Shown here piece after piece: positions 1 through 64,000 of a stretch of DNA of 64,000 nucleotides (positions are counted from its first letter, which is position 1; the number at the start of each line of letters is the position of its first letter). Under the pieces are notes generated by a model. The model had not been told where the DNA came from, made no database searches, and saw only the letters and a list, made by a program, of their open reading frames with translations. Source of the stretch: Candidatus Levyibacteriota bacterium (GTDB lineage: Bacteria; Patescibacteriota; Microgenomatia; Levybacterales; UBA12049); the NCBI GenBank assembly GCA_041906785.1, contig JAYRIM010000023.1, positions 129,985-193,984 of the forward strand. The letters run 5' to 3'. The position numbers and the translations under genes were made by a program.

Positions 1-660
1 GCCAAACATGACCCCGATTTTCTGGCGTAATTGGTTTGTAAAGATAACGACAGTTTTCGATTTCGAAATAACACCAGTGAGTTTACGTAACGCCTGAGAC
101 ATCAGACGCGCTTGAAGGCCGATCGCAGACTCTCCCATTTCCCCTTCTATTTCTGCACGTGGCACAAGCGCTGCTACAGAATCTATAACTAATACATCAA
201 TGCCTCCAGAACGGACGAGGCTTTCTGCGATTTCCAATGCCTGTTCTCCAGTGTCAGGTTGGGAGATAAGAAGCTCATCAAGTTTTACACCAATTCGTTC
301 TGCCCAAAGTGGATCGAGTGCATGTTCTGCATCGATAAACGCTGCTATACCACCATGCTTCTGCGCTTGAGCAATTGTCGAGAGACAGACTGTCGTTTTT
401 CCTGATGATTCAGGTCCGAAGATTTCGATAATTCTTCCACGTGGTAATCCTCCGACACCGAGTGCTAAATCAAGTGGAAGACAACCAGTAGAAATAACTG
501 AAATATCCAGTTTCTGTGCTGCTTCACCAAAACGCATGATAGATCCGCGACCGTACTGTTTTTCGATTTGGTCCATTGCCAAACGGATGGATTCAAGTTT
601 CGCGTTATGATCTGCATTTGGTTGGGGTGAAGCTTTCTGTGGCGCGGTATTTTTTGCCAT
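1..660 (-). CDS. recA: RecA recombinase; start codon at 660, 3' end runs off the window edge
   Basis: Manual minus-strand translation from the ATG at 660 gives [11 protein letters not shown]...GRGSIMRFG...[14 protein letters not shown] (Walker A)...FIDAEHALD...VIDSVAAL. Not in the ORF track because the window edge truncates it. Confidence 0.85.
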
Positions 661-816
661 AAACTTCGTTCATATTACAAAAAAATATCAGAAAACACAA
701 TATGGCTTTTTCATACAAAAAGGATCATATAATATCAATCTTGTCTATCATGTAAACTATAAATAGATAATAATCTATTGGAAAAAATGTGCCTGCTTTT
801 GATACAATCGTTCCAC

Positions 817-887
817 CGGGATGTAGTATAGTGGTAGTACGCCGCGCTGGGGGTGCGGTAGTCCGCGTTCGATTCGCGGCATCCCGA
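817..887 (+). tRNA. tRNA-Pro, anticodon GGG, 71 nt, no encoded CCA
   Basis: A clean cloverleaf folds by hand. Acceptor cgggatg/catcccg (7 bp), D-arm gtat-agtggta-gtac, anticodon stem ccgcg/tgcgg with loop cTGGGgg, T-arm ccgcg-TTCGATT-cgcgg, discriminator A. The loop gives anticodon GGG; a GC-rich tRNA stands out in AT-rich DNA. Confidence 0.8.
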
Positions 888-1005
888 CTCTTCGACAAGC
901 TCAGAGTCTATCGACTCTCTAAAATTGCCAAATTATTATATATGCCACAAAAACTAACAGCTTGACGAAGAGAGCTGAGTTTATCGAAGCTCAATTTACT
1001 TTCTC

Positions 1006-1260
1006 ATGTACAAAGTTTATTTTTTAAAAAACTCTAAAGGTCATCTTTATGTAGGAACAACTCGTAATCTTGAAAAAAGACTTGAACGACACCACACTGG
1101 TGATGGTGCTGAATTTATAAAAAGAAATAAAGGGTTCAAATTAGTTTACTCTGAAACTTACAATACATTACTAGAAGCTCGAAGAAGAGAAAGACAAGTT
1201 AAGGGGTGGAGACGAGAGAAGAAAGAAAATTTAATAAAATTTGGAAAACCAATTCTATAA
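1006..1260 (+). CDS. small GIY-YIG family nuclease (YhbQ/UPF0213-like)
   Basis: 84 aa. It starts YKVYFLKNSKGHLYVGTTRNLEKRLERH with the GIY..YVG and R..E..H motifs and a K/R-rich tail. It lies just downstream of a tRNA. Confidence 0.75.
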   Translation: MYKVYFLKNSKGHLYVGTTRNLEKRLERHHTGDGAEFIKRNKGFKLVYSETYNTLLEARRRERQVKGWRREKKENLIKFGKPIL

Positions 1261-1282
1261 TTTTCATTGACTCGTTATCTCT

Positions 1283-1319
1283 AAACCGCGTACTATATAT
1301 ACATATATGCGGTTTTTTT
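1283..1319 (+). terminator. possible intrinsic terminator after the GIY-YIG gene
   Basis: aaaccgc ...(AT loop)... gcggttt stem followed by a T7 run. It overlaps the annotated start of the next ORF, so the call is uncertain. Confidence 0.3.
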
Positions 1320-2251
1320 ATGTGCCAGAAGTAAAACGATATGTTCTCATAGGAGCTATTATCGCTTTTATCGCCCCAATAATTTTACGATTTTTTATTT
1401 CGTCATGGAATTACCAGGAATTACTGCTGCATCATACGATTCGTCAAAAACTCGGATTTCCAAGTATGGAGTATGCAGGTCCAGCCAGTGTCATGATTAC
1501 GATGTTTTTTCAAATATTTTATGCTTGTGCAGGGGGCGCTTTGGGAATGCTTTATTTTAAAATACGATATAGACATGAAGGTTTTACACTGCTGACTACT
1601 CAAGCGCTTCGCACTGTAACAGGAGTATTTATCTGTACGTTTCTGTATTTTTTCCTCTATGCCGATATGTTCAATATGATCTATCCATATATCGACAACG
1701 CTGCGATTAGACCAATCGCAACATTAGCGAGTTTTGCGTTTCGTACGCCGAGATTTAATGATGATATGTTTCGCTTAGTTCCCTCAACTCCACCTGAATA
1801 TCGACAGCCAAACCCATATGTCCCGCCACCACAAACAAATCCTCCGTCCGTAGGCAATCCTCAACCGCAGCCAGAACCAGAACGCATGGCAACACCTGGT
1901 GAGATAGTTGCTGCGATTAATAACTATCGAGCAAAGAATGGTCGACCTGCACTAGGAGTTGATGATTTTTTGATGGGTTATGCTCAGGAACGATCGAATT
2001 ATTTCACTTCGATAGGTAAAATAGACAATCATGAACAGTTCTTTAAAGATATTCATGAAAGCAGGTTTAGTAGTTATTACTCTCTCGGAGAAAACTCAAG
2101 TTATACAGGCGCGATGTCAGCAGAAAGGTTAGTCGAAGAGGTATTTAAAAATAGTGCTGGCCATGATGAAAATCAGCTGAGTACCCAATGGACACACGTC
2201 GGAGTGGGAGTAAATGGGTATTATATAGATGTGGTGTACGGAAGAAAATAA
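1307..2251 (+). CDS. membrane-anchored CAP/SCP (YkwD-like) domain protein with a Pro-rich linker
   Basis: 314 aa with N-terminal hydrophobic helices and a P-rich linker (PPEYRQPNPYVPPPQTNPPSVGNPQPQPEPE). The C-terminal CAP domain reads GEIVAAINNYRAKNGRPAL...YSLGEN...AGHDENQLSTQWTHVGVG. The true start may be downstream. Confidence 0.6.
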   Translation: MRFFYVPEVKRYVLIGAIIAFIAPIILRFFISSWNYQELLLHHTIRQKLGFPSMEYAGPASVMITMFFQIFYACAGGALGMLYFKIRYRHEGFTLLTTQALRTVTGVFICTFLYFFLYADMFNMIYPYIDNAAIRPIATLASFAFRTPRFNDDMFRLVPSTPPEYRQPNPYVPPPQTNPPSVGNPQPQPEPERMATPGEIVAAINNYRAKNGRPALGVDDFLMGYAQERSNYFTSIGKIDNHEQFFKDIHESRFSSYYSLGENSSYTGAMSAERLVEEVFKNSAGHDENQLSTQWTHVGVGVNGYYIDVVYGRK

Positions 2252-2504
2252 TAAATTACAAGTTTCAAAGTTACAGAGATGCAAAGTCACAAAGTGTAAT
2301 GTCTCATCTTCAACTTTTTGATTTACGCAAGACAGAGGAACTCTGCGAATAATCATTTTTGCGAAAACAACCTATAAGAGCGCTTCACGAAATGAAAATT
2401 TAAACCAGAGCATTTCTGCTGGAAAAGTGGGTGTCGGCAACGCTGCCGACACCCTCGCGATATTCGATTGGAGCCGGGCAGAACTGCCCGGCCTGGCAGC
2501 TTTA

Positions 2505-2675
2505 TCAGCTGCCTGACTCGGACGAGCCGCCTTGGCCCTCGCCACCTTCGGTCTTCTCGCCCTTCTTGCGCCGCGTGCGCTTGGGCTTCGTCTCGGTCGC
2601 CTCTGGCCCGGGGGCAGCCTCTTCAGGCGTGCTTGCGGCTCGAGCCACGGGGGGCTCACCACCAGTCTGTGCCAT
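2505..2675 (-). CDS. 56-aa basic, disordered small ORF inside the GC-rich island (origin uncertain)
   Basis: Manual translation gives MAQTGGEPPVARAASTPEEAAPGPEATETKPKRTRRKKGEKTEGGEGQGGSSESGS*. An AAAGGAGA ribosome-binding site lies 6 nt upstream of the ATG. G is enriched at codon position 1 and GC3 is about 73%. It is below the 60-aa cut-off of the ORF track. Confidence 0.35.
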   Translation of the reverse strand: MAQTGGEPPVARAASTPEEAAPGPEATETKPKRTRRKKGEKTEGGEGQGGSSESGS

Positions 2676-2988
2676 CGGACTCTCCTTTCAATCTACACGG
2701 ACTTGGACGTAATGCCCAACTGCTACGGGGTAACCGCAGTAGGCCAAAAGGCCTACACCGCCTATCCCCGCTAGGCATTGTACAAGTTCGATGTATTCAA
2801 ACACATACAATACCCAGCGAAAGATAGGTATTTTCCTTATTCCATATAGAAAAATCTCTGTCTTGCGTTTTTAATGTACAAAGTTCATGTTTCCAAACAA
2901 GAGATACAATCTGTATCAAAGTCTCAGAAACACAAAGTTTTTTATATCACAAAAAAGCGTTGAAATCAACACTATGAGACTAAATTCC

Positions 2989-3276
2989 CTATTCAAGGGG
3001 TATTGTATCTATAAGAGGTAAATAGATACGGACTTCGTCCCAAAACTTCTCAGAAAGATTGGTAGCGAACTTCCCATATCCACTATTTTCAGATTTTGAA
3101 CAGAGTTCATTATCATATCGACGTATGATTCGAAGAATTTTTCTACCGTTTTCATTGAAATCATCTCTTACAGATTCATCACCCGAAGCAACTTTATCGT
3201 GTAATACTTTAAACTCAGTAAAAAAATCATGGTAATCATTTACCATTGTTGTAAAATGTTTTTTATATTTAGTCAT
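2989..3276 (-). CDS. hypothetical protein
   Basis: 95-aa ORF in typical AT-rich coding context; no recognisable domain. Confidence 0.45.
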   Translation of the reverse strand: MTKYKKHFTTMVNDYHDFFTEFKVLHDKVASGDESVRDDFNENGRKILRIIRRYDNELCSKSENSGYGKFATNLSEKFWDEVRIYLPLIDTIPLE

Positions 3277-3311
3277 AGAAGTGTTAGTATACCATACGGT
3301 TTGCAGAGATA

Positions 3312-3581
3312 GTGTACAATAAATATATGTTTAAACAACCATGGTTTCGTTTACATAAATGGAAAACTGGTTGGGTACCTATTACATGGCAGGGATGGAT
3401 ACTGACTCTCTTATTTATCGGTCTCATCATATACAACTTTTTCCGCATAGATGAAACTTCTCACTCAGTATCTGATACGTTAATTAACTTTATTCCGCAA
3501 ACAGTAGTATTCGCTGGATTATTTAGCGTTTTTTGCTATTTTAAATCGGAACGACCTTCTGGAGAAGAAATGTTAAAATAA
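3312..3581 (+). CDS. small hypothetical membrane protein
   Basis: 89 aa with two hydrophobic helices (ILTLLFIGLIIYNFF and VVFAGLFSVFCYF). Confidence 0.45.
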   Translation: MYNKYMFKQPWFRLHKWKTGWVPITWQGWILTLLFIGLIIYNFFRIDETSHSVSDTLINFIPQTVVFAGLFSVFCYFKSERPSGEEMLK

Positions 3582-3614
3582 AAGAGTCAAAGCTGCAAAG
3601 AGTCAGAGAGTCAA
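3582..3614. repeat. left arm of an imperfect 33-nt inverted repeat flanking the four-helix-bundle gene
   Basis: aagagtcaaagctgcaaagagtcagagagtcaa matches the reverse complement of 3983-4016 at the ends (agagtcaaag ... agagagtcaa). Confidence 0.6.
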
Positions 3615-3617
3615 TTT

Positions 3618-3986
3618 ATGATAGAAAATCATAAAGGATATCATAAACTTATTATTTGGCAAAAAGGTAAACAGTTTATGAAAGTTTTATATTTATTGAC
3701 AGAGAATTATCCTAAACATGAGATTTTCGGACTACAATCTCAAATTAGAAGAGCTGTTGTGTCGTTCCTTCTTAATATCGTTGAAGGTCATAAAAGAAAA
3801 TCTACGAAAGAATTCCTACAATTTCTCAATATTGCAGAGGCATCACTTGTAGAAGTTGAAGCATGTTTAGAGATATCATTCGAATTAAGTTATATAACTG
3901 AGAGGGAGTATAGTCAGCTTGAAGAACAAAGACGCGAACTCGCCAGAATTATGCGAAGTTTTGTTAAAAGTCTTAATAAGCGTTGA
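3618..3986 (+). CDS. four-helix-bundle protein (23S rRNA intervening-sequence protein family, TIGR02436/PF05635-like)
   Basis: 122 aa. The sequence LIIWQKGKQFMKVLYLLTENYPKHEIFGLQSQIRRAVVSFLLNIVEGHKRKSTKEFLQFLNIAEASLVEVEACLEIS fits the family pattern closely. Confidence 0.75.
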   Translation: MIENHKGYHKLIIWQKGKQFMKVLYLLTENYPKHEIFGLQSQIRRAVVSFLLNIVEGHKRKSTKEFLQFLNIAEASLVEVEACLEISFELSYITEREYSQLEEQRRELARIMRSFVKSLNKR

Positions 3987-4016
3987 CTCTCTGCTACTCT
4001 GACTCTTTGACTCTCT
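3983..4016. repeat. right arm of the inverted repeat flanking the four-helix-bundle gene
   Basis: ttgactctctgctactctgactctttgactctc; its reverse complement gagagtcaaagagtcagagtagcagagagtcaa pairs with 3582-3614. Confidence 0.6.
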
Positions 4017-4017
4017 T

Positions 4018-4677
4018 ATGTATATTGTTACATTCTTGATTGAATTATTAGTACTATTTCTTTTATCTAAGCAAGTTACACAACACATTTCTTCACTCCT
4101 ACACAAATTAACGAAAAATAGAAAAGTTACAGTCTATTTAATTGCTTTTTTCTTCCTACCAGGCACTTTTATTCATGAACTTGCTCATTTTCTCATGGCG
4201 AAAATACTTTTCGTTCCTGTAGGGTCATTTTCTCTCAAACCTGAAGCAATTGGTCATGATATTCGCCTAGGAAAAGTTATGATCGCAAAGACAGATTTTT
4301 TCAGACGTCTTCTTATCGGCGCTGCGCCTTTTATCTTAGGTGTCTACCTAATTCTTTTTATCGTTTCAATCATCCAACAAAATCAGCTGTGGAATAACAT
4401 GTATATACTTCTTATATGCGGCGCTCTTATTTTCCAAATCGGCAACACAATGTTTTCAAGTAAAAAAGATATGAAAGGTGCTATCGAACTTATCTGTATT
4501 GTTTTGTTTCTTCTACTTTTTCTCTATCTCATGGGATTCCGTATAGCTGTTACTGACCAAACAATGGACTTTCTAAACTCTATTTTCCAAAAAGCATCTA
4601 TTTTTCTTCTACCGCCCGTTATCATAGATATTTTTCTTCTTGGGCTTTTTAAGGTTTTAGTTAAACCGACAAATTAA
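4018..4677 (+). CDS. polytopic membrane protein with an HExxH motif (putative intramembrane zinc metalloprotease-like)
   Basis: 219 aa with at least 5 hydrophobic helices. HELAH lies within a predicted helix (PGTFIHELAHFLMAKILFVP). The family assignment is tentative. Confidence 0.5.
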   Translation: MYIVTFLIELLVLFLLSKQVTQHISSLLHKLTKNRKVTVYLIAFFFLPGTFIHELAHFLMAKILFVPVGSFSLKPEAIGHDIRLGKVMIAKTDFFRRLLIGAAPFILGVYLILFIVSIIQQNQLWNNMYILLICGALIFQIGNTMFSSKKDMKGAIELICIVLFLLLFLYLMGFRIAVTDQTMDFLNSIFQKASIFLLPPVIIDIFLLGLFKVLVKPTN

Positions 4678-4716
4678 TATCTGGAATTTCCTTTAAAACT
4701 CTACTATAATCACCAT

Positions 4717-5166
4717 ATGGCGAAAGCGAAACAAACAAATACTGTCAGACGTTTATACCGTTCAGATACTGATGTCATTATCGCAGGAGTGGCAGGAGGA
4801 CTTGGAGAATATTTCGAAATTGATCCAGTTATTATTCGACTTCTTTTTCTTTCTTCGATATTTTTCGGAGGCTTTGGTATTCCTGTGTATATTGTGCTTT
4901 GGATTCTCCTTCCAAAAAAGCATACAGGAACAGCAGCTTCAGAAGAGACTATTAAAGAAAACGTAGCAGAAATGAGGAATAAAGTAGAGTCATTCACAGA
5001 AAATATGCGAGTACCAGCAGTAGGTAAAAACCCTCGTAATCTGTTCGCTATTATTCTTATTCTTCTTGGGACAATACTGTTTTTAAGTAAACTAGGCATT
5101 ATTCATATGGATCTTCTCTGGCCTTTATTTCTCATTCTTGTTGGATTCTTCCTTTTCACTCGTTAA
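4717..5166 (+). CDS. PspC-domain membrane protein
   Basis: 149 aa. The N-terminus RRLYRSDTDVIIAGVAGGLGEYFEIDPVIIRLLF matches the PspC domain signature (LYRS..D..IaGVcgGLa.Y...D....R); transmembrane helices follow. Confidence 0.7.
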   Translation: MAKAKQTNTVRRLYRSDTDVIIAGVAGGLGEYFEIDPVIIRLLFLSSIFFGGFGIPVYIVLWILLPKKHTGTAASEETIKENVAEMRNKVESFTENMRVPAVGKNPRNLFAIILILLGTILFLSKLGIIHMDLLWPLFLILVGFFLFTR

Positions 5167-5198
5167 TTATCTATAAAAACATTTTCAGATAGATTATA

Positions 5199-5804
5199 AT
5201 GCGACGTATGCCAAAAAAAGTAGCCTATTGTACCCTTGATCCTGAATTCCCTGAAAAGGCATACATGATTTTTCTTTTTATTCTTCATAATGATCAGATA
5301 GTTGGAACACTCCCCCTAGATGCTATCTATGATGATACAGACCATGCTGCAGATGGAGTAAAACAAATTATCGAACAGTTGGAATCTTCACAAAAACCAG
5401 TAACTGTTCCTCATGAATGTATTCTTATACCAATAACGAAATATTCACTGTTTCCTTTAAAAAAGGAATACTGGAAAAAACCATCTATTTCATATAATGA
5501 ACAGACACGAATCATATCGTTTCGTCCGGTTTTGAATAATCCTTCATTATTCGCTCTTCTAGTTACTCCATATTCCTACGATGATACTGTTAAAAAATGG
5601 TATCTACATGCTGCTATGCCTTTAGCAAATGAGAAGGATGTAAAACCTGTAGAACGGTTTATGCAAGTTAGTGACTACGTGGTAGAACCCCGTGCGAAAT
5701 TTGCAGCAATTTATACCATAGGAGAAAAAATGAGGTTTAACTGGAATACGAAGGAGGTAAAAACTTTCGAGAGGCATCAAAAAGAATCTGAAGTCGACAA
5801 CTAA
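5199..5804 (+). CDS. hypothetical protein
   Basis: 201-aa ORF with no recognisable domain. Confidence 0.45.
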   Translation: MRRMPKKVAYCTLDPEFPEKAYMIFLFILHNDQIVGTLPLDAIYDDTDHAADGVKQIIEQLESSQKPVTVPHECILIPITKYSLFPLKKEYWKKPSISYNEQTRIISFRPVLNNPSLFALLVTPYSYDDTVKKWYLHAAMPLANEKDVKPVERFMQVSDYVVEPRAKFAAIYTIGEKMRFNWNTKEVKTFERHQKESEVDN

Positions 5805-5976
5805 TAATAATTTAGAGTTAAATTTAAGAAATTAAAAGTGTAAAGTTGAAAATTAAAAATAAAAGTGAAAAGATATAAAATTTTTGATTACTGTATACTA
5901 CAACTTTTGACTTTTGACTTTTCATTTCTAACTTTTGGATCTTGAATAAATTTATGCTAAAATTGAATGCGTTATT

Positions 5977-6432
5977 ATGAAAAAGACACTCATTGTTTGG
6001 GGAATAATCCTTCTTCTTTTTATCGAATTTATTCTTGTTATTTCCCCAGGAGATATGAAACTTACAGCAGCAAATCCTATGCCTACCCAAACAATAACGC
6101 TTCAGAAAGAAAGCGTAAAAATTGAAGATATAAAAGAAGGCACAGGTACTGCTGTAAAAATAGGCGATACTGCTGTCGTACACTACAGAGGAACGCTTCA
6201 GGATGGAAAAGAGTTTGACAGTTCATATAATCGTAATGAACCAATATCAGTAACACTTGGCACAGGACAAGTAATAAAAGGATGGGAAGAAGGAATACCA
6301 GGTATGAAAGTAGGAGGTAAACGGAAATTGACGATCCCGCCAAGCCTTGGCTATGGAGAACAAGGGTCACCACCAACTATTCCTCCAAACGCGACTCTTA
6401 TTTTTGAGGTTGAACTCGTCAGTATAAAATAG
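5977..6432 (+). CDS. FKBP-type peptidyl-prolyl cis-trans isomerase with a signal peptide/anchor
   Basis: [64 protein letters not shown]...[13 protein letters not shown] is a canonical FKBP domain. Confidence 0.85.
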
Positions 6433-6433
6433 G

Positions 6434-7546
6434 TTAGGATTTGCTTCTTATCCGCTCTTCTTCTTGTTTTATTGCATAATCCACAACGAAAAGCATTGTA
6501 ATATTAAAAAATAACGTACTTAATGCATAAAATTGGAAACTATAAAAAAGGAAAAACTGAGTCAGGAGAATAAGAATTAATAGGGCAATTTTAAATATTT
6601 TAAAAGCATATAAACGGGAACGGCGAAGAAAAAGCAACCCATGAAGAATAGTTACTGCAGCTACAGAAGCGGTTACTAAAACACCCCATTTATCAAGCGA
6701 AAGCGTCAGATGTTCAGTTAAGCTGTACGAGACAAGTACTATGGAGATACTTGCTTGAACCAATAATAAACAAATTGCAATCCTCGTAAAGAATAATGAT
6801 TTCGTTATTTCAAAATACATTATTCGTATTTTTCTTCTAAACGTATAAAACAAGCTTGGATTCTTTGGATGGATTGCGTCAATATGAGAAAGTAAATCAT
6901 ATAACCACTTAGCAATAGGATCTTCCAGATCAGATTTCTTTACATATTCGAGCGCTAAACGTTCTTCTTCAGTATCTAAATCATTAATAACGGCTTCTTT
7001 CGTCATATCAAGCGCATTAATAAGATACTCTTTTTTTGAAAATGCTTTATATTGCGGAATCATGCGAAATAATAAAAATAGAAAAACGAAAATAATATAG
7101 ATTAGTGCGATAGTAGGCTGAAAAAAATAATTATTATCACTGGTAACAAACTTTCCAAGTTCATCGATAAACGCTCCGAATCCTATGCCTCCTAACGATG
7201 CAGAGATTTTTAAGATAGAACGGTTAAGAAACGTTAACTGAAACACTATAGCAGCAAGCATAAAAAAACCTCCCCAAAGCATATGAGCAATATGAAGACC
7301 ATTTCCACCTAATTCGGGATACCCGGTAATAAAGAGGAAAAAACGAATAACAAACAAAGAAGATACAGCAGAAATAAAAAAATTTTCAAGTAAATCGTCC
7401 GCTTCTATATTCCTAATAAAAATATTCGATGTCTTCATGTCTCTAGTATACCAAAGCATGAGTTGGTTAGTTCTGAAAAAATATGCTATTATTCGCCTAC
7501 TGTGAAGAAGCAAACAAATAAAAAAATACGTGAACAAGCAATACAC
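6434..7546 (-). CDS. polytopic membrane protein, unknown function
   Basis: 370 aa and strongly hydrophobic. The true start is probably an internal Met (near 7459 or 7438) to avoid overlapping the divergent gene at 7463. Confidence 0.5.
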   Translation of the reverse strand: MYCLFTYFFICLLLHSRRIIAYFFRTNQLMLWYTRDMKTSNIFIRNIEADDLLENFFISAVSSLFVIRFFLFITGYPELGGNGLHIAHMLWGGFFMLAAIVFQLTFLNRSILKISASLGGIGFGAFIDELGKFVTSDNNYFFQPTIALIYIIFVFLFLLFRMIPQYKAFSKKEYLINALDMTKEAVINDLDTEEERLALEYVKKSDLEDPIAKWLYDLLSHIDAIHPKNPSLFYTFRRKIRIMYFEITKSLFFTRIAICLLLVQASISIVLVSYSLTEHLTLSLDKWGVLVTASVAAVTILHGLLFLRRSRLYAFKIFKIALLILILLTQFFLFYSFQFYALSTLFFNITMLFVVDYAIKQEEERIRSKS

Positions 7547-8050
7547 ATCGCTGGCGAAATCTCAAACCTTATTACCCAGTATACCCACGACAGCGCTACT
7601 TCTAAGTTTTTTCTTACTGATGAAATAAGCGCGCATTTTTATATAGCAGCTGGAGGCTTTGCATCTGTTATTTATGATCCACAACTTGAAGCGGATACCG
7701 TAAGAAACACTCATGCTTTATCTTTTTTTCTCATCCTTATAACGTATGGATTTCAAATATACCTTCGTGAACGGTCATTAGAAACCAATAGTGCTCCGTA
7801 CACATTACCATCAGATAGTGAAAAAATCGAGCGAGTAAGTACACTCATTCTAGAACGAGCTGAAAATGCAGAACTTGTTTCTTCACCCCTTGCTGACGAA
7901 ATTATAGAGATAACCTTGGCACAAGTTCAAAAAACAATACATACAGACGACTTTATGATTGCAGAACATAAACTGGATGAAAAAAAGCTCTATGTCTATA
8001 TGACAATTTCTCTGTACTACGGCTACAATATCGCCTCGGAATTATTATAA
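7463..8050 (+). CDS. hypothetical protein, paralog A of the pair flanking the helicase
   Basis: 195 aa. It shares clear blocks with the ORF at 10061-10738: QYTHDSATSKF / EYTHDSFSSKF, and FFLILITYGFQIYLRERSLETNSAPY / FYFLIICGIQMYLKERSITKNHAPY. Confidence 0.55.
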   Translation: MVSSEKICYYSPTVKKQTNKKIREQAIHIAGEISNLITQYTHDSATSKFFLTDEISAHFYIAAGGFASVIYDPQLEADTVRNTHALSFFLILITYGFQIYLRERSLETNSAPYTLPSDSEKIERVSTLILERAENAELVSSPLADEIIEITLAQVQKTIHTDDFMIAEHKLDEKKLYVYMTISLYYGYNIASELL

Positions 8051-8102
8051 GAAAATCTCGTTTTTTAAAACGCTTAAGAATAATACGTTGTAATAGAAAT
8101 AG

Positions 8103-9929
8103 TTAGGTTGACAAAACCAATTTTAAATATGTATTTCCTAATACGTATAACTCACTTATGGCACGTGTTAATGCAACATATACGAGATCCCTATCAACCT
8201 TTTTTCTTTCTTCTTGCAAGTTTTCAGGCAACCCCTCCAGATTAAACGATTTCTTATGCATACCAACAAGAAAAACTACATCGAATTCCACTCCCTGTGC
8301 CTCATTAATTGTGAGAACATGAATATTTTTATAGGCTGATAATTGCCTTTTAAATTGTTGTAGATATTCTTCTGATTTTGCCAAAACTCCGATAACCTCA
8401 TCCTTTTTATTTTCAATAACAGAAATGATTTTTTTAATCTCAGACTGTTTATTATCAACGATACATTCTTCAACAGCCCTTCCTTCCTTTACTTGATCCG
8501 GTATAGTGACAGGATAGCCTAAGGATTGAATATATGAAAGAATTTGTTTCGTATTACGATATACTTTTTGGAGTACAACTTTACGGTCAGTTTCAAATGT
8601 TTCATATACTTCTTCCCAATTTGAAATAGTGAAAGGTAATGTTCGCTGAATAAGGTCACCGACATATATAAGACCATTCGTCTGAGAATTAATAGAAGAT
8701 TTAATAAGAGAAATCTGTTCTGAGAGATAATTTTCTGCCTCATCGAGCACAATTAAAGAATATATAACTGGTTGTAGCATAATTTTCTTTACGTACTTAC
8801 CATTCATCAGCTTCACATATTTTTCAACTATTTGATGTAATCGACCTTTTTCCAACATGGAAAGCCTAAGCAATACTGTAAGATCAAATCGATCTAAGAC
8901 ATTCCTCTGTTTTTGATTAGCTAACAACACTAATTGTTCTTCTGAAAAATAATCTTTATAAGTTTCATGCAGTACTTTATAGATATCTTTCCCAAGTTTC
9001 ATAGTTTTTAGATTCTTCAATGCTTGATTTTTAGCGTATTCATATATATCTTTTTTGTGTTCGCTAGTTCCATATCGCAAAACGAATCGCGTATTGGGTA
9101 ACCCTAAAATATCTCGAGCCCATTCATGAAAAGTAGTAATAGTGACTTTATGAATACCAAGTTGGGGTAAAAGTGAGCTAAAGTATTGTTTGGTTATACT
9201 ATCATGTACGAAAACAATAATGTCCTTTGCTGGAAATAATTCAGCTGTATCGGGCGATTGTATGAGAAAAGCAGCTCTGTGAAGTGCAAGTGTTGTTTTA
9301 CCAGAACCTGCAGGACCAGAAATGAGAAATGATCCAAAATAGTGAGAACGGATTATTGTATCCTGGGCTTTTTCCATTTGCTCAACAATTTCTTTAAGCA
9401 TGAATTGATTTTTCTTTTCTGAAAAATATTCTTGATAAATAAGTTCTCGCGGATACCTATCAGATTCTGTCGACATAAAAAGAATTTTTCCATCAACTAT
9501 CAAAAATTGATCTTTCCTTATTAACCATCCACTCCTTTTCTCACCGCTTGGCGTTTCATATAAAAACCTTCCAGGAGAATTGAATCGAATAACTGCCGCA
9601 GGAGCAATCCAAGAATAGGTTGATTCAGCTATGTATGGAAAACGGCCAAAATAGAGTGTCTTCTGCTCAGTTTCATCGTCAAATTTGACATCACAACGAA
9701 CGAAATAAGGAGAAGCATGTTGCTGATCCATGTTTCGCTGAGTGTCTAAGTGAAGATAAAGCAATACTTCTTTCGTATCTCGTTCCTCACCTCGGGCATG
9801 AATTAGCTCTTTACGTAGTTGCATAATCGAAGTATCAATTCTCTTCTTCGTAGAGAGTATTCGGTCAGAAACTTTTAAAACATGCATTTTTGCCTCTTTA
9901 AGCTGAGTATTCTTCTGTATCTCATCCAT
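8103..9929 (-). CDS. SF1 UvrD-like DNA helicase, HelD/helicase-IV-like
   Basis: 608 aa. N-terminal coiled-coil/HelD-like region, Walker A (SGPAGSGKTTLALHRAAF), DEAE-box-like LDEAENY, and C-terminal motif VI (VYVALTRAISELYVLG). Confidence 0.75.
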   Translation of the reverse strand: MDEIQKNTQLKEAKMHVLKVSDRILSTKKRIDTSIMQLRKELIHARGEERDTKEVLLYLHLDTQRNMDQQHASPYFVRCDVKFDDETEQKTLYFGRFPYIAESTYSWIAPAAVIRFNSPGRFLYETPSGEKRSGWLIRKDQFLIVDGKILFMSTESDRYPRELIYQEYFSEKKNQFMLKEIVEQMEKAQDTIIRSHYFGSFLISGPAGSGKTTLALHRAAFLIQSPDTAELFPAKDIIVFVHDSITKQYFSSLLPQLGIHKVTITTFHEWARDILGLPNTRFVLRYGTSEHKKDIYEYAKNQALKNLKTMKLGKDIYKVLHETYKDYFSEEQLVLLANQKQRNVLDRFDLTVLLRLSMLEKGRLHQIVEKYVKLMNGKYVKKIMLQPVIYSLIVLDEAENYLSEQISLIKSSINSQTNGLIYVGDLIQRTLPFTISNWEEVYETFETDRKVVLQKVYRNTKQILSYIQSLGYPVTIPDQVKEGRAVEECIVDNKQSEIKKIISVIENKKDEVIGVLAKSEEYLQQFKRQLSAYKNIHVLTINEAQGVEFDVVFLVGMHKKSFNLEGLPENLQEERKKVDRDLVYVALTRAISELYVLGNTYLKLVLST

Positions 9930-10060
9930 GAAAAGATTATACTTGCAGGTTGTTTATTTACAAGACTGTTTCTTTATGGTAAAATTGAAGATACATTAGT
10001 TAGTACTTATAAATTTCTAGCCTCAAAAAGCTTCAAATTCCTCACTTACAAGCTGATTTT

Positions 10061-10738
10061 ATGTTAAACCTCATAAAATTCACCCTTAGCCCTTTTGTAC
10101 ATCTGACTCTCTATTCTTACTTGCCAATTCTTATATTTCTTTTTATACTGAATATACAGGCAGAATATAGTATGAAAACCCTGCCTGAACCTGCTGAACA
10201 GCAACAACAAACCATCCTCGCAACTCGTATCTGGGAAGACGTCGTCCATTCAATGCATGAATATACACACGACAGTTTTTCTTCGAAATTTTTACCTCCG
10301 GAAGAGATGCTTACTTATGTACGGCCGATAGCTGCAGCCTTTGCTCAACTGCAGTATACTCCTCTACCAACAAAGCGAGAAATTTATAAATCCCATCTGT
10401 ATGCTCTATTTTATTTTCTAATTATTTGTGGCATTCAAATGTATCTTAAAGAACGTTCGATAACCAAAAACCATGCTCCGTATGCTATCGAAACGAACGA
10501 AGCACACGTACGGAGAGTAAAAACGAATGTTATGCAAGAGCTGACAGAAGGAATTAAAGTTTTTCCACCATTAAATCATGTGATGGATATCATGCTAACT
10601 CATCTCGTAACTCCACGCAGACTTGAACGCTTACCATTAAAAAATTTTGAGTTTGACTCAGCTAAATTTGATAAATTTCTACCAGTAACACTTCTCTGGG
10701 GGTATCTTTTCGCCAGAGGAATAATTATTGATAAATAA
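10061..10738 (+). CDS. hypothetical protein, paralog B of the pair flanking the helicase
   Basis: 225 aa as tracked; the likely start is the internal MKTLPEPAEQQQ at about 10172. Paralogous to 7463-8050. Confidence 0.55.
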   Translation: MLNLIKFTLSPFVHLTLYSYLPILIFLFILNIQAEYSMKTLPEPAEQQQQTILATRIWEDVVHSMHEYTHDSFSSKFLPPEEMLTYVRPIAAAFAQLQYTPLPTKREIYKSHLYALFYFLIICGIQMYLKERSITKNHAPYAIETNEAHVRRVKTNVMQELTEGIKVFPPLNHVMDIMLTHLVTPRRLERLPLKNFEFDSAKFDKFLPVTLLWGYLFARGIIIDK

Positions 10739-10758
10739 TAAATATAATATAAGTAATA

Positions 10759-11178
10759 ATGAAATTCTTCTCCCTTCATCCCAACACCTTTATTATACGG
10801 TTTGATGCAAATGAAGATGTTTTTATTTCATTAAGTGATTATTGTAAAACTAATAATACTGGAGGATATTTTACCTGTATTGGATCTACGAAAGATGTGA
10901 CTCTTAGTTATTATAACCTCGAAACGAAACAATATGAAGATCATCAAATTGTCGAGGATCTAGAAGTAGTTAGTATTACTGGGAATATTTCGTTTAAGGA
11001 TTCTGTACCTGCAGTTCATGCACATGGTGTGTTTTCAAAACGAGATTTATCAACAATCGGCGGACACATAAAAAAAATGATCGTTTCTGCGACCTGTGAA
11101 GTTTACCTCACTATTTTTCATAAACCATTGAAACGAGCATTTGATCAAAACACAGGATTAAACTTACTATCAGAGTGA
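10759..11178 (+). CDS. PPC (DUF296) domain protein
   Basis: 139 aa. The pattern IGSTKDVTLSYYN...EVVSITGNISF...HAHGVFS...GGHI...TCEVYLT fits the PPC/DUF296 fold signature. Confidence 0.55.
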   Translation: MKFFSLHPNTFIIRFDANEDVFISLSDYCKTNNTGGYFTCIGSTKDVTLSYYNLETKQYEDHQIVEDLEVVSITGNISFKDSVPAVHAHGVFSKRDLSTIGGHIKKMIVSATCEVYLTIFHKPLKRAFDQNTGLNLLSE

Positions 11179-11234
11179 TTGTGAGGTAGCTCATAGCGCT
11201 TTTTTTATACAATACTGTAGAGTATAATAGCTAT

Positions 11235-12392
11235 ATGAAAATTTTGCGTACATTATGTATCATTCTTCCTTTACTTCTCGTTTCCCTTTTTTATACTCCT
11301 CTTCTCTATGCAGCTACAATAAAAACAGGTGAGAGTATTTATTTATCAGAGGAAACACAAAAGCTTGAAGATCTATATTTATTCGGAAGTACTATTACAA
11401 GTGAAGCACCAGTAACAAATGACCTTGTAGCAGCTGGTGGAAATATTACATTAAATGGTGATGTCTCAGGAAGTTTAATGGCAGCTGGAGGAGATGTGGT
11501 TATTCGTTCAAATGTAGGTAATACACTGCGGGTAGCAGGCGGAAACGTCGTTATCAGTGGTAAAGTTAATCGTGATGTGCTCATCGCAGCAGGATCAGCC
11601 AGAATTACGAAAACAGCATCGATCAGTGGTGATCTTCTCTTTGCTGGAAGTGAACTTATTATTGAAGGGCCTGTCAGAGGAAAGGTAACAATTTACGGTG
11701 AACAAGTTGTTGTGAATAACACTGTTGGCTCGCTGAATGGCTCACTTGCTTCTCTACGACTAGGAAATAAAGCTGTTGTCGAGGGAGATCTACGCTACAC
11801 GTCACCTACAAAAGCAGAAAAGGATACTGGAGCTAACGTAATGGGAGAGGAATATCACCAGCAGATAAAACAGCCACCACAGGAACCTCGTGGGCTTTTA
11901 CGGGCAGTTTCTAGCGGAGCGTTATATGCATTAGCATTAGATATACTTCTATCTGCTGCATTAGTGTTTTTCTTAAGAGAAAAAATAAAAAAACTTTTAG
12001 AGATAATATCAAAATCTCCTGTTTCTTCTTTTGGTACAGGCTTTTTCTTCGTCATTTTTTGGCCTCTTTTAAGTTTAATTATGCTTATTTTTCTATGGTT
12101 AGCAGCTGCCTCATTCCTTTTGTATGGTTTAGTACTTATAGTAAGTATGTTCTTAACAAAAATAATTATTGGATGGCGTATTCTTACCTGGTGGTATAAC
12201 AGACAACAAGATAAAAAGATAACGTATGTTCTTGACTGGAAGACAGCTGTTGTAGGATCACTAGCTGTATATATACTTCTATTAATACCAGTAATAGGAT
12301 GGTTAATAGCCGCATTTGCCTATTTCATAACAGTAGGAGCAGTTATCAAAGGACTACTATCAGTTACCAGCCAAGCTTCGAAAAAAGCATGA
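11235..12392 (+). CDS. bactofilin-like beta-helical repeat protein with a C-terminal multi-TM domain
   Basis: 385 aa with a signal peptide. Repeated AAGGNITLNGDVSGSL / AAGGDVVIRSNVGNTL / VAGGNVVISGKVNRDV motifs, then 4-5 TM helices. Confidence 0.45.
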   Translation: MKILRTLCIILPLLLVSLFYTPLLYAATIKTGESIYLSEETQKLEDLYLFGSTITSEAPVTNDLVAAGGNITLNGDVSGSLMAAGGDVVIRSNVGNTLRVAGGNVVISGKVNRDVLIAAGSARITKTASISGDLLFAGSELIIEGPVRGKVTIYGEQVVVNNTVGSLNGSLASLRLGNKAVVEGDLRYTSPTKAEKDTGANVMGEEYHQQIKQPPQEPRGLLRAVSSGALYALALDILLSAALVFFLREKIKKLLEIISKSPVSSFGTGFFFVIFWPLLSLIMLIFLWLAAASFLLYGLVLIVSMFLTKIIIGWRILTWWYNRQQDKKITYVLDWKTAVVGSLAVYILLLIPVIGWLIAAFAYFITVGAVIKGLLSVTSQASKKA

Positions 12393-13021
12393 AAATAACA
12401 AAATACCTTCATTCATGTTTACTGATCGAAGAACAAGGAAAAACAATACTCATAGATCCTGGTAATTACATCTATGAGGCGAAGATCTTTCCTCTAAGCA
12501 CGCTTTCGCAACTTGATTACCTTCTTATTACCCATGAACATGCTGATCATTTTCATATCCCTTTTATTAAAGAAATTCTAGCGAAATTTCCTGATACACA
12601 AATAATAAGTAATGAATCTGTCGTGTCTTTACTAGAGAAAGAAGGAATACAAGCAAGTTCTGAAGGAAATGATAATATCACTTTCAATCCTGTTCCTCAT
12701 GAAGATGTTGTTCTTTCAGTTCCTCCGCTGAATATTTTGTTTACTTTGTTTGGTAAATTCGCTGATCCTGGAGATTCTCATCATTTTTCGACAAATGTAC
12801 CTATACTTGCACTTCCCATTCAAGCACCTTGGGGAAGTTTTGCAGATGCGATAAAACTGGCAGAAGCAATAAGTCCAAAATTTGTTATTCCTATTCATGA
12901 CTGGCATTGGAAAGATGAAGTGAGAAAAGGTATGTATCAACGAGCTGCAGAATACCTACTCCAATCAGATATACAATTTAAAGGCTTAGAGACAGGGGAA
13001 ACAGTTGAGATAACGGTCTAA
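12389..13021 (+). CDS. MBL-fold metallo-hydrolase
   Basis: Start chosen at MKITKYLHSCLLIEEQGKTILIDPG (ATGA overlap with the upstream stop). The metal-binding motif is present (HEHADH in ITHEHADHFH). Confidence 0.7.
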   Translation: MKITKYLHSCLLIEEQGKTILIDPGNYIYEAKIFPLSTLSQLDYLLITHEHADHFHIPFIKEILAKFPDTQIISNESVVSLLEKEGIQASSEGNDNITFNPVPHEDVVLSVPPLNILFTLFGKFADPGDSHHFSTNVPILALPIQAPWGSFADAIKLAEAISPKFVIPIHDWHWKDEVRKGMYQRAAEYLLQSDIQFKGLETGETVEITV

Positions 13022-13023
13022 AT

Positions 13024-13554
13024 TTATTTTAAATAATTTTCTTCCTTAGGTTCTGCAATAATTTTACTGAAGATATATTCATCTTGCCCAAACCAACCTT
13101 TCGCATGCAAACCTATAAGCTTGAACCCCATTTTTTCATAATATTGTTTATTTCTCTTATCAGCATATAAATATAGATTATGACCACCCAGTGATTTAAT
13201 AATTTCTTCCCACTTTTGTAATAATGCTTTACCAACTCCTCGTCTCTGATAATCACTATGTACTATCAACCAAATTCCTAGGCTAACCCCTCCGAATGGA
13301 TACTCTGCTTCTATGAAACCTACAATCTTTTCTTCTATAAAAGCGCCAATAATAAGGCGTGTCTTATTATGGAGAATCTTTCGAAAATTTTCTTTACTCC
13401 ACATACGAGGATCGCTCACCATGGCATGTATTGTGTTTATCGAATATTCTGGAAATTCTGACTGAAGATGTGTAGAGAAAAGAGTGAAAAAATCGTCTAG
13501 ATCTTTTACTGTTAACTCTCTGAGTATAAAGGATTGTTCCATAGAACTCTCCAT
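13024..13554 (-). CDS. GNAT family N-acetyltransferase
   Basis: 176 aa. It has the acetyl-CoA-binding motif QRRGVGKALL within a GNAT-like fold. Confidence 0.7.
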   Translation of the reverse strand: MESSMEQSFILRELTVKDLDDFFTLFSTHLQSEFPEYSINTIHAMVSDPRMWSKENFRKILHNKTRLIIGAFIEEKIVGFIEAEYPFGGVSLGIWLIVHSDYQRRGVGKALLQKWEEIIKSLGGHNLYLYADKRNKQYYEKMGFKLIGLHAKGWFGQDEYIFSKIIAEPKEENYLK

Positions 13555-13563
13555 TGTAATTGT

Positions 13564-14031
13564 TTAACGCTTTGGAGATTGCTTTCTTCGACGTGCTTTT
13601 CCACCAGTTCCAACTTTTCGGCGTTCTCTTACCCGGTCATCACGAGTGAGCAAACCTTTTTTCTTAAGAAGTGGACGATATTCTTCAGGTTCTAAAGCTG
13701 CTAAAGCTCGAGAAATACCTGCTACTACAGCCTCCAGTTGCCCCTCTTTTCCTCCGCCTTCTACACGAATAGTAAAAGCATATTTATTCTGTGCGTTAAC
13801 AACCCGTAATGGCTCACTATAGACTCTTCGCATAACTTCACTTGAGAAGTATTCTGCTATCGGTTTCTCATTTACGAATAACTCACCTTTTTTAATAGGT
13901 TGTTCGTTCCACATCGCATCAGTTTTTACCGCTGTGAGAAGTCTAACTCGCGCGATAGCTTGTTTTCTTCTGCCAACTGCAAATATATAATCTTTTTTAA
14001 CCTGTTTTGTCTGTTTTACTTGTTCTGCCAT
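13564..14031 (-). CDS. rpsI: 30S ribosomal protein S9
   Basis: C-terminus ...GGKARRRKQSPKR and conserved S9 core; its position after rplM is the canonical order. Confidence 0.9.
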   Translation of the reverse strand: MAEQVKQTKQVKKDYIFAVGRRKQAIARVRLLTAVKTDAMWNEQPIKKGELFVNEKPIAEYFSSEVMRRVYSEPLRVVNAQNKYAFTIRVEGGGKEGQLEAVVAGISRALAALEPEEYRPLLKKKGLLTRDDRVRERRKVGTGGKARRRKQSPKR

Positions 14032-14040
14032 ATTTAAATA

Positions 14041-14110
14041 TTAGCGCTTAGGGATTAGGTGCTAGCGTATAGAGAAATTACTAAACGCTATATGCTAATT
14101 AACTAGACGC
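14041..14110. repeat. about 65-nt intergenic repeat element, copy A (inverted relative to copy B at 27161-27226)
   Basis: ttagcgcttagggattag...ctagcgtatag...actaaacgctatatgctaatt matches, in reverse complement, ...ctaaacgctagatgctaatccctaagcgct at 27190-27226. Confidence 0.65.
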
Positions 14111-14530
14111 TGTTTTGAATTTATCTCCGTATATATGATCTTCTCCTGGAAAAATAAATAAACGTTTCATCATACTTGCACCCATCTTATTATCTGGTAA
14201 CATACCTTTTACAGCATGACGAATTACTTCTTCTGGCCTACGAGCACGTAATTCCCGAAGAGTCTCTGATGTAAATCCTCCAGGATAGCCGGAATGACGA
14301 ACATATGTCTTTTTTTCTTCTTTTTTCCCTGTCACTGCAACTTCTTTTGCATTTATAACAACGACATAGTCTCCACAATCAAGATTACGTACAAAATACG
14401 GTTTACTTTTCCCCATGAGTAATTGCGCAATTTCAGTAGAAAAACGACCCAATGTTTTTCCTTTTGCATCGCGTAAATGCCATTCCCTCTTAATCATATC
14501 TTGTTTTGTTGAAACTGTAGCTCCGTTCAT
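14099..14530 (-). CDS. rplM: 50S ribosomal protein L13
   Basis: 143 aa; conserved L13 sequence (WHLRDAKGKTLGR...). Confidence 0.9.
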   Translation of the reverse strand: MNGATVSTKQDMIKREWHLRDAKGKTLGRFSTEIAQLLMGKSKPYFVRNLDCGDYVVVINAKEVAVTGKKEEKKTYVRHSGYPGGFTSETLRELRARRPEEVIRHAVKGMLPDNKMGASMMKRLFIFPGEDHIYGDKFKTASS

Positions 14531-15054
14531 GCTTTTTTCTCCTTACGTTTCGTCTCTTTCTTTGTTTCTTTCTCCAATTTTTTATTTGCTTTTTTCTCTT
14601 CTTTCTTATTGTCTTTTTTGTTTGCTATCACTGTTGATTCCACAATATCGGTTTTTTTATTTTCCTTTTTTACTTTTTCATTTTTATTTTTTATTACTTG
14701 GCTACGCTCAACCCATTCTAAAATAACAACAGTCGCATCGTCTCCAAATCTTTTACCAAGTCTGATAATTCGAGTATAACCGCCAGGTCTATTCGCGAAA
14801 CGAGGTGCTATATCAATAATCATTCGTTTTACTGCATCCTCATGTAAATAAGGAAGTAAAAGCGGTGTAGCTGCTATACCCTTTATCTTCGCTTTAGTAA
14901 CAAGTTTTTCTACAGCTCCTTTAACGGCTTTCGCTTTCTGTTCAGTTGTCTCTATTCTCTCTTGTAAAACCAATGATGTCATTAACCCTTTAAATAGAGC
15001 TTTTCTTTCATTAGCATCTCGCTTAAATTGTCTTCCAAATACGTTTTTTTTCAT
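14527..15054 (-). CDS. rplQ: 50S ribosomal protein L17 with a Lys-rich C-terminal extension
   Basis: L17 core (GLMTSLVLQERIETT) plus a K-rich tail of about 50 aa (KKENKKTD...KKEEKKANKKLEKETKKETKRKEKKA). Confidence 0.9.
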   Translation of the reverse strand: MKKNVFGRQFKRDANERKALFKGLMTSLVLQERIETTEQKAKAVKGAVEKLVTKAKIKGIAATPLLLPYLHEDAVKRMIIDIAPRFANRPGGYTRIIRLGKRFGDDATVVILEWVERSQVIKNKNEKVKKENKKTDIVESTVIANKKDNKKEEKKANKKLEKETKKETKRKEKKA

Positions 15055-15060
15055 AAAATA

Positions 15061-15152
15061 AAAAGATATTAATAAATTAAGAAATAAAGATATTAAGTGA
15101 AAGCAAAGGGTTTGTTCTTAATATCTCAATATCCCAATATCTTAATATCTTT
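15061..15152. repeat. nested AT-rich palindromes filling the rpoA-rplQ intergenic region
   Basis: aaagatattaag (15086-15097) pairs with cttaatatct (15117-15126) and cttaatatcttt (15141-15152). An extra gatattaa copy lies at 15063-15072. Confidence 0.55.
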
Positions 15153-15154
15153 TA

Positions 15155-16084
15155 TTATGCTGGCAGGCTAATTCCTTTTGCTTGAAGTTTTTCTTCTATA
15201 ACTGCAAGTGATTTACCGCCCATATTACGCATACTTACAAGATCTTTCCGTGGTGTGTTAACGAGCTCTTCTACTGTCTCTATACCACCGTTTCGAAGTG
15301 AGTTATAGATTCTTGTAGGTAAATCTAATTCATCTATTGTTAATTTTAATGTCTCTGGCGCAATAGTAGATGTTTTATCTGTACTTTCACCATCTGTTAT
15401 AGTTGGAGCTTTTGGACTATAAACCATCAAAAATGACTCTGCGAGGATTCTTGATGCGTCATCTAACGTTTTTCGAGGGTTTATAGTACCATTTGTCCAA
15501 ATCTTCATAACCAACTTATCGAGATTGGTTTGACGTCCGACACGTGTCGCTTCTACTGAATAGGTAACTCTTTTTATGGGAGTAAATACAGCGTCAGTAG
15601 GAATAACCTCTAAGCTTACTGCTTTACGATCTTCAGCAAGAGAATAACCTAATCCTCGCTCTATTGTTAGCTCCATATCAAGCTTTGCCTTTGGACCATT
15701 CAAAGTACCAAGATAAAGGTCTTTATTGACAACTTCTACTCCATCAGTTTCTTCAAAATCTGCTGCTGTTACTGTATTATCTCCCTTTACAGAAAGTTTT
15801 AATGTGGCTGATTCTTTAGAATCAGCAAGCTTTATACATAACTGTTTAACATTAAGAAGGAGATCAATAACATTTTCTTTTAAACCGGGAAGAGTAGAGA
15901 AACGGTGCTTGACACCACTTATGCGTACAGAAGTGACTGATGCACCTGGGATTGAAGCATAAAGAACCCGGCGAAGCGCATTTCCCATCGTATAACCAAA
16001 CCCTGGTTCCAATGGTTCGATAACGAATTCTCCGTATTCTTCTGTTAATGTTGTCTCTTTTACTTTAAAATCTAATTCAACCAT
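15155..16084 (-). CDS. rpoA: DNA-directed RNA polymerase alpha subunit
   Basis: 309 aa; N-terminal domain (MVELDFKVKETTLTEEYGEFVIEPLEPGFGYT) and C-terminal domain (DELDLPTRIYNSL). Confidence 0.9.
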   Translation of the reverse strand: MVELDFKVKETTLTEEYGEFVIEPLEPGFGYTMGNALRRVLYASIPGASVTSVRISGVKHRFSTLPGLKENVIDLLLNVKQLCIKLADSKESATLKLSVKGDNTVTAADFEETDGVEVVNKDLYLGTLNGPKAKLDMELTIERGLGYSLAEDRKAVSLEVIPTDAVFTPIKRVTYSVEATRVGRQTNLDKLVMKIWTNGTINPRKTLDDASRILAESFLMVYSPKAPTITDGESTDKTSTIAPETLKLTIDELDLPTRIYNSLRNGGIETVEELVNTPRKDLVSMRNMGGKSLAVIEEKLQAKGISLPA

Positions 16085-16186
16085 AGTGTAAAATTGATGC
16101 GAAAAGGTAGATTGAACATTGTCCTTAATCTACAATTTCCAATACTTAGCTTCTAGCATCTCAGGCTCAACCTGACTAGTATACCA

Positions 16187-16789
16187 TTAACGAGAGTAAT
16201 ATTCAATAATCTGTCTCGTATTAAATGGTAGCTCGATATCTTCTCGTTTTGGTTTACGTACTAACTTCCCTTGATTACCTTCCTTAGAAAGAAAAGGAGC
16301 GACTTGAACATTTTCATTCATGAGTTTCATGATATCGGGATTTTTCTGCATGGCGTCAGAAATACCTATAATGTCATTTTCCTTCACTTGATATGAAGGA
16401 ATTGTCATCTTTTCGCCATTCACAGTTACATGTCCATGGGTAACCATTTGACGAGACATGAAACGAGTTTTCGCAAAACCCAACCGATAAACAACATTAT
16501 CTAATCTTGTTTCAAGAAGCGATAATAAGAGTTCTTCTGTATCACCTTTTTGTTTCGCTACTCTGTCAACAAGTTGTTTAAATTGTTTTTCTAATACTCC
16601 ATAAATTGCTTTTGCTTTTTGTTTTTCTCGAAGCTGCAATCCAAACTCTGATAATCTTCGCTTTCGTTTCTTTCCGTGAACACCAGGTGGAACGGTAATA
16701 CGGCGGAGAAGACTTGCAGAAGTCTTATCAAGGATATTTACTCCTTCTCGTCGTGCGATTCTATGTTTTGGTCCTGTATATCTTGCCAT
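16187..16789 (-). CDS. rpsD: 30S ribosomal protein S4
   Basis: 200 aa; [16 protein letters not shown] start, as in S4. Confidence 0.9.
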   Translation of the reverse strand: MARYTGPKHRIARREGVNILDKTSASLLRRITVPPGVHGKKRKRRLSEFGLQLREKQKAKAIYGVLEKQFKQLVDRVAKQKGDTEELLLSLLETRLDNVVYRLGFAKTRFMSRQMVTHGHVTVNGEKMTIPSYQVKENDIIGISDAMQKNPDIMKLMNENVQVAPFLSKEGNQGKLVRKPKREDIELPFNTRQIIEYYSR

Positions 16790-17187
16790 TAAACTCTTCT
16801 CCTTTTTTGTGCTCTTGGTCCATTATGTGGAATCGGTGTTATATCTGTAATTGACGCGATACTTAAACCTCCGGCCTTTACACCTCGGAGAGCTGATTCC
16901 CGGCCGGCTCCCGGACCTTTAATATAAACATCTACTGTTTTTAAGCCATTTGTAACTGCACGTTTAGCAGCATCTTCCACTGCTAATGAAGCTGCATACG
17001 GCGTAGATTTTCTTGTTCCTTTAAATCCCTTTGCACCTGAAGAACTCCATGATATTGTATCTCCTTTATCGTTTGTAATGGTAACGAGGGTATTATTAAA
17101 TGTAGCTGTTATAAAAACACTTCCATGAACTCCTACTGTAAGAGTACTCTTTTTCTTAGTTTGTTTTGTCGCTGCTTTTGTTGCCAT
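16789..17187 (-). CDS. rpsK: 30S ribosomal protein S11
   Basis: 132 aa; conserved S11 block ([17 protein letters not shown]). Confidence 0.9.
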
Positions 17188-17190
17188 ATG

Positions 17191-17607
17191 TTACTTTGCT
17201 GGTGTATCTTTTGTTTTTTGAGCTGCTTCAATCTTTGCTACAACTTCCTTCTTTACTGCTCCGATTGTTACACGCTTTCCACGCTTAGTACGTGCATTTG
17301 ATCGAGTTCTTTGTCCTCGCGAAGGAAGATTTCGACTATGTCGGACGCCTCTATACGCACCAATTTCTTTTAAGCGTCTGATATTCTCATGTACTTCTGC
17401 ACGGAGATCTCCTTCAATTTTTATATGCTCCAATGCATCTGTAATACGCTTGACCTCAGCTTCTGTAAGCGTCTTTGCTCTTTTAGAAGCATCTATTTCT
17501 GCTTTTTTAAGAATACCCCTGACATTGCTTCTTCCTATACCGTATAAGTATGTAAGAGCGATGTCAATCCTTTTTTCGTCTGGTATATTTGCGCCTAATA
17601 CTCTCAT
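17191..17607 (-). CDS. rpsM: 30S ribosomal protein S13
   Basis: 138 aa; MRVLGANIPDEKRIDIALTYLYGIGRSN start, as in S13. Confidence 0.9.
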   Translation of the reverse strand: MRVLGANIPDEKRIDIALTYLYGIGRSNVRGILKKAEIDASKRAKTLTEAEVKRITDALEHIKIEGDLRAEVHENIRRLKEIGAYRGVRHSRNLPSRGQRTRSNARTKRGKRVTIGAVKKEVVAKIEAAQKTKDTPAK

Positions 17608-17755
17608 TGTATGTTACAGATTAATCCTAATTATTTTGCTATTTTAGCATATTCGGATTAATTCGGATGCGAGAATATCTTCCAAACGTATTCTCCTCAT
17701 ACGAATTACTACGAATTAGAAGAACAAGAATGCATAATTCGGATGCATTCGTAGT

Positions 17756-17869
17756 TCAACCTTGTCTTTGTTTATGTTTTGCTGTTTTGCACACGATAAA
17801 CACAACACCTTTTCGTCGGATAATTTTACAATTTTTGCATCGAGGTTTTACGCTTGCTTGAACTTTCAT
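17756..17869 (-). CDS. rpmJ: 50S ribosomal protein L36 (found by hand; below the ORF-track size cut-off)
   Basis: The minus strand encodes [37 protein letters not shown], which has the L36 zinc-ribbon signature and sits in the canonical position between infA and rpsM. Confidence 0.85.
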
Positions 17870-17870
17870 A

Positions 17871-18089
17871 TTATCTTGTTCTCTTAATAATTCTTCCTTT
17901 AGTCGGATCGTACTTTGTCATTTCGATCCTAACTCTATCACCAGGTAAGATACGAATAAAATTCATTCTCATTTTACCTGATAGATGACATAATACTATT
18001 GTTCCATCCTCTAGCTCAACACGAAAAAGTGTATTGGGCAATGCTTCTTTTACAATTCCATCTACTTCAATTGAGCCCTGATGAGCCAT
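17871..18089 (-). CDS. infA: translation initiation factor IF-1
   Basis: The conserved IF-1 S1-like domain starts at [29 protein letters not shown]. The tracked ORF extends to 18125 through an upstream in-frame ATG that is probably not used. Confidence 0.8.
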
Positions 18090-18282
18090 ATGACACGAAA
18101 CACACGAATAAAACTTCCCATTCACTTGCTATTTCTTGTTTCGAGAGCGAGGTGATCGTAGAAGACTCAATCTCAACTCGCGAATGTCGCGAAACGCGTT
18201 TGACGCGTCGAACAGGCAGAATAAGAAAGCATATTCGTGTCTTACGGGATATTATAGCAAACCAGCCTGGAAAGAGCAAACG

Positions 18283-19086
18283 TTATTTTGTCAAAATTAG
18301 TGGTCCCTCCTTCATAATCGCCAGGGATCTCTCGAAAACAGCAGAAAGACTTCCATCTGCTGTTTTTATCGTCCAATCATCAGTTCCGGCATAAACTACA
18401 TCCGGTCCTCCCATGTTATAGATCACTTCAATTGCTATGGTCATTCCTTCTCGAAGAAGAGGAGTTTTAGCTATTGGTTGGTCTAAAAACCCTGGTACTT
18501 CAGGTTCTTCATGGAGCTCTTTTCCAACTCCATGTCCGATAAGTGTTCTCACAATGGAATAGTGACCTTCATCTTCAACGATATCTTGTATTGCTTTTGA
18601 GATATGCCCAATACGATTACCTAATACTGCCTGCGCAATACCAGCATCTAATGCTTTCTTACCAATTTCTAAAAACTTTTCCTTTTCTCCAAAACTTTTA
18701 ACTTTTTCGGCCAGAGGCTGATACGCCTTAGGCGGAGACTTTTGACTTTCAACTATGGCTGTTTCGGCCATATCCGTGTGATAACCTTTATAAAAAACTC
18801 CACAATCAATACAGACAACATCTCCGTCTTTAAAGGTATATGAAGATGGTATTCCGTGAACTACTACATCATTTGTACACGCACAAATCGTGTGATGGTA
18901 TCCATCAACCTTCTTAAACCCTGGTTCCCCACCTCTTTCTCGTATCAATTTCTCTGCTAACGTATCTATTTCAAGCTCTGAAATTCCAGGCTTAACCTGT
19001 TCCATAACTTTCCGTAACACATCAGCGAGAATGGCCCCACCTTGTTTCATAATCTTAATCTCTTCAGATGTTTTAATATCAATCAT
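18283..19086 (-). CDS. map: methionine aminopeptidase type I
   Basis: 267 aa; pita-bread fold motifs with the metal ligands (DGYHHT..., ...GHGVGKELHEEP). Confidence 0.9.
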   Translation of the reverse strand: MIDIKTSEEIKIMKQGGAILADVLRKVMEQVKPGISELEIDTLAEKLIRERGGEPGFKKVDGYHHTICACTNDVVVHGIPSSYTFKDGDVVCIDCGVFYKGYHTDMAETAIVESQKSPPKAYQPLAEKVKSFGEKEKFLEIGKKALDAGIAQAVLGNRIGHISKAIQDIVEDEGHYSIVRTLIGHGVGKELHEEPEVPGFLDQPIAKTPLLREGMTIAIEVIYNMGGPDVVYAGTDDWTIKTADGSLSAVFERSLAIMKEGPLILTK

Positions 19087-19778
19087 ATAAGGTTTCTTTT
19101 CTGCAACTCTGTTATTATTATACCTAATGTCTGACGTTCTGTTAGATCTGAATTATCAATTATAAAGTACCCAAATTTCTCAGGTTCGGTTGTTAATGGT
19201 GAAAGCTTACGAGTTGAATCCCTATAATCTCTTTCTTTTATTTTCTGTACAACTTGAGTAAAACTGAAATCCTCACCTTTTTGTCTATACTGCATAAATC
19301 TTCTTTGTGCTCTGACGTCTAAACGAGCTGTCAAATATATTTTCATAGGTGAATGAGGAAAAACGGTTGTTCCCATATCTCGCCCTTCTGCTACAACAAT
19401 TTTCCCCTGTTCAATATATGTATCCGCAAGCTTTCTTTGTAATTCTGCAAGCTTTTCTCGGACTTTTCGTATAACGCCAAGACGAGATGCCATAGCTGCA
19501 ACTTCACTATTCCGGATAGAATCTGTAACAATTTTCCCATTTAGTAGTAATTCTCTCCCTTCTATATCTATCGTTATATCTGGTAGATTTTTGTTTACTG
19601 TTTCTTCGTCATCAATCTGTAAGCCTTTATCTAAAAAGTACAAGGCAACACAACGAAACATTGCTCCTGAATCTACATAAATCCCTTTTACTGCAGAAGC
19701 TAACATCGGCGCCAATGTGCCTTTCCCCGAACCTACTGGACCATCTATAGCTATGACAAAACCTTTTTTTCTTATCAT
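19083..19778 (-). CDS. cmk: cytidylate kinase
   Basis: IAIDGPVGSGKGT P-loop, YVDSGAMFR and YLTARLDVRAQRR motifs. Confidence 0.8.
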   Translation of the reverse strand: MIRKKGFVIAIDGPVGSGKGTLAPMLASAVKGIYVDSGAMFRCVALYFLDKGLQIDDEETVNKNLPDITIDIEGRELLLNGKIVTDSIRNSEVAAMASRLGVIRKVREKLAELQRKLADTYIEQGKIVVAEGRDMGTTVFPHSPMKIYLTARLDVRAQRRFMQYRQKGEDFSFTQVVQKIKERDYRDSTRKLSPLTTEPEKFGYFIIDNSDLTERQTLGIIITELQKRNLI

Positions 19779-19843
19779 ATAAAATGTACTAACTACATGA
19801 CTCTATAATGATTTTGAAAAACAATTGTGTGACATAAGAAGCA

Positions 19844-20416
19844 TTACACATGGAGTTTACTCATTATTTCTTTATGGATCTTCTCTATTGGCTGTTCTCC
19901 ATTTATTTCAATTAATAACCGTTTTCGGTGATAGTACTGTAAAACAGGTTGTGTATATTTATGAAACAGTTCTATACGATGACGGACAGCTGCTAAAGTT
20001 TCATCATCTCGTGCCTCTGTTTCATTCTCTTCACGGTATGATAACCGCCAAAGGGCTTCTCTATCAGAGACTTTTAAATATACAACATCGTCAATTTTTT
20101 CTGTAAATGCTTCAGTTTGTTTTATAGTTCGAGGAAATCCATCAAGAATATACCCATTTTTATATTCCGGACGCTGTAAATATTCAGTTACGATACGTAA
20201 TGTTTGGGTATCAGGGACCAATGTTCCTGCGTGAAGCAATTCCTTAATGTACCGACCAAGCTTCGTGTGTTCTTTAGCAATATCACGGAAAATATGACCT
20301 GTCGAGAGATAAGGAACATGAAGTTTTTTTGATAAAAGATTACCTTGCGTTGATTTTCCGGAACCTTGGATTCCAATAATAATTATTCTCGCTGGTGTAC
20401 GTATAGCATCAGTCAT
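19844..20416 (-). CDS. adk: adenylate kinase (short-lid form)
   Basis: IIIIGIQGSGKSTQG P-loop, GYILDGFPRT, and a short LID without Cys ligands. Confidence 0.85.
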   Translation of the reverse strand: MTDAIRTPARIIIIGIQGSGKSTQGNLLSKKLHVPYLSTGHIFRDIAKEHTKLGRYIKELLHAGTLVPDTQTLRIVTEYLQRPEYKNGYILDGFPRTIKQTEAFTEKIDDVVYLKVSDREALWRLSYREENETEARDDETLAAVRHRIELFHKYTQPVLQYYHRKRLLIEINGEQPIEKIHKEIMSKLHV

Positions 20417-20421
20417 GAGTA

Positions 20422-21711
20422 TTATCTTCTCAAGAATTCTTCATAATTGCGACTAACGAGACTAGCTTCTATCGATTTAAACATTTCTAGGACAACACTA
20501 ACCACGATCAGTACACCTGTACCTCCTAGTAATAAGGTTTGGGAATTAGTAATTGTTTGGGCTATCGAAGGGAAAACGGCAATAACACCAAGGAATAATG
20601 CACCTACTAAAGTAATTCTATTCAAAATATAATTCAGATATTTCGCTGTCTGTGAACCAGGACGGATACCTGGAATAAACCCGCCATATTTTTGAATTTC
20701 TTCAGCGATTTTAGTTGGATTAAATACGACAGCTGTATAGAAATAGGTAAATGCTACTACTAACGTGAAGTAGATAGCATTATAAGGAATTCCTTTTGGT
20801 GCAAACCAGAGCGTTAATGTTTGGCCGATACTGCTCAAGTTTTTATCAGGAGAGGTGACTAAATAATTCCCGAGAAGTGAAGGAATGAGAACAAGAGAAA
20901 CTGCAAAGATAATTGGAATGACACCTGCTTGATTAAGACGAAGAGGCAAATGTGTCGATTGCCCACCTAACATTTTACTTCCCCGTACACGTTTCGCATA
21001 ATACACAGTAATTTGGCGTGTGGCCTCATTTACTACAATGACTGAGGCAATCATGGCAACTCCAAGTAACGCATATATAACAATATTGACAGCATTTTCA
21101 GCTGTAACTGTTGATGCTGTCTGGCCAAGCAATACCGGCAATCTACCTACAATTCCTGCGAATATAAGCACAGACGTACCATTTCCCACCCCTCGCTCTG
21201 TAATCAATTCTCCAAGCCAAACAAGTAACATCGTACCTGCCACCATCGTGACGATAAATGATAATAAACCGAGTGGAGGAAGAGTCGTGATAATACCCTG
21301 ACTACGAAGTAATGCATACATGCCGATAGCTTGAAGCGCAGCTAATGGAACGGTAATGAAACGAGTGTATTGGTTAATCTTTCGTCTTCCTTGCTCACCT
21401 TCTTTAGACAACTCCTCAAGTTTAGGAAAAATCATAGTCAAAAGTTGTAAAATAATCGAGGCATTAATGTATGGATTTAACCCCAATGCCATTATAGAAA
21501 AGTTGGCCAGTGTTCCGCCTGAGAATATATCCAATAACCCAAGGAATTGGTTCTGGCTAAATAAATTACGGAGCTGGGCTACATTTACTCCTGCAACGGG
21601 AACGTATGCGAATAATCTAAAAAAGAAAAATATCATTACAGTAAACAGAATTTTTTTCCGTATATCAGGAGTTTTTAAACTGTTGCGAAGAGTGCGAATA
21701 GCGTCATTCAT
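20422..21711 (-). CDS. secY: preprotein translocase subunit SecY
   Basis: 429 aa with 10 TM helices and conserved SecY blocks ([26 protein letters not shown]). Confidence 0.9.
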
Positions 21712-21760
21712 GGATTAAAAATACGAACGATATAAGCTATCTAGAAACTGCTTACATCGA

Positions 21761-22204
21761 TTATACTGTCGTTTCGATAGTTCCGCCTGCTTTTTTAATT
21801 TTATCAGCAGCAGATTGTGAAACTGGAATTCTTATAGTGTATGCAGCTGTTACTTCACCATGACCTAATAGTTTAACTCCTCTGGTACGAGCTTCGTCTG
21901 AAACAATGCGTTGTTTAATCAAAACCTCTATATCAACAACACCTTTTGCAGATAAACGAGCCAAATCATCTAAATTAATGACCACAGGTTTTTGCTGAAG
22001 GGATTTATTACGATCTTTACCTCTAAGAAAAGGCATACGTTTTACGAGAGGAAGCGCTCCTCCTTCAAAGCGGAGAGGAATATCATTTCGTGCTTTTTGA
22101 CCCTTTGTACCCCTTCCTGCGGTCTTTCCACGGCCTGAACCATGGCCTAACCCAAGACGTTTCTTTCTTTGAGATACTACTGATGGTAAAAAATGTAATT
22201 CCAT
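21761..22204 (-). CDS. rplO: 50S ribosomal protein L15
   Basis: 147 aa; G-rich N-terminus (GHGSGRGKTAGRGTKGQKAR). Confidence 0.9.
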   Translation of the reverse strand: MELHFLPSVVSQRKKRLGLGHGSGRGKTAGRGTKGQKARNDIPLRFEGGALPLVKRMPFLRGKDRNKSLQQKPVVINLDDLARLSAKGVVDIEVLIKQRIVSDEARTRGVKLLGHGEVTAAYTIRIPVSQSAADKIKKAGGTIETTV

Positions 22205-22719
22205 TATTTATTTTTCTCCTTTTTCGTATTTCTCATGCGCTCATACCGCTGTGAAACCTGACGAAGAGCTTCGATTGTAGCATAAACATTATTGGCTTGA
22301 TTTTTTGTACCGAGAACTTTACTTGAAATATTTTGAATACCTGCCGCCGCGACAACACTTCGTACTGCACCGCCGGCAATAATTCCTGAACCTGGAGGTG
22401 CTGGTTTCAACATCACTTTTGCCGCACCTACTTTCACATCTACTCGTAATGGGATGGTTCCGTTAATAATAGGGACATAGAGCATATGTTTCCTAGCTAA
22501 CGTGATACCTTTTCGGATTGCAGATGAAACATCCATCGCTTTCCCCAATCCGATTCCTACTCTTCCATTTTTATCTCCTACAACAGCTAAAGCTGCAAAT
22601 CCCATTTTATTTCCACCTTTCGTCTTTTTAGAAACACGATTAATATTCACAACCTGTTCAGAAAAACCTGATTGGATATCTGTTTCTTTTTGCATAAGTT
22701 TACTATCTCGATTATTCAT
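22204..22719 (-). CDS. rpsE: 30S ribosomal protein S5
   Basis: 171 aa. Its stop overlaps the rplO start (TAATG), leaving no room for rpmD. Confidence 0.9.
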   Translation of the reverse strand: MNNRDSKLMQKETDIQSGFSEQVVNINRVSKKTKGGNKMGFAALAVVGDKNGRVGIGLGKAMDVSSAIRKGITLARKHMLYVPIINGTIPLRVDVKVGAAKVMLKPAPPGSGIIAGGAVRSVVAAAGIQNISSKVLGTKNQANNVYATIEALRQVSQRYERMRNTKKEKNK

Positions 22720-22731
22720 ATGTGTTACAAA

Positions 22732-23073
22732 TTAGAATTGTAATCCTCCTTCTCTTGCTCCTTCTGCGAGAGCTTTTATTTTACCATGATACGCATAACT
22801 TCCTTTATCAAAAACTACTGCTGTAACTTTTTTTGCTTTAGCAAGTTCTGCTAATTTTAAACCTAGCTTTTTTGCTTTCTCAACACCTGTTCCTGTCTTC
22901 TCTGAAAGAACCTTATCCATAACACTTACCAGTGTTTTCCCAGCCTTATCATCAATGATTTGTGCATATAAATGCTTATTTGACCTGAACACCGATAAAC
23001 GAGCTCTATCAGAAACGATACGTATATTCTTTCGAATCCTTGTTTGACGTTGTTTTTTTCTATTATTATTCAT
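22732..23073 (-). CDS. rplR: 50S ribosomal protein L18
   Basis: 113 aa; conserved L18 sequence (RLSVFRSNKHLYAQIIDD). Confidence 0.9.
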   Translation of the reverse strand: MNNNRKKQRQTRIRKNIRIVSDRARLSVFRSNKHLYAQIIDDKAGKTLVSVMDKVLSEKTGTGVEKAKKLGLKLAELAKAKKVTAVVFDKGSYAYHGKIKALAEGAREGGLQF

Positions 23074-23083
23074 AATTTTTAAT

Positions 23084-23635
23084 TTACTTGGTTCCTACAG
23101 CCTTCGCTGCTTTTCCTACTTTTCGTTTAACTTGTTCTCCTTTATATCTAATACCTTTTCCTTTATATGGCTCTGGTGGTTTAATGGCTCGAATTTTTGC
23201 AGCTGTTTCTCCGACTAACATTTTATCTGCTCCAGAAACGGTAATAATATTTTCATCAACTGCAATCTTAACCGTCGCATGAGGTTTGAATTTTACAGGA
23301 TGAGAAAATCCAAGTGATAACACAAGATCATTCCCTTGAACTTGGGCTCTATACCCGACACCCTGTAACTCAAGTTTCTTTTCAAAACCTGTATCTACAC
23401 CTTTAATCATATTTGCAAGTTGTGCTCGAGCTAAACCATATAGTGCTCTAACTTGACGATCATTTGTCTCCTTTTGTGAAAGTACAACTTTTCCATCTAC
23501 TACACTAGCATTAATACCAGCTGGTAAGGTAAATAAAGCCTCACCTTTCGTACCGGTAACTTTTACCATATTACCCTCAATAGCTACTTGCACGCTTGAT
23601 TTTACTTCTATTGGTGTCTTTCCTATTTTTGACAT
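23084..23635 (-). CDS. rplF: 50S ribosomal protein L6
   Basis: 183 aa; MSKIGKTPIEV start, as in L6. Confidence 0.9.
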   Translation of the reverse strand: MSKIGKTPIEVKSSVQVAIEGNMVKVTGTKGEALFTLPAGINASVVDGKVVLSQKETNDRQVRALYGLARAQLANMIKGVDTGFEKKLELQGVGYRAQVQGNDLVLSLGFSHPVKFKPHATVKIAVDENIITVSGADKMLVGETAAKIRAIKPPEPYKGKGIRYKGEQVKRKVGKAAKAVGTK

Positions 23636-23637
23636 AC

Positions 23638-24027
23638 TTACCAGATCTTAAAAAGAAGTTCTCCACCCACTCCTTTTTTAAGAGCCTCCTTTCCTGTCAT
23701 AATTCCGTTACTCGTCGAAATAATTGCAGTTAAAGATCGCTCTTTATCTTGTTTTATATCTGTATTATCTACATAAACACGAACAGAAGGCTTTGAAATA
23801 ATCCTGATATCATGCATGGCTGGCCGTCGGTTCTCATATCTTAACTGTGCAACAAGTGCTTTTTTTCCATCTGTGTCCTGTTCAACAACGCCGGCCAAAT
23901 AACCTTCCTTTACCAATACTTGTGCTATGGCCTTATTAATTTTTGAAAAAGGCATAGTGACCTGTTTTTGTCTAGCTAGATATGCATTTTTAATTCGAAC
24001 GATAAAATCGCCTACTTGATAATTCAT
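23638..24027 (-). CDS. rpsH: 30S ribosomal protein S8
   Basis: 129 aa; conserved S8 sequence. Confidence 0.9.
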   Translation of the reverse strand: MNYQVGDFIVRIKNAYLARQKQVTMPFSKINKAIAQVLVKEGYLAGVVEQDTDGKKALVAQLRYENRRPAMHDIRIISKPSVRVYVDNTDIKQDKERSLTAIISTSNGIMTGKEALKKGVGGELLFKIW

Positions 24028-24035
24028 AGTTCAGT

Positions 24036-24221
24036 TTACCAGGTCGATTTGATTACTCCTGGTAATTCTCCTTTCATTGCAAGTTCGCGGAAACACATTC
24101 TGCACAATCCGAATCTTCGGAAGTAAGCACGTGATCTTCCACAAATACCACACCGGTTTACATTCCGGACTGCATATTTTTGTTTTTTCTTAAATTTAAC
24201 AATATCTGATGTTTTAGCCAT
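24036..24221 (-). CDS. rpsZ: 30S ribosomal protein S14, zinc-binding type Z
   Basis: 61 aa starting [30 protein letters not shown]...CRMCFRE (a C4 zinc knuckle). The tracked ORF has a 5-aa upstream extension to 24236. Confidence 0.85.
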
Positions 24222-24283
24222 AATAAAATTACGCACAAATTATACCATTCCTCATAGCGAATGTCGATCTACTTTATAGAAAG

Positions 24284-24823
24284 CTACTTCTGAAATGGTA
24301 TCCCAAGTGCTTTTAATAAGGTTATACCTCGTTCGTTTGTTTTTGCATTCGTGACAAAAATAACCTCTAACCCCTGTAATCTATCTACAGTACCCAAATC
24401 AATCTCTGGAAAAACAGAATACTCTCTGAAACCTAATGCATAATTTCCTCTTCCATCAAAACTGTCTTTACTAACACCATGGAAATCTTTAACACGTGGT
24501 AAAACGATTTTCGTCAAACGCTCCATGAAATCATACATTTTTTTACCTCGCAAGGTCACTGTTACACCTATTGGATCTCCTTGTCGAAGCTTAAATGATG
24601 CGATAGATTTCTTAGCACGTGCGACTTTCGGCCGTTGTCCAGCAATAGTTGTAACAACAGTTACCATTTTATCAATAAGCTTTTTATCACTTGTCGCATC
24701 TTTTACTCCCATGTTAATCACAATTTTTTCAAGCCGCGGAGTAGCCATAACATTTGTAATATGCAAATCTTTCTGTAATTGTGGAATAATTTCTTGTTTA
24801 TATTTTTTCTGTAATTGTGTCAT
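24284..24823 (-). CDS. rplE: 50S ribosomal protein L5
   Basis: 179 aa; conserved L5 sequence. Confidence 0.9.
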   Translation of the reverse strand: MTQLQKKYKQEIIPQLQKDLHITNVMATPRLEKIVINMGVKDATSDKKLIDKMVTVVTTIAGQRPKVARAKKSIASFKLRQGDPIGVTVTLRGKKMYDFMERLTKIVLPRVKDFHGVSKDSFDGRGNYALGFREYSVFPEIDLGTVDRLQGLEVIFVTNAKTNERGITLLKALGIPFQK

Positions 24824-24826
24824 ATG

Positions 24827-25144
24827 TTACTTTCCTTCACCTATCTCTGCATTACATTTCCTGCAAATTCGTACTTTTTTACCATCTTTCAGAAGGTATC
24901 CTACACGTGTCTGCTTTTTGCACTTAGGGCAGACAAGTGCAACTTGAGAAATAGGCAGAGGTTTTGTAATTGTTACGATTTCAGATTGCTGACCTTGGGC
25001 TCGTGCTTTTACATGTCTTTTATACTGGTTTACTCCAGGCACTAATACACGCATCTCTTTTTCAAAAACTTTCTCAATTTTGCCAGTTTTTCCGGCATCT
25101 TTTCCTAATAAAATTTTTACCTCATCACCTTTTAGTAATTTCAT
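24827..25144 (-). CDS. rplX: 50S ribosomal protein L24 with a C-terminal C4 zinc-ribbon extension
   Basis: KOW domain (MKLLKGDEVKILLGKDAGKTGKI) followed by CPKCKK...RICRKCN. Confidence 0.85.
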   Translation of the reverse strand: MKLLKGDEVKILLGKDAGKTGKIEKVFEKEMRVLVPGVNQYKRHVKARAQGQQSEIVTITKPLPISQVALVCPKCKKQTRVGYLLKDGKKVRICRKCNAEIGEGK

Positions 25145-25147
25145 AGT

Positions 25148-25522
25148 TTATACAACCTCCACCGCCATACTTGCTATTTTCGTAAATCCTTTATCACGCA
25201 CTTCTCGAGGAATTGGTCCAAAAATACGTGTACCGCGAGGATTTTTATCTTTTTCATTGTCAATGATAACCGCTGCATTATCTGAAAATCTAACATATGA
25301 CCCATCTTTACGTCGGTATTCTTTTCGTGTTCTGACTACGACTGCTTTTACAAGTTCGCTATCTTTCACTTGACCATGAGGTGTAGCTACTTTAACAACG
25401 CAATTGACAATATCACCAATATGGCCAAACTTACGTTTCGATCCGCCAAATATATGCACTACAGAGAGTGCTTTTGCTCCTGAGTTGTCCGCAACTGATA
25501 ATATCGTTCGTAACTGTATCAT
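25148..25522 (-). CDS. rplN: 50S ribosomal protein L14
   Basis: 124 aa; [17 protein letters not shown] start, as in L14. Confidence 0.9.
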
Positions 25523-25812
25523 ACTTTTTCCTCCTTAACCTTTTTTTCTTTAACTGTTTTCTCAGCTTTTCCGGCTTTTACTTGATCTTTTCCTGAAATA
25601 ACATGATGAATTGTTTTTGATAATGGACGAGTTTCTGCAATCGAAACTGTATCACCAACTTGGACATCATGCCCGTTTACAGCAACTCTATATTTCTTAC
25701 TGCGTGTTAATAATTTTTTATATTTAGGATGTGGAATTTTTCTGGTTACTTCTACCACAACCGCTTGTGTCATTTTTGTTGATATTACCACTCCTTTAAG
25801 CGTTTTTGCCAT
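25519..25812 (-). CDS. rpsQ: 30S ribosomal protein S17
   Basis: 97 aa; conserved S17 sequence. Confidence 0.9.
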
Positions 25813-26014
25813 ATGATGCCAACTCCTTTCCTCTTAGGACTGTTTTCACACGAGCAATTACTGTTCGTAATGATCGCAACGTTCTAACATTTTTAATTTT
25901 TCCCCGAGAATGATCAAGACGAGCAGATGCTAATTCTTTTTGTGTATCCATAAGCATTTTCTTTAATTCCTCAATTGATTGTTCATGTAATTCTACTTTT
26001 TTTTCTTTCTTCAT
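25796..26014 (-). CDS. rpmC: 50S ribosomal protein L29
   Basis: 72 aa; conserved L29 sequence (LRTVIARVKTVL). Confidence 0.85.
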   Translation of the reverse strand: MKKEKKVELHEQSIEELKKMLMDTQKELASARLDHSRGKIKNVRTLRSLRTVIARVKTVLRGKELASYGKNA

Positions 26015-26018
26015 AGTG

Positions 26019-26432
26019 TTATTGTGCTTTCTTTTGTATTAACTTTGACCGAATTGGCAACTTATGCGCTGCACGTTTTAATGCTTCAACTGCAATGTCT
26101 GGAGTTACGCCACCAATTTCGAACATGATGCGTCCAGGTCGTACAGTCGCTACATATTCATGAACATCTCCTTTTCCTCCACCCATACGCACCTCTGGTG
26201 GTTTTTTCGTAATTGGTTTATCTGGAAAAATACGAATCCAGACTCTTCCACCTCGTTGCGTGTAGTGGGTAATAGCACGACGAGCAGATTCTATCTGTCT
26301 ACTTGAAATCCAGCCTGCATCTTCAGCGCTTAAACCATATTCCCCATACGCCAGTTCGACACCTCGGCTCGCATCGCCTCGCATCGTACCGCGCATTTGT
26401 TTTCTATATTTTACTCTTCTTGGTAATAACAT
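26019..26432 (-). CDS. rplP: 50S ribosomal protein L16
   Basis: The conserved L16 N-terminus [15 protein letters not shown] puts the start at 26432. The tracked ORF runs on to 26480 through the intergenic hairpin. Confidence 0.85.
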
Positions 26433-26456
26433 ATTTTGAATTGAGATTTTAGAGTG

Positions 26457-26492
26457 GAGAATTGAGAATTTTAGTCTCAACTCTCAATTCTC
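26457..26492. repeat. perfect 11-bp inverted repeat (hairpin) in the rpsC-rplP spacer
   Basis: gagaattgaga - 14 nt - tctcaattctc. Flanking ttgagatttt / tcatttctcaatttt extend an imperfect palindrome across 26433-26503. Confidence 0.6.
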
Positions 26493-26503
26493 ATTTCTCA
26501 ATT

Positions 26504-27148
26504 TTATTTCCCTTCTGGTTTATGAATCCAAACTTTTATACCGATATATCCTTTTTTTGTTAAAGAAGGTGTGCTTGCAAAATCAATATTTTCTCGAATT
26601 GTTGATAACGGAACTGTACCGATTTGTATTTTTTCCCTTCGTCCAATTTCAGCTCCTGCGATGCGGCCAGATAGTAAAATTCTTACACCTTTTGCACCTG
26701 AACCCATTACACGCTCTGCAGCTTGATTCATAACTCTCTTAAATGGTAGACGTCTTTCTAACTGATCTGCGATATTTCTTGCTACTAAGTATGCATCTAG
26801 ATTTGGTTCCTTTATTGGTTCGACTCTAATATCAAGTTTTGGCATATGTTTCGTCTTTCTTTTAACGAAAAATGCATTAATAGTCTTTTTTAACTCTTCT
26901 AGTCCTGTTCCCGCTCTTCCGATAACAATTCCAGGCCTTGCTACATAGATCACAATTCGCAGACTGTTAATAGATCTCTCAAGCTCGATTTGTGATACTC
27001 CAGCATTTTTCAATTTCTCACGGAGCATCTTTCGAAGTAAAAAATCTTCTAGTACTGTATCTTTATAGTGTTTTTCATTAAACCATCTGCTGTTCCATTG
27101 AAAAACAGTTTGTAATCGTAATACATGTGGATTAACTTTTTGTCCCAT
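26504..27148 (-). CDS. rpsC: 30S ribosomal protein S3
   Basis: 214 aa; MGQKVNPHVLRLQ start and KH domain. Confidence 0.9.
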   Translation of the reverse strand: MGQKVNPHVLRLQTVFQWNSRWFNEKHYKDTVLEDFLLRKMLREKLKNAGVSQIELERSINSLRIVIYVARPGIVIGRAGTGLEELKKTINAFFVKRKTKHMPKLDIRVEPIKEPNLDAYLVARNIADQLERRLPFKRVMNQAAERVMGSGAKGVRILLSGRIAGAEIGRREKIQIGTVPLSTIRENIDFASTPSLTKKGYIGIKVWIHKPEGK

Positions 27149-27160
27149 ATTTCAATAGTA

Positions 27161-27226
27161 TTTAGCGACTAGATAATTAGCGTTTAGAAATCAATACTAA
27201 ACGCTAGATGCTAATCCCTAAGCGCT
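27161..27226. repeat. about 65-nt intergenic repeat element, copy B (inverted relative to copy A at 14041-14110)
   Basis: tttagcgactagataattagcgtttagaaatcaatactaaacgctagatgctaatccctaagcgct. It contains the 10-bp hairpin tagcgtttag/ctaaacgcta, and its last 16 nt overlap the 3' end of rplV. Confidence 0.65.
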
Positions 27227-27606
27227 TTTTTATCCTCCTTTGCCTCTACTGTTTTCTCTTTTTTTACTTCTTGTTTCATTTCTTCTAAAATCACTCGAAT
27301 ATGACTACTGCGTTTTTTATATGGATGAATTCTCCCTCGTGTTGAAGGATGAAATCGTTTAAACGCCTGACCTTCTGCTACCTCGATATTCGCGATTTGT
27401 AGTTTTGATCTTTCAATCTTAGCATTATTAAGTGCATTTGCTAACGCGCTCTCCATTGTTTTTGCTATAGCCGAAGCAGCTCGTTTTCTCATGAAGCGAA
27501 GTGAAACGAGTGCATTCTCCAATGGTAGATCTCGTACTGCATCTGCTACGAGTCTAACTTTTCTTGGACTTATTCGAACATTTCTACTGATTGCTTGAGC
27601 TTGCAT
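27211..27606 (-). CDS. rplV: 50S ribosomal protein L22
   Basis: 131 aa; conserved L22 sequence. Confidence 0.9.
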   Translation of the reverse strand: MQAQAISRNVRISPRKVRLVADAVRDLPLENALVSLRFMRKRAASAIAKTMESALANALNNAKIERSKLQIANIEVAEGQAFKRFHPSTRGRIHPYKKRSSHIRVILEEMKQEVKKEKTVEAKEDKKALRD

Positions 27607-27621
27607 ATATATTTCCTTTCA

Positions 27622-27906
27622 TTATGTCTTACTAATCTCACGTGCTACGACACGTCCATGACTTCTAAACGTTCTGGTAGGCGAGAACTCTCCTAGGCGT
27701 CGTCCGACCATACCTTCCTGCACTGATACATTAATAAACACTCGTCCATTATGTACAGCAAAGGTATGACCGACAAACTCTGGTGGAATCTGGCATGCTC
27801 GACTCCACGTTTTAATAGCCGTTTTATCACCGGATTGTTTTTGCTGCATTACTTTTTTCAGCAATTTCTCGTCTATAAATGGTCCTTTTTTACTTGATCG
27901 TGCCAT
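27622..27906 (-). CDS. rpsS: 30S ribosomal protein S19
   Basis: 94 aa; conserved S19 sequence ([14 protein letters not shown]...TWSR). Confidence 0.9.
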
Positions 27907-27922
27907 AGTGCGTTATTATACC

Positions 27923-28678
27923 TTATTTCCTTCTTTGAAGGATAAATTTATCAGAATATTTATTCTTTCTTCTTGTTTTCCCGACAGCCACTCTTCCTGC
28001 ATAATTCTTTGGTGAAGTCATACCAATACCTGATCTACCTTCTCCTCCTCCATGAGGATGTGATCGGGGGTTTTGTGCAACTCCACGTACTGTTGGACGA
28101 ATTCCCATATGTCGTGATCGTCCAGCTTTCCCTATAACTTCGTCCTTCCACTCGATATTGCCCAGCTGTCCAATTGTAGCATATCCCGTTGCAGGCACCC
28201 GTCGAAGTTCACCAGAAGGCAGCTTAATATGCACATGTTCACCTTCTCTAGCTGAGACTACTGCGCTTGTTCCTGCACTTCGTGCCATTTGTCCTCCCCG
28301 CCCAGGGTGTAATTCTACATTATGAATTACAGTTCCTACAGGAATATTACCTATAGGTAATGCATTTCCAATTTTTAATTCAACATCTGGACCTGCAGCG
28401 ACACTTTGAGAAACAGTAATGGTGTTAGGCGCTAAAATATAACGACGTTCACCATCAGCATATTGAATAAGCGCTATATCGACTGAACGATTTGGATCAT
28501 ACTCAATCGCTACCACTTTCCCAGCTATTCCCACCTTATCACGCTTAAAATCTATGTCGCGATAATATCGTTTATGCTCTCCACCTTTATGGCGGACAAC
28601 AACTTGTCCATGTGCTCCTCTTCCTGTTGTCTTTTTTCGTATGTGTTTTAACTGTTTCATATTATTCAGAAAGTTCAA
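27923..28678 (-). CDS. rplB: 50S ribosomal protein L2
   Basis: 251 aa; conserved L2 sequence ending ...[20 protein letters not shown]. Confidence 0.9.
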
Positions 28679-28949
28679 ATAAACTTATTTTCTGTCCTGG
28701 TTTTACGAATACGACAGCTTTCTTCATGGATGTTTCTTTTTTCTCTGTTCGGCGAACGCCTATTCTCTTCGTTTTTCCCTTAATATACGTTGTCAAAACA
28801 CCAGTTACATCAACATTAAATGCATCCTTTACAGCTTGTTTAATAACATCCTTATTAGCTGATCTGTCTACGATAAATGTATATTTACCAGCAGCAGCTA
28901 AAGCCATGGAACGTTCAGTTATTACTGGTTTTAGGATAATACGTTTCAT
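28662..28949 (-). CDS. rplW: 50S ribosomal protein L23
   Basis: 95 aa; conserved L23 sequence. Confidence 0.9.
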
Positions 28950-28950
28950 A

Positions 28951-29721
28951 TTATTTACCTGTGTCCTTTCCTAGTACTTCAATAGCATTCTTCATGAAAA
29001 TAACAGCATCGTGTTCCATAACTTCGTATGTATGCAATTGCTTAGCGTATTCATATGTAACTCCATTAATATTCCTGACTGATCGAATGACGTTATCATT
29101 CTTTGTATCTAAAATAAATAATATTTTTTTGCTTTTTGGATCCTGAATTTTTGCAAATAAGGTCGCCATTACTTTTGTTTTTGGTTCAATATTTTCTAGA
29201 CCATTCACGATCTTTACTTTTCCGCTTCTTACTTTTTCACTTAATGCAGCGTATAATGCTGCTTTTTTCATTTTTTTTGGCATTTCAAGGCTAAAATCTC
29301 TTGGCTTTGGCCCATGCGCAATTCCTCCATGAACGAAAATTGGTGCCCGGATTCCACCATGTCGAGCACGTCCAGTTCCTTTTTGTCGATAAATTTTCTT
29401 TGATGAACCTTCTACTTCACCTCGGGATTTCGTCGACGCTGATCCTGCACGTTGATTTGCTAAATACACACGAACTGCTTGAGCAATCAAACGTGGATTA
29501 CTTTTTACACCGAATATTTGTTCTGGTAATGCAATCGTATCAACTACTTTTCCAGCTACATCATAAACGTCAGCATGCAAAACACTCGTTTTTTTAATAG
29601 GTTTTGCTATTTTAGTAGGTTTCAGATCTGCAACCAAATCTACTCCCTCAGCCTTCACCTTCTTTGTTTTTGCGGTTAAACTTTTGACTTTTGACTTTTG
29701 ACTTTTGACTTTTTCTTCCAT
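28951..29721 (-). CDS. rplD: 50S ribosomal protein L4 with a Lys-rich N-terminal extension
   Basis: 256 aa. The KSQKSKVKS N-terminus is encoded by ttttgac tandem repeats at 29676-29715. Confidence 0.9.
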   Translation of the reverse strand: MEEKVKSQKSKVKSLTAKTKKVKAEGVDLVADLKPTKIAKPIKKTSVLHADVYDVAGKVVDTIALPEQIFGVKSNPRLIAQAVRVYLANQRAGSASTKSRGEVEGSSKKIYRQKGTGRARHGGIRAPIFVHGGIAHGPKPRDFSLEMPKKMKKAALYAALSEKVRSGKVKIVNGLENIEPKTKVMATLFAKIQDPKSKKILFILDTKNDNVIRSVRNINGVTYEYAKQLHTYEVMEHDAVIFMKNAIEVLGKDTGK

Positions 29722-29722
29722 A

Positions 29723-30559
29723 TTACTTTTCTCCTTCCGTTAATCCTGCTTTTTCTTCTCTGTTTGTTTCAGATTCTTTAGTCTCTTCTTCTTTACCTTC
29801 TTCAACCGATGGCTCTTCTGCTACTGGTTCACTAACTACAACTGTTTCTTCCACCTTTTCTGTAACAATTTCTTCCTCGGTTAATAATGGTATAAACTTT
29901 CTTTCAGGAAGTTCTCCAGTTTTTTCAATTCTTACAATAGTATTTACTCCACCCGGAATAAGTCCTTTAACTAGTACCTTCTTTACCCCATCTGCTGTCT
30001 GTACAGCAACAATCTCTAGATTTGTTACTGTAACCTGCTCATTACCCATTCTTCCTGCCATTCTTTTCCCTCTATATACTCTTCCTGGTGTGGTAGTTTG
30101 CCCAATAGAACCTGGAGCTCTCTCTCTGTCTGATTGGCCATGTGTTCGAGGTCCACCACGAAAATTATGCCTTTTTACAACACCAGCAAAGCCTTTTCCT
30201 TTCGATAGACCAGTCACTTTCACGATATCTCCAGCTTTTAAAACTGTATCGACATCAATAATATTTCCTACAGATGGAGCAGTCGCATCAGACGCCATAC
30301 GGACTTCACGAATTTGATACGGGGGAGTCTGTAGCCCAGCTTTTTTAGCCATTCCCTGAAGTAACTTGCCTGATTTCTTACGTACTCCAAACCCAACTTC
30401 AACTGCAGTATAGCCATGCTTTTCCTGTGTTTTTAAGCCTACAACTGCATTATCTGTTACTGTCACAACAGAAACCGGAATGCGAGTTCCGTCTGTTAAA
30501 AAAGCTTGTGTTTGTTTTATTTTTCTTCCAAATATAGCGTTCATAGTTACTTTCCCCAA
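29723..30559 (-). CDS. rplC: 50S ribosomal protein L3 with an acidic C-terminal extension of about 70 aa
   Basis: 278 aa; L3 core plus an EEEIVTEKVEETVVVSEPVAEEPSVEEGKEEETKESE tail. Confidence 0.9.
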   Translation of the reverse strand: MGKVTMNAIFGRKIKQTQAFLTDGTRIPVSVVTVTDNAVVGLKTQEKHGYTAVEVGFGVRKKSGKLLQGMAKKAGLQTPPYQIREVRMASDATAPSVGNIIDVDTVLKAGDIVKVTGLSKGKGFAGVVKRHNFRGGPRTHGQSDRERAPGSIGQTTTPGRVYRGKRMAGRMGNEQVTVTNLEIVAVQTADGVKKVLVKGLIPGGVNTIVRIEKTGELPERKFIPLLTEEEIVTEKVEETVVVSEPVAEEPSVEEGKEEETKESETNREEKAGLTEGEK

Positions 30560-30790
30560 TCATAGTTTATGACATAAAAAAAGATAGCCCATTCGGCTAC
30601 CTTCCTAGTAATGTTACTACTTATGAACCCGAATTTAGGCTGTTTTCAACCTCCTAATTAAAGAAATGTTGGGCATTAAAGTTTTAAACATGTAAGTTTT
30701 ACGTGTTACAAAAACTATCTTACTGTTTTTTATTCGTCGTACTTAGTATGTGAGAAATAAGCTTTCTCAACATCCGAACTACTACGGAAA

Positions 30791-31099
30791 TTACATTTTA
30801 ATTTCTACATCGACTCCTGCAGGCAGCTCAAGGTGTGTTAAGCTATCAATTGTTTTGTCTGTTGGTGAAACAATATCAATTAATCGTTTATGTACACGAA
30901 TTTCGAAGTGATCGCGTGCATCTTTATCTATAAAAGGAGACCTGTTAACAGCATAAACACTCCGATCTGTAGGCAATGGTATCGGTCCAACTATTTTCGC
31001 TCCAGTACGAATCGCAGTATCAAGAATCTGCTGGCAGCAAGCATCAAGAACTCGTGAATCGTAACTTTTTAATCTAACTCTAATTTTTCCTTTCGGCAT
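30791..31099 (-). CDS. rpsJ: 30S ribosomal protein S10
   Basis: 102 aa; [14 protein letters not shown] start, as in S10. Confidence 0.9.
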
Positions 31100-31143
31100 A
31101 GTGATATTGTTTTAATTCCAACAAACTGTTAAAGAGCACATTC

Positions 31144-31170
31144 CATTAAAAAATAGGCCCTGAGGCCTAT
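31144..31170 (-). terminator. intrinsic terminator downstream of tuf
   Basis: On the minus strand: stem ataggcc / ggcctat with loop tcag, followed by UUUUUAA (aaataggcctcagggcctatttttta). Confidence 0.6.
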
Positions 31171-31179
31171 TTATGTTTA

Positions 31180-32361
31180 TTAAGCAATAATCTTTGTGAT
31201 AACACCTGCTCCGACAGTTTTACCACCTTCGCGGATAGCGAAGCGTTGTCCCTCTTCAAGAGCAACTGGTACGATAAGCTTTACTTTCATCTTACTGTTG
31301 TCGCCTGGAATTACCATTTCAACGCCTTCTGGTAACTCAACAGCTCCGGTAACGTCAGTTGTTCTGATATAGAATTGAGGTCGGTATCCTTTAAAGAAAG
31401 GCGTATGACGTCCACCTTCTTCTTTCGTTAAGATATATGCTTCTGCGTCAAACTCTGTATGAGGAGTAATTGAACCTGGTTTTGCGAGAACTTGTCCTCG
31501 TTCTACATCATCTTTTTCAACACCTCGGAGAAGAAGTCCGACGTTATCTCCAGCTTGACCTTCATCGAGTTGCTTTCTAAACATTTCAACTCCAGTTACT
31601 ACAGTATTCTTTGTTGGACGAAGACCGATAATTTCAACTGTATCGTTAACTTTTACGATTCCACGGTCAATTCTTCCTGTTACGACTGTTCCTCGACCTT
31701 TGATCGAAAAAACATCTTCAATTGCCATTAAGAATGGTTTATCTACTGGTCGTTCTGGTGTAGGGATATAATTATCTACTGCTTCCATTAATTCTAAGAT
31801 TTTCTTTTCATATTCAGCATCACCTTCTAATGCCTTTAACGATGAACCCCGAATTATTGGTACTTGGTCACCTGGATATTTATATTTCGTAAGTAATTCT
31901 CTGACTTCCATCTCTACGAGGTCAAGAAGCTCCGCATCCTGAACCATATCACATTTATTAAGATAAACTACTATTGCTGGGACTCCTACTTGGTATGCTA
32001 AAAGAATGTGTTCGCGGGTTTGAGGCATTGGTCCGTCTGGAGCAGAGACTACGAGGATTGCGCCATCCATTTGCGCAGCTCCGGTAATCATGTTCTTAAT
32101 GTAATCAGCATGACCTGGGGCGTCAATGTGTGCATAGTGTCTTTTTGCTGTTTCGTATTCGATGTGGGAAATATTAATGGTGACTCCACGTGCTTTTTCT
32201 TCTGGGGCATTATCTATATCTTCATACTTCTTTGCCTGCGCAAGACCCTGCTTTGCAAGAACTGTAGCAATTGCTGCTGTCGTTGTAGTTTTACCATGGT
32301 CTACATGACCGATGGTTCCGATATTTACGTGTGGTTTTGTTCTTTGAAATTTATCTGCCAT
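31180..32361 (-). CDS. tuf: elongation factor Tu
   Basis: 393 aa; [17 protein letters not shown] and NKCD GTPase motifs. Confidence 0.95.
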
Positions 32362-32562
32362 AGTATTAATGTCTCTGTTAAGACAAAATAAAACTCATTT
32401 TTTAAAATGAGATATTGTGTATATTACACTACTTTTTTTTATTCGTCAATACCCTTGTAATATTTCTTCAATAAATAATTAAGAGTCGTGTAATAATCTT
32501 CTGAATAACACAATATATAAGTATTGTACTACACTCGTAACAGCCTTGCAATATGCAGTTTA

Positions 32563-33222
32563 TTATACCCTATCTGGTAATTCACCAAAGTTATTAAGAA
32601 TATATTTTTCTTCTAGACCATTCTGAATAAATTGCTCTTTTGTTGTGAATCCTGAGGTAACAGCATAAAATAAAATACCCCTGTTTTTTGCGGCGGCGTA
32701 ATCTATAAGGCTATCACCTACATAGAGAACGTCCTCCTTTACAATTTTCATTTGTTGCAAGATTTCTAAAGCCTTATCGAAGACTCTCGGATCTGGTTTA
32801 TGAAATGGTGTATCGTCACCGCTAAAAAAGAAGGTATATGTGTCTTCAGGAAGTTGAAAATATTTTCTCAATGTATCGTGCATGCCTTTTTTTGGACCTG
32901 TACTTATAACACCGAGAATATACCCATTCTTTTTTAATCTACGTATCGTTCTTTCAGTATAGGGAAAAGGTTTTATAGCAAAATCTACTTTTTTAACATA
33001 TCCCCAAAACTTTTCTTCAAGAACAGGTAGTTCTAAAGTTGGCCAAAGTCCCTGGAGTAGCTGTGACATGGTTTTCCCCCAATATAAACGTATAGTATTC
33101 ATAGTTGGAGCCTCCAAGTTTTCAGACGCAGAAAAAGATTTATAAAAGTCGAAAACAGAAGAGAATGTAGCTACTTTTGTATCATCCCAATCCGAAATAA
33201 TAGCTTTAATGTTTCTATTCAC
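32563..33222 (-). CDS. HAD-superfamily hydrolase
   Basis: 219 aa; HAD-like core with the motif-IV region VGDSLID. Confidence 0.6.
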   Translation of the reverse strand: MNRNIKAIISDWDDTKVATFSSVFDFYKSFSASENLEAPTMNTIRLYWGKTMSQLLQGLWPTLELPVLEEKFWGYVKKVDFAIKPFPYTERTIRRLKKNGYILGVISTGPKKGMHDTLRKYFQLPEDTYTFFFSGDDTPFHKPDPRVFDKALEILQQMKIVKEDVLYVGDSLIDYAAAKNRGILFYAVTSGFTTKEQFIQNGLEEKYILNNFGELPDRV

Positions 33223-33650
33223 AGCTTCTTATTTTTTTCAATATACTCTTTCGCTTTTAGTAATGCAAAGGTTCTGACATCTGTATTTGCAAGTTTAATC
33301 GCCTGATCAATATCTATCCACTCAAGTCGTGAATCAGGCTCACCTTCTTCTTTTATATGAGAAGGAACTTCTCCATCCCATTTCGTAATAAGAAATGTAA
33401 AGTATCGCGATCCTGTTTCTGAACGGATTGTGTTACCTGCATAGTGGTATTCAAGTATATTTATTTGATTACCCAGTTCTTCTTCCACTTCTCGTTTCAT
33501 GGCTATTTGCGCATATTTTTCATCAACAGCTTTATCAAAATGCTCTATACCTCCACCAGGAATATGCATCTCTTCTTTCTGGCCAAATGGCCGGAATTCG
33601 AGAAGTACCTTTTTTTGTTTAATAAATAAAAATACTACTGCTTCGCCCAT
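33219..33650 (-). CDS. NUDIX hydrolase
   Basis: Nudix box GGGIEHFDKAVDEKYAQIAMKREVEEELG. Confidence 0.8.
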   Translation of the reverse strand: MGEAVVFLFIKQKKVLLEFRPFGQKEEMHIPGGGIEHFDKAVDEKYAQIAMKREVEEELGNQINILEYHYAGNTIRSETGSRYFTFLITKWDGEVPSHIKEEGEPDSRLEWIDIDQAIKLANTDVRTFALLKAKEYIEKNKKL

Positions 33651-34207
33651 AAGTGTGTTTGAATAGTTAGATCAGAAATTGTTGCAGAATCAAAAATTTT
33701 TGTAAGGAAATTACCTGTACGTGGTCTTCGACTATATAACCAATGTTGTGCTGTAGCATGCAACCTTTTTTCTCTTTTTTCTCCTTCTTCTTCACCTAAC
33801 CCGGGAATAATGTTTGTCTTATAGAGAGTCGTACATATTGCTGTTAATTGCCCATTATCTAAAATCATATATTCTTGGGCACGTTTAAAATCAGATAAAA
33901 GTATCGCCCGTGCATCGCCTTCGTCTACTTGAGGTATATCCCATCTATCCCTTGCCATATGAGCAGCGTTCGCTGCTTTACTTAACTTTTTCAATTGTCT
34001 ATCGTCGTCGGAAATCGCTGTATACAAATCCATCGGATTATTTCCAACATATTTACATTCTCTTGCAATGTAAGCGGCCTGAGCTGTAACAGAAGCAGGA
34101 CATTGTATACTTGCCTCAGCAAAAATAGCCGCTGCAATTTGCGAAGTACTTTTTCCTTCAAATCTTCTTTTTGTCGTATTTCGTTCAATTTCAACTAACA
34201 TAAGCAA
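33635..34207 (-). CDS. hypothetical protein, co-operonic with the NUDIX gene (16-nt overlap)
   Basis: 190-aa ORF with no confident domain. Confidence 0.45.
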   Translation of the reverse strand: MLMLVEIERNTTKRRFEGKSTSQIAAAIFAEASIQCPASVTAQAAYIARECKYVGNNPMDLYTAISDDDRQLKKLSKAANAAHMARDRWDIPQVDEGDARAILLSDFKRAQEYMILDNGQLTAICTTLYKTNIIPGLGEEEGEKREKRLHATAQHWLYSRRPRTGNFLTKIFDSATISDLTIQTHLWAKQ

Positions 34208-34291
34208 AACCTATGTATTATACGGGATTTATGAAAAAAACGGCAATAGTTCACAGATCTATTCCCGAGTCTAGTTTGGAGATAGAGAAGA

Positions 34292-35266
34292 TTATCTAAC
34301 AACTGGTTCATCGATTGTAAATTTTAAGTTTATCGCATCCATAGTTGCTATAGCACCAATCGGAAGCAAAATGTTTTCGACTCGGTGACCAATCTCTCCA
34401 ACTTGCATGATTGGAAAATCATAGCCTTCTGTAACTTCAAGCAACATATCTTTCAAAGATCTCTCATCTCCGGGCTGTGTTGGATCGTCGCTTCCTAAAC
34501 AATATCCTACAATAATACCCGAAAGTCTCTTAAACTCTCCTCGTAATCTCATACTTATTAATCTATGATGTATTGCTTTTTTATGCATTCTATATCCTTC
34601 AAATACGAAAATATTTTGATCCAATGATGGATAATAATCTGTTCCAGATAGATAGGTAATACTACCTAAATTTCCCCCGATAATCCTTCCCTTAGCAGTT
34701 CCTGGTCTAATAGTTTGCCAACCATTATATGTTGTGGGCAAATCATCATAATTTTTCCATTTGGGATTTAAGGTAACTTCTTTCAAAGTTCCTTCAAACC
34801 ATGTTTTCTCTATCTGTTCATACGTATAATCCATAGGCAACCACCCGAACATAGTAAATTCAAGTCCTAGGAATGTTATCAAACCAGTTTTAACAAAGAT
34901 AGGGTTAAGAATAGTAGTGGCGTCTGAAATACCAGAAATTATTTTCGGATTTTTTCTTATAAGCTCATAATCTAGCTTATCGATTAAGTCAATCGCTGTG
35001 TTGCCTCCGACTGAAAAAAGTATACCTTTTATTGAAGGATCTTTAAGAAATTGATGGAAATCAGATAGTCTCTCTTGAACAGTTCCTGAGGAATAGTAAT
35101 ATCTTCCTAATGTATGAGAACCAAGAATTAACTCAAGGCCAGTTCTCTGGGAAAAAGAGGTTTTAGCTTTTTCAAATTTTTCCATCCGATTTTGTATAGA
35201 TTGAGAAGGGGAGATAATACCGACTTTATCGCCTTTTTTTAACCTCGGTGGGATGATAGTTTGCAT
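34292..35266 (-). CDS. S66 family LD-carboxypeptidase (LdcA/MccF-like)
   Basis: Ser nucleophile motif ISGISDATT and C-terminal His motif GEIGHRVENILLPIG. Confidence 0.65.
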   Translation of the reverse strand: MQTIIPPRLKKGDKVGIISPSQSIQNRMEKFEKAKTSFSQRTGLELILGSHTLGRYYYSSGTVQERLSDFHQFLKDPSIKGILFSVGGNTAIDLIDKLDYELIRKNPKIISGISDATTILNPIFVKTGLITFLGLEFTMFGWLPMDYTYEQIEKTWFEGTLKEVTLNPKWKNYDDLPTTYNGWQTIRPGTAKGRIIGGNLGSITYLSGTDYYPSLDQNIFVFEGYRMHKKAIHHRLISMRLRGEFKRLSGIIVGYCLGSDDPTQPGDERSLKDMLLEVTEGYDFPIMQVGEIGHRVENILLPIGAIATMDAINLKFTIDEPVVR

Positions 35267-35286
35267 GGGTAGATTATAACAGACCT

Positions 35287-35796
35287 TTATGGAAGGTAGT
35301 GAAAAGATTGGGCGATTTCATTTAGACTCTCTAAGAGTAAATCTGAAGAGGTAGAAAAGGAATACACATATCCATTATCTGTGTAAATAAAGTAATATTG
35401 CTCATTACCCATTTGTCCTTTTACAGCAGAAAATCCGTTGATCGTGAGTCTATTTTTTTTAGTTAAAGAGAAAAGATTTTCATCAGTCATTTCTTGCATA
35501 AATTCGTCAATACTTTCGGCATTTATCTGCCTTCGCTTGATAAATATATCTCCATTCTGGTGATGTAATGTTAAAGAATTTTCATCTTCTAAAATTTGGA
35601 AAACATTACTGACATTAATTTTTATATGCATATCTTTTGATTCATATGTTCGCATCATTTCCTGAAATCTCGGGGCTTGAATCGTACGTAATGAGTTTTT
35701 TGTATCAAAATAAAGAAATAGTAGGACAAACAAACCAACTACTAGCACGATTGCATTAGTAAGAAAATCTTTTGTTGTTCGCCCATGAAATACCAT
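35287..35796 (-). CDS. hypothetical membrane-anchored protein
   Basis: 169 aa with an N-terminal TM helix. Confidence 0.45.
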   Translation of the reverse strand: MVFHGRTTKDFLTNAIVLVVGLFVLLFLYFDTKNSLRTIQAPRFQEMMRTYESKDMHIKINVSNVFQILEDENSLTLHHQNGDIFIKRRQINAESIDEFMQEMTDENLFSLTKKNRLTINGFSAVKGQMGNEQYYFIYTDNGYVYSFSTSSDLLLESLNEIAQSFHYLP

Positions 35797-35846
35797 ATCT
35801 TAAGATTAACGCGGATCAGGTATATTTGCAACAAACACGAAACGAA

Positions 35847-36914
35847 TCAGAAGTATGAATATGCCCAATAGCTGAAATTGTTTATGCCTCTTTTTTTTAG
35901 ATAATCACGCTTTGTAGAAACAGACTCTGTATCCTCAAACCATACTCTATGCTTCGTTCCGCTTTCGATATAATCAATTCTAGTCTCTTTTGATAAAGGA
36001 TCCCTATATATATTACATGAGAGTTTCTTACAGAAAGCGATAATTGTTGTCTGAATTTCATTAAAGCTAAGTGGTTTGCCAATTTTTTGAGAAATATTCT
36101 TTCCATCCACTTCCCAATCATAACCAAATAACCCAAAGACAATGGTAATATTTTCTGCACGAACATCCTCTAAAAGTTTATCGATTAGTAATGAATAATC
36201 ATATCCATATTCTTTATTACCAGAAAGAGGAAAATTCGGTCCGGGATTTCCACCTGCCTTATGTAGGTCATATGCCATAATAAAAATTTGATCGACATAT
36301 TTCCCTAATGTTTGTAATTCAAATGGTCGAACTCGATAATAGGTATCGCCATAGAGTGTCATCGAAAAAGAAATTTTTTCTTTTTTCGAAGCTGCTGAAA
36401 AATCTTTAGTAAAAGAATTTATCTGTTTAATAAGTGACTCAAATGGAAGTGCCGAGAGTTCAAGATCGAGAATAACCCCTTCAAAATTATATTCTTTCAC
36501 TACCTGTAATACTTCTGAAATAATGGTTGCTTGTTTTTTATGATCTTTTAAAATTTTGAAATTATCTTGGGAATCAAGCATGCGTACAGTTAGGTATGTT
36601 TGCTTTCCACTAAATGCATTTTTAAACTGTTCGAGTCGGAGATACCCTGCATCTTTTTTATTAATATGTTCTACCGTTGGGGTTATACCAAAGTAAATAT
36701 ACGTATCATACATAGATATATCTGTAACATCTTTAGGGATATTCCAATAGGGTATAAAGATAGATGTTTGTTCTTTTATATCAATATGTTCTAATGTAAC
36801 AGTTGGTTGAACATTACCTTTATTCCATTGCTGCTTTTTTTCAGTTAAAAAAGTATTTCGCATTAAGAAAGCAAAGACGATCAATAAAAATGAGAAGACA
36901 ATTGCTTTTCTCAT
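35847..36914 (-). CDS. GH18-like (chitinase/YaaH-like) domain protein with a signal anchor
   Basis: Motifs FEGVILDLE (a degenerate DGxDxDWE) and IMAYDLHK (GH18 MxYD). Confidence 0.45.
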   Translation of the reverse strand: MRKAIVFSFLLIVFAFLMRNTFLTEKKQQWNKGNVQPTVTLEHIDIKEQTSIFIPYWNIPKDVTDISMYDTYIYFGITPTVEHINKKDAGYLRLEQFKNAFSGKQTYLTVRMLDSQDNFKILKDHKKQATIISEVLQVVKEYNFEGVILDLELSALPFESLIKQINSFTKDFSAASKKEKISFSMTLYGDTYYRVRPFELQTLGKYVDQIFIMAYDLHKAGGNPGPNFPLSGNKEYGYDYSLLIDKLLEDVRAENITIVFGLFGYDWEVDGKNISQKIGKPLSFNEIQTTIIAFCKKLSCNIYRDPLSKETRIDYIESGTKHRVWFEDTESVSTKRDYLKKRGINNFSYWAYSYF

Positions 36915-37087
36915 GGAGGTATTATAACCGGTATCGTTGGGGAATCAAAATAGATTATATAACTTCTTCAAACAATTTCTCATCTAGCTTTTTTATGTAT
37001 TCTCTTTCATCAGCAATATGTGTTTTTAGAGTTTTACCTTTTCTTGCAATGATTTCACAATACCGTCACGGACAAGTTTATTATATT

Positions 37088-37546
37088 TCATGAATGAGGT
37101 AATTTTTTATAATCTTCAATAATCCTCCTATGGTCAAAAGCAATATTGTCTGGTAAATTATCTAGTGAAAACCACCGAACTTCTTTCACTTCTACAGGAT
37201 TCAACACAAACATATAAGACAAGGGTTTTATGAGATAGACTATCGCTACATTTTGAATATTTCGATCATGATCTCTATCTGGATCAGAGTAGACACCAAA
37301 AAGCCCAATCACTTCCGTTTCAATACCAATTTCCTCTTTAACTTCTCTCATTATAGCCTGTTCTGTAGATTCATCCCAATCTACATATCCTCCCATAAAT
37401 GCCCATTTCCCTTTATCAGGTTCATGATTTCGTAGTTCAAGAAGCACTTTCCCGTCATGAACAATCAATGCATCTACAACTGCATGACGGTCATAATATC
37501 GTTGGCATGTTGGACATTTTTCCCCTTTTTTAATTTGTTGTTCCAT
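37088..37546 (-). CDS. NUDIX hydrolase with an N-terminal zinc ribbon
   Basis: CPTCQRYYDRH...C zinc ribbon and Nudix box GGYVDWDESTEQAIMREVKEEIGIE. Confidence 0.75.
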   Translation of the reverse strand: MEQQIKKGEKCPTCQRYYDRHAVVDALIVHDGKVLLELRNHEPDKGKWAFMGGYVDWDESTEQAIMREVKEEIGIETEVIGLFGVYSDPDRDHDRNIQNVAIVYLIKPLSYMFVLNPVEVKEVRWFSLDNLPDNIAFDHRRIIEDYKKLPHS

Positions 37547-37548
37547 AA

Positions 37549-38202
37549 CTATTTTTTAACTACGTAAAAGTGTTCTGTTTTCGGTAGCTTTTCAAGCTTA
37601 CGAATAACACGGTCGGCATCATGTTTTTGGGATATATGCTCTCGCATACAAGCAAGTTTTTTCTCCCACACACAAGATACATCATATGTTTCATCAATCT
37701 CGCCCTCTGTATATCCTGCAGGGAAATAAATAAAATAGGGTTCCTCCAAAGCTCTGCTTTCTGCTGTAAGACAATAATACATAATTTTCTTTAAGAACGG
37801 TAACTGCTCGAAAACGTATGAACAAATCATTGAAACTGCAATATGATCAAGATGCCCAGAGATACCTCTATGTTCAAAAGTTACTAGTGTCTGAGGCTTA
37901 ATCTTTATCAATATCTGACTAATCTTTTCTGCAATATCATGATAAAGATTATTTGATAATGTCCCGTCTTTATAGCCTAAGAAAAGTACATCTTTTACAC
38001 CAAGCTGTCGAGCTGAACTCATTAATTCCTTTTTCCTTATCTCAGAAAGGAGATGCTTTTCTTCAGGACTACATTTACCTGCGCTTCCATCAGTTACACA
38101 AATAAGATACACATCGTGTTTCTCTGCCAATAACGCTATAGTCCCACTCGGACCAAATGCTTCATCATCAGGATGTGCAAAAATACATACTATCGGTTTC
38201 AT
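37549..38202 (-). CDS. PIG-L/LmbE family N-acetylglucosaminyl deacetylase
   Basis: N-terminus IFAHPDDEAFGPSGTIA (the AHPDDE motif). Confidence 0.75.
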   Translation of the reverse strand: MKPIVCIFAHPDDEAFGPSGTIALLAEKHDVYLICVTDGSAGKCSPEEKHLLSEIRKKELMSSARQLGVKDVLFLGYKDGTLSNNLYHDIAEKISQILIKIKPQTLVTFEHRGISGHLDHIAVSMICSYVFEQLPFLKKIMYYCLTAESRALEEPYFIYFPAGYTEGEIDETYDVSCVWEKKLACMREHISQKHDADRVIRKLEKLPKTEHFYVVKK

Positions 38203-38222
38203 GAAGCGTATTATACAATAGA

Positions 38223-38474
38223 TTAGCCTGCTTTTCCTGTTTGACCTTGTCCCTCTGTCAAAGCTAGTAAGCTTCCCATCTCTTTTAGAAAACGTTTAGC
38301 ATGATTTCTGCTCATACCTATTCTAGAGACAATTCGAAGCTGATTCGATGGACCTATTTTCTGACAAACATCCAATACTACTCCATCTTCGCTTGTTGTC
38401 ATAAATATATTATCTGTATAGAGAATAGGTGTAGTATCAACATTTATATTCACCTGTACTTCCTTTTTATCCAT
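38223..38474 (-). CDS. hypothetical small protein
   Basis: 83-aa ORF with no confident domain. Confidence 0.4.
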   Translation of the reverse strand: MDKKEVQVNINVDTTPILYTDNIFMTTSEDGVVLDVCQKIGPSNQLRIVSRIGMSRNHAKRFLKEMGSLLALTEGQGQTGKAG

Positions 38475-38494
38475 AGTTCACCTCCTTCGTTTAT

Positions 38495-39514
38495 CTAAAC
38501 TTTTAATCCAGCATTTTTTAGTATCTCATCGTCTGTTAGAGGGGGTATGTTTGTATGAAAATCTTGATTCATTTTTTTAAGTAGAAAATTTGCAAAAAGC
38601 CCATTTAATACTGTACCTGGATGAATCGTATCGCTCAAAAAAGCTCGCTTTGGATCATCTCCAGGAATATATAACGATATATTTTCAGATCCCACTTTTA
38701 TACTTCCTAACAATGCTTCAGATAGTAACTTTTTATAGAATACATTCACATCTACAAGGGCAATATTTCTTTGTGAGGCAATTTTTAGTATGTACTCGTT
38801 TGTCTCTTTTATTGCTTTTGAGACACGTTCTCTTCCCTCATCATTCCTATTTGCCAGCTGGATAACAGGACTCAAATTCCAATCAGGAATAGTCATTAAC
38901 ATAATTTTTAGATCTTTTTGCTTTGTTTTTTTTATGTCGTCAAGAATCGTTTCGATATTTTTAACAACGTTCTTTATTTTCTCTTCTACTGCAGAATCAG
39001 ATAATGTCTCGTTATAGATAGGTAGATATCCATCTGTAGTATTAAAAGGAGAGAAATCATTACCTCCAATATAAACAATTACTACATTCACTTTTCCTTC
39101 TGAGATATATTGTGCTAGCCCAGTATGTTGATTATTATTAATCGCATCTTTTGTTGTCGATCCACTTCGAGACCAATTAAATTGAAACCCAGTCCTTCTA
39201 ACATCTCCCCATTGATTCCAAACGCCGAAGTTCAATTTTCTGCTTTTTACAAGCTGCTCGACCCAATTTAATGTCGTAGGAGCATATTCATATCCACGAG
39301 CATCATCTGCTTGGTATTCATCAGATAAGCTATCACCAATCACACCAATGCCTTTAATAATAAAGACTTCTGGTTTTGCTCCTGGAAGAAAACGTGCTAT
39401 ATATCTGTCAAATACTTCAGGACGAAAAGTAGCTAGCAATAAGCCAGCAACAATAATGAGCCCGAAAATAAAAAAGAGAAATTGCCTATTTGACATAGTG
39501 AAGGTAGTATACAA
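38495..39514 (-). CDS. SGNH/GDSL hydrolase with a signal anchor
   Basis: GDSL block GVIGDSLSDEY and an SGNH-like ...GGNDF block. Confidence 0.7.
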   Translation of the reverse strand: MYTTFTMSNRQFLFFIFGLIIVAGLLLATFRPEVFDRYIARFLPGAKPEVFIIKGIGVIGDSLSDEYQADDARGYEYAPTTLNWVEQLVKSRKLNFGVWNQWGDVRRTGFQFNWSRSGSTTKDAINNNQHTGLAQYISEGKVNVVIVYIGGNDFSPFNTTDGYLPIYNETLSDSAVEEKIKNVVKNIETILDDIKKTKQKDLKIMLMTIPDWNLSPVIQLANRNDEGRERVSKAIKETNEYILKIASQRNIALVDVNVFYKKLLSEALLGSIKVGSENISLYIPGDDPKRAFLSDTIHPGTVLNGLFANFLLKKMNQDFHTNIPPLTDDEILKNAGLKV

Positions 39515-39555
39515 TCTTATAATGACACCAACAACCCAAAGTTAATAAATTATTT

Positions 39556-40140
39556 CTAACCTTTTTGAAGTTTTTCCTCTGTTTCTTGCTGAACCATTTT
39601 TCTTAACTTTTTTATTACCGGATTAAATTCGCATTTATCAAGTGCGTAAATAAGGTTAAATGCTTTTTCTTTTTCATTCCACGTTGATAAACTTGCATCA
39701 TTATGCTGTATAAGGGTTTCTATTTTCTCAATAGCTTGAGCAAATTTCGATTCTAGGGTCTTCTTTTTTTCAAATTCCTCCCATATTTCTGTAAGTTCTT
39801 TTCTTTTATGCATCGGTAAATCCCTTAATAGTTTCTTTAAAGCTTCTTTTTCCAATTCATATTTATTTTCTAATACTCCATCAAATGCGTGATGATCTCC
39901 TGCATAAATTTCAGCTAAATCATGAATAGTCAGCATTTTCAAAACTTTTCCTATATCAATCTTTTCACCTATTTCCGAGTAAAGAACTAATGCCATCAAG
40001 CTTGAACGCCACGTATGTTCTGCTACACTTTCTTGTCTTCCATTAGAGAGCCAGGAGTGTCTTAAAAGCTTTTTGAGCGGCTCAACTTCATGAAAGAAAG
40101 ATAAGTATTTTTTGAGTGATTTTCGCGAAGTTTTTTTCAT
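39556..40140 (-). CDS. HD-domain phosphohydrolase (YfbR-like)
   Basis: H...HD motif (ESVAEHTWRSSLMAL ... TIHDLAEIYAGD). Confidence 0.7.
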   Translation of the reverse strand: MKKTSRKSLKKYLSFFHEVEPLKKLLRHSWLSNGRQESVAEHTWRSSLMALVLYSEIGEKIDIGKVLKMLTIHDLAEIYAGDHHAFDGVLENKYELEKEALKKLLRDLPMHKRKELTEIWEEFEKKKTLESKFAQAIEKIETLIQHNDASLSTWNEKEKAFNLIYALDKCEFNPVIKKLRKMVQQETEEKLQKG

Positions 40141-40194
40141 GTATGTACTGGCTAGTATAAAATAATTTCTTCTAAATGAAAAACGAAGAAAAGT

Positions 40195-42324
40195 TTACGC
40201 TGCGATGCGGCCGGTGAAGGTTGACTTTGCTAACATTGCTTGGACAATGTTATTTGGAACTTCCTCATAATGAGATGGTTCCATGTAGTAAGAAGCACGG
40301 CCTTGGGACATAGATCGAAGCTGAGTAGCATATCCCGATAGTTCAGCAAGAGGAACCATCCCAAGAATAATTGTCGCATTTCCATGTTCTTCTGTACCCA
40401 TTATCTGTGCGCGTTTTGCTGAAAGATCTCCGATGACATCTCCCATAAACTCTGAAGGAGTTGTAACTTCTACCTTCATAATAGGTTCGAGAAGAGCCAT
40501 TTGCGCCTTTTTCGCTGCTGCTTGCATTGCTTGCGATGCAGCTATCTTAAATGCCTGTTCGGATGAATCAACATCATGATACGAACCATCATAACACGTT
40601 ACTTTAATATCAACTAACGGATAGCCGAGCATAACACCATTATCAAGCATTTCTGTAACTCCTTTTTGTACTGCCTTTACAAATTCTGCCGGAATAGCTC
40701 CACCTTTAATAGCATCGACAAACTCGAAACCTTCTCCGCGAGGTTTTGGTTCAACACGAAGGAAACAATGACCATATTGTCCACGACCTCCAGATTGGCG
40801 AATATATTTACCTTCTGCTTCTGCAGATGTAGCAAATGTTTCTTTATACGCAACCTGAGGTGCGCCCACATTTGCTAAAACATTAAATTCTCTTTTCATT
40901 CTGTCTACCATAATTTCTAGTTGTAATTCTCCGATACCTGAAATTATTGTCTGCCCTGTTTCATGATTTGTCTTAACTCTAAATGTTGGGTCTTCTTCCA
41001 TAAGGCGCTTTAATGCCAAACCGAGTTTTTCCTGATCTGATTTCGTCTGAGGTTCGATTGCTAAAGAAATGACAGGATCTGGGAAGGAAATCTGTTCAAG
41101 AATGATCGGTTTTGCTTCATCACAAAGCGTATCTCCTGTAATGGTATCTTTCAAACCAACAATCGCCACAATTTCTCCTGCATATGCTTCTTTTATTTCT
41201 TCACGTTCATTAGCATGCATTAAAAGTAATCTACCTACACGTTCACGTATATTTTTTGAGCTGTTATATATATATGAACCTGATTGGATAACACCTGAAT
41301 ACACACGGAAGTATGTCAGTTTACCAACATGTGGATCGTTTTGGATTTTAAATGCCAAACCTGCATAAGCTTCTTCAGGAATAAGTTTACGAACTTCTTC
41401 TGCTCCTGTATGTGGATTTTTGCCTTTAACCTCACTTAAATCGACTGGGGAAGGAAGATAGTCAATTACTGCATCGAGAAGTGGCTGTACTCCTTTATTT
41501 CGAAGACTTGTTCCAGCATAGATTGGTACGAGTTTATAGGCGATAACTGCAGCACGTAAAGCTTTTTTCAATTCTTCAACACTTGGTTCCTCGCCAGCAA
41601 GATATTTTTCGAGAAGTGTATCATCTGTCTCTGAAATTTTTTCAATTAACTTATTTCGATATTCCTCTACCTGAGCTTTCATTTCTTCTGGAATATCATC
41701 CGTAACATCAAATTTTGCACCTAATTCCTCAGATCTCCAAATAATAACTTTTCGTGTTAAAAGATCGACATTTCCAACGTATGAACTCTCTGCACCGATA
41801 GGAAGGACCATGATTGCTGGATTTGCACCAAGACGTTTTTCAATACTTCCTACTGTCTGAAGAAAATTCGCGCCAAGTTTATCCATTTTATTTACGAAAC
41901 AAATACGAGGAACTTTATATTTATCAGCTTGTCGCCAGACGGTTTCTGACTGGGATTGGACTCCTTCTTCTGCATCAAGAACAGTGATACCTCCATCGAG
42001 TACACGAAGCGAGCGCTCGACTTCTGCAGTAAAGTCTACGTGACCAGGAGTATCGATGATATTAATACGATGATCCTTCCAAAATGTGGTAGTGGCTGCA
42101 GAAACAATAGTGATACCACGCTCTCTCTCCTGTTCCATCCAGTCCATTTGGGTATTCCCTTCGTCAATATCTCCGATTTTGTAGGTTCGGCCAGTATAAA
42201 ACAAGATACGCTCTGTTGTCGTGGTTTTTCCTGCATCAATATGCGCGATAATTCCGATATTTCGGATTTTATCGAGAGGATACATTCGTGTTTTTCCAAT
42301 ATCTGCCATAATTAAAAAACTCAA
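40195..42324 (-). CDS. fusA: elongation factor G
   Basis: 709 aa; [17 protein letters not shown] and NKMD motifs plus domains III-V. Confidence 0.95.
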
Positions 42325-42539
42325 AGCTTAAAACTCAAATGTCAAATCTACAACTAAAAATTATTATCTTTGAGATTTAAGATGTAGTTTTGAGATTTGC
42401 GCTTTGAGATTTGAGATGTTTTAGAGTATACCATAAATTGGTAAAGAAAAAAAGATCTCTCTAAACCTATTTCAGCTTTGACAAACACTCGAAAAACACA
42501 TAGACTGGAATTAGTCCGCCAGTCGGCGGATTATCTGCT

Positions 42540-43085
42540 ATGGCAAGCGAACACCTGTCCATTAATTTGCTTGATGACAAAGAAAAAAAAATCTCTGACA
42601 CAGTACTTGACTGGGCAATCTACATTGGTCGATTACTCGTTATCCTTACGGAAGCTATCGCTCTTTATGTCTTCGCTAGCCGGTTCACATTAGATAGAAA
42701 ATTGGTTGACCTTCATGATGAAATCAAAAAAAATCAGGCCTTTGTAGGATATATGCAGGGTCGTGAAGAAACCTATAGACGAATTCATGAAAAACTGAAA
42801 CTAAATAAAACAGCGGATGATAAGAATGCAAGAACTGTCGCTTTATTTGAAGAAATAATGCATGAAACGAATAAAGATATCTCTATCATGAATTTCTCTT
42901 TATCCCCATCTAGCATGGCTGTGACACTTCAAGTACGATCATTGCAACCACTTTCAGAATTTACTAATAAATTAAAGCAGCATCCTGACATACTCTCGGT
43001 AAACGTCGAGAAAATAGAAAATAAAACATCAAGTGCAGTAATAGTTGTATCTTATACAGCAAAATTACGACAAGATAAAGAATAA
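42540..43085 (+). CDS. PilN-like type IV pilus assembly protein
   Basis: N-terminal INLL motif (HLSINLLDDKEKK), then a single TM helix and a periplasmic domain. Confidence 0.5.
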   Translation: MASEHLSINLLDDKEKKISDTVLDWAIYIGRLLVILTEAIALYVFASRFTLDRKLVDLHDEIKKNQAFVGYMQGREETYRRIHEKLKLNKTADDKNARTVALFEEIMHETNKDISIMNFSLSPSSMAVTLQVRSLQPLSEFTNKLKQHPDILSVNVEKIENKTSSAVIVVSYTAKLRQDKE

Positions 43086-43087
43086 TT

Positions 43088-43705
43088 ATGGCACTATTTC
43101 GAAAAACATTTATTAAAGATTTTACAAAAGAACGGTACATGGCACTTGTCCGTGCATACCCGAGAATAAAGGAAGAAAAAACACAGCGATATATCATGCT
43201 TATCCTTACATTTCTTTCATTATCATTTTTAGGAATTTTTGCAATTAGCCCGACATTAAATACGATAGCTGAGTTAAATAAAAAACTTGAAGATAGCGAA
43301 TTTGTTAATAACGCTTTGAAATCTAAACTTAATAACTTATCTTCTCTAAACAGCCAATATGAATCAATGGCATCAGGATTATCTGCCGTACATGCTGTCG
43401 TTCCCGATACACCCCACGTACCAAAATTACTTGCCCAAGTACAGTCTGTCGCAAAAGATACTGGTGTAGCGATTACAAATTTGCAGTCTTATCAGGTAGA
43501 TTTAACAAAGCAAAAAAACACTCTTCAACCTGTAGGGACACAATTTATCTTTACTCTTACAGCAGAAGGATCGCTGGACAGTCTTTTACAATTTACGAAG
43601 CTTTTATCTACGATGGATCGAGCTGTAACCATAGAATCCTTAAATTTTACCAATGAGCAAAAACAACGCCTAACAATCCGAGGAAGTGCATATTACTTAC
43701 CATGA
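43088..43705 (+). CDS. PilO-like pilus assembly protein
   Basis: 205 aa with a TM helix and coiled coil (LNKKLEDSEFVNNALKSKLNNLSSL); it directly follows the PilN-like gene. Confidence 0.45.
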   Translation: MALFRKTFIKDFTKERYMALVRAYPRIKEEKTQRYIMLILTFLSLSFLGIFAISPTLNTIAELNKKLEDSEFVNNALKSKLNNLSSLNSQYESMASGLSAVHAVVPDTPHVPKLLAQVQSVAKDTGVAITNLQSYQVDLTKQKNTLQPVGTQFIFTLTAEGSLDSLLQFTKLLSTMDRAVTIESLNFTNEQKQRLTIRGSAYYLP

Positions 43706-44058
43706 AAAAAAGAAAATACACAATACAAAAAGACGTTACGTTACTATCTTTTTCACTCTTCGTTATCGTTACGTTATGGATTGGATTAACAGTGTATGGC
43801 ATTTATGTAACCAGTACAGTCAGTGATACGTTACAATTGCAAATTTCACCTATCAAAGGCTCATTTGATAAAGAAAGCATCTCTATCATAGAAAACCGCA
43901 TCCCAGTTATTCCTGAATATTCAGCAAGCGATTCAGCTAGTACTGTAACCTTTGATGCGTTACCCACACCGTTTATTTCTAATGAGCAATTATTACCAAC
44001 TCAAACACCAAATACAATATTACAGCCAACTAGCGAATCAGCAGGAGGTCAACTGTGA
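43702..44058 (+). CDS. small membrane protein (PilP-like position)
   Basis: 118 aa with a single TM helix; operonic overlap with neighbours on both sides. Confidence 0.4.
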   Translation: MKKRKYTIQKDVTLLSFSLFVIVTLWIGLTVYGIYVTSTVSDTLQLQISPIKGSFDKESISIIENRIPVIPEYSASDSASTVTFDALPTPFISNEQLLPTQTPNTILQPTSESAGGQL

Positions 44059-45482
44059 AACGAACACTCTTAAATAAAAAAATACCATCTTATATCGGCT
44101 TTCTGGGTCTGTTACTTCTTATCCCTCTCATTTCATGGTTTGTCGAGAATAATTCATTTGTCCGAATTAAAGCAAATCCGAATTATTCACCTCGCGATAT
44201 TCAAATAAGTAATGTTACTGATTCTTCTTTTACCGTATCATTTATAACTACAGAAGCGACGCCAAGCACGATTTCGTACGGAGAGAAAAACGATTTAAAA
44301 GACATAGCTTTCGATATACGAGATACGACCCAGAGCAAACCTGCAGCACATAAGGCTCATTTCTTTACGGTAAATAATCTCCGTACGAATACTGAGTATT
44401 CATTTACTATTTTAGCCGGAAATATGGTATTTAAAAAAGACGGTCAACCCTATACAGTAACTACTGGATCAGTACTAACGACGATACCAAAAGAATCGAA
44501 AAAGATTACTGGGCATGTTATTTTACCTGATGGTACATATCCTACAGAAACTATCGTATATGTAATTTCAAACACATCACAACAATTAGCGAAATTAACT
44601 GAACTAGATGGTTCATTTTCTATTGAGCGATCTCTTTTACGAACAAGTACTTTTGATGGATATGCTGATCTTCCTGAATCTGAAGAACTACAGCTTCGTG
44701 TAGTGAATAGTGACCATGAAACATCAGTAAATGTTCTCGTAAAAAATGCAGGAGTTGTCCCTACGATTACGTTATCAAAAAATTATGATTTTACCTATGA
44801 TACAGCACCCGATGAAGGACATAATACTACTGATACTGCGAATCTTTTTCCTGAATATTCAACAAATAAAATTCTCAGTAAAACTCCCCAGATACTTATT
44901 CCCACAGAAAATCAGGCATTTGATGATCTACAACCAGAATTTAGTGGGACTGCGCTTCCTTCAAAAACTATAGATATAAGTTTTGATACTTCACCTATAA
45001 AATCTACGGTAAGAGCAAACGCAACAGGGAGTTGGTATTACCGTCCGAAACTTCCTATGGAACCTGGAAATCATACAATTATTGTCAGTACTAAAGATGA
45101 TTCAGGCATGTTAGTAACTTCATCACAAACATTTGCAATCCATGCAATAGGTAGCCAGTTTTTTGCACCATCTCCAGCCGTTTCACCAACACTTACCCCA
45201 ACTGTAAAACCATCTATCTCCCCAACCATACAACCGACAGTGACAGTCCAACCAACTGTTCCTACCGGTGGTCCCACCCTATCTCCTGTTCTAACTCCGA
45301 CTATTACACCGAGCCTTCTTCCTAGCCCGACTCCAATAGCTGTAATCACCGTCACGATTCCGCCTACTACTCCATTACCAAGTGTCACACCACCAGGAAG
45401 TGGAACTGTCGCAGTAACTTTCGGATTCGCGTTATTTGCTATTGTTGTTGGCATTATGGTATTTTTTCTTACCCATGTATAA
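44055..45482 (+). CDS. large surface protein with FN3-like/PAP-N, CarboxypepD_reg-like and bacterial Ig-like domains, a Thr/Pro-rich stalk and a C-terminal TM anchor
   Basis: GTG start after an AGGAGG ribosome-binding site. FN3-like segment SNVTDSSFTVSFITTEATPSTISYG...TNTEYSFTI; Ig-like segment PEFSGTALPSKTIDISF...ATGSWYY...GNHTIIV; then a TPTxxPT stalk; the C-terminus GSGTVAVTFGFALFAIVVGIMVFFLTHV. Confidence 0.6.
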   Translation: MKRTLLNKKIPSYIGFLGLLLLIPLISWFVENNSFVRIKANPNYSPRDIQISNVTDSSFTVSFITTEATPSTISYGEKNDLKDIAFDIRDTTQSKPAAHKAHFFTVNNLRTNTEYSFTILAGNMVFKKDGQPYTVTTGSVLTTIPKESKKITGHVILPDGTYPTETIVYVISNTSQQLAKLTELDGSFSIERSLLRTSTFDGYADLPESEELQLRVVNSDHETSVNVLVKNAGVVPTITLSKNYDFTYDTAPDEGHNTTDTANLFPEYSTNKILSKTPQILIPTENQAFDDLQPEFSGTALPSKTIDISFDTSPIKSTVRANATGSWYYRPKLPMEPGNHTIIVSTKDDSGMLVTSSQTFAIHAIGSQFFAPSPAVSPTLTPTVKPSISPTIQPTVTVQPTVPTGGPTLSPVLTPTITPSLLPSPTPIAVITVTIPPTTPLPSVTPPGSGTVAVTFGFALFAIVVGIMVFFLTHV

Positions 45483-45594
45483 TAAATAGTTGCACAGATG
45501 CATAGTCAGGACACCGGACGGTACTTGACATAGTTTCAGAGGTCAATAAATACACTTTTCTCTTATTACTCTGCAACTTTGGATCTTTGTAACT

Positions 45595-46893
45595 TTGAAA
45601 CTTACTACAATGAACATAGGTATTATAGGTGCAGGATTCACAGGTCTTTCTGCAGGATATACACTTACAAAACAAGGCCATATAGTTACTATTTTTGAAA
45701 AAGATCCACAACCAGGCGGATTAGCCATAGGGTATAAAGAAAAAGAGTGGGAATGGTCACTTGAAAAACACTATCACCACTGGTTTACGAATGACAAATT
45801 TATTCTTAATTTAGCAAAGGAAATTAATCATACAGTCTATATTAAAAGACCTCATACAAACTGGTATGTAAATGGTAATATTTATGAGTTCGACTCAATA
45901 CCAGCGGCCTTAAGATTTCCTCCTCTGCCTTTTATTGATAGGATAAGAAATTTAGCAACACTTGGATTACTTCGTTTTAATCCTTTCTGGCAACCACTTG
46001 AAAAATATAATGCACACAAAGTACTTCCATTTTTCATGGGGGGAAAAGCATATAAAATGCTGTGGGAACCATTGTTTATAAATAAATTTGGTAGCTATGC
46101 TACTGATGTCTCACTAGCTTGGTTTTGGGCCAGAATTGCTAAGCGAACACAATCTCTTGCTTATCCAGAAGGAGGTTTTTTAGCCTTTGCCAATCATCTC
46201 GTAACAGGTATAGAAAAAAATGGTGGAAGGGTACAGTTCAATACCGAACTAATTGAATTACTTCAAAATAAAAAGACTACAGTAAAAATAAAAAACATAT
46301 CAGGGAATATAGCTACTGTTTCATTTGATAAAGTGATTGTAACCTTGCCTTCTTTTCTGTTTCTTAAAACAACTCCCCAACTTCCTGATGCATATAAGAA
46401 TTCTCTTGCGAAATTAAAAGGTTTGGGTGCGACAAATCTTATCCTTCGATTAAAACAACCTTTTTTTGCAGATAATACATACTGGTTAAGTGTCGCTGAT
46501 ACTACTTCACCGGTAATGGCAATTGTCGAGCATACAAATTTTATGGATAAAACATTTTATAATAATGAACACTTGCTCTATCTCGGCAACTATGTTCCTC
46601 AAGACCACTCGTATTTCTCTATGACTGAGCAACAAATGCTTGATCATTTCGACAAATTCTTAAAAAGAATAAATCCAACCTATAAAAAAACAATTATAGG
46701 TATGAAATTGTTTAAGGCTCCTTTTGCTCAACCTGTTATTCCTGAGAACTATTCAAAAATGCTTCCTCCAATGAAAACACCGTTATCTCAAGTATTCCTT
46801 GCAAATATAGAACAGGTATACCCATGGGATAGAGGAACAAATTATGCCGTAGAACTAGGACAAAAAGTTGCTCATCTTATTACTAAAACCTGA
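45595..46893 (+). CDS. FAD-dependent oxidoreductase (amine oxidase/HemY/CrtI-like Rossmann)
   Basis: N-terminal dinucleotide-binding motif IGIIGAGFTGLSAGYTL...IFEKDPQPGG. Confidence 0.65.
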   Translation: MKLTTMNIGIIGAGFTGLSAGYTLTKQGHIVTIFEKDPQPGGLAIGYKEKEWEWSLEKHYHHWFTNDKFILNLAKEINHTVYIKRPHTNWYVNGNIYEFDSIPAALRFPPLPFIDRIRNLATLGLLRFNPFWQPLEKYNAHKVLPFFMGGKAYKMLWEPLFINKFGSYATDVSLAWFWARIAKRTQSLAYPEGGFLAFANHLVTGIEKNGGRVQFNTELIELLQNKKTTVKIKNISGNIATVSFDKVIVTLPSFLFLKTTPQLPDAYKNSLAKLKGLGATNLILRLKQPFFADNTYWLSVADTTSPVMAIVEHTNFMDKTFYNNEHLLYLGNYVPQDHSYFSMTEQQMLDHFDKFLKRINPTYKKTIIGMKLFKAPFAQPVIPENYSKMLPPMKTPLSQVFLANIEQVYPWDRGTNYAVELGQKVAHLITKT

Positions 46894-48646
46894 CCATTAC
46901 TATTCTCACATGAAAGCGTTTATTCATTATCTTAAAAAAAGTTCTTTTTTTCTGATTCTCGTTTTTACACTTCTTGGAGGCTTTTTTCGTTTTTATAATC
47001 TGAATTGGGGAGCACCATATTATTTTCATCCTGATGAAAGAAATATCATGGGATCAATAACACAATTGAGATTTCCAGATCAAATGAACCCAAACTTTTT
47101 TGCGTACGGATCGGTTCCTATTTATACGATCTATTTTCTCGGGGTATTCGTTAATGTAATTAACACCTGTGTAACCGGTTCTCTCTGCCCTGTCCTACCT
47201 CTTATTGCTGGACATTGGAATGAACCGTCGATTTGGAACAGTATAAATGCTGTATCATTCGAAAATGCAATTATAATTGCGAGAAGTATTTCTGCTCTTT
47301 TTTCAATTTTATTAATACCGTTGCTCTATATAATAGCGAAGAAAATCCACTCAAAAAAAGCTGGTATTTTAGCCGCTTTTTTTACATTTACAAGTATAGG
47401 CTTTATACAATTCGCTCATTTCGCAACCTTTGAAATGTGGTTGACATTTTTTAGCGTTATCTTAACCTGGTACGCAATAAAAGTAAGCGAGGAAAATAAA
47501 ATTCCAGATGTTCTTTTAATGGGGGTTGGCTTAGGAATTCTTATGGGTATAAAAGTATCAAGTCTTGCCATCATTCCTCTTCCTATCATTGCGATACTCT
47601 ATGGTTGTATAAAAGAAATTTCTTACTATCATGAAAAAAGGAATATATTAAAAACTCTTCTTTTATTTATTGTTTCTTCACTATCTGTATTAATGCTAGC
47701 AAGTATTATGTTTCTTATTACAAATCCTTTTTCCTTACTTGATACAAAAGCTTTCAAAGATAGTCTAACCTACGAAACGAATGTTGCAACTGGTTCATTG
47801 CCTGTTTTTTATACACAATCATTTTTTGATAGCACTCCAGTAATTTACCAATTTGAACATATTTACCCATTTCTGCTAAACCCTCTTACAACTATTTTAT
47901 TTTTCCCTTGCTTTACTTTCTTTTTTATAAAGATGAAATTCGAAAAGAAAGTTTCGTATCTTTTAATTCTTTGCATGTTTTTTCTTCTTTTTCTACCACA
48001 AGCTTTTTTATTTGTTAAATGGACCCGCTATATGCTACCAACGCTTCCATTTATATATCTGATCATTAGTACTATTCTCAGTGACATCATAGAACGTGCG
48101 CATAAAACAAGATTTCTTCCATATATACAGTTTACAAGCAGCCTGATTATCAGTGTGTCTCTTCTGTATGCCACAGCATATTTTCTAACTGTTTACTTTC
48201 AGGGAGATACAAGAATAAAAGCTGCTGAGTGGCTTCAACAAAATACAACAGCAAATCAAACTGCGATAAGTGAAACGTTTGATCCTGGTAGTATTGTTTT
48301 TACAAACGTTTTTTCAAAGAAAATTTTTTGTAATTTTTATGATTTAGAACATGAAGCTTTACCGTGTGAAGGACTTTCTGTATCAGAAGCTTTAGAACGA
48401 TCGACCTATATACTTCTCCCAAGTGAACGAATAATGCAGTCCCGTTTACATAATCCCAAACGCTTTACTAAAGGTTACAACTTTTACCATTCACTTTTAT
48501 CTGATAAAGCACACTACTATTTAGTATATAAAACACCATGCGATATTTTTTGTCGGATCACTTATTTTGGCGATCCTCTTTCTTTATATGAACAGACTGC
48601 ATTTGTCTTCGATAGACCTACTATATATATTTTTCAAAAGCTATAA
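46868..48646 (+). CDS. GT-C fold polytopic membrane glycosyltransferase-like protein (PMT_2/ArnT-like), paralog 1
   Basis: 592 aa with many TM helices. The first loop reads FFRFYNLNWGAPYYFHPDERN, the putative D-E catalytic loop, and is shared with the next gene. Confidence 0.55.
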   Translation: MLILLLKPDHYYSHMKAFIHYLKKSSFFLILVFTLLGGFFRFYNLNWGAPYYFHPDERNIMGSITQLRFPDQMNPNFFAYGSVPIYTIYFLGVFVNVINTCVTGSLCPVLPLIAGHWNEPSIWNSINAVSFENAIIIARSISALFSILLIPLLYIIAKKIHSKKAGILAAFFTFTSIGFIQFAHFATFEMWLTFFSVILTWYAIKVSEENKIPDVLLMGVGLGILMGIKVSSLAIIPLPIIAILYGCIKEISYYHEKRNILKTLLLFIVSSLSVLMLASIMFLITNPFSLLDTKAFKDSLTYETNVATGSLPVFYTQSFFDSTPVIYQFEHIYPFLLNPLTTILFFPCFTFFFIKMKFEKKVSYLLILCMFFLLFLPQAFLFVKWTRYMLPTLPFIYLIISTILSDIIERAHKTRFLPYIQFTSSLIISVSLLYATAYFLTVYFQGDTRIKAAEWLQQNTTANQTAISETFDPGSIVFTNVFSKKIFCNFYDLEHEALPCEGLSVSEALERSTYILLPSERIMQSRLHNPKRFTKGYNFYHSLLSDKAHYYLVYKTPCDIFCRITYFGDPLSLYEQTAFVFDRPTIYIFQKL

Positions 48647-48689
48647 ACAGTTGTCCCAACAGAGATGAGCTGATAATCTAGAAGTATCT

Positions 48690-50402
48690 ATGGAAAATAA
48701 ATTTCAAAAGATTTTATTTCAAAAAAGAATTGTTGAAAAAATACTTTTTTTTTCTATTCTTATTCTTGCTTGTTTTCTGCGGTATTTCAATTTGGACTGG
48801 GACCAAGGGCATCATCTCCATCCAGATGAAAGATTTTTAACGATGGTTGTAAATAAAATTCAATTACCTCATTCTCTTATAACATATCTTACAACTGAAA
48901 CCTCACCACTTAATCCTGCAAATAATGGGTATGATTTTTTTGTTTATGGCATGTTACCACTCACAATTGGAAAATTACTTGCGTTCTGGCTACATGCAGA
49001 TACATATAGTTCGTTTACAATACTTGGGCGTTTTTTATCTGCCACTTTTGATCTTTTAGCAATCTTTATGGTGTACAAGACCGTAAAACTATTTGAAGAA
49101 AAAGAACATCTGGCTAAAAGCGTTAAGTTCTATGCAATGTTTTTCTATACGATTGCTGTTCTGCCAATCCAGTTATCTCATTTTTACGCGAGTGATACCT
49201 TTCTAAATACGTTTGTCATAATTTCATTCTATTTCATACTGAAATTCCTTTATACAAGATCCTTTGCCTCACTTTTCCTAAGTGGTATTTTCTATGGTTT
49301 AGCGTTTTCAGCAAAGATAACCGCTTTATACGCTGCACCATTATTAGGATTGGTCATAGTATATGGAATATATATGTATAATATCTCAGTTAAAAATAAA
49401 AGAACGTTACATCTATTTTTTTATGCATTTGCAGTGTTTTCTACATTTGGTTTAACAACTTATTTTACGCTTCGCATGGCAGATCCATATATATTTGCCT
49501 CTAACAGTTTTTTTAATCCATTAATACATCCTAAGTTTTTTGAAAACTTACAATTGCTACAATCTTGGGAAGGATATGATACATGGTTTCCGCCCTCTAT
49601 CCAATGGATTAATAAACCGCCAATTATATTTGCATTGATGAATATTATTTTCTTTGGTCTAGGTCTACCATACTTTTTGTTCGTAATAATTGGTGTTAGA
49701 TCTCTTTTTAAGAAAAAACCTTTCATCTTTCTTATTATTTTGTTTTGGGTAAGCGGATTCTTTTTATATCAATCCACACGATTTACGAAAAATATGAGAT
49801 ATTTTATTATTCTTTATCCGTTTTTTGCTGTTTTTGCTGGAATAGGATTTTCTTGGTTTACACAAAATAAGAGAAATTTATTTCGTACTATTCTACTGTT
49901 TTTTGTCTTGTTATGGCCATTATCATTTTTTTCAATTTATTTACATCCTCATTCTCGAGTTACCGCATCTGAATGGATCTATAACAATCTACCTACGAAC
50001 AGTATAATCCTGAGTGAATACTGGGATGACGCCCTCCCTTTATCAATACCAAATCAAACTAAACAATTTACGATAGAAGAACTTCATGTTTTCGATCAAG
50101 ATACCCCTTCAAAATGGCAGGAACTAGAGAGACAATTGAATAGAGCTGACTATTACATTCTTTCATCTAACAGAGCGTGGGGCAGTATTCAAACTGTCCC
50201 AGATAAATATCCCCGCATGAGCGCGTTTTATAATGATTTGTTTGCGGGCAAAACACAGTACATGAAAATTCAAGATATTATGTCTTATCCATCTCTCCAG
50301 TATCTAGGTATTCCTTTGACATTTCTTGATGATTTTAGCGATGAATCATTTACGGTCTATGACCATCCCCGTATAATAATATTTAAAAATACGAAAAAAT
50401 AA
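48690..50402 (+). CDS. GT-C fold polytopic membrane glycosyltransferase-like protein, paralog 2
   Basis: 570 aa. FLRYFNLDWDQGHHLHPDERF is the same loop motif as in the upstream gene. Confidence 0.55.
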   Translation: MENKFQKILFQKRIVEKILFFSILILACFLRYFNLDWDQGHHLHPDERFLTMVVNKIQLPHSLITYLTTETSPLNPANNGYDFFVYGMLPLTIGKLLAFWLHADTYSSFTILGRFLSATFDLLAIFMVYKTVKLFEEKEHLAKSVKFYAMFFYTIAVLPIQLSHFYASDTFLNTFVIISFYFILKFLYTRSFASLFLSGIFYGLAFSAKITALYAAPLLGLVIVYGIYMYNISVKNKRTLHLFFYAFAVFSTFGLTTYFTLRMADPYIFASNSFFNPLIHPKFFENLQLLQSWEGYDTWFPPSIQWINKPPIIFALMNIIFFGLGLPYFLFVIIGVRSLFKKKPFIFLIILFWVSGFFLYQSTRFTKNMRYFIILYPFFAVFAGIGFSWFTQNKRNLFRTILLFFVLLWPLSFFSIYLHPHSRVTASEWIYNNLPTNSIILSEYWDDALPLSIPNQTKQFTIEELHVFDQDTPSKWQELERQLNRADYYILSSNRAWGSIQTVPDKYPRMSAFYNDLFAGKTQYMKIQDIMSYPSLQYLGIPLTFLDDFSDESFTVYDHPRIIIFKNTKK

Positions 50403-51617
50403 ATGAAAATTTCATATCGGGCATTACTATTAGCTTTTGTTATCTTATTGCATGTTAGTTTTTATATCTCTGCAATTTCTACAAAAACATATGATTATTT
50501 TTTCCCATGGGGTAATGTCCACGAGTGGCAAGGAATTGACTTTTTTTGTGTTCCAAATGGTGCATATGCATATCTTCGAGGAGGTTCGTTAACCGGAGAA
50601 TTAAAAGATCAACCAACATATACCTATGCAAATATTAATGTCTACCATCCTTTTTTTACTATAGTCTTTGGTTCGTTTTTTCAATTATTCCAACCTAAGA
50701 CAGCTATGCTCATTTGGCATGGCATAAAAGGTTTAATTACAATCGTTATATTTTTAGTATTTTATAGAAAGTACAAACACAATAAATATTTCTATCTCTC
50801 ATCATTCATTTATTTTTCCCTATTTCCTCAATATTTAGAAATCTGGAATGGACAATATCAATTTTTGGTAACGCTGGGTTTGTTCTTACTTTTCTTTTCA
50901 TCCAAGAAACATACAGATACATTTTCGAATGGCTTTTATTACTTTTTTACTTTACTCGTGAAACCAATCGGCTTATTATGGATTCCCGCATTTTTAGTCC
51001 ATAAACAATGGAAAATACTTTTAACAGGAATCTTTCTTTATATATGTTTCACTGCGTTATTTCTTATAGATTCTTCCGGATTGTATTTTGTTACTAATCT
51101 CCTTGAACGAATACAACATCCGATCGGAGGTCCGCCTGGTATTTTTACAATAGAATCGCTTCTTCGCTTTTACTTTCCACTATCGCTTGTAAGTGTCTTA
51201 ATGAAATACATGTTTCTGGGTATTTTACTTGGATTTCAGCTGAAGTGGAAGCCATCTCTTCTGCAATCTCTTTTTATCTGGACAGCGTATTATATGTTAT
51301 TTTACGATCTAGTTTTTGAATACCACTACACATCGCTCATTCCTTTTTTTATGTTCGGTTTAGTAACGAAAGAATTATTCCAAAAAAAACGTGACCAAAT
51401 TCTCCTCCTAACCTACTCCTTCCCAACACCATTTTTCCTTTTTCATTATTTCCAAGTATTTGCTCATGGTCATTATGTGACTGATACAGGTTGGACCATA
51501 TTAGTCCTGACACGAACAATTCCACTTTTTCTGCTTGTTGTCTTTTTTATAATAGACACTATTTTTAATAAAAAACAAGTACATGTAGGGGAGGAGAAAA
51601 AGGTTAAGAAAAACTAA
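50403..51617 (+). CDS. polytopic membrane protein (possible DUF2029/GT87-like glycosyltransferase)
   Basis: 404 aa with at least 9 hydrophobic helices; it sits in the glycosylation locus. Confidence 0.4.
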   Translation: MKISYRALLLAFVILLHVSFYISAISTKTYDYFFPWGNVHEWQGIDFFCVPNGAYAYLRGGSLTGELKDQPTYTYANINVYHPFFTIVFGSFFQLFQPKTAMLIWHGIKGLITIVIFLVFYRKYKHNKYFYLSSFIYFSLFPQYLEIWNGQYQFLVTLGLFLLFFSSKKHTDTFSNGFYYFFTLLVKPIGLLWIPAFLVHKQWKILLTGIFLYICFTALFLIDSSGLYFVTNLLERIQHPIGGPPGIFTIESLLRFYFPLSLVSVLMKYMFLGILLGFQLKWKPSLLQSLFIWTAYYMLFYDLVFEYHYTSLIPFFMFGLVTKELFQKKRDQILLLTYSFPTPFFLFHYFQVFAHGHYVTDTGWTILVLTRTIPLFLLVVFFIIDTIFNKKQVHVGEEKKVKKN

Positions 51618-52725
51618 CGAGAATTTTCCTATATTCTTCAATTGTTTTTTCTATTGAAAATATTCTTTGTACTAGCTGCTTTCTTTTCTTATAAATGTCT
51701 GGAAATTTTAAAACTTTATATATCTTATCTGCTAAATCATCACTGTCTTTTGGTCTAACAAGCTCTCCCATTTGAGTCATTCGGACGGTTGTATTAACTC
51801 CTGGTAAATTTGTCGCTATAACCGGACAGCCGCAAATCATTGCTTCTGCTTGTACCATACCAAATGCTTCTGTTTTATTAATAGAAGGCAATACTAATAG
51901 ATCGAGTGTTTCATATAAAGCACGTAGTTCTTCATCTGTTAAAACGCCTAGCATCTTATGCTTTATTTGTCCTTCTTGTAAAAGAGAAACTATCTTTTTT
52001 CTATAATTATCTTCTCCAACTGGTTGAGGACCAGCAAAAATTAACCGTACTGAATTTTTCACTTTTAACTTCTTTATAGCATAGAGAAGGTATTCTATGC
52101 CTTTCTCTTCCGCTATTCTACCCACAAAGCCTATCCATAACTCATCCTTCTTACTTTCGAGTAGTTTTCTTTTTTTTTCTTTATCTATCGAGATAGTAGG
52201 GATAGGAGGATTAACTTCTTTAATTTTTGAAAGGAAATACTTCGCTAATACTGATGTTTTCTTATATTCAGGTAACATAATAATCTGATCACTTAAGAGT
52301 AGCTGAATAAAAGCACTGATTGATACTATTTTCTCAATAAACCTTGCTGCAGGCTTCCTACCAAGTGATACTTCACAAAAAAACATGACTATAATTTTTT
52401 TATTCATAAGTTTTGCAAATAGAACAAGAGGTAACGCTTCCACATTAGGTAAAGTAACAAAGAGTATCTGTGTTTTTTTTAATTCTTGGAAAAAGGCAGG
52501 AATTGTATAGGGAGAAATAAATCCTTTACTCATTTTAAATAAAAACGGCATTCGTTTAACCGTTATATTTTTATATACCTCTTCATTAGATAACTCTTTC
52601 TTATACTGAAAAGTTAAAAGAGTAATCGTATTGTCAGATGCAAGTCTTGAGAATACTCGTTCAATATAGACTGTAATTCCAGAAATATATGGCAGAAAAT
52701 ACGATGAATATACTAAAATCTTCAT
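51604..52725 (-). CDS. GT4 family glycosyltransferase
   Basis: GT4 motif EAFGMVQAEAMICGCPVIATNLPGV. Confidence 0.8.
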   Translation of the reverse strand: MKILVYSSYFLPYISGITVYIERVFSRLASDNTITLLTFQYKKELSNEEVYKNITVKRMPFLFKMSKGFISPYTIPAFFQELKKTQILFVTLPNVEALPLVLFAKLMNKKIIVMFFCEVSLGRKPAARFIEKIVSISAFIQLLLSDQIIMLPEYKKTSVLAKYFLSKIKEVNPPIPTISIDKEKKRKLLESKKDELWIGFVGRIAEEKGIEYLLYAIKKLKVKNSVRLIFAGPQPVGEDNYRKKIVSLLQEGQIKHKMLGVLTDEELRALYETLDLLVLPSINKTEAFGMVQAEAMICGCPVIATNLPGVNTTVRMTQMGELVRPKDSDDLADKIYKVLKFPDIYKKRKQLVQRIFSIEKTIEEYRKILVSFS

Positions 52726-52726
52726 A

Positions 52727-53317
52727 TTGGCACGCTATAGCAATCTCTTTAGAAAGTTTGTTATGATAGTAACAATCATTATGCGCGTTGGGTTTGACCT
52801 AGATAATGTATTTATTAGTAACCCTCCAATTATACCTCATCGTATAGTTGAAAGATTATATAGGAAAAAAACGAACGGAGATTTGGAGTATAGGATGCCT
52901 AAGAGGTTTGAACAATATATTCGAAAAGCATCCCATGCTCCATTACTACGTCCTGCGATAAAAAATAACCTTTCCGTTCTGAGGTCTATTTCAAAAGATA
53001 AACACACTCTCTTTTTGATTTCAAGCCGATTCGGTTTTTTAAAACAAGCAACAAATAAAATTATTAAAAAGCACAAATTGGACCAGATTTTTTCTGAAAT
53101 GTATTTCAATTTCGATAATAAACAACCCCATTTGTTTAAAGAAGAAACAATAAAAAGATTAAGACTCGACACATTTATCGATGATGATTTACCTTTACTT
53201 AAGTTTCTTGCAAGTAGAAACAATGCTATAAAACTTTATTGGCTGAATAGAAAGATAGATAAAAAAATAAGTGCTAATATAACTGCTATTACTAAATTAG
53301 AACGCATTTTTGAGTAA
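52727..53317 (+). CDS. HAD-like hydrolase
   Basis: Motif I GFDLDNV near the N-terminus and DD near the C-terminus (FIDDDLP). Confidence 0.5.
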   Translation: MARYSNLFRKFVMIVTIIMRVGFDLDNVFISNPPIIPHRIVERLYRKKTNGDLEYRMPKRFEQYIRKASHAPLLRPAIKNNLSVLRSISKDKHTLFLISSRFGFLKQATNKIIKKHKLDQIFSEMYFNFDNKQPHLFKEETIKRLRLDTFIDDDLPLLKFLASRNNAIKLYWLNRKIDKKISANITAITKLERIFE

Positions 53318-55928
53318 CTCTATGAACACTTCCGATTTTATTTTTATTGTTCAATGGTGGGTGATACTTTTCGCCGCGGGTCTTGCTGTATTACCTCTAA
53401 CGATGAACATATTTCACTCGTTTCTCGATAAAGGATATGCCTTCTCTAAAATTCTAGGCATTATTTTTATTAGCTATATCGTGTTTATTTTAGGTGTAAT
53501 TAAAATCGTTCCTTTCTCGTCAGTTACTATTTATAGCGTGTCTATTCTATTATTAGCAGTCTCTTACATTACAGTACAAACTCACTGGAAAAAAGTTTTA
53601 ACACGCAGGATGGTATTACTGTTTTTACTCGAAGAATTACTTTTTTTCTTTGGCTTATGTATATGGTCATATATCAGAGGCTTTAACCCTGATATCTTCG
53701 GTTTAGAGAAATATATGGATTTTGGATTCGTAAATTCGATACTCAGATCTACCTATTTCCCGCCTATGGATATGTGGTATCCACCTTATCCAATTAACTA
53801 TTACTATTTTGGCCACTTGATTACTGCAGTGTTAACTAAAGCTTCTTCTATTCCTTCATTTATAACGTATAATCTTATGATAGCCACGCTTTTTGCTCTC
53901 TCGTTTATAGAATCATTTTCGATTGGTATAACATTATTAGCTCGATTAAAAAACCCTGTTTTAAGAGCTAGAAAAATTATTATTGGGGGAGTTCTTATCG
54001 CATCACTAGTGACACTAGGAGGTAATCTTCATGTGTTGTATGCATTTTTCAAACCATATGAAACAGATAAACCAAAACCGTTTTGGGAATTACCTCTTGC
54101 GCTCGATAACCCTTGTTATGGAAAAGATTCATATGAAAAACCAGTCGCTGACGGAACATTTGAAACAATCTACTGCAGCAATGAAGACAAGGTAAAAATC
54201 TCTTCTTTCCCAAATTCCTATTGGTATCCAAATGCCACACGCTTCATTCATAACACGATTCATGAATTTCCGATATATTCCTGGGTTGTAGCTGACCTTC
54301 ACGGACATGTGAGCGATATCCCCATAGTTCTTTTAACTATAGCGTTTATCTTCTCTATTCTCATTTCTTTTTTTGATCATGAATTAGACTTTGTAAAAGA
54401 TACTAAAAGAGAAAAAAGTAATATTTTTTCACCACTATTACGCTTAAAGAATTATATTTTCCTGGGTTTTCTTATAGGAGTAATGTTTATGACAAATGCG
54501 TGGGATGGATTAACGTATCTACTTTTAAGCGGATGTATGCTTCTTTATACACAATGGAAAAGAGTTCAACAGAACATAGACGAGAAAACGACTCATAATC
54601 CACTATTATTTTTTGTCCCAAAACATCATTTAAAATCTTTCCAACATTTTTTTCTAAAGAATCCGCTGAGAGATATATTTTTTGGCGTAGTAACATATCT
54701 TTGCATTATTGTTATTTCATTTTATATTTTTTCAAAACCATTTACGATCTTTTTTAATGCTTCGCAAATAGTTTCGGGTATTGGAGTTCTTAATGCCCCC
54801 TCTTTTTTATTAGAGAAAAAACATATAGATCCTGCACAGACAATGTACGGTTCTGATAAAAGACCATTTTTCTCTCAAATAGTTATTCCTGATCACTGTA
54901 GAACTTTGATGACACCTGAAGAAGAAAAACTCGTGACAACGCAATATGAAACGAGAAAAATTGGACCTTTTCTTTTTGAACCAGATCATTGTTTACGATC
55001 ACCATGGTGGCAACTTTTCGTTCTCTATGGTTTCTTTTATTTCTTCGTAATTGTCTTAACAGTATTTTTATACAGAAGAAAAAAACAAATACCCGATATT
55101 TTCATAGTACTCCTGATTATTACCTCTTCAGTGTTAATTATTACTCCTGAATTTATTTACATGAAGGATATCTACCCTGATCATTATCGTGCGAATACCA
55201 TGTTCAAACTAGTGTTCCAAGCATTTATTATGCTCTCAATAGTTTCTGGATATACTATCATTCGTGTTTTATCAAAAGATTTACTGAGTAAGAAATCACT
55301 CTCTAAAACAGTCGGAGGTATTTTCTTTATTCTTACAACATTGTTTTTACTATTCATGATATTTATGTACCCTTATTTTGCAGTCACGTCATACTATCCT
55401 GGTTTTAAAGATGACATAGATACCTATATATGTCGAATGCTTCCGTTCCTTCCTAAGGATAAGGCATCATGGTGCGCTTCTAGACAACTTAAATATCAAG
55501 GGTTAGATGGATTGCAATACCTAAAAAAAAGAAGTATTCAAGACGAAAATGATGATTATAAAGCGATTCTCTGGCTTAATCATATAAAAGGTCAGCCCGT
55601 AATTTTGGAATCTCAAGGAGATTCTTATACCGAACATGAACGGATATCGGCAAATACAGGTCTCCCTACAGTATTGGGATGGTTCGTACATGAATGGTTA
55701 TGGAGAGGTGAAGATGTGCCAAAACCCCGCTCAGAAGATGTAAAAAAAATCTATGAATCGGAAAATATTGATGAAACTCGAGATTTACTAAAACGATATA
55801 CAGTTGCATATGTAATTATAGGTGATTTAGAACGACAAAAATATCCAAACCTCATACAGGATAAGTTTAATCGTCTGGGAAGAGAAGTCTTTACTCAAGG
55901 TAAAACAAGTATATACGAAATATATTAA
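53310..55928 (+). CDS. Chlor_Arch_YYY-domain (DUF2298) large polytopic membrane protein
   Basis: 872 aa with many TM helices; the signature YPPYPINYYYFGHL (YYY motif) is present. Confidence 0.6.
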   Translation: MSNSMNTSDFIFIVQWWVILFAAGLAVLPLTMNIFHSFLDKGYAFSKILGIIFISYIVFILGVIKIVPFSSVTIYSVSILLLAVSYITVQTHWKKVLTRRMVLLFLLEELLFFFGLCIWSYIRGFNPDIFGLEKYMDFGFVNSILRSTYFPPMDMWYPPYPINYYYFGHLITAVLTKASSIPSFITYNLMIATLFALSFIESFSIGITLLARLKNPVLRARKIIIGGVLIASLVTLGGNLHVLYAFFKPYETDKPKPFWELPLALDNPCYGKDSYEKPVADGTFETIYCSNEDKVKISSFPNSYWYPNATRFIHNTIHEFPIYSWVVADLHGHVSDIPIVLLTIAFIFSILISFFDHELDFVKDTKREKSNIFSPLLRLKNYIFLGFLIGVMFMTNAWDGLTYLLLSGCMLLYTQWKRVQQNIDEKTTHNPLLFFVPKHHLKSFQHFFLKNPLRDIFFGVVTYLCIIVISFYIFSKPFTIFFNASQIVSGIGVLNAPSFLLEKKHIDPAQTMYGSDKRPFFSQIVIPDHCRTLMTPEEEKLVTTQYETRKIGPFLFEPDHCLRSPWWQLFVLYGFFYFFVIVLTVFLYRRKKQIPDIFIVLLIITSSVLIITPEFIYMKDIYPDHYRANTMFKLVFQAFIMLSIVSGYTIIRVLSKDLLSKKSLSKTVGGIFFILTTLFLLFMIFMYPYFAVTSYYPGFKDDIDTYICRMLPFLPKDKASWCASRQLKYQGLDGLQYLKKRSIQDENDDYKAILWLNHIKGQPVILESQGDSYTEHERISANTGLPTVLGWFVHEWLWRGEDVPKPRSEDVKKIYESENIDETRDLLKRYTVAYVIIGDLERQKYPNLIQDKFNRLGREVFTQGKTSIYEIY

Positions 55929-57049
55929 TGTTCAGGTGAAGGCGTAATACTGCATCCAGCTATTCCTTTTTTTACAAGACAAGAAACATATGTGTGTATT
56001 TCAGAATAATCATCACTTCCAGCTCGAGGAACAATAACCCACTGATAACCAAACTCTTCACTTGTTTTCGGATTTACAAGAAGACCAGGTGCTTCTGTAT
56101 CTTCATTACCAACATCTAATACTGTACTTTCTATATCTGCTTCTTTCATTTTTTCTGCCAATTTTACAAAGTCATCGTACTCTTCCTTCTTAATATCTGT
56201 ATCTATACTATCTTGAAGAATATCAACTAAACCAATAACCTTTATTGGATTTAAAACAGTACCTGTCGAAAATATCTTATCTTTAACTGCTCGAATTACT
56301 TTCTCTTGTCGTTGACTTCTTGCGAAATCCGTGCCTTCTGGTCCTAAGGCATGACGCGAGCGCACAAATTTGAGAGCAGTTTCTCCATCCATTTTTGTTA
56401 TTCCCTTTTGAAACGATAGATGTTCATATCGGCAAGGAAATGCTTCGAGTTGCGCCTCAGCTGTTGCCCGTTTTTGAAATTCTTCATCTTTAAATCCGCA
56501 GTCATCTTCTTCTTTCCCCGCAATAGGATATTCATAATCTTCAAATGATCGAGGAACATCTACATCAACACCGCCAACCAGATCGACAGCCTTTATAAAA
56601 CCAGTAAAATCAATTCGGAATCCATAATCTATATGTTGACCTAAAATTTCAGAAACTGTTTTTTTTGCCTCTTGAAGACCCCAACCTTTTTCTTTTGCTT
56701 CTGCATATGCGTAAGTTGTATTTATTTTCGCATGTAAACGAGTCACCCATAAATCTCTAGGCAGAGATACTAATAATGCTTTTTTCTTTTCTGGATCAAT
56801 GCTTGCCAAAATAATTGTGTCAGTAAGTAAAGGACCTTCGTGTTTTCCACCACCGATTCCAAGAAGTAAAATATTAATCCGTTGCTCCTTCGTTTTCTTT
56901 AACTCTATTTTCTTATTAAACGTATATTCATACACAGGCGTAACGAATTGAAAAAGCTGTATTAAGATATATCCTCCAATTATTAAAAAAATGCTAATAA
57001 GAAGAAGATAGACACGTTTCCTAACTTGTTTTTTTCGTTTCGTCGGCAT
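55925..57049 (-). CDS. LCP (LytR-CpsA-Psr) family protein
   Basis: TM anchor, then NILLLGIGGGKHEGPLLTDTIILASIDPEKKKALLVSLPRDLWV. Confidence 0.8.
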   Translation of the reverse strand: MPTKRKKQVRKRVYLLLISIFLIIGGYILIQLFQFVTPVYEYTFNKKIELKKTKEQRINILLLGIGGGKHEGPLLTDTIILASIDPEKKKALLVSLPRDLWVTRLHAKINTTYAYAEAKEKGWGLQEAKKTVSEILGQHIDYGFRIDFTGFIKAVDLVGGVDVDVPRSFEDYEYPIAGKEEDDCGFKDEEFQKRATAEAQLEAFPCRYEHLSFQKGITKMDGETALKFVRSRHALGPEGTDFARSQRQEKVIRAVKDKIFSTGTVLNPIKVIGLVDILQDSIDTDIKKEEYDDFVKLAEKMKEADIESTVLDVGNEDTEAPGLLVNPKTSEEFGYQWVIVPRAGSDDYSEIHTYVSCLVKKGIAGCSITPSPEH

Positions 57050-57136
57050 AGGAATATCTAGGAAAAACCCCAGGATTATGGGGACTTATATAAACAGAAT
57101 ACTGGTCTCTCCTTTCGCGGTATACATAGCTAAGCG

Positions 57137-57850
57137 TTAAGAATTTACAATGATTTTCAGGAATTGATCACTATCTAGACTTGCTCCTCCCACAAGTACA
57201 CCGTCAAGATGCTCCATACTCGTAAATCTATGAACATTGTCCGCAGTAACACTTCCCCCATAGAGAACTGCTGTAACTCCCTGTGCTTGTTTTATTTGCT
57301 TTGCGACAGTATCGGCGTTTTCTGGTGTATCGGGATGACCACTACCAATTGCGAAGACCGGCTCATATGCCACTATAGATACTCCTTCTGGTATAACTGT
57401 CTCTAGACCTTGGACACAATAAATCGGTTCTATATTGTACTTTTTTGCTTCTGTAACTTTTTTCCCTAATACCTCATCACTTTCAAAAAAATATGTCCTA
57501 CGTTCTGAGTGTCCAATAATAGCAAAAGACACATCATAACCTTCGAGATTCTCTCCACAGACGGCTCCCGTATACGCACCTGCCGAAAACGGGCTTATAT
57601 CTTGCACTCCTAAAGAAAGACCAGGCAGGCTACTTAATAACCTCTCAGAAAAAAGCTGTAAAGATGGAAGCGGAGGAGCTATAACAATGTGTTTCGTATC
57701 AAGAAGAAACTGATCGTTAAAACCTATCTTAAACTTTTCTATCCAGTTCTGAATGTCAAAACGGGTTTTATGAGATTTAAAGTTACCAACAATTGTTAAT
57801 TTTTTCATGTGGTACAATGCATTATACCCTATGCAAATCGATCTGCTCAA
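57137..57850 (-). CDS. tpiA: triosephosphate isomerase
   Basis: AYEPVFAIGSGHPDTPE and VLYGGSVTADN motifs; the start is likely the internal MKKLTIVGNFK at about 57808. Confidence 0.85.
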   Translation of the reverse strand: MSRSICIGYNALYHMKKLTIVGNFKSHKTRFDIQNWIEKFKIGFNDQFLLDTKHIVIAPPLPSLQLFSERLLSSLPGLSLGVQDISPFSAGAYTGAVCGENLEGYDVSFAIIGHSERRTYFFESDEVLGKKVTEAKKYNIEPIYCVQGLETVIPEGVSIVAYEPVFAIGSGHPDTPENADTVAKQIKQAQGVTAVLYGGSVTADNVHRFTSMEHLDGVLVGGASLDSDQFLKIIVNS

Positions 57851-59672
57851 GGATGTAAACGCCGAACAAAAAAAAGCTATTCTTCATACTGATGGTCCTG
57901 CAATCGTTCTTGCTGGCGCAGGATCAGGAAAAACCAGAGTTCTAACATATAAAGTCATCTATCTCATAGTTGAAAAACATGTACCGCCTGATGCTATTCT
58001 TATGGTAACATTTACCAATAAAGCAGCAAGTGAAATGAAAGAGAGAGTTCAAACGTTTCTTTCTCAATACAACATAAAAAACTTTGAAAAACCTTTTATA
58101 TCTACGTTCCACTCACTCTGTGCCAAAATATTAAGAAGAGAAGCTAAATATCTTGGTTTGTCGTCACATTTCGTAATTTATGATGATCAAGATCAACTGG
58201 ACGCTATAAAAGAATGTATGCATAAACTACTCATTTCTCCAAAAGATACAAAACCAAATGCTGTACTTGGAACAATCTCTCAGGCAAAAAATGAACTTAT
58301 ATCTCCAAAAGATTATGCATTATTTGCACGTGGCACATTTCAAAAAATAGCCGCAACGCTTTATACATATTATCAAAATCTTTTAAAAGAACATGACGCA
58401 GTTGATTTCGATGATCTTATTTTTCATGTTGTGACACTATTCCAAAATAATCCAGAAGTTTTAAAAAAATATCAAAATCAGTTCCAATATATTTTAATTG
58501 ATGAATACCAAGATACAAACAGAGCACAATATGTTCTAACGAAGTTATTAGCGCAGACTCATAATAATGTTTGCGTTGTTGGCGATTTTTCACAAAGTAT
58601 TTATTCTTGGAGAGGTGCTGATTATAGAAATCTTTTACGTTTTAAGGAAGATTTTCCTGATACTAAAACATTTTCTTTATCCCAAAATTACCGCTCGACA
58701 CAAAAAATTCTGGATGGAGCATCAACAGTCATAGCTAAGAATACATCTCATCCTGTTTTGTCGCTGTGGACAGAAAATCCAGGGGGAGAAGAGATTGATA
58801 TTTATGAAGCAATCAATGAGCAAGAAGAGGCAGATTTTATTATAAGAACTATTTATTCTATCGGTATAAGTAAGCTTGATCATATTGCTGTGTTATATCG
58901 AACGAACGCTCAATCCCGCGTGGTTGAAGAAGCATTCTTACACCATGGCATTCCTTATACACTTATTGGAGGGACAAGATTCTATGAAAGAAAAGAAGTT
59001 AAAGATGTTTTATCATATTTACGAATATTTGTGAATCCGAAAGATCTTATCTCTTATAAAAGGTTAGAAAAAATCGGTAAAACGAGATTGGCAAGATTCA
59101 TCGAATTTACAAAAAAGCATACGACAGAAGAAGAGACAATCGAGATACTCGATGGAATAATAAAAGAAACGCAGTATCTTGAATTATATGACGAGAACGA
59201 TGAGCAAGATAGAATGCGTCTCGAAAATATAAAAGAGCTTCGTTCAGTTGCGCTTTCTTTTCCACATCTCACAGAATTTTTAGAGAATGTTGCGTTAGTG
59301 GAAAGCGAATATATAACCGAACAAACGAGAAAAGAAGAACGAAAAAATACTGTTACATTAATGACATTACATGCAGCAAAAGGACTCGAATTCCCAATCG
59401 TTTTTATGATCGGCATGGAAGAAGGAATTTTCCCACATAGTCGTTCTTTAATGAATCGAGAAGAATTAGAAGAAGAGAGAAGACTCTGTTATGTAGGTAT
59501 GACCCGAGCAAAAGAGAAACTATATCTAACCTATGCTCGGAGAAGAACATTTTTTGGCCAAAGAACAAATAACACGATCTCACGGTTTATTTTCGAACTG
59601 CCTGAACATGTAGTGAATAAAAGTTTGGAGTACAATAAAATAAAGAAAGAAGGCATACTGGAATACTTCTAG
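57807..59672 (+). CDS. UvrD/PcrA-type SF1 DNA helicase (short form)
   Basis: 621 aa; GAGSGKTRVLT Walker A, DEYQDT, and motif VI (VGMTRAKEKLYLTYA). Confidence 0.8.
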   Translation: MWYNALYPMQIDLLKDVNAEQKKAILHTDGPAIVLAGAGSGKTRVLTYKVIYLIVEKHVPPDAILMVTFTNKAASEMKERVQTFLSQYNIKNFEKPFISTFHSLCAKILRREAKYLGLSSHFVIYDDQDQLDAIKECMHKLLISPKDTKPNAVLGTISQAKNELISPKDYALFARGTFQKIAATLYTYYQNLLKEHDAVDFDDLIFHVVTLFQNNPEVLKKYQNQFQYILIDEYQDTNRAQYVLTKLLAQTHNNVCVVGDFSQSIYSWRGADYRNLLRFKEDFPDTKTFSLSQNYRSTQKILDGASTVIAKNTSHPVLSLWTENPGGEEIDIYEAINEQEEADFIIRTIYSIGISKLDHIAVLYRTNAQSRVVEEAFLHHGIPYTLIGGTRFYERKEVKDVLSYLRIFVNPKDLISYKRLEKIGKTRLARFIEFTKKHTTEEETIEILDGIIKETQYLELYDENDEQDRMRLENIKELRSVALSFPHLTEFLENVALVESEYITEQTRKEERKNTVTLMTLHAAKGLEFPIVFMIGMEEGIFPHSRSLMNREELEEERRLCYVGMTRAKEKLYLTYARRRTFFGQRTNNTISRFIFELPEHVVNKSLEYNKIKKEGILEYF

Positions 59673-59726
59673 TTAATATGAAAGATTAAATATCAAAAAT
59701 AAAATATTTAATCTTTACTTTTTGAT

Positions 59727-60803
59727 ATGGTACTAAGATCAATCACTGAACAAGACAAAGAAAAGTTTAATAAAGTTGTAACTCATCCTCTTCAATCCTA
59801 TGAGTGGGGAGAGTTTCGAAAAAAAACTGGTGTTAGAGTTACACGAAAGGGAGTATATGAGGACAATACATTAGTTGATGGATTCCAGTTAACAATCCAT
59901 CCTCTGCCCAAAACCGATTGGACAATTGGCTACATCCCAAAAGGCAATATGCCAACCGAAGACGTTCTTCAAGATTTGCGGAAAATTGGCAAGGAACAAA
60001 AATGTATCTTTATTCAATTAGAACCAAATGTCCGAAAACACGAACTGACAACTAACCCGCTTCGACCTGTCGAAGACGAGGCGAGCAACTCACAACTTGA
60101 ACCAAAGGCTCATCAGCCTCTGGCTGAGACAACTTTTCGTCCTTCCGCTCATCCACTTTTTACGAAATATACGTTCCAGCTAAATCTTACGCAATCAGAA
60201 GAACAACTTTTAGAAAACATGCACCCAAAAACACGATATAACATAAAAATTGCAAAACGTCATGGGGTAGAGATTAGTGAAGATAATTCTGATGAGGCAT
60301 TTGAAAGATATTGGGAATTAACAAAAGAAACAACCTCTCGACAAGGATTCTATGCGCACGATAAAAAGTATCACCTTCTTCAGTGGCAAACATTTCCCCA
60401 CACAAAAAGTCCAAACGCCTTAAGCTCTCATTTATTTGTTGCAAAATATCAAGGTAAGATTTTGACAACAATGCTATTCTTTATCTTTCATGACACGCTA
60501 TATTACCCATATGGAGCATCCAGTAACGAGTCGAGAAATGTTATGCATTCCACACTTACGATGTGGGAAGCAATATTATTTGGCAAAAAAATGGGATTAA
60601 AAAAGTTTGATATGTGGGGAGCACTAAACCAAAATCCCTCTTCTAGAGATCCCTGGATTGGTTTTCATACCTTTAAAGAACGCTTTGGACCAGAGCATGT
60701 AGAATTTATAGGAAGTTATGACCTTGTAATCCATACTTTTCTTTATCAAGGATATAAAATCGCAGACAAACTCCGCTGGCTTTTGCTACGGTTAAAAAAG
60801 TAG
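59727..60803 (+). CDS. FemAB family (peptidoglycan interpeptide bridge) aminoacyltransferase-like protein
   Basis: 358 aa; the N-terminus QSYEWGEFRKKTG resembles the FemAB start, and TRYNIKIAKRHGVEI is a GNAT-like fold. Confidence 0.6.
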   Translation: MVLRSITEQDKEKFNKVVTHPLQSYEWGEFRKKTGVRVTRKGVYEDNTLVDGFQLTIHPLPKTDWTIGYIPKGNMPTEDVLQDLRKIGKEQKCIFIQLEPNVRKHELTTNPLRPVEDEASNSQLEPKAHQPLAETTFRPSAHPLFTKYTFQLNLTQSEEQLLENMHPKTRYNIKIAKRHGVEISEDNSDEAFERYWELTKETTSRQGFYAHDKKYHLLQWQTFPHTKSPNALSSHLFVAKYQGKILTTMLFFIFHDTLYYPYGASSNESRNVMHSTLTMWEAILFGKKMGLKKFDMWGALNQNPSSRDPWIGFHTFKERFGPEHVEFIGSYDLVIHTFLYQGYKIADKLRWLLLRLKK

Positions 60804-60804
60804 T

Positions 60805-62421
60805 ATGAGCATATTTTCACAGTATTTAAAAAAGCTTGAATTAGTATCTTCTGTTTATATTTCATTTTTCCTCCTTTGTCTTACATTTGTTATATACAGT
60901 AATACGCTAGTAAATGGTCTTTTCTTTGATGACGAACATTTTATTTATAATAATCAATTGGTAAAAGCATTTAATTTTCCAGGAATCTTTACTCAGAGTA
61001 TTTCGAAAGGAGATGGTTTTTCAACAAATTATTATAGGCCATTATTATTATTATCTTTTACTCTTGAATATAAACTTTTTGGAAATGCCGGCTTTATCTA
61101 CCATTTTATGAGTATTCTTTTCCATGCAAGTGGAGGAATAGTCTTATATCTGCTTTTATTGAAAATCAGCAAAAACAAAATTATAAGTTTAATAACTTCT
61201 TTGCTGTTTCTTATTCATCCACTACAAACCGAAGCTGTAGCGTATGCCTCCGGTAGGGGAGATCCCATGAGCGTTTTCTTCATATTACTGACAATTCTTT
61301 TTTCGTTTCAGGGAAAAAAGCGATTTTTTAGTATGTTTTTTTTAATCTGTGCCTTGTTATCAAAGGAGACAGCAATAATTACTCCTATTCTTATGTTTAT
61401 AAGCCATCTTACAGAAAGAAAAGATCTCTCAATACAAACAGTAAAGGAAGTTTTTAAAAAAGCTCTTCCTTCTATAGGAATCGTTCTTTTTTATATTTTT
61501 CTTAGGTTAACAATCTTCAATTTTGCTGACACTCTTAACTTTCAACAGGAACATAATAGTTATACTGATAATATTTTTGTCCGAATAAATACGTTTTTTT
61601 GGCTTCTCCCATCATATATCGGACTTTTACTTTATCCTAAAGATTTATTTATGGAACGGGATCAGCTAGTATCGTTTCAAACGTCCTTCTCGTTTTCAGC
61701 CTCAATAAGTATATTGCTTATGTTTAGTTTTTTCCTTTTGGCAATAAAGTACTTTAAAAAAAATGCGTTATTTTTTTTCAGTATTAGTTGGTTTTACGCA
61801 AATTTTATTCTCTTTTCAGGAATTCTTATTCCTATAAATGGTTATTTCTATGAACATTATCTCTACGCAGCATCAATTGGTGTTTTTCTTTGTATTGCAC
61901 TTGGTATAAACAAAGTAATTACCTATGAGCAACAAAATGTAATAAGAATTTTTACCTTAACAATCTTTTCCTTTATCCTTGTATTTTTTATATACAGAAC
62001 ATGGATAAGAAATTTTGAGTGGCATGATCCAAAAACATTTTATGAGCAAACACTCCGACATATTAAAAGTCCACGCATATATAATAATTTGGGAATGGCA
62101 TATAGTGAAGAGGGGCAGACTGATAAGGCAATAGCAGCATATCGAAATGCAATTAACTTATCTGATACATATGCTGAAACTCATTATAATTTAGCAAACA
62201 TGTATAAAGAAAAAGGAGAATTCAAAAATGCAGAGAACGAATATAGACGATCATTGCAAATAAATCCATATTTTTACCATTCCTATATTCAATTGTACGC
62301 CATATATAAGCAACAACAAAACAACCAAGGAATTCAGGATATAGAAAAAAGTTTAAAAAAGTTGGGGGAGAAAAACAGTGAGTATAATAAACTTTTAGAT
62401 ATACTGCGTAATAATTATTGA
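60805..62421 (+). CDS. TMTC-like membrane protein: GT-C/PMT_2-like N-terminal domain plus C-terminal TPR repeats
   Basis: 538 aa with about 10 TM helices, then TPR repeats (IYNNLGMAYSEEGQTDKAIAAYRNAINL..., AETHYNLANMYKEKGEFKNAENEYRRSLQINP). Confidence 0.6.
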   Translation: MSIFSQYLKKLELVSSVYISFFLLCLTFVIYSNTLVNGLFFDDEHFIYNNQLVKAFNFPGIFTQSISKGDGFSTNYYRPLLLLSFTLEYKLFGNAGFIYHFMSILFHASGGIVLYLLLLKISKNKIISLITSLLFLIHPLQTEAVAYASGRGDPMSVFFILLTILFSFQGKKRFFSMFFLICALLSKETAIITPILMFISHLTERKDLSIQTVKEVFKKALPSIGIVLFYIFLRLTIFNFADTLNFQQEHNSYTDNIFVRINTFFWLLPSYIGLLLYPKDLFMERDQLVSFQTSFSFSASISILLMFSFFLLAIKYFKKNALFFFSISWFYANFILFSGILIPINGYFYEHYLYAASIGVFLCIALGINKVITYEQQNVIRIFTLTIFSFILVFFIYRTWIRNFEWHDPKTFYEQTLRHIKSPRIYNNLGMAYSEEGQTDKAIAAYRNAINLSDTYAETHYNLANMYKEKGEFKNAENEYRRSLQINPYFYHSYIQLYAIYKQQQNNQGIQDIEKSLKKLGEKNSEYNKLLDILRNNY

Positions 62422-63026
62422 CTAGATATTAATGAAGGTTTTATATATTTTGCAAGTTTTATATTCTGTTTAGATTCTAGTTTTGCTTTAATTTCATTAG
62501 CTTTACGATCGTTTAGAAAAAACAAAGGCTGTTTCACAAAGGGAATGTATTTAATAGCCGAAGAGATTTTTAATAAAAGCATACTTTCTGTTTGGCTACC
62601 AAGATCCATTCCAAACCCTATTACTCTTCTACAGTTCACATAGCTACATCTGCATTCCATTTTCCATTCAATTGAGCTATAAAACATACCATAATCACAC
62701 GTTATTTCTTCACCTTTCTGGATATCTCGTACAGCAATATCTGTATAAATCCCGTCAATAAAAAGAGGTAGTACATTTGCATCACAACTGTGATTAGTAT
62801 AAGGACCTTGTTCTGTTATGATCCACGTACCAAATTCATCTTCAACACCATACTTAATGATCTCATCTTTCTGTCGTTGATCAAGCGCCTCAAATTCTTG
62901 CTCGCTATATCGAAAATCTTTATCAGAATAAAAATACACTATAGTTCCTCGCGGAATGAAATCTTCAGCAAAAAAACCATTACCTTCTATCAGACTTCGT
63001 TTAACCGATACCTTTATTACATACAT
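62415..63026 (-). CDS. SET-domain protein (putative protein-lysine methyltransferase)
   Basis: GNGFFA...NHSCDANV...GEEITCDYG SET motifs, then a Cys-rich post-SET region CRCSYVNCRR. Confidence 0.7.
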   Translation of the reverse strand: MYVIKVSVKRSLIEGNGFFAEDFIPRGTIVYFYSDKDFRYSEQEFEALDQRQKDEIIKYGVEDEFGTWIITEQGPYTNHSCDANVLPLFIDGIYTDIAVRDIQKGEEITCDYGMFYSSIEWKMECRCSYVNCRRVIGFGMDLGSQTESMLLLKISSAIKYIPFVKQPLFFLNDRKANEIKAKLESKQNIKLAKYIKPSLISSQ

Positions 63027-63046
63027 GCTTCTTTTAAGTATATGCC

Positions 63047-63574
63047 TTATGGGACTCTATAGACAAATAGCTGATTTTTTTTATCATGTACAATCTCTGG
63101 TAAATAATGTATTGGATAGACATAACTTATTACTTTAGTTCCAGATTTCAATTCTCTTATTAATTTCGGTTTCAGTTTTTTAATAACACGAGGTACGAGA
63201 TACAGATAGACAATAGTAGCAGGGGAGAGGTCCACTGTAAAAAAATCTTTCTGTATAAATGTGACAGTATCAGATACACCTTTCCTTTTTGCTTTCATGT
63301 TTGACCACCATACTCTTGATTTACTTGACTCGATGCCGATAGCTTTTATGTTGTATTCTTTTGCAAGTGTCGTAACAGTAGTTCCTGTTCCAGAACCAAG
63401 TTCGTAAAAAACATCTTTTTTTTTAATTTTAGCTAGTTTTCCAAGAACCTCAGATATCTCAGTTGAGGTAGACCACCATGGAGACCATGGACTGTCAGTA
63501 GGAAGAAACCATGTAAGAAGATAAAGAATGAAAAAAATGATACATAGTAGAACTACTTGTGTAATGATAAACAT
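63047..63574 (-). CDS. class I SAM-dependent methyltransferase with an N-terminal TM helix
   Basis: Motif I YELGSGTGTT followed by a Rossmann-like fold. Confidence 0.6.
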   Translation of the reverse strand: MFIITQVVLLCIIFFILYLLTWFLPTDSPWSPWWSTSTEISEVLGKLAKIKKKDVFYELGSGTGTTVTTLAKEYNIKAIGIESSKSRVWWSNMKAKRKGVSDTVTFIQKDFFTVDLSPATIVYLYLVPRVIKKLKPKLIRELKSGTKVISYVYPIHYLPEIVHDKKNQLFVYRVP

Positions 63575-63600
63575 ATGTTTGGACTGTTATTGCAATATAA

Positions 63601-63900
63601 TTATAGTTTTAGAAGTACCTTTCCAAGAATATCCTTTCGATGTATCATACCAAATTTTCTACTGTCAGTACTTTTATCTTGATTATCTCCACGGATAGAG
63701 TAGAGGGAATTGTTAAAAGCAAATATTCTTTTAATAAGAATTCTGTCTGTTCGAGGATCTTTACAAATAACAATATCTCCCACGGTAGGTTTTCGTAAAA
63801 GATAGGGGAGAGGGGAAGCAATAACAGTATCTCCAGATTTTAATACTGGTACCATGCTATCACCTGATATAACAAACTTTTTGAAAATAAACATATACAT
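63601..63900 (-). CDS. S26-family signal peptidase, mini form
   Basis: GDSMVPVL (Ser box), IKR, and GDNQDKSTDSRKFG boxes within 99 aa. Confidence 0.6.
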   Translation of the reverse strand: MYMFIFKKFVISGDSMVPVLKSGDTVIASPLPYLLRKPTVGDIVICKDPRTDRILIKRIFAFNNSLYSIRGDNQDKSTDSRKFGMIHRKDILGKVLLKL

Positions 63901-64000
63901 AAAAATGTAAAAACTAAAAGGTCAATGTTTGTTTTCGTGAAAATTCAATGTAAGAACGAGGGAATATTTCACAGAGGTTATGTAGCAGATTTTGTTTGGT

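Follow-up and report, generated by a model that had tools for sequence, protein, structure and literature searches.

The closest described counterparts of the locus examined here are the ORFan or acquired genomic islets and the cassette modules. With the former, the G+C-rich island shares an atypical composition and codon usage, restriction to one lineage, lack of homologues and a location in a variable region that follows a tRNA gene; with the latter, namely the pdif/Xer modules, the invertons and the integrons, the slot that holds the island shares a short conserved inverted repeat bracketing one small gene, with a cargo that varies. A further term of comparison is offered by intrinsic terminators, a style with hairpins that lack a U tail or stand in tandem beyond the stop codon being commoner as genomic G+C rises (PMC3013805). 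The window (the whole stretch of 64 000 nucleotides that was analysed) derives from a lineage that looks CPR-like (Candidate Phyla Radiation), with low G+C, mostly leaderless genes and no gene for ribosomal protein L30.

A previous sequence-only reading of the island had put forward three candidate explanations, a horizontally acquired mini-gene, a structured non-coding RNA and an assembly chimera or contaminant. The first of the three fits best by taking into account, in its favour, the foreign interior within a shared scaffold, the GC3 value and the Shine-Dalgarno (SD) sequence and, against it, that no donor or homologue was found and that codon periodicity is not significant. At a probability of approximately 0.5, we favour a recent foreign replacement in a conserved small-gene slot, carrying an SD-led mini-gene. 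The body of the resident small gene is replaced here by approximately 300 bp of DNA of foreign composition (2473-2780), which would have been acquired recently by horizontal transfer or cassette swapping, and the segment may have arrived with, or been joined to, a duplicated native upstream region bearing the -10-like TGTACAAT. Transcription of the minus strand would then lead to an RNA of approximately 350 nt, made up of a 95-nt leader hairpin, the SD, the 56-codon ORF, two U-less hairpins and the slot's own terminator. The features of the locus are, in order of position:

2325-2337, plus strand: left arm of a 13-nt inverted repeat, ACGCAAGACAGAG, downstream of the CAP stop codon and conserved in L001, L004 and L005
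2338-2428, no strand assigned: conserved non-coding spacer with the motifs TTTT(A/T)GCGAA and CAGAGC..TTCTCTG, which aligns among the window, L001, L004 and L005
2421-2454, minus strand: native intrinsic terminator, an 11-bp stem (2429-2454) followed by ACUUUUCC, the hairpin being found in all four species
2473-2780, minus strand: G+C-rich segment, the putative replacement cargo, specific to this genome (G+C 0.6-0.77 in 30-nt windows)
2473-2492, minus strand: perfect palindrome with 9-bp arms, GCCGGGCAG-aa-CTGCCCGGC, a 3' hairpin without a U tail that is absent from L001 and L004
2495-2513, minus strand: perfect palindrome with 7-bp arms, seen in the sequence, with the stop codon (2505-2507) inside
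2505-2675, minus strand: 56-codon ORF with an ATG start, MAQTGGEPPVARAASTPEEAAPGPEATETKPKRTRRKKGEKTEGGEGQGGSSESGS, its translation being that quoted in the sequence-only reading
2680-2688, minus strand: SD, AAAGGAGAG, seen in the sequence, with 6 nt from its GGAG core to the ATG
2700-2795, minus strand: long imperfect 5'-leader hairpin predicted by minimum free energy and centroid folds, with an apical perfect 7-bp stem at 2739-2756
2779-2811, no strand assigned: duplicate (33 nt) of native upstream sequence adjoining the right edge of the island, in direct repeat with 2875-2910
2856-2868, plus strand: right arm of the 13-nt inverted repeat, CTCTGTCTTGCGT, perfectly complementary to 2325-2337
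2875-2910, no strand assigned: native copy of the duplicated upstream sequence, which holds TGTACATT (minus strand, 2873-2880) and is partly common to L001 and L004

The G+C content measured in 200-nt stretches peaks at 0.70 at the island, against a mean of 0.357 (sd 0.050) for the 64-kb window, where any other 200-nt stretch reaches at most 0.525, so that the description of a GC-rich island in a low-GC genome is confirmed. Its borders fall at approximately 2421 and 2780 in 30-nt G+C windows, and no second copy is found within the 64 kb. Every feature that had been described is present in the sequence where it had been placed. The four long overlapping ORFs across the island had been regarded as artefacts of the G+C content, and indeed none of the four has a Pfam match or an entry in the protein collection; exact look-ups of the window proteins and of five island ORFs retrieved from that collection the CAP protein and a 95-aa neighbour only.

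The island lies in a slot that is shared with related genomes. Only four species were found, with CAP proteins that are 63-70% identical and roughly equidistant, none being closer than approximately 66%, and the syntenic loci, L001-L006, hold the repeat arms, the spacer and the terminator hairpin. In the four species, the left repeat arm comes after the CAP-domain gene, then approximately 100 nt of conserved spacer and a minus-strand terminator hairpin, and in the three species whose contig extends there the right arm lies upstream of a small minus-strand gene that ends at this terminator, in L001 and L004 approximately 20-30 nt upstream of its ribosome-binding site. The two arms are the only copies of the 13-nt repeat in the 64 kb when up to 2 mismatches are allowed; L001 carries G at position 8 of each arm, the one A-to-G change seen so far, and AATCTCTG(T/C)CTTGCGTT at the right arm is kept in the window, L001 and L004. 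Conservation of the spacer (2338-2428) exceeds that of the ORF interiors. Across species the terminator stem has undergone compensatory changes (U-A to G-C; G-C to A-U or U-A), and because it is kept through them the hairpin at 2429-2454 is considered native. The equivalent hairpins of L001 and L004 are called as terminators, while the window copy, with 4 U only, falls below the scan threshold. The proposal that 2425-2780 is compositionally foreign does not extend to the left-most hairpin, which is native to the locus and conserved there as its terminator. Wider searches added little: the right arm AACGCAAGRCAGAGATTYT gave 37 matches in metagenomes, all attributable to chance and none with the second arm or homology to the window, searches with the CAP sequence by itself or with a CAP alignment returned the L001 contig again and nothing further, and the more distant CAP homologues P0005 and P0006 lie in a different gene context.

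What the slot contains differs among the four species, in which three unrelated types of cargo are found, two of them G+C-rich. The positional counterparts of the window ORF are coding in the relatives, with 74 aa in L001, 70 aa in L004 and at least 153 aa in L005. Those of L001 and L004, on the minus strand and preceded by a ribosome-binding site and an ATG, encode acidic proteins that share 34-42% identity (z = 10.6 for the DNA), to be compared with 70% for the corresponding CAP proteins, and their G+C (0.49-0.54) and GC3 (0.36-0.38) are raised relative to the neighbouring genes; a profile built on them recovered only the L001 and L004 members themselves. The L005 slot holds a G+C-rich minus-strand ORF with a weak, sub-threshold match to Tad_C and PHROG matches that come mostly from its acidic tail, and with no plasmid or PDB match. 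The window interior aligns with those of L001, L004 and L005 at z < 1, that is with no homology, and with respect to the relatives its leader is longer by approximately 165 nt and it has one more hairpin. It had been suggested that conservation of the same island at the same locus would mark a genuine element: the locus and a small minus-strand gene are conserved in the relatives, the island sequence is not. The absence of the island from the orthologous site is seen in relatives that have approximately 66% CAP identity at the nearest.

The 56-aa minus-strand ORF (2505-2675) with an SD (AAAGGAGAG, 2680-2688) 6 nt from its ATG is as previously reported, and so are the enrichment of G at codon position 1 (0.47, the highest among the three positions) and the high GC3 (0.72). 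Its codon usage was likewise rightly described as atypical for the window, where the native genes have a mean GC3 of 0.248 (sd 0.031, maximum 0.314), approximately 15 sd away. The GC1/2/3 values of 0.68/0.68/0.72 are, however, nearly equal, unlike those of a typical gene of a high-G+C organism, and the periodicity of bases by codon position is not significant (chi-square p = 0.12), whereas the same test yields p = 3e-6, 1e-6 and 7e-23 for the slot ORFs of L001, L004 and L005, respectively. The evidence for coding is therefore limited to the SD and the ATG. Of dinucleotide shuffles of the island, 0.36% contain AAGGAG ahead of an ATG ORF of 50 codons or more, and 1.3% have AGGAG in that place; among the native genes, only 7 of 52 have an SD. 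No homologue of the peptide was found among 5.8 billion clustered proteins (word-indexed search), among 1.84 billion cluster representatives (exhaustive HMMER, E up to 1e-3) or, by tblastn, in a phage collection, and no family in Pfam, PHROG, NCBIfam and PADLOC. The word gene stands here for what we infer, because neither donor nor homologue was found and codon periodicity is not significant. With one Val, one Met and no Leu, Ile, Phe, Trp or Tyr, and a predicted structure devoid of secondary structure (pTM 0.15), the peptide, if translated, would probably be disordered and rich in Gly, Glu, Pro, Ala and Thr, with a KPKRTRRKKGEK patch, and it would be no substitute for the acidic 70-74 aa protein of the relatives. 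An ORF of a type I toxin-antitoxin system was also considered and discarded, the peptide being neither hydrophobic nor membrane-spanning, with no helix predicted.

At the right edge of the island the direct repeat formed by 2779-2811 and 2875-2910 (approximately 80% identity; z = 4.5, not reached in any of 1000 shuffles) is not found on both island sides. The duplicate contains the extended -10-like TGTACAAT at 2777-2784 on the minus strand, the -10-like box that had been noted upstream of the ORF. The same TGTACAAT is found 6 nt before the ATG of a leaderless 84-aa gene (3313-3329), and it may serve as a promoter. A CAAAG-type direct repeat (2262-2306/2905-2949) was rejected as a target duplication (z approximately 1.8; it belongs to an octamer-repeat family present elsewhere in the window), and what looks by eye like a remnant of the ancestral ribosome-binding site and start codon (2812-2855) is statistically unsupported and is retained as no more than speculation. 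This region, downstream of a tRNA-Pro that is conserved and lies 1.5 kb upstream of the island, is a hot-spot for lineage-specific insertions: a GIY-YIG gene and an Avd-like cassette are found here and UbiA in L001. No integrase, transposase or reverse transcriptase was detected among the scanned window ORFs. A diversity-generating retroelement, considered for the Avd-like gene 1 kb away, was dismissed, with no reverse transcriptase in the scanned ORFs and no repeat partner of the island in the window. The search for a donor covered phage and plasmid collections, patterns in viral contigs and protein collections and named none; the island DNA gave, in the phage and plasmid collections, only a chance-level match of 44 nt to a Rhizobium phage (E = 3e-3), and four island patterns gave no match in viral contigs.

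Perfect palindromes number 7, against 0.18 expected from dinucleotide shuffles, a count that none of 2000 shuffles reaches. The four perfect GC palindromes previously noted are all found (2429-2454, 2473-2492, 2495-2513 and 2739-2756), with the stop codon (2505-2507) inside the third as claimed; only the extent of the left-most one needs correction, from 2431-2452 to 2429-2454 with 11-bp arms. Folding of the whole 401-nt region is stronger than that of shuffles (z = -4.9; for the other strand z = -6.0). A known structured RNA, one of the suggestions made, is not supported: over the whole window the sole Rfam match at the gathering score is a tRNA-Pro (817-887), also the only tRNA called in the window by ARAGORN (817-888), which finds no tRNA or tmRNA in the island. 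On 2200-3000, at E up to 10, Rfam yields only noise, the best sub-threshold match being nhaA-II (20.3 bits, gathering score 70.4), together with a 31-nt U6atac fragment that overlaps the SD, and on the relatives' loci only tRNA.

RNA genes in A+T-rich genomes show a sharp rise in G+C similar to that seen just downstream of the -10-like TGTACAAT. Along with folding far stronger than in shuffles on both strands, the excess of perfect palindromes, and an ORF with neither significant codon periodicity nor homologues, this rise is what would be expected if the island were a structured non-coding or dual-function RNA, with functional hairpins and an incidental ORF. We nevertheless consider such an RNA unlikely: no Rfam family emerges even at E up to 10, the slot ORFs of the relatives are clearly coding (ribosome-binding site, ATG, strong periodicity), chance is unlikely to place a strong SD at the right distance from an open frame of 56 codons, 70% G+C is well above what a native RNA gene needs (the tRNA-Pro stretch has approximately 0.42-0.47), and there are no homologous sequences that could show covariation. 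The lack of codon periodicity and of an assignable function, and an orphan, low-complexity peptide that is predicted to be unstructured, also fit with foreign DNA captured during repair or recombination and left unexpressed and unselected as non-functional filler, with the SD and ORF inherited from the donor. Such filler overlaps the foreign replacement favoured here and differs from it only on function; it is improbable in that no decay is visible in the palindromes, which are perfect, or in the ORF and SD, which are intact, and the segment is probably transcribed because it lies between the promoter-like duplicate and the conserved terminator. An artefact of assembly, or a contaminant from a high-G+C organism in the sample, as the sequence-only reading had allowed, might explain the extreme composition, a length of approximately 300 bp that is near that of a read or insert, and the absence from every relative. 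It would, however, require two precise junctions inside a conserved scaffold of 400 bp, at the very place where the body of the native small ORF is missing; the diverged duplicate at the junction (approximately 80% identity) is not what an assembler would create, the left end is continuous with native sequence and the native terminator, and among 15 billion proteins there is no matching protein of a high-G+C organism. With the exact placement in the slot, the use of the native terminator and the native upstream duplicate adjoining the island, a chimera or contaminant is disfavoured and, in our estimate, very unlikely.

It is also conceivable, with a small probability, that no DNA was imported and that the ORF diverged in place, being either an orthologue of the acidic protein that evolved beyond recognition or an ORF that arose de novo within a decayed gene. 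In the former case the palindromes would have expanded, and the G+C content risen, locally, through a process such as template switching or biased gene conversion where the site is prone to recombination. Strand, position, terminator and small size match those of the relatives, the family evolves very fast (34-42% identity between L001 and L004 against 70% for CAP), the small ORFs of the relatives are also G+C-raised (0.49-0.54; GC3 0.36-0.38), and the ORF ends in ...GGC AGC TGA, to be compared with ...GAC AGC TGA in L004. Such divergence would have to account for a change of GC3 from approximately 0.37 to 0.72 with sharp borders and for approximately 165 nt of extra leader and a hairpin without counterpart in the relatives, and we know of no mutational process that would raise 300 bp to 70% G+C within a genome of 36% G+C. 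Furthermore, since the CAP proteins are roughly equidistant, simple divergence should leave a signal like that between L001 and L004, but the similarity remains at z < 1 although the distance of the window from L001 and L004 is about the same as that between these two.

If correct, the foreign replacement would represent a small and clean case of foreign DNA taking the place of a resident gene inside a conserved regulatory scaffold, in the setting of a reduced, mostly leaderless, CPR-like genome. It would also help to trace recent gene flow into organisms of this kind, with high-G+C neighbours or hosts as possible sources, and provide a candidate for the discovery of orphan small proteins. The slot, with a conserved bracket and terminator and a fast-changing cargo, is of wider interest than the island itself. 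The bracket, formed by the 13-nt repeat, the spacer and the terminator, might be a dedicated site of cassette exchange or capture for unrelated small genes, including G+C-rich DNA from high-G+C organisms, for example a host, a proposal that we regard as distinctly doubtful; the arms would then be recombination sites or, as in the Avd-like cassette, the closing stem of an RNA. With four genomes to compare, the changing cargo is equally compatible with the ordinary turnover of a fast-evolving orphan gene.

Compared with the known systems, the island departs from acquired islets in its length of only approximately 300 bp, with no mobility gene found and no clear target-site duplication, and in that it replaces a small gene within a promoter/terminator scaffold rather than being inserted between genes. 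A MITE or REP element was considered as well and rejected, there being no further copy of either the island or the repeat in the 64 kb and no consistent duplication adjoining the arms. With respect to cassette modules, the limits of the cargo lie approximately 135 nt (left) and up to approximately 75 nt (right) inside the arms, which are 13 nt long, with neither the Xer-like 11-6-11 layout nor an attC core, and no recombinase was found in the 64 kb around the slot. An integron cassette was rejected, the scanned ORFs including no integrase and the arms, by inspection, no GTTRRRY core, while invertons, which are similar for their conserved inverted repeats, differ in that one orientation is found here in six of six assemblies. 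The Avd-like/23S_rRNA_IVP unit at 3578-4019, only 1 kb away in the same neighbourhood, is also a single small gene inside an inverted repeat, and the slot arms are predicted to pair if co-transcribed, as in that unit. The terminator inside the slot bracket, however, argues against routine co-transcription of both arms, the repeat sequence is another one, the slot arms are of 13 nt rather than 37 nt, and the slot lacks the four-helix-bundle protein. Finally, the two perfect, G+C-rich and U-less hairpins that directly follow or overlap the stop codon of the island ORF resemble the intrinsic terminators of high-G+C genomes (the I-shaped and tandem U-shaped classes of WebGeSTer; PMC3013805), but they are putative and are followed downstream by the host's own L-type terminator.

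The description of positions 2425-2780 given by the sequence-only reading is borne out as to G+C content, palindromes, open reading frame (ORF) and Shine-Dalgarno (SD) sequence. The 200-nt G+C maximum of the island is 0.70 versus a window mean of 0.357 (s.d. 0.050), all other stretches of the 64 kb being at or below 0.525 in the same 200-nt scan. Four distinct perfect palindromes are present, and the palindrome count of 7, versus 0.18 expected, was reached in 0/2000 dinucleotide shuffles; predicted folding is also far stronger than that of shuffles on both strands (z = -4.9 and -6.0). The relevant features are:

1307-2251, CAP-domain protein (PF00188)
2429-2454, perfect palindrome, 11-bp arms
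2473-2492, perfect palindrome, 9-bp arms
2495-2513, perfect palindrome, 7-bp arms, with the stop codon of the 56-residue ORF inside
2505-2675, minus strand, 56-residue ORF, its translation being the peptide originally quoted
2680-2688, minus strand, SD sequence AAAGGAGAG upstream of this ORF
2739-2756, perfect palindrome, 7-bp arms

The island is a real feature: unique, rich in hairpins and foreign in composition. No other copy was found within the window, and phage and plasmid collections gave no significant match. A known structured RNA, one of the candidates initially put forward, is not supported: Rfam gave no match at the gathering score (only noise up to E = 10), and ARAGORN made no prediction at the island.

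Database searches returned only four close relatives of the CAP protein, and the four species are roughly equidistant (CAP identity, 63-70%). The loci recovered are L001, L002, L003 and L006, from one species, L004 and L005. The metagenome-assembled genome of L001/L006 (NCBI CAZEJU010000003.1), which also encodes RNase Y, carries a doubtful-looking 'uncultured Gammaproteobacteria' label; the L005 CAP gene is apparently frameshifted (277 aa + 40 aa, L005 561-1509), and P0009, a Logan sequence of the same protein cluster, has 315 aa. Synteny is kept in all recovered loci, from tRNA-Pro through the CAP gene, the small-gene slot and the homologue of the 95-aa gene onward. In 4/4 species, the CAP gene is followed on its 3' side by ACGCAAG(A/G)CAG(A/G)(A/G), an alignable spacer of approximately 100 nt and a G+C-rich hairpin (in the window, 2429-2454), which is a minus-strand terminator with pairing preserved through compensatory changes; the L001 and L004 hairpins score as terminators in a terminator scan. 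On the right side, AATCTCTG(T/C)CTTGCGTT is common to the window, L001 and L004, the L005 contig stopping short of it, and, since this is the left motif in reverse-complement form, the slot may be described as a putative small minus-strand transcription unit bracketed by a conserved 13-nt inverted repeat. The window contains only these two copies, and L001 shows an identical A-to-G change in both arms, a single concerted change. Pairing of the arms, if co-transcribed, is predicted with a probability of 0.85-0.99; any two complementary 13-nt stretches would be expected to behave in this way, and the result has no probative value. Since the 95-aa gene upstream ends at a terminator of its own (2956-2973), the slot forms an independent unit. 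It is decidedly improbable that the bracket, together with the terminator, serves as a site dedicated to cassette exchange in a lineage resembling the Candidate Phyla Radiation (CPR). Cargo variation has its limits inward of the arms rather than at them, slot orientation is identical in all assemblies, and the ORFs scanned across the 64 kb included no recombinase, integrase or reverse transcriptase.

Cargo of the slot by locus
L001, 74-aa acidic protein, G+C 0.49, GC3 0.36, codon periodicity p = 3e-6
L004, 70-aa acidic protein, G+C 0.54, GC3 0.38, codon periodicity p = 1e-6
L005, ORF of at least 153 aa with a long acidic tail, ended by the contig, G+C 0.56-0.59, GC3 0.64, codon periodicity p = 7e-23
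Window, 56-aa ORF in the island, G+C 0.70, GC3 0.72, codon periodicity not significant (p = 0.12)

Homology between the L001 and L004 proteins extends over their full length (34-42% identity; DNA z = 10.6), with the shared pattern MS(D/E)E.RR.ED ... P..AF(Y/F)..D ... DGDS*; no further members of their family were found. The L005 ORF (1807-2268) is unrelated to either; its tail comprises 45 Asp/Glu residues, and a Tad_C match is weak and sub-threshold (E = 0.0024). The interior of the window slot shows no relationship to any of the three (z below 1) and has a surplus of an approximately 165-nt leader and one more 3' hairpin. The island fills a conserved small-gene slot and employs the native terminator, with content non-homologous to that of its relatives. 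At the left edge, native sequence is back at approximately 2472, where the minus-strand sequence CCAATCGAATATCGCGAGG can be aligned to both L001 and L004. At the right edge, G+C-rich DNA stops at approximately 2780, abutting 2779-2811, a direct repeat (approx. 80% identical; z = 4.5; 0/1000 shuffles) of 2875-2910, the native sequence past the right repeat arm. Both copies carry TGTACA(A/T)T on the minus strand, and TGTACAAT recurs in front of a leaderless 84-aa gene (3327), 6 nt upstream of its ATG; we infer that this motif is a -10 element and that a promoter-like duplicate lies directly upstream of the island.

The window is chromosomal DNA and carries the S10-spc-alpha ribosomal operon, SecY, EF-Tu and EF-G. 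S5 is directly followed by L15, without an L30 gene between them (21761-22719), an order typical of the CPR; this order, the low G+C and the presence of DUF2298 and PMT_2 genes point to a CPR/Patescibacteria-like organism. Native genes have a GC3 of 0.248 ± 0.031 (maximum, 0.314), and only 7/52 have an SD, mainly within the ribosomal-protein operon. TATAAT-like boxes 5-8 nt upstream of the ATG of many genes suggest that leaderless mRNAs are widespread (examples of this pattern: upstream of 4717, 8103-9929, 11235, 34292-35266, 35847-36914, 37549-38202). By these measures, both the GC3 and the strong SD of the island ORF are foreign to the habits of the genome.

Further features were observed elsewhere in the window. 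The variable gap between the conserved tRNA-Pro and the CAP gene (window 817-1306; L001 4948-6000; L004 3516-3634; L005 379-560) is a small insertion hot-spot beside the tRNA: the window has a GIY-YIG nuclease gene of 84 aa there (1006-1260) and L001 a UbiA-family gene, and the gap is empty in L004 and L005. An Avd-like/23S_rRNA_IVP four-helix-bundle gene (3618-3986; PF05635, E = 7e-33), exactly flanked by the arms of a 37-nt inverted repeat (3578-3614/3983-4019), looks like an inserted mini-cassette (3578-4019), since it is missing at the syntenic position in L001. Arrays of the 8-nt unit CA(A/G)AGNNN (window 2266-2294, 2917-2929, 3588-3608, 3989-4009, 45529-45597; L005 1510-1591) are intergenic, clustered near small cassettes and at times inverted pairs; they are enriched (CAAAGNNNCAGAG, 13 matches with at most one mismatch versus 3.6 expected; 0/100 shuffles reach 13), and window 3582-3616 is 91% identical to L005 1559-1591 over 35 nt. 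A 608-aa UvrD-like helicase (8103-9929, minus strand), matched by PADLOC to RTasHel (DRT-associated helicase, E = 3e-20) and GajB (E = 3e-15), may be tied to anti-phage defence; no adjoining partner defence genes were recognized.

As to the origin of the island, an assembly chimera has a very slim chance, because it would need two junctions placed precisely within conserved scaffold sequence, because the body of the native ORF is absent from the same spot, and because a diverged duplicate of native sequence lies at the junction. That the segment diverged to an extreme degree at its own site, or that its ORF arose de novo, is unlikely. Among species so evenly spaced, divergence of the ordinary kind would be expected to leave an L001/L004-like signal; taken with the sharp compositional borders, the lack of one favours replacement over divergence at the site.

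In shuffles of the island, AAGGAG followed by an ATG ORF of 50 codons or more turns up in only 0.36%. Searches with the peptide gave no homologue in 5.8 billion clustered proteins or, by exhaustive HMMER search, in 1.84 billion representatives, and no family match in Pfam, PHROG, NCBIfam or PADLOC; its predicted structure is an unstructured coil (pTM 0.15, zero secondary structure). The weak point of the putative gene is that its basis is only SD, ATG and open frame. A structured or dual-function RNA, for which the folding would speak, is unlikely, and unexpressed filler DNA, with which the lack of codon periodicity would agree, is equally so. The island is a genuine mini-gene or islet, specific to its lineage and probably of foreign origin, that replaces a fast-evolving orphan small gene; that it arose by recent horizontal acquisition or cassette swap with a complete SD-led mini-gene is given a probability of about 0.5. 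Its tandem hairpins are U-less, a terminator style that becomes commoner as genomic G+C rises (PMC3013805).

Follow-up and report, generated by a model that had tools for sequence, protein, structure and literature searches.

A repeat-armed cassette encoding a 23S rRNA IVP-family four-helix-bundle protein between two protein-coding genes

The window analysed here is the whole stretch of 64,000 nt (64 kb), and all features described below lie on its forward strand. Three co-directional genes are considered. The upstream gene (3312-3581) and the downstream gene (4018-4677) encode membrane proteins of 89 and 219 amino acids (aa), respectively. Between them lies a gene for a 122-aa protein of the 23S-rRNA-IVP/TIGR02436 four-helix-bundle family (3618-3986), hereafter the IVP gene, enclosed by two arrays of short tandem repeats. 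The gene and its arrays form a cassette of 436 nt (3582-4017) that fills the whole gap between the upstream stop and the downstream ATG. Its left edge is the first base past the upstream TAA (3579-3581) and its right edge is the base preceding the ATG at 4018. Among the three genes, no terminator-like sites were found and promoter-like sites were not above chance. An Rfam scan of the window returned no rRNA and a single tRNA, in keeping with the initial annotation, which had described a protein-coding neighbourhood free of rRNA. Rfam matches in a GC-rich island at 2372-2830 stayed at chance level.

Placement of the 122-aa ORF in the IVP family had been proposed from its sequence alone, and profile searches agree with it. 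The protein scores 113.5 bits against PF05635, 23S_rRNA_IVP (cut-off 33.8, E 6.7e-33), and 110.1 bits against TIGR02436, 'four helix bundle protein' (cut-off 24). It also matches PDB entry 2GSC (E 2.6e-16). The AlphaFold model, built as a monomer, has four long helices (pLDDT 95.3) and is a four-helix bundle like Xcc0516 and BT_0352. The crystallised family members 2GSC and 2RLD contain five chains each and are homopentamers. The ORF in the window appears intact and conserved. R45, S49, N53, E56 and G57 are invariant in an alignment of 35 sequences, and the first four of these residues occupy the corresponding positions of the conserved family motif GxxRxxxSxxxNxxE (PMC3936711), the leading G position being Q42 in this clade. 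PF05635/TIGR02436 is a large family of about 37,000 clusters at 50% identity. Identity with Avd was rejected on scores of 40.3 for NF033474 (cut-off 80) and 36.8 for PF22296 (cut-off 40). A diversity-generating retroelement was rejected as well, the neighbouring genes having no RT domain; none of 84 homologous loci contained a template/variable repeat pair with adenine-specific mismatches within about 3 kb.

Each arm, roughly 33 nt long, is an array of about four 8-nt units, and the two arrays are inverted relative to each other, with the form NNNCARAG on the 5' side and CTYTGNNN on the 3' side. They were recognised as families of inverted and direct repeats and by a period-8 pattern scan, 8 being the best period. 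Of the four units in the 5' arm (3582-3614), three have CARAG cores, at 3588, 3596 and 3604, and the core of the fourth, at 3612, is degenerate. The arm adjoins the upstream TAA and ends 3 nt short of the cassette ATG. The complementary 3' arm (3983-4017) has CTYTG cores at 3989, 3997 and 4005 and degenerate cores at 3981 and 4013. It starts at the TGA of the IVP gene (3984-3986) and ends 1 nt ahead of the ATG of the next gene. Positions 3578-3614 are complementary to 3983-4019 over 37 nt (78%, 368 nt apart), including perfect sub-matches of 13 nt and 10 nt. The outermost match, AGAGTCAAAG with CTTTGACTCT, is perfect, as had been stated for the outer 10-11 nt. The arms were originally described as imperfect inverted repeats of agagtcaa units that bracket the gene exactly (3582-3614 against 3983-4016). 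Bracketing by inverted units of this type is real, but the right edge is refined to 4017 and the arms are better described as polar tandem arrays of a conserved unit; a plain stem model leaves the tandem units unexplained. The inverted-repeat alignment score of the cassette is 42, against 29 at the 99th percentile of matched genomic controls, and it barely drops when the order of the units is permuted (42 vs 39.7). The pattern CARAG-N3-CARAG-N3-CARAG, with at most one mismatch, has 10 overlapping matches at four places in the 64 kb against an expectation of 0.00, and six of the 10 fall inside the two cassette arms.

The window contains further arrays built from this type of unit. A gene-less pair at 45488-45597 has 5'-type units at about 45489-45512 and four CTYTG units at 45569-45597. 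It fills the gap from a stop (45482) to the next ATG (45611), contains no ORF and folds into a hairpin that none of 200 shuffles equals (z -2.93). This pair may represent a cassette that has decayed or a form of it that has no gene. Four further NNNCARAG units (2262-2296) lie directly past the stop of a CAP-domain gene. No convincing partner arm was found for them and 2250-2345 folds no better than shuffles, so they are treated as a solo arm.

What bears on the mobile cassette suggested at the outset is its presence or absence at one conserved gene junction. In an orthologous locus (L100/L101) the protein is 75% identical and the arms are kept at the same gene junction. Orthologues of the upstream gene occur in L100/L101 and in the syntenic L093, where an 80-nt spacer takes the place of the cassette. 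The genome that carries the window cassette has a second IVP copy, whose protein is 38% identical and whose arms are AGCGT-type, in contrast to the AGAGTCAA-type units of the window cassette. One lineage's gene and arms recur in several distinct gene neighbourhoods. No sign of hypervariable slippage in unit number was seen, as ten independent assemblies of a single cassette agree completely, arms included; they also share one orientation.

A survey of 84 homologous IVP-family loci from many phyla, with position-shifted or matched controls, indicates that this organisation is general. The median inverted-repeat score of the flanks is 38, against 18 in position-shifted controls (Mann-Whitney p 1e-32). 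Inverted repeats exceed the 99th percentile of controls in 74% of loci, and the remaining 26% have no significant inverted pair. Four loci have direct flanks only, two others score for both direct and inverted flanks, and some family loci have an array on one side only. The best period is 7 or 8 in 67/84 upstream and 75/84 downstream flanks (80-89%), compared with 20% of controls. Arms typically contain about 4-5 units, with a median length of 35 nt, and the 3' arm begins a median of +1 nt from the end of the stop codon. In 30/43 loci the upstream stop and the outer end of the 5' arm lie no more than 12 nt apart. Among 15 viral contigs, inspection by eye shows the arms in most. At some viral loci the spacer from the 5' arm to the ORF also appeared, by eye, to contain a sigma-70 promoter, an idea rejected when no enrichment over shuffles was seen in 20 loci whose spacers are 30 nt or longer. 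Repeat-armed packaging is the rule in this family and not an accident, and the IVP gene with its arms looks like a widespread self-contained cassette. The family had initially been thought to reside normally inside 23S rRNA. This was not borne out: a blastn search with E. coli rRNA, run with no positive control in the candidate-phyla-radiation lineage, detected neither 16S nor 23S rRNA at 98 compared loci or in the window, and stand-alone genes are the norm.

Two readings of the repeats can be set aside on these data. The genome is AT-rich (about 33-35% GC), and the arms could in principle be incidental low-complexity sequence beside an ordinary gene. That reading is refuted, and we give it practically no credence, by the excess of period-8 matches, by the family-wide enrichment and by the RNA fold described below. 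Conservation of the arms also speaks against it. The worry that the arms might not be conserved with the gene is answered by their presence in L100/L101, beside the second paralogue, in about three quarters of the 84 loci and in most of the viral contigs. The second reading is that the repeats drive inversion of the gene as a phase-variable segment, for which inverted repeats of about 33 nt lying 368 nt apart are a formal substrate. However, where both neighbours point in the same direction the IVP gene agrees with them in 41 of 44 loci, the ten assemblies from different samples show a single orientation, and no invertase was found among the neighbouring genes. We regard inversion as very improbable.

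The RNA of the cassette is predicted to fold stably with its arms paired, which upholds the long stem envisaged at the outset. The full segment has a minimum free energy (MFE) of -117 kcal/mol (z -4.66), and none of 100 shuffles is as good. The arm-arm duplex by itself accounts for -40.9 to -44.2 kcal/mol. The predicted stem may run across the upstream stop codon and into the downstream start codon. In most sampled family members the 5' arm is rich in G and purines, with more G than C on the sense strand in 52/59 loci (p 1.4e-9), and among loci whose two neighbours share a direction the IVP gene opposes them in three. Both the G-rich 5' arm and the 41:3 orientation bias are strand-specific and so favour an RNA or single-strand role.

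We give about an even chance to the reading that 3582-4017 is an intervening-sequence-type cassette outside rRNA, whose arms pair in a read-through RNA and are processed. The cassette would be transcribed by read-through from the upstream gene. Its arms would then form an imperfect duplex of about 30 bp with the ORF looped out, burying the ribosome-binding region of the ORF and bringing the upstream stop codon beside the downstream start codon. By analogy with the homologous intervening sequences of Coxiella and Leptospira, RNase III may cut this duplex. Such a cut would free the cassette RNA and uncouple the host cistrons, making the insertion tolerable. Gene and arms would behave as a single unit in inheritance and loss, and probably in movement.

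How far the arms are selected to pair with each other can be judged from their substitutions. Arms in family loci have a median pairing score of 31 with their cognate arm and 14 with a non-cognate one. In the CARAG subfamily, pairing between arms of different loci is almost as good as cognate pairing (28.9 vs 36.8), and CA.AG and CT.TG are invariant in the cassette-arm alignment; the inversion of a single conserved unit is therefore enough to account for much of the complementarity. In an alignment of seven cassettes, 86.6% of the arm helix is paired, compared with 79.9% in shuffles (2/500 reach 86.6%) and at most 52% when the arms are slid. Double changes occur at 5/16 pairs of this helix, and some covariation is seen at the variable positions of the units. 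Arm mismatches show no excess of G.U, with 88 of G.U type and 91 of A.C type (50 vs 48 in an earlier count), so the substitution patterns give no sign of selection for pairing in the sense RNA. This null result is compatible with an RNA model because long RNase III stems tolerate mismatches. Unit order tends to be mirrored between the arms, the observed score exceeding the permuted score in 43/45 loci, a weak support given that the arms had been delimited by their best alignment with each other, which biases the test toward mirroring.

These patterns bear on another explanation, in which the arms are primarily arrays of 7-8-nt binding sites, in RNA or DNA, for the cassette's own pentameric protein or another factor. 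One unit would be bound per subunit, and complementarity would follow secondarily from having one array on both sides of the gene in opposite orientations. The protein would control its own expression, or would package or mark the locus that encodes it, and RNA pairing is compatible with all of this. The invariant cores are shared by cassettes in differing genomic contexts, cognate arms pair only modestly better than non-cognate ones, and the mismatches show no G.U excess. Arms of about 4-5 units recall the homopentamers 2GSC and 2RLD, and the two cassettes of one genome combine divergent proteins with different units. The gene-less arrays in the window and the loci with direct flanks or a single array also agree with binding sites. 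By Mantel test, cassettes with more similar proteins also have more similar arms (rho 0.16, p 5e-4), although common descent predicts this equally. Mirrored unit order, with the bias noted above, and the covariation at variable positions point away from binding arrays, as does the way in which the arms hug their own and the neighbours' start and stop codons, which an RNA topology explains more naturally. We consider binding arrays the main rival, a tentative one that deserves a substantial minority of our confidence. A known parallel is the omega repressor of pSM19035, a small oligomerising protein that reportedly binds contiguous 7-bp heptads in direct or inverted orientation. The heptads of omega differ from the cassette arms in that the protein has another fold, the sites lie at promoters and they do not bracket a gene from start to stop.

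A further possibility is that the arms are terminal inverted repeats of a transposable or hairpin-forming DNA element, with the gene as cargo or accessory and the arms regenerated or homogenised at the DNA level, for example by template switching or slippage. Like MITEs and small insertion sequences, the cassette is compact, has inverted repeats at its ends, occurs in some relatives and not in others at a conserved gene junction, and is accompanied by gene-less derivatives in the same genome. The symmetric mismatch spectra and the occurrence of one lineage's gene and arms in several contexts agree with a DNA element, and intervening sequences have been suggested before to derive from transposons (PMC4990558). 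However, the flanks at 3582 and 4017 read ...aaaataa/aagagtc and gactctctt/atgtata and show no target-site duplication. The cassette contains no transposase or recombinase, and its sole ORF encodes the helical bundle of 122 aa, which is not known to have either activity. The window holds no near-identical copies of the cassette, and the second genomic copy is divergent with different arms. Target-site duplication, and a transposase or near-identical copies, are the marks by which transposable elements are recognised. Unlike the ends of MITEs and insertion sequences, the arms are internally tandem and polar; their G-rich polarity and the 41:3 orientation bias are unexpected for a symmetric DNA end, and the ten assemblies of one cassette are identical down to the arms. 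A DNA element of this kind is unlikely.

Paired arrays of the same general design have been reported from other bacteria for decades. In Geobacter metallireducens, 'global regulator binding sites' include 24 pairs of 4 x GTTGCTYN and 21 pairs of 3 x TCTCCGTS(Y), and a further 8 array pairs are nearly all 5 x MTYCTGA (PMC2700814). Xanthomonas has convergent GGGAATC pairs and Nostoc has GGGGAYT arrays (PMC4692102). Such orphan arrays have been attributed to IHF/HU-type regulators or to G-quadruplexes (PMC2700814; PMC4692102). They consist of 3-5 tandem 7-9-nt units on opposite strands in intra-operon gaps such as nifD|nifK and proB|proA, and in this they resemble the cassette arms, which have this organisation within one intergenic region, and the gene-less pair at 45488-45597. 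The published arrays differ in having no gene between them, and the IVP family is not mentioned, whereas the arrays in the window bracket an IVP gene. The literature searched, outside subscription journals, yielded no report linking stand-alone IVP genes, or the IVP family, to tandem-unit arms or orphan arrays. We infer from the shared pattern that IVP cassettes and orphan arrays may be connected. One named case backs this connection: the IVP gene of Nostoc punctiforme plasmid pNPUN01 is flanked by CAGGAGT heptamers.

A broader reading, speculative and rather doubtful, is that IVP genes and their arms are widespread, unrecognised selfish or semi-autonomous cassettes. The pentamer would read its own 7-8-nt units, about one per subunit. 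Paired arrays without a gene would be non-autonomous derivatives, candidates being the heptamer repeats of cyanobacteria, the GGGAATC pairs of Xanthomonas and the 'regulator sites' of Geobacter. Intervening sequences of rRNA that carry an ORF would represent copies inserted into hairpin loops of the rRNA. If this is true, three features of bacterial genomes that have long been orphans would share a single origin and mechanism. The cassette view offers an explanation for the paired heptamer and octamer arrays, and if most members are repeat-armed cassettes the IVP family gains a defined cis-acting partner. It also exposes a systematic annotation error, in which gene callers extend neighbouring ORFs into the arms or start ORFs inside them.

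Among the closest known systems are the ORF-bearing intervening sequences of Coxiella (23S helix 45) and Leptospira, which carry the same protein family in their loop. The Coxiella 23S intervening sequence is 428-444 nt long and has a 28-bp terminal stem. Its loop carries the S23p ORF, whose ATG is preceded by three or four tandem GACAGAT heptamers, and RNase III cuts the stem at the first repeat in vitro (PMC4990558). The window cassette is of the same size at 436 nt. In both, complementary terminal arms of about 28-33 bp enclose the ORF as a long stem, and tandem units lie directly ahead of the ATG (NNNCARAG x4 in the window, GACAGAT x3-4 in Coxiella). The architecture first suggested for this locus, that of intervening sequences excised by RNase III, thus finds a match in size, stem and tandem units. 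The units differ in length (8 nt in the window, 7 nt in Coxiella), and cutting by RNase III, observed in vitro for Coxiella, is inferred for the window cassette. The Coxiella ORF is reported as decaying (PMC4990558), whereas that of the window appears intact and conserved. Intervening sequences are defined by insertion in 23S helix 9, 25 or 45, whereas the window cassette lies between two protein-coding genes. If most members of the family travel as stem-closed, repeat-armed cassettes lodged between the genes of operons, the rRNA intervening sequence would be a special case of a general element.

The cassette ORF (3618-3986, plus strand, 122 aa) belongs to the intervening-sequence protein (IVP) family of four-helix bundles, first found in 23S rRNA insertions. 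It scores 113.5 bits against PF05635 (cut-off 33.8) and 110.1 bits against TIGR02436 (cut-off 24), and its product matches PDB 2GSC (Xcc0516; E 2.6e-16), in agreement with the initial annotation. That no rRNA accompanies it also holds: an Rfam scan of the 64-kb window returned tRNA-Pro (817-888) as its sole match. The window is AT-rich (about 33-35% GC) and the relatives of its proteins are mostly candidate-phyla-radiation bacteria, for example Shapirobacteria, Curtissbacteria and Woykebacteria. The cassette is located within a run of co-directional genes. There are no terminator-like sites between the upstream gene, the cassette gene and the downstream gene, and promoter-like sites among these three are not more frequent than expected by chance.

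Two inverted repeats bracket the gene. Over 37 nt, positions 3578-3614 are 78% complementary to 3983-4019, including cores of 13 and 10 nt that match perfectly, and a 461-nt segment folds with the arms paired at -117 kcal/mol (z -4.66; 0 of 100 shuffles as good). The repeats are real, and the stem proposed for them is predicted to be stable. Base by base, both arms are period-8 arrays. The 5' arm consists of the units AGAGTCAA AGCTGCAA AGAGTCAG AGAGTCAA, and its CARAG cores lie at 3588, 3596 and 3604; the 3' arm is the complement of this array, and its CTYTG cores lie at 3989, 3997 and 4005. A scan of the window for CARAG-N3-CARAG-N3-CARAG gave 10 matches, where 0.00 would be expected. The 5' arm starts at the base following the upstream TAA (3579-3581), and 3 nt separate its end from the cassette ATG. 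From the cassette TGA, the 3' arm extends to the base preceding the next gene's ATG (4018). Hence the 436-nt cassette is the whole intergenic space. The stem as predicted has the upstream stop codon paired to bases reaching into the downstream start codon.

The same packaging recurs across the family. Loci were gathered from genomes (11), metagenomes (80) and viral contigs (15). Arms are seen by eye in nearly all of them, each with its own unit (GTTTCGA, GGCGAAT, GGGGACT, CAGTGGT and GTGTCAA are examples); 84 loci were usable for counts. The median flanking inverted-repeat score is 38, against 18 in controls of identical geometry shifted along the same contigs (p 1e-32), and 74% of the 84 loci score above the 99th percentile of these controls. 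In 67/84 upstream and 75/84 downstream flanks, self-repetition is strongest at a period of 7 or 8, compared with 20% of controls. We give practically no credence to the idea that the arms are a product of chance. Arms have a median length of 35 nt, and the median start of the 3' arm is +1 nt relative to the stop codon's end. At 30 of 43 loci, no more than 12 nt separate the upstream gene's stop from the outer edge of the 5' arm. A 'four helix bundle protein' gene of Nostoc punctiforme plasmid pNPUN01 has CAGGAGT heptamers on one side and their complement on the other. The sense strand of the 5' arm carries more G than C in 52/59 loci and is purine-rich in 52/61 (p 1.4e-9), and IVP genes with co-directional neighbours are oriented with them in 41 cases and against them in 3. 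Together, this polarity and orientation bias point to a strand-specific role for the arms, most simply in RNA.

A profile search places about 37,100 clusters (at 50% identity) in the family, and nearly all of the 150 best matches listed are 115-135 aa long. Since no 16S or 23S sequence is detectable in the 98 compared loci or the window, arms are frequent and the clusters so numerous, stand-alone, arm-flanked genes are the norm for the family and rRNA-borne members are the exception. The view that such genes normally reside in 23S rRNA intervening sequences is thereby reversed.

Some members depart from the common plan. At four loci (L026, L033, L048, L081) the arrays on the two sides are direct, not inverted, and unable to pair; these may be tandem cassettes with a shared arm, or may argue for an array role that does not involve pairing. 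A Chloroflexota IVP ORF (L011 2983-3591) has no stop ahead of the 3' arm and reads through it, so that repeat units code for a Pro/Ser/Thr/Ala-rich tail (PSTPSAPSTPSAP...). Nostoc sp. PCC 7120 plasmids alpha and gamma (L127, L128) carry identical IVP genes with a 3' array only (CTCTGCC-type heptamers), transposase genes on the upstream side (ISL3-family in L128) and more of them downstream.

Arm complementarity is real, yet much of it is due to inverted copies of one conserved unit. Across the whole family, cognate arms match with a median of 31 against 14 for non-cognate arms. Within the subfamily that shares the units NNNCARAG and CTYTGNNN (CARAG type), the difference is small (36.8 versus 28.9; permutation p 1e-4), because the CA.AG/CT.TG cores are invariant and the three spacer bases alone vary. 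In seven aligned cassettes the arm helix is 86.6% paired, compared with 79.9% in shuffles (2/500 reach 86.6%) and at most 52% when slid, and double changes occur in 5/16 pairs; covariation beyond the shared motif is thus modest. Unit order tends to be mirrored between arms (43/45 loci) by a biased test, without significance for the window cassette. Arm mismatches show no wobble bias (88 G.U-type, 91 A.C-type). Loci with more similar proteins tend, weakly, to have more similar arms (rho 0.16, p 5e-4).

On mechanism, the outside evidence that weighs most is the 23S intervening sequence of Coxiella burnetii. It is 428-444 nt long, with a 28-bp terminal stem, a homologous ORF in the loop, and three tandem GACAGAT heptamers plus a degenerate fourth just before the ATG; in vitro, RNase III cuts this stem at the first of the repeats (PMC4990558). 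The window cassette has like parts in the same order and scale, so the same mechanism, moved to an operon, is the most likely reading, and by this analogy we hold it with about even confidence. The cassette would be transcribed by read-through, and arm pairing would loop out the ORF and conceal its start region. An RNase III cut would then part the cassette RNA from the flanking cistrons. As a side effect, the base of the stem would set the upstream stop codon beside the downstream start codon.

The arrays also occur in other settings. In an independent assembly of the same genome (L001), a second IVP gene (1881-2258; 125 aa, 38% identity) is found between HU and ABC ATPase genes, some 8 kb upstream of the window. 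The inverted pair around it is shorter and built from another type of 8-nt unit (AGCGT type). CARAG-type arrays without a gene occupy two places in the window. A CARAG/CTYTG pair at 45488-45597 folds as a hairpin (z -2.9), fills the gap from the stop of ORF 44055-45482 to the ATG (45611) of an oxidoreductase-like ORF (45595-46893), and resembles a decayed or a non-autonomous cassette. Directly after the stop of a CAP-domain gene (1307-2251) stands a solo array of four NNNCARAG units (2262-2296), for which there is no convincing partner arm; about 620 nt further downstream, on the same strand, is a weaker array (2917-2937). The main rival, in which the units are recognized by a sequence-specific reader, most plausibly the pentamer encoded by the cassette, draws on such arrays. 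It accounts for features that a plain stem leaves unexplained: gene-less arrays of the resident unit type, different units at two paralogues of one genome, arms of about 4-5 units, arrays that are occasionally direct or on one side only, and tandem units with a conserved core. We regard it as a tentative possibility, and one that could act alongside the RNA mechanism.

The closest relative of the cassette protein (L100/L101, 75% identical) sits at the same junction, between a membrane-protein gene ending ...EMLQ* and a gene starting MYFFLFF..., and retains both arms, diverged, CARAG type and still pairing. Arms accompany the gene here and in about three quarters of the 84 loci. A further locus, L093, is syntenic with the window over at least 10 genes, including RecX, RecA, the CAP-domain gene, an 83-aa gene, the membrane-protein gene, PspC and FKBP, and has only an 80-nt spacer at the junction, with no cassette. 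At ~50-55% protein identity, the two genomes are too distant to give exact ends or to distinguish insertion from loss. CARAG-type cassettes appear in other contexts in several genomes, for example between ABC-transporter ATPase and permease genes, where one cassette is identical, arms included, in ten assemblies. A purely DNA-level transposon is unlikely, as the cassette lacks target duplications, a transposase and conserved ends; an invertible segment is very improbable.

IVP cassettes between ATPase and permease genes were seen in candidate-phyla-radiation genomes at L102 (2453-2927), L002, L003, L007 and L013. Gene callers ran the ATPase ORF into the 5' arm and placed the start of the permease within the 3' arm. 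The permease ATG falls within the last unit, in a variant reading CTATG, and CATAG units often contain the upstream stops. Nearer the window cassette, a GC-rich island (2372-2830), visibly far above the ~33% GC background and without an Rfam match, holds a minus-strand ORF (2505-2675, 56 aa, Pro/Glu/Lys/Gly-rich) and then a GC hairpin (2427-2456); at this place L093 carries an acidic ORF of 74 aa together with a similar hairpin. The tRNA-Pro(GGG) gene (817-888) is followed by a strong hairpin (about 888-974, z -4.3) and a stand-alone 84-aa GIY-YIG gene (1006-1260). This small nuclease gene is also variable, since L093 has a UbiA-family gene in its place.

The finding holds up and reaches further than the initial annotation had it: the cassette is of intervening-sequence type outside rRNA, and polar tandem-array arms are a family rule. 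What was already known is the stem with heptamers, for one rRNA-borne copy. Earlier papers place IVP genes within rRNA insertions of candidate-phyla-radiation bacteria (PMC11270868) and between cas genes (PMC3936711); searches of the open full-text literature found no account of stand-alone members with arms of tandem units. The cassette would function like an rRNA intervening sequence, but fails its defining feature, residence in 23S rRNA. Avd, the retroelement-associated protein of the same fold, was rejected as an identity: the cassette protein falls below the Avd thresholds and has no retroelement partners, and none of the 84 loci (0/84) has a retroelement-type repeat pair. The putative global-regulator sites annotated in Geobacter metallireducens are paired arrays of 7-9-nt units, three to five in tandem, for example in the nifD/nifK gap, and IS110 elements are reported inside such pairs (PMC2700814). 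Convergent GGGAATC heptamer pairs of Xanthomonas and heptamers of Nostoc have also been described, without an assigned function (PMC4692102), and neither paper mentions the IVP gene family. The cassette arms resemble all three. The family is huge and its cis element is now defined and open to experiment; arm-bearing cassettes may unify several of these orphan repeat classes.

Follow-up and report, generated by a model that had tools for sequence, protein, structure and literature searches.

Gene layout of the locus

Three genes are arranged in plus, minus, plus orientation within the window, the whole 64,000-nucleotide stretch of DNA that was analysed, and all three are present in its ORF list: paralog A, a HelD-like SF1 ATPase (hereafter the helicase) and paralog B. 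The surroundings comprise housekeeping genes adjoining a ribosomal protein cluster. The source genome is an ultrasmall one (Levybacteria/Patescibacteria). The features of the locus are as follows.

6434-7438, minus strand: Mem334, a 334-aa polytopic membrane protein, with the start set at ATG 7438
7502-8050, plus strand: paralog A, 182 aa from GTG 7502 (ORF open from TTG 7463)
8051-8102, no strand: convergent spacer of 52 bp from the stop of A to the stop of the helicase; left insert junction
8103-9929, minus strand: compact HelD-like SF1 ATPase, 608 aa, assigned from Pfam, NCBIfam, PDB, AF2 and Foldseek
9930-10039, minus strand: 5' regulatory region of the helicase, delimited by DNA homology to L035 (the helicase locus of a sister MAG) and apparently relocated with the gene
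10114-10171, plus strand: promoter-proximal region of B, delimited by blastn and a three-way alignment; right insert junction
10172-10738, plus strand: paralog B, 188 aa, of the B subfamily of an orphan, predicted all-alpha family

An earlier, sequence-only reading of this DNA had described the same three-gene layout, and its coordinates for the helicase and B are exact. It had placed A at 7463-8050. The ORF is indeed open from TTG 7463, but the true start is probably GTG 7502, because the public protein P0064 (99% identity to A) is 182 aa long and the other A orthologs listed measure 185-210 aa. With this start A no longer overlaps the divergent gene at 6434-7438, and a 63-bp spacer separates Mem334 from A. 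The public protein P0001 is identical to B over 188 aa, and a longer B start at ATG 10061 finds no support from homologs. The A-helicase-B order is no one-off misassembly, since it is seen again in a separate Logan assembly (L087).

A compact HelD-like ATPase

HelD proteins bind RNA polymerase and release nucleic acids in an ATP-dependent manner, without DNA-unwinding activity (PMC8655204). They combine an SF1 1A/2A ATPase motor carrying Walker A and Walker B with an N-terminal domain that forms a long antiparallel alpha-helical secondary-channel arm, long in Class I and short in Class II; the 1A domain is split by an inserted clamp arm that replaces domain 1B, and the DWR motif (DWR[A/S]P), whose Trp sits in a Trp-cage, is described as 'absolutely conserved' (PMC8655204).

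The helicase matches the Pfam families UvrD-helicase, UvrD_C and Viral_helicase1 above their cutoffs. Its top NCBIfam match is HelD_BACSU (1.7e-36), although the score lies far under the equivalog cutoff (125.5 bits versus 419), as do those for HelD_MYCSM (44 versus 1051) and HelR (67 versus 750) under theirs. The best PDB sequence match is B. subtilis HelD (6wvk_H, 7e-29), in an alignment that covers the region N-terminal to the motor, and the first seven Foldseek ranks in the PDB are all HelD chains (7.7e-25 to 3.1e-18), with the first UvrD chain at 1.7e-13. The HelD/helicase-IV likeness noted from the sequence alone, including that of the N-terminal region, is borne out by these searches. 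The helicase is not the housekeeping UvrD/PcrA helicase, because a canonical UvrD/PcrA gene is found elsewhere in the window, at 57807-59672 (306 bits to PF00580).

The AF2 model (pLDDT 87 overall, 84-92 over residues 1-70) begins with helices 3-44 and 48-72, which form an antiparallel hairpin, and continues with a beta domain (77-166); between the 1A strands lies an insert at 290-390 composed of helices (290-361) and a beta-hairpin (365-387). The predicted layout comprises an N-terminal hairpin, a beta domain, a 1A domain interrupted by ~100 aa of helical insert, and 2A, and the model points to a HelD-type N-terminal domain with a long antiparallel helical arm. Residues 65-176 align with the B. 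subtilis HelD N-domain (90-205), and the blocks 65-276 and 393-596 align with BsHelD 90-302 and 543-752. None of 62 homologs departs from the Walker A sequence GPAGSGKTT (G205-T213) or from D396/E397. The DWR motif is absent, the aligned position reading S106-W107-I108-A109-P110. Across 62 Patescibacteria homologs the consensus here is YSWVAP, in which S106 and W107 never vary and P110 is conserved in at least 90%; the Trp and A-P are retained, and the Asp and Arg are systematically replaced.

The closest known relatives by fold are the Class I HelD proteins (B. subtilis YvgS/HelD; PDB 6WVK, 6ZCA; Foldseek 7.7e-25, TMq 0.55), with which the helicase shares the order of parts (arm, beta-rich N-domain with Trp then AP, split 1A, 2A) and intact Walker A and Walker B. 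It differs from them in length (608 versus 774 aa), in a 1A insert of about half the size (277-392, 116 aa, versus 303-542, 240 aa, in BsHelD), in being ~25 residues shorter ahead of the first aligned block, in carrying SW[I/V]AP across its family rather than DWR[A/S]P (PMC8655204), and in the sub-cutoff equivalog score given above. Class II HelD/HelR (M. smegmatis; PDB 6YXU, 6YYS, 8Q3I) occupies fold ranks 3-7 (E ~1e-18 to 1e-20), and the NCBIfam models HelR and HelD_MYCSM match the Walker-A region. The match is weaker than that to Class I, however, and the predicted long hairpin, with a first helix of 42 residues, is closer to the Class I arm (PMC8655204). E. coli helicase IV (also named HelD) and UvrD/PcrA/Rep share the SF1 1A/2A motor and the Pfam families UvrD-helicase and UvrD_C, and the NCBIfam helicase IV model matches at 2.2e-08, but the UvrD/PcrA fold matches are at least seven orders of magnitude weaker than those of HelD.

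More than 1000 relatives occur across Patescibacteria, with lengths of ~605-620 aa among the best 120 listed, and JGI labels relatives 'DNA helicase IV'. The helicase is a member of a family of compact HelD-like ATPases that extends throughout Patescibacteria. Presumably it acts in RNA polymerase recycling: its N-terminal helical hairpin would enter the secondary channel, and it would spend ATP to release stalled polymerase.

Paralogs A and B and their recurrent neighbour

Paralogs A and B are 26% identical over 170 aa (BLASTP, E = 1e-23), a paralogy far beyond chance and one that the sequence-only reading had recognised. The A orthologs are 46-99% identical and fall into 19 clusters. In a 42-sequence alignment of the family T32, D34, F40, F57, G177 and Y178 are invariant, and Y31, S35, K39, E94, R95, P103, G127 and K165 are conserved in at least 90%. 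These positions correspond to the motifs YT[HN]DSxxSKF, YLKERS, AP[YF] and WGY, so that the motifs quoted earlier are upheld. The earlier failure to recognise the family was also fair: A, B and 42 relatives have no match in Pfam, NCBIfam, PADLOC or PHROG, a profile search against the PDB gives a best E of only 1.9, and Foldseek of the model against the PDB one of only 0.69. Only 48 representatives at 50% identity are found among 1.84 billion proteins.

The confident model (pLDDT 87.8) is all-alpha, with the hydrophobic segment as its central helix (residues 75-98); Kyte-Doolittle 19-residue means reach 1.4-1.5 in the A and B proteins of the window and stay below 1.4 in most relatives. The segment had been called buried or TM-like, of which the model favours the former: it is predicted to be buried, not transmembrane. 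A and B represent a small, soluble family of ~185 aa, all-alpha in the model and restricted to Levybacteria, with no detectable relatives in sequence or fold in these searches. They belong to two deep, old subfamilies, and their duplication is not recent.

The gene neighbourhoods of A and B homologs were surveyed in genome and metagenome collections at 83 loci, 75 of them unique (675 kb). With ~7 kb on either side of each locus, mostly on incomplete MAG contigs, the survey tests linkage rather than co-presence in a genome; 37 unique loci have at least 2 kb on both sides. This was the test that the sequence-only reading had named beforehand for refuting its suggested helicase-partner or defence-type module, and the flanking homologs were never found beside the helicase (0/75 unique loci, 83 in all, at E<=1e-5). 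Conversely, tblastn and profile HMM searches found no A/B member at any of four loci with helicase orthologs (L035, L036, L037 and L088; 53-71% identity), whose neighbours differ each time, and the gene table of a JGI contig with the helicase ortholog P0090 lists different, mostly Pfam-annotated neighbours. The phylogenetic spreads are likewise mismatched, the helicase being Patescibacteria-wide and A/B confined to Levybacteria.

The recurring neighbour of A and B is not the helicase but Mem334. Hydrophobicity predicts ~7-8 TM segments in this protein, which has no match in Pfam, NCBIfam, PADLOC, PHROG or the PDB and contains the invariant motifs HxAHxxWGG and GGxGFGxFIDELGKF. In 39 of the 75 unique loci its gene and an A/B homolog are no more than 3.5 kb apart. 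Among loci with enough flank the proximity holds in 19/23 of A type, 11/20 of B type and 3/4 with A+B, and is absent in about one third of loci with adequate flanks. Two gene orders recur: in one the membrane protein gene is divergent from B or A; in the other A converges on metK, which is followed by the membrane protein gene in the orientation of metK. This conserved proximity suggests that A and B most likely work with Mem334 rather than with the helicase.

A helicase unit in the A-B spacer

In the sister MAG GCA_964512695.1, A (72% identity) adjoins B (76%) on contig 3, in the order PspC, FKBP, membrane protein, A, B, PCC, DUF8173, MBL, GNAT, rpsI, a neighbourhood otherwise syntenic with the window. 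The helicase ortholog (71%) is on contig 6, near obg. No gene lies between A and B in L001/L026 (L001 being the sister A-B locus), L006 and L008, and in L007 the gap between them holds a different insert, NUDIX + CorA. The content of the A-B spacer varies among these genomes.

The boundaries of the helicase unit map to two sister loci. On the left, homology to the sister A gene stops at ~8034 and homology to the sister helicase locus starts at 8137, window 10039..8137 corresponding to L035 6869..8771 at the DNA level. On the right, window 10114-10245 matches L001 7619-7748 by blastn, which is the sister A-B spacer and the start of B. No direct or inverted repeats of note and no mobile-element repeats flank the junctions. 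The block upstream of the helicase shares 84% identity with L035, ~60 nt of it being nearly invariant, and contains a promoter-like element (TTGTAA at 9963-9958, a 16-nt spacer and TATAAT at 9941-9936); the helicase mRNA may be leaderless, because the -10 element ends 6 nt ahead of the ATG. Upstream of B, a second promoter-like element (TTGCCA at 10121-10126, a 17-nt spacer and TATACT at 10144-10149) lies in a region that is conserved in genomes with A and B side by side, as seen in a three-way alignment with L001 and L006. In a promoter scan of the region the total of promoter-like sites was not above chance. The aligned DNA indicates that the helicase brought along its conserved promoter region (~110 bp) and that B retains its own.

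The best explanation of the locus as a whole, and one that merits considerable confidence, is that A, the helicase and B form no functional unit and that a helD-like unit was relocated into the spacer of an ancient paralog pair. Ancestrally in this clade, A and B would have stood head-to-tail ~120-230 bp apart, divergent from the 334-aa membrane protein and near rpsI-rplM-rplQ, at one end of the ribosomal protein cluster. Later, in the lineage leading to the window, a complete transcription unit, the helD-like gene with ~110 bp of promoter region, would have been transferred to the spacer from elsewhere in the chromosome, oriented opposite to A and B. The sequence-only reading had also considered insertion of the helicase into a tandem duplicate. 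The insertion part is supported by the adjacency of A and B in L001/L026, L006 and L008, by the different insert at the same site in L007 and by the mapped boundaries, whereas a recent duplication is at odds with the two deep subfamilies. As expected of a split tandem pair, A is homologous to B and lies next to it in relatives, and the helicase with its 110 bp upstream is homologous to L035 at another site. The position of the helicase is a gene-order accident of one lineage and not a helicase-partner system. The direction of the move, into the spacer, follows from parsimony over five related genomes, polarised by the adjacency of A and B in three other genomes. Some local co-regulation of the helicase with A/B may nevertheless occur in this strain, because the adjacency is real and seen in two assemblies.

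The opposite direction, with A-helicase-B as the ancestral order, the helicase lost or moved out several times and the sandwich a relic of an old module, is improbable. Five genomes cannot prove the direction of a rearrangement, and obg, found close to the helicase in L035 and L037 and close to B in L004, hints at a loose regional synteny. Such a history, however, requires at least three to four independent precise excisions (L001, L006, L008, L007) and loss of linkage in all single-copy lineages, while the sister A-B spacer is intact and alignable with the B-proximal spacer of the window, and the helicase has the same upstream block at its other location.

Very little probability attaches to a helicase-partner module, in which A and/or B would dock on the HelD-like ATPase (its N-terminal arm is one conceivable site) and serve an RNA-polymerase recycling machine as accessory subunits, much as the delta subunit cooperates with HelD in Bacillus. 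The genes do lie side by side, both in this strain and in another assembly, and the uncharacterised A and B leave room for such a role on functional grounds, but the neighbourhood survey largely refutes it. The absence of linkage in both directions, the separate contigs in the sister genome and the mismatched spreads described above all argue against it, as do the opposite strands and the separate conserved promoter-like elements.

An anti-phage defence island, with the helicase as a GajB/DRT-type defence helicase and A/B as effectors or sensors, is scarcely credible: the PADLOC models RTasHel (2.7e-20), NERD+UvrD and GajB do match the helicase, but they cover generic SF1 motor regions alone, both sequence and fold agree better with HelD, no PADLOC or PHROG match is seen for A, B or the membrane protein, the locus has no GajA, reverse transcriptase or nuclease partner and no mobile-element repeats at its junctions, its surroundings beside the ribosomal protein cluster are housekeeping ones, none of five inspected helicase-ortholog contexts shows a defence-island or nuclease/RT setting, and the helicase family is widespread and, among the best 120 listed, uniform in length (~605-620 aa), unlike patchy defence genes.

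With relocation as the preferred explanation, the two parts of the locus can be considered separately. It is a tentative proposal, on balance somewhat doubtful, that A/B and Mem334 form a Levybacteria-specific module and that the helicase represents an undescribed, Patescibacteria-wide class of compact HelD. If so, A/B and Mem334 would constitute a membrane system without detectable relatives, whose soluble component has persisted as two subfamilies from an early point in the history of the order and remains beside the Mem334 gene in at least two different arrangements. The compact HelD class, in turn, would be recognisable by its Trp-cage motif SW[I/V]AP and by a clamp arm of only half size, and its mRNA might be leaderless.

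Gene order around paralogs A and B

The window has a low GC content (0.32-0.41), and a ribosomal protein cluster occupies it from ~13.5 kb on. Where public proteins match the window's genes exactly or almost exactly, they belong to MAGs of Patescibacteria and Candidatus Levyibacteriota. All three open reading frames of the plus, minus, plus arrangement described by the sequence-only reading are present.

Genes of the arrangement
6434-7438 (-): polytopic membrane protein, 334 aa with ~7-8 hydrophobic segments, divergent upstream gene
7463-8050 (+): paralog A, open reading frame from 7463; ortholog-backed start GTG 7502, giving 182 aa
8103-9929 (-): HelD-like helicase, 608 aa
10061/10172-10738 (+): paralog B; ortholog-backed start 10172, giving 188 aa

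The GTG start of A is backed by orthologs (P0064, 182 aa) and removes the overlap with the divergent gene, while the start of B gives a protein identical to the public P0001 (188 aa). The paralogy of A and B holds (170 residues aligned at 26% identity, E 1e-23), and when 42 sequences are aligned, conservation is highest in the motif blocks quoted for the pair. Elsewhere in the window, 4018-4677 (+) encodes a 219-aa multi-TM protein with a HELAH-type motif (FIHELAHFL) and no Pfam match, which may be a membrane metalloprotease-like protein.

One of the two explanations first offered for this gene order, insertion of the helicase into a tandem duplicate, is supported by comparative data. The sister MAG GCA_964512695.1 has the same local order as the window (PspC, a 199-aa protein, FKBP, membrane protein, A, B, ..., PCC, DUF8173, MBL-fold, GNAT, rpsI, rplM, rplQ), and there the gap between A and B is just 122 bp. 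Its helicase ortholog (P0084, 71% identity) lies on a separate contig close to obg, and apart from the helicase itself none of the genes neighbouring that locus are found in the window. A and B also adjoin in loci L006 and L008. At the DNA level, window 10039..8137 is homologous to the sister helicase locus, a match that continues for about 110 bp on the 5' side of the start codon, and window 10114 onward aligns with the sister A-B spacer and on into the beginning of B. A second assembly, from the same strain, also has the order A-helicase-B. In a neighbor-joining tree of 37 A/B members, A and B form two cleanly separated clades, each of which holds window-clade copies together with single-copy members of other lineages. 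The A/B duplication is thus old rather than a recent tandem copy, and the insertion reading is refined accordingly: the tandem pair that was split is an ancient one.

The 110-bp block upstream of the helicase (6869-6978 in the sister helicase locus, L035) is conserved between the genomes above the level of coding sequence. Within it, at window 9930-9963 (-), TTGTAA is followed after a 16-nt spacer by TATAAT. This -10 box ends 6 nt before the ATG, which suggests that the helicase mRNA is leaderless and that ~60 nt form a conserved regulatory block. The stretch from 10114 onward carries a conserved TTGCCA, 17-nt spacer and TATACT. Counts from a promoter and terminator scan did not exceed shuffled expectation, and the promoter calls are therefore based on cross-genome conservation instead of the scan.

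The other explanation, that the helicase and its flanking genes form a helicase-partner or defence module, was not sustained by the neighborhood survey it called for. Genomes representing species, metagenome contigs and look-ups of exact proteins supplied 83 A/B loci for this survey (75 unique, together 675 kb), and the window helicase, used as tblastn query, matched none of them (0/75 unique loci). Conversely, tblastn and profile HMM searches found no A/B genes in the four helicase-ortholog loci with available DNA (0/4; 53-71% identity). A fifth helicase context, known from its gene table, also has different neighbors, and the neighbors differ in every locus inspected. With one such helicase per ~1 Mb genome, chance would place a random gene in the flanks of roughly one of the 76 loci examined, and the observed helicase-A/B linkage agrees with that expectation. 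Insertion of a mobile element was rejected because the junctions show neither target-site duplication nor terminal inverted repeats and the insert has no composition shift (GC 0.34 vs 0.35-0.37 in adjacent 2-kb windows).

The gene order is most simply read as the result of a transposition, in the window lineage, that brought a self-contained helD-like transcription unit into the spacer between A and B. The A-helicase-B arrangement is ordinary genome shuffling. In L007, NUDIX and CorA genes occupy the A-B spacer (6596-7987) in place of the helicase, so that the spacer has taken unrelated insertions at least twice. The sister genome carries two extra genes (241 and 229 aa, without Pfam match) between B and the PCC-domain gene (L001 8279-9704 vs window 10738-10759); it also has a Hydrolase_3 gene ahead of rpsI, and the window lacks all three. 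Small gains and losses of genes are concentrated in the whole stretch from the FKBP gene to rpsI.

A compact HelD-like ATPase

Pfam assigns only generic SF1 domains to the helicase, and the best NCBIfam model, HelD_BACSU (1.7e-36), scores far under its equivalog cutoff. Among PDB sequences, B. subtilis HelD in complex with RNA polymerase matches best (6wvk_H, 7e-29), and the alignment takes in the HelD-specific N-terminal region that precedes the motor, as had been proposed from sequence. The AF2 model, built from an alignment of 62 homologs, is confident (pLDDT 87, pTM 0.78).

Predicted domain organization of the helicase (AF2 model)
Helices 3-44 and 48-72: long helical hairpin
Residues 77-166: beta domain
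Motor: 1A domain split by a helical insert of ~100 residues, plus 2A domain

A Foldseek search of the PDB with this model placed HelD chains at ranks 1-7 (7.7e-25 to 3e-18), followed by UvrD/PcrA/Rep at 1e-13 or weaker. HelD is defined by an N-terminal secondary-channel arm, a clamp arm that splits 1A, and an "absolutely conserved" DWR[A/S]P motif (Larsen et al., PMC8655204). Judged by these features, the helicase is predicted to have both the N-terminal arm and the 1A-splitting arm, each shortened. In contrast, DWR[A/S]P is replaced, in the region of residues 104-110, by SWIAP, with YSW[V/I]AP family-wide: SW[I/V]AP occurs in all 62 aligned Patescibacteria homologs, with Ser and Trp invariant (62/62). 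Patescibacteria yielded >1000 relatives, with lengths of ~605-620 aa among the best 120 listed. From the sequence matches, the modeled fold and the HelD features together, we infer a compact HelD-like ATPase that would work like HelD, which we do not file in Class I, II or III. A separate canonical UvrD/PcrA-type helicase is encoded at 57807-59672 (+) (621 aa; PF00580, 306 bits), and the genome thus has a housekeeping SF1 helicase as well as the HelD-like protein.

The A/B family and its membrane protein neighbor

Neither A nor B, searched singly and with 42 relatives, has a consistent match in Pfam, NCBIfam, PADLOC or PHROGs, and the best E-value of a PDB profile search with the A/B alignment is only 1.9. 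When 1.84 billion representative proteins were searched exhaustively with a profile, just 48 members came back; nearly all of the full-length matches are proteins that stand alone, ~175-220 aa long. The segment described as buried or TM-like corresponds to the central helix and is probably buried; its hydropathy is under the transmembrane level in most members, so the proteins are most likely soluble. A and B belong to a small orphan family with a confidently predicted but unmatched all-alpha fold. Many GTDB representative MAGs with the family (L010, L012, L014, L015, L017-L020, L025-L028, L030) are titled "uncultured Gammaproteobacteria bacterium", probably a placeholder or mislabel in the submitted records, since other loci of the same family are titled Candidatus Levyibacteriota or Patescibacteria group.

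The membrane protein likewise gave nothing consistent in Pfam, NCBIfam, PADLOC or PHROGs, singly or with all alignment members, and its best PDB profile E-value is only 9.5. Its invariant motifs are HxAHxxWGG and GGxGFGxFIDELGKFxTxxNxYFF. In 39/75 unique loci a homolog is found no more than 3.5 kb from an A/B gene, for example at window 6434-7438 (-), L009 6905-7897 and L025 9879-10880.

Loci with the membrane protein, counting only those with adequate flank
A-type: 19/23
B-type: 11/20
A+B: 3/4

Two gene orders occur: the membrane gene divergent from B (or from A, then B), and A convergent with metK, followed by the membrane gene in the orientation of metK. Single-copy A-type genes stand tail-to-tail with metK (S-adenosylmethionine synthetase) across a gap of ~30-70 bp, with the membrane protein beyond (e.g. 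L025 8019-8555 and 8585-9697). This arrangement is found in 21/23 loci with enough flank (among L020-L034 and L053-L086); no metK was found in the 64-kb window. Proximity of the membrane protein to A/B, preserved through two gene orders, is the sole recurrent linkage found, and it suggests that they may act together. In a complete ~1.08 Mb Patescibacteria genome (L004/L005), a 72-residue stretch directly upstream of a B-type gene (6648-6863 (-)), called as two ORFs of 45-49 aa, is 54% identical to residues 105-176 of the membrane protein, its most conserved part, and nothing else of that protein is left there. It may be what is left of the gene, or it may encode a mini-protein.

The proposal of a helicase-accessory or defence system can thus be dropped, and the gene order is limited to one lineage. 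The A/B component is of mild interest as an orphan family of all-alpha proteins whose recurrent neighbor is a membrane protein lacking annotation, the two making a concrete pair in a phylum whose lineage-specific genes are mostly without functional leads. Of similarly mild interest is the helicase, a Patescibacteria-wide compact HelD variant without canonical DWR. The departure of so uniform a protein from the published invariant motif bears on the definition of the HelD family and on RNA polymerase recycling in ultrasmall bacteria.

Follow-up and report, generated by a model that had tools for sequence, protein, structure and literature searches.

Heptamer-word palindromes at two cistron boundaries of a Levybacteria-like ribosomal superoperon belong to a widespread, apparently mobile repeat family

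Two junctions in the ribosomal-protein superoperon of a Levybacteria-like (CPR) host are occupied by related palindromic hairpins, elements A and B, that belong to a widespread family built from tandem 7-nt words. Our preferred reading, to which we give a probability of roughly 0.7, is that both are ORF-less copies of a mobile, slippage-prone palindrome family of the STRR/REP/MITE kind, selfish or near-neutral in effect and co-transcribed as a double-stranded RNA stem. The window analysed is a 64-kb stretch of DNA, and it holds these two copies only. The elements and their neighbouring genes (all four gene identities confirmed) lie as follows.

14042–14111, minus strand: element A, a palindromic heptamer-array hairpin occupying the rplM–rpsI junction
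14081–14111, minus strand: 5′ arm of the element A transcript, including the final three rplM codons and the TAA stop (14099–14101)
14042–14072, minus strand: 3′ arm of the element A transcript, holding the 16-mer CTAATCCCTAAGCGCT (14043–14058)
27156–27226, minus strand: element B, the family member occupying the rplV–rpsC junction
27211–27226, minus strand: outer 5′ arm of the element B transcript, the exact 16-mer, inverted relative to A
14099–14530, minus strand: rplM
13564–14031, minus strand: rpsI
27211–27606, minus strand: rplV
26504–27148, minus strand: rpsC

A and B share the layout (TAGNNNN)x4, loop, (NNNNCTA)x4, with four phased words per arm, and each folds into an imperfect hairpin of ~20–22 bp. 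One arm can be read as a short tandem array of 7-nt TAG words (TAGCGNN and variants), the opposite arm as the inverted array. The transcript of A runs AGCGUC UAGUUAAU UAGCAUA UAGCGUU UAG, loop, CUAUACG CUAGCAC CUAAUCC CUAAGCG CU, and folds at −21.7 kcal/mol (z = −3.5), pairing 14111 to 14043 on the transcribed strand. That of B, AGCGCU UAGGGAU UAGCAUC UAGCGUU UAG, loop, CUAAACG CUAAUUAU CUAGUCG CUAAAU, folds at −23.1 kcal/mol (z = −3.3), pairing 27221 to 27162. The arms of A form an inverted pair (I7) of 30 nt with 87% complementarity, and an independent Logan contig (L001) carries an identical A sequence. Runs of at least four TAG or CTA at 7–8 nt spacing occur four times in the window (0.12 expected from shuffles), solely at A (TAG 14042–14072, CTA 14081–14105) and B (27156–27187 and 27197–27220). 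An initial annotation had proposed an internal hairpin of about 10 bp in each copy; folding bears out hairpins at both sites, with a perfect 10-bp inner stem in B, whereas that of A is 6+3 bp, interrupted by one mismatch. The defining feature, which that annotation missed, is the 7-nt word periodicity, and through it the elements connect with heptamer repeats described in cyanobacteria and Beggiatoaceae.

The two copies had also been described as inverted relative to each other, sharing their segments in reverse complement. This holds for the 16-mer CTAATCCCTAAGCGCT, which has two exact matches in the window, 14043–14058 (−) and 27211–27226 (+), against 0.30 chance matches expected with up to three mismatches; its copy in the 3′ arm of A is the reverse complement of the 5′ arm of B. 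It does not hold for the 19-mer CTAAACGCTA[T/G]ATGCTAAT (14081–14099, in the 5′ arm of A, and 27197–27215; 0.11 expected by chance) or for the word TAGCGT[A/T]TAG, both of which are direct matches, with a common strand in A and B. The two elements are related as a mosaic and not by a simple inversion, the inner arm being direct and the outer 16-mer inverted. Because each element is an imperfect palindrome, A matches B about equally well either way (local alignment scores of 51 and 55 in the two orientations). The two are ~75% alike and are therefore not recent copies of each other.

Each element overlaps the end of the upstream gene, as the initial annotation had noted: the stops of rplM and rplV (27211–27213) both lie inside and are thus supplied by the element itself. 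In B, the final four residues of rplV (A L R D) are encoded by 27211–27226, together with its TAG stop. The stem begins at the upstream stop codon and ends 0–17 nt ahead of the downstream start; the rpsI ATG (14031) is 11 nt past the end of the A 3′ arm. Neither rpsI nor rpsC has a Shine–Dalgarno sequence, unlike many neighbouring genes. A leaderless −10 box for these two genes (TAATAT, TACTAT in the 3′ flank) was considered and dropped because its spacing is poor and a −35 is absent.

The suggestion of a dispersed family is upheld by TAGCG palindromes in at least 15 of 80 Levybacteria operon loci and by a metagenome scan yielding at least 120 contigs with TAGCG-word hairpins. The pattern used for retrieval fixes the inner pairs, and the variable heptamer number makes alignments unreliable; an exact-pattern scan with AGCGCTTAGGGATTAGNNNNTAGCGTWTAG found no match in the genome and metagenome contig collections, from which the source genome is absent. 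In 70 family members among the matches listed, 199 of ~270 TAG-to-TAG intervals measure 7 nt, as do 207 CTA–CTA intervals. As both strands have a TAG at 7-nt steps, every frame is closed within ~21 nt, and all six frames carry stops in 66 of 70 members among the matches listed (12.5 expected). The periodicity extends to operon spacers generally: a lag of 7 gives the best self-match in 176 of the 294 spacers from Levybacteria operons, compared with 26 of 274 coding controls. TAGCG-word hairpins sit at infA–rpmJ, rpsS–rplV, map–infA, rpmJ–rpsM, rplE–rpsZ, rplM–rpsI and rplV–rpsC in other Levybacteria. Metagenome copies span the whole stop-to-start gap, and 70 of the 85 classifiable ones among the matches listed lie between co-directional genes. 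Other members neighbour unrelated genes, follow tRNA genes or separate convergent genes. Nor is the family confined to the ribosomal superoperon: r-protein genes are present on only 12 of 120 family contigs among the matches listed.

The TAGCG family shows no strand polarity. Across 70 members among the matches listed, sense and antisense folds have 166 and 149 G–U pairs, respectively, and orientation relative to transcription, judged from a recurrent A·A / U·U inner mismatch, shows no preference (39 versus 31 members among the matches listed). Pooling all sporadic operon hairpins reveals a weak yet significant sense-strand stability bias (135 versus 94, p = 0.003; G–U pairs 481 versus 408), which leaves room for some RNA-level selection.

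Comparison of the same junctions in relatives, proposed in the initial annotation, gave clear-cut presence/absence differences between 88%-identical genomes. In 80 related genomes the two junctions have either ~0–17 nt or a heptamer-word hairpin of 40–110 nt. Junction spacers are bimodal, at ~0–10 nt or 40–150 nt, and the long form is sporadic (rplV–rpsC, 21 of 67 loci; rplM–rpsI, 15 of 58). At rplM–rpsI, the closest relative (L002, with SecY 87% identical) lacks an element; its rplV–rpsC junction carries a hairpin of different words with the same loop (TATTGA), a pattern that would fit in-place word change as well as replacement. In loci L033 and L039, whose operons are 88% identical, a 96%-identical 72-nt TAGCG element occupies different junctions, and the site filled in one is empty in the other. 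The borders of these two filled/empty pairs (flanks 12% diverged) show only imperfect CTAAACG-like direct repeats. Spacers at different junctions are similar in 7.2% of comparisons within one genome and in 1.0% of those between genomes (7.7-fold, p = 3.5e-25), and locus L015 holds two copies that both contain a nested 35-nt double hairpin. The spacers of L010 and L011 differ solely by two extra TAAGTCC units. This presence/absence between close relatives resembles the behaviour of a small selfish repeat and not that of a conserved regulatory signal.

Further word hairpins lie elsewhere in the window:

26439–26503, minus strand: third heptamer-word hairpin, at the rpsC–rplP junction, with AUUGAGA / UCUCAAU words
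15061–15153, minus strand: long hairpin of 8-nt words (GAUAUUAA) in the rpoA–rplQ spacer, followed by a U-rich tail

The former, in the same operon as A and B, consists of period-7 arrays by TRF (26438–26470 and 26475–26503; fold z = −4.8) and overlaps the TTG that was mechanically called as the rplP start, with an ATG just downstream. The latter (inverted pair I3, z = −6.0) is terminator- or attenuator-like and of the same architectural class as A and B, with a different word; of 64 related loci, 60 have a hairpin here, and these hairpins are strongly G–U biased on the sense strand. Spacer arrays in the window comprise TAGCG, AUUGAGA, GAUAUUAA, GAGUCAAA, UUUGAGA and ACUUUUG words, all confined to spacers. 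Small genes with complementary flanks include Trp-repressor-like genes, whose flanks are operator-type palindromes and not arrays, and response-regulator genes on contig L084.

Heptamer repeats of this general kind, the STRR (short tandemly repeated repetitive sequences), reportedly have the words CCCCAGT, TTGGTCA or CAACAGT in heterocystous cyanobacteria, in work ascribed to Mazel in 1990. Like A and B, the STRR of Nostoc/Anabaena hupS–hupL are tandem 7-bp units, intergenic and often between co-transcribed genes; they too are hairpin-capable, with several word families per genome. Here the host belongs to the CPR/Levybacteria, the words are TAG-phased (TAGCGNN), two inverted arrays make one compact ~70-nt palindrome spanning the stop-to-start gap, and gain/loss polymorphism and intragenomic copying are documented. 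A and B thus appear to work like STRR, yet outside the named cyanobacterial families because host and words differ. The 7-bp hairpins between hupS and hupL have been suggested to stabilise the transcript or couple translation (PMC2670836). A second parallel is the TAACTGA repeats (MacGregor 2015) of marine Beggiatoaceae, some Cyanobacteria and Bacteroidetes, which likewise are stop-carrying heptamers closing every forward frame, overlap upstream stops, end a few nucleotides from a downstream start that usually lacks an RBS, lie inside ribosomal-protein operons and are suspected of horizontal or mobile spread (PMC4679880). Those are nearly all direct repeats strongly biased towards the start codon, with one indirect set among 170 (PMC4679880), whereas ours are inverted palindromic arrays of another word with no orientation bias.

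The REP/BIME of enterobacteria and pseudomonads and the Correia elements of Neisseria share with this family their short, extragenic, multi-copy imperfect palindromes, co-transcribed with flanking genes in either orientation and varying in presence between strains. The conserved GTAG tetranucleotide at the foot of REP/BIME hairpins has no equivalent here, and we found neither RAYT association nor clear target-site duplication; to our knowledge, internally periodic heptamer-array arms are not a feature of REP or Correia elements. Terminal inverted repeats of the MITE sort are present, the arms being inverted arrays, and no transposase-encoding relative was found, the only ORF-bearing relatives carrying a PF05635 protein. 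The earlier label of REP-like or MITE-like therefore suits a dispersed palindrome with presence/absence differences, and fails for either class in the strict sense. In one account, RNase III binds Correia elements and either cuts or protects them (PMC2649163). A literature search on TAGCG words and on CPR/Levybacteria intergenic repeats returned no description of the family, and Rfam 15 covariance models gave no match at gathering score in the window, nor any at E <= 5 over 13900–27400.

On the preferred reading, the family spreads inside genomes through a copy process, and its arrays lengthen and shorten by replication slippage of whole heptamers. No terminal cleavage motif or transposase was found for TAGCG elements; with these and a clear target-site duplication lacking, repeated gene conversion is inseparable from transposition. 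Insertion at a gene end would cost at most a few C-terminal residues, and the elements would therefore be tolerated even in the ribosomal-protein superoperon, behaving as selfish or nearly neutral passengers, not conserved regulators. In the operon mRNA, the ~20–22 bp imperfect stem would juxtapose the upstream stop with the downstream start. It is probably a target of RNase III, and the likeliest consequence would be cleavage or protection by this double-strand-specific enzyme, cutting the polycistronic message there; the step is modelled on rRNA intervening sequences (IVS) and on phage T7 early mRNA with its intercistronic stems. No rnc gene was found in the 64-kb window.

The window also holds a candidate full-length relative of the ORF-less hairpins:

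3578–4019, plus strand: IVS-like cassette, a PF05635 gene (3618–3986) between inverted 8-nt-word arrays

Its arrays (3578–3614 and 3983–4019; inverted pair I4, also detected by TRF) pair around the ORF in a fold of 3570–4030 (z = −4.7), and the product is a 23S-rRNA-intervening-sequence protein (Pfam E = 6.7e-33). The IVS of 23S rRNA resemble A and B as sporadic selfish inserts with complementary borders forming a stem, and some carry an S23p/PF05635 ORF in the loop, exactly the layout of this cassette. Whereas an rRNA-type IVS sits in a helix of 23S or 16S rRNA and is excised by RNase III, A and B are part of mRNA, at boundaries of protein-coding genes, and lack an ORF; we know of no report of heptamer periodicity in IVS stems.

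The occurrence of IVS-protein genes between like inverted arrays suggests a parent element, and A and B could be ORF-less derivatives of a mobile PF05635 cassette (a four-helix bundle, bAvd-related) with inverted word arrays. We hold this idea only tentatively; it would refine the preferred reading, not exclude it. Besides the cassette of the window, it draws on PF05635 being the most recurrent protein family on TAGCG-hairpin contigs (seven genes on six contigs among the matches listed, four of the seven within TAGCG arrays), a count subject to sampling bias, as those contigs were chosen for TAGCG hairpins. All four independently fetched homologue loci (L202, L206, L210, L214) have inverted arrays that directly abut the start and stop codons, although one further copy (L071) has an array on a single side. 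Among 11 such genes, 8 have flank complementarity that reaches or exceeds the 95th percentile of 1923 control ORFs (Mann–Whitney p = 3e-6), and AAAGAGTCA-type arm words are common to the window, L202 and L214 cassettes despite unrelated genomic sites. The IVS has already been proposed as a former mobile element whose ORF served mobility (PMC4990558). Against this, any gene inserted in these genomes may simply gain heptamer arrays in its two new spacers, the words of the window cassette (GAGTCAAA) differ from the TAGCG of A and B, and the PF05635 protein is without known nuclease or recombinase activity. Extended, the idea is equally tentative: ORF-less heptamer-array hairpins at cistron junctions of Levybacteria and other groundwater CPR, A and B among them, would be the miniature form of an unrecognised mobile element whose full-length form would be a PF05635 gene bracketed by inverted heptamer/octamer arrays. 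If true, rRNA intervening sequences would be one niche of a broader stem-bounded cassette family inserting between genes, RNase III would excise the cassettes from transcripts, and S23p, a protein long without explanation, would act as a factor of the cassettes themselves.

The remaining alternatives differ in whether the hairpins are selected, how they move and whether they move at all. It is doubtful that A and B are dedicated cis-regulatory RNAs, intercistronic signals selected to set r-protein stoichiometry through translational coupling, masking of the rpsI/rpsC ribosome-loading region or mRNA-stabilising processing sites. The run of the stem from the upstream stop to 0–17 nt short of the start, the missing Shine–Dalgarno sequences of rpsI and rpsC and the pooled sense-strand bias would all suit such a role, as would the translational regulation proposed for Beggiatoaceae TAACTGA heptamers (PMC4679880). 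Speaking against it, the element is missing at the same junction in the closest and most other relatives, family members also neighbour unrelated genes, follow tRNA genes or separate convergent genes, the TAGCG family has neither G–U asymmetry nor orientation preference, and no Rfam family matched even at E <= 5. Mobilisation as a REP/BIME-type element by RAYT (REP-associated tyrosine transposase, IS200-like Y1 family) is unlikely. The elements are indeed short, extragenic, multi-copy imperfect palindromes in both orientations, and one contig with a TAGCG hairpin (L122) has a Y1_Tnp gene (5267–5929) between inverted hairpins; no other Y1_Tnp gene was seen, and because its hairpins consist of an unrelated GC-rich sequence (CGAGGTTSAACCTCG) instead of TAGCG arrays, that lead was set aside. 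In members among the matches listed, any of the four bases can precede TAG with no preference, and there is therefore no conserved GTAG foot; the 64-kb window has no Y1 transposase, and the heptamer-array build is unlike known REPs.

Independent local origin, by heptamer slippage and hairpin-templated repair in place, with A and B alike through convergence on easy words, is disfavoured and improbable. Heptamer copy number does differ between relatives, word families change between lineages at one junction while the loop is kept, and bacteria in general have an excess of heptamer repeats, attributed to polymerase slippage (PMC4692102). Convergence fits poorly with an exact 16-mer plus a 19-mer common to A and B, a 96%-identical element at different junctions of two 88%-identical genomes, the nested double hairpin in both L015 copies and the 7.7-fold enrichment of sharing inside genomes. 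We give very little credence to an intrinsic terminator, an internal promoter or chance AT-rich similarity. Other operon spacers do have promoter-like sites, such as TCGACA-17-TATAAT before rpsZ, and the rpoA–rplQ spacer is a hairpin then a U-tract; the scan reports neither type of site at A or B, whose tails (AAUAUUUAAAU and AAAUACUAUUGAAAU, respectively) lack a U-tract. Chance similarity is disfavoured by the 0.1–0.3 shared-word matches expected even with three mismatches, and by the 0.12 phased arrays expected. TIGR arrays were also considered and misfit the 7-nt words.

CPR genomes are very small, yet the most essential operon carries selfish-looking palindromes precisely at its cistron boundaries. 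A route to harmlessness may lie in their design, as they put stops in all six reading frames without disturbing the downstream start. Because ORFs run into the arrays, the ends of rplM and rplV and the called start of rplP are set by the elements, and the called ends of genes beside IVS-protein genes are likewise affected. The intergenic heptamer repeats of cyanobacteria and Beggiatoaceae thereby gain a counterpart in a distant phylum, here with direct evidence of gain and loss. The possible tie to IVS-protein genes would join heptamer repeats, rRNA intervening sequences and RNase III processing as one testable set.

Two junctions of the ribosomal operon carry palindromic arrays of 7-nt words: element A between rplM and rpsI (14042–14111; gap of 67 nt) and element B between rplV and rpsC (27156–27226; gap of 62 nt). 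The genes concerned (NCBIfam) are:

13564–14031, minus strand, rpsI
14099–14530, minus strand, rplM
26504–27148, minus strand, rpsC
27211–27606, minus strand, rplV
minus strand, also rplQ, rpoA and rpsS

The repeat sequence that the initial annotation saw in common is real and far above chance. The 16-mer CTAATCCCTAAGCGCT has two exact copies in the window (14043–14058, minus; 27211–27226, plus), and the 19-mer CTAAACGCTANATGCTAAT lies on the plus strand at both 14081–14099 and 27197–27215; with up to three mismatches, 0.30 and 0.11 matches are expected by chance, respectively. The copies had also been described as inverted, which holds for the outer 16-mer, where the 3′ arm of A complements the 5′ arm of B (30 nt, 87%; inverted pair I7), and fails for the inner 5′ arm ATTAGCAT[A/C]TAGCGTTTAGTA, which matches directly (21 nt, 95%). 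A and B are thus related as a mosaic of common words. Since each element is itself palindromic, A aligns to B either way round (scores 51 and 55). RNA folding of the transcribed strand, as the annotation had proposed, gives an imperfect hairpin of ~20–22 bp for each (A, −21.7 kcal/mol, z = −3.5; B, −23.1 kcal/mol, z = −3.3), and the noted overlap with upstream gene ends is borne out: the rplM stop (14099–14101) lies in the 5′ arm of A and the rplV stop (27211–27213) in that of B. The A transcript reads AGCGUC UAGUUAAU UAGCAUA UAGCGUU UAG, loop, CUAUACG CUAGCAC CUAAUCC CUAAGCG CU, and that of B AGCGCU UAGGGAU UAGCAUC UAGCGUU UAG, loop, CUAAACG CUAAUUAU CUAGUCG CUAAAU. Logan contig L001, assembled independently, carries element A unchanged. 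A and B, which are about 75% alike, represent old copies within a widespread TAG-heptamer palindrome family.

The defining feature of A and B is their 7-nt periodicity; runs of four or more TAG or CTA at 7–8-nt spacing occur within the 64 kb only in these two elements (4 arrays versus 0.12 in shuffles). Further spacers in the window carry hairpins or arrays of different 7–8-nt words:

26439–26503, rpsC–rplP, AUUGAGA-word hairpin, z = −4.8
15061–15153, rpoA–rplQ, GAUAUUAA-word hairpin, then a U-rich tail, z = −6.0
rpmJ–rpsM spacer, word-built hairpin/array
42320–42415, upstream of fusA, word-built hairpin/array
5816–5937, spacer, word-built hairpin/array
3578–3614 with 3983–4019, paired word arrays

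The TTG called mechanically as the rplP start (26480) lies within the AUUGAGA/UCUCAAU hairpin (26439–26503), and an ATG stands immediately downstream of this hairpin. A perfect ACTTTTG array (4.9 units, 100% matches, 29680–29713) lies within coding sequence, at the 5′ end of a putative rplD (28951–29721, assigned from operon order alone), and resembles the intergenic array 5903–5937.

Relatives found through SecY are MAGs that carry the name Candidatus Levybacteria/Levyibacteriota or Patescibacteria; 'uncultured Gammaproteobacteria' titles among them look like placeholder labels. The best of these (L002, SecY 87% identical) has no element at rplM–rpsI, and its rplV–rpsC hairpin uses other words (AAGUCCUAAGU...) around the same UAUUGA loop as B. 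Operon genes were located, and every junction measured, in 80 related loci. Spacer lengths there are bimodal (about 0–10 nt or 40–150 nt), with long spacers sporadic at nearly all junctions (rplV–rpsC 21/67, rplM–rpsI 15/58, rpsS–rplV 18/68, rpmJ–rpsM 22/67). These long spacers are hairpins built of short words that vary by lineage, and the best self-match falls at lag 7 in 176/294 operon spacers versus 26/274 coding controls. A further short dispersed element, ATGACCC.TTCG.C...GCTCAGGGTCATA.TGAG, has no relation to the heptamer hairpins and occurs at various operon junctions: after the rpoA hairpin in L017, L022, L057 and L081, at L033 6039–6081 and L039 5207–5246 (rpmC–rpsQ), and at L039 7494–7520 and L066 7688–7715. 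In the window, the cytidylate kinase gene cmk (19083–19778) lies within the spc-type cluster, flanked by adk and map; among related loci, cmk hits adjoin adk in 16 and map in 31, with adjacent adk/map hits in 9.

Using A, B and CTAAACGCTA (the last with up to one mismatch) as queries, we searched related loci for what we term the TAGCG family, hairpins with arms of TAG-phased 7-nt words (TAGCGNN and variants). Clustered TAGCG/CGCTA words are present in at least 15 other loci, at infA–rpmJ (L008, L033, L049), rpsS–rplV (L015, L031, L039, L066, L075), map–infA (L045), rpmJ–rpsM (L015), rplE–rpsZ (L028), rplM–rpsI (L015) and rplV–rpsC (L065). Scanning metagenome contigs with the pattern TAGCGTNTAGN{5,35}ACTAAACGCTA returned at least 120 matching contigs. 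Among the matches listed, the usual form is (TAGCGNN)×3–6, loop, (NNCGCTA)×3–6; the TAG–TAG distance is 7 in 199 intervals, all six frames contain stops in 66/70 copies (12.5 expected), 85 classifiable copies have co-directional (70), convergent (8) or divergent (7) neighbours, and 12 of the at least 120 contigs bear r-protein genes. The lowest SecY identity to the window among the listed matches is 48%, on a contig of 56% G+C; thus, the family extends beyond Levybacteria. Copies fill the stop-to-start gap: the 5′ arm overlaps the preceding stop codon, and about 0–10 nt separate the 3′ arm from the ATG. On metagenome contigs L102, L112, L115 and L117, hairpins directly follow an apparent tRNA/tmRNA 3′ end (GGTTCGA.TCC... 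motif), placing the family also at RNA-gene ends.

The family is gain/loss-polymorphic, widespread and placed in cistron junctions. Loci L033 and L039 are 88% identical across about 17 kb and have in common a 72-nt element (96% identical) that occupies different positions (infA–rpmJ in L033, rpsS–rplV in L039); in each locus, the junction filled in the other is short and empty. Comparison of these filled and empty sites gave no convincing target-site duplication, with imperfect CTAAACG-like direct repeats at the borders. Across all loci, spacer pairs aligning with a score of at least 40 make up 7.2% within a genome (different junctions) versus 1.0% between genomes (odds ratio 7.7, p = 3.5e-25). 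At rplM–rpsI, the sole difference between L010 and L011 is a pair of additional TAAGTCC units, indicative of slippage. L015 has three TAGCG copies, two with a common nested 35-nt double hairpin; at 3965–4081 and 17189–17290, the same nested insert (GCCACGTCAAACGTGGCAGTCGCGTTTGAC.CGAC, two small GC-rich hairpins) forms an element within an element.

The near-universal rpoA–rplQ hairpins clearly act at the RNA level (sense strand folding better in 53/60; G–U pairs 239 versus 117, sense versus antisense). A long word-built hairpin follows rpoA in 60/64 Levybacteria loci (window spacer 15055–15154; L002–L081), with strong sense-strand G–U bias and, in most listed spacers, a T-run next; its words vary by lineage (TCTCAAA, TTCGAAA, CAGTTTT, AGATAGA, GATATTAA), and it resembles a conserved attenuator or terminator with lineage-changing words. 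Sporadic operon hairpins have a weak sense bias (135 versus 94; G–U 481 versus 408). The TAGCG family shows no G–U strand bias in Levybacteria (22 versus 23) and, among the metagenome matches listed, neither strand bias (G–U 166 versus 149; better fold sense 34, antisense 35) nor orientation preference relative to transcription (39 versus 31). A promoter/terminator scan called neither A nor B, and Rfam gave no family match to either. Shine–Dalgarno sequences are missing before rpsI and rpsC and present at many neighbouring genes. TATAAT boxes stand 6–9 nt 5′ of the ATG at many window genes (24239–24267 before rpsZ; upstream of 34292–35266, 35847–36914 and 37549–38202), which suggests frequent leaderless mRNAs, including from internal ribosomal-superoperon promoters (rplE–rpsZ and map–infA spacers).

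Bacteria have an excess of heptamer repeats, possibly via polymerase slippage, and some in Xanthomonas form inverted pairs (PMC4692102). The 7-bp STRR of Nostoc/Anabaena form hairpins between hupS and hupL, where stability or coupling was suggested (PMC2670836). TAACTGA heptamers of Beggiatoaceae, orientation-biased direct repeats present inside r-protein operons, end right before start codons, close all forward frames and usually lack an RBS (PMC4679880). Searches of open-access text turned up no account of the TAGCG family, nor of heptamer hairpins from any CPR bacterium. A REP-like or MITE-like nature, suggested by the initial annotation, fits in part only. Groundwater contig L122, which also has a TAGCG hairpin, carries a RAYT/REP-like arrangement (5180–5990), in which the GC-rich hairpin CCTTTCGAGGTT[C/G]AACCTCGA stands on either side of a gene for a 220-aa Y1 transposase of the IS200 type; these flanking hairpins differ in sequence from the TAGCG hairpins.

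We commit to reading A/B-type elements as selfish or near-neutral palindromes, spread by copying and slippage, that would be tolerated since every frame is closed and the downstream start spared. Once transcribed, they would form a dsRNA stem, probably cut by RNase III or protecting mRNA ends. A serious but unproven alternative makes A and B ORF-less miniatures of a cassette akin to the intervening sequence (IVS) of 23S rRNA. Window ORF 3618–3986, located between two protein genes, encodes a 23S-rRNA-intervening-sequence protein (PF05635, bAvd-like; E = 6.7e-33) bracketed by inverted arrays of 8-nt words (pair I4; cassette 3578–4019), which pair together around the ORF in the minimum-energy fold (z = −4.7). 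The layout is that of an rRNA IVS, but in mRNA. Among the matches listed, PF05635 is the most recurrent family in 720 ORFs of TAGCG-bearing metagenome contigs (7 genes, 6 contigs), and the flanks listed for them contain word arrays or inverted repeats. Homologues of the window protein bear the label 'four helix bundle protein', and some come from Shapirobacteria; four obtained independently (L202, L206, L210, L214) have co-directional neighbours and inverted arrays flush with start and stop codons, and the same bracketing recurs at L084, L087, L163, L166 and L142. Measured against 1923 control ORFs, 8/11 PF05635 genes attain the 95th percentile for flank complementarity (p = 3e-6), and AAAGAGTCA-type arm words are common to the window, L202 and L214 cassettes, though at unrelated sites. 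Together with the published view of rRNA IVS as selfish stem-loops whose ORF was proposed to aid mobility (PMC4990558), this cassette evidence makes the miniature reading serious. Two intergenic 36-nt arrays of CAAAGT type (2260–2295 and 45568–45603), 43 kb apart and mutually 86% complementary, may be solo arms; the former has CAGAGATGCAAAG in common with the upstream arm of the L206 cassette.

If the link to the IVS protein holds, the interest of the family to which A and B belong would increase.
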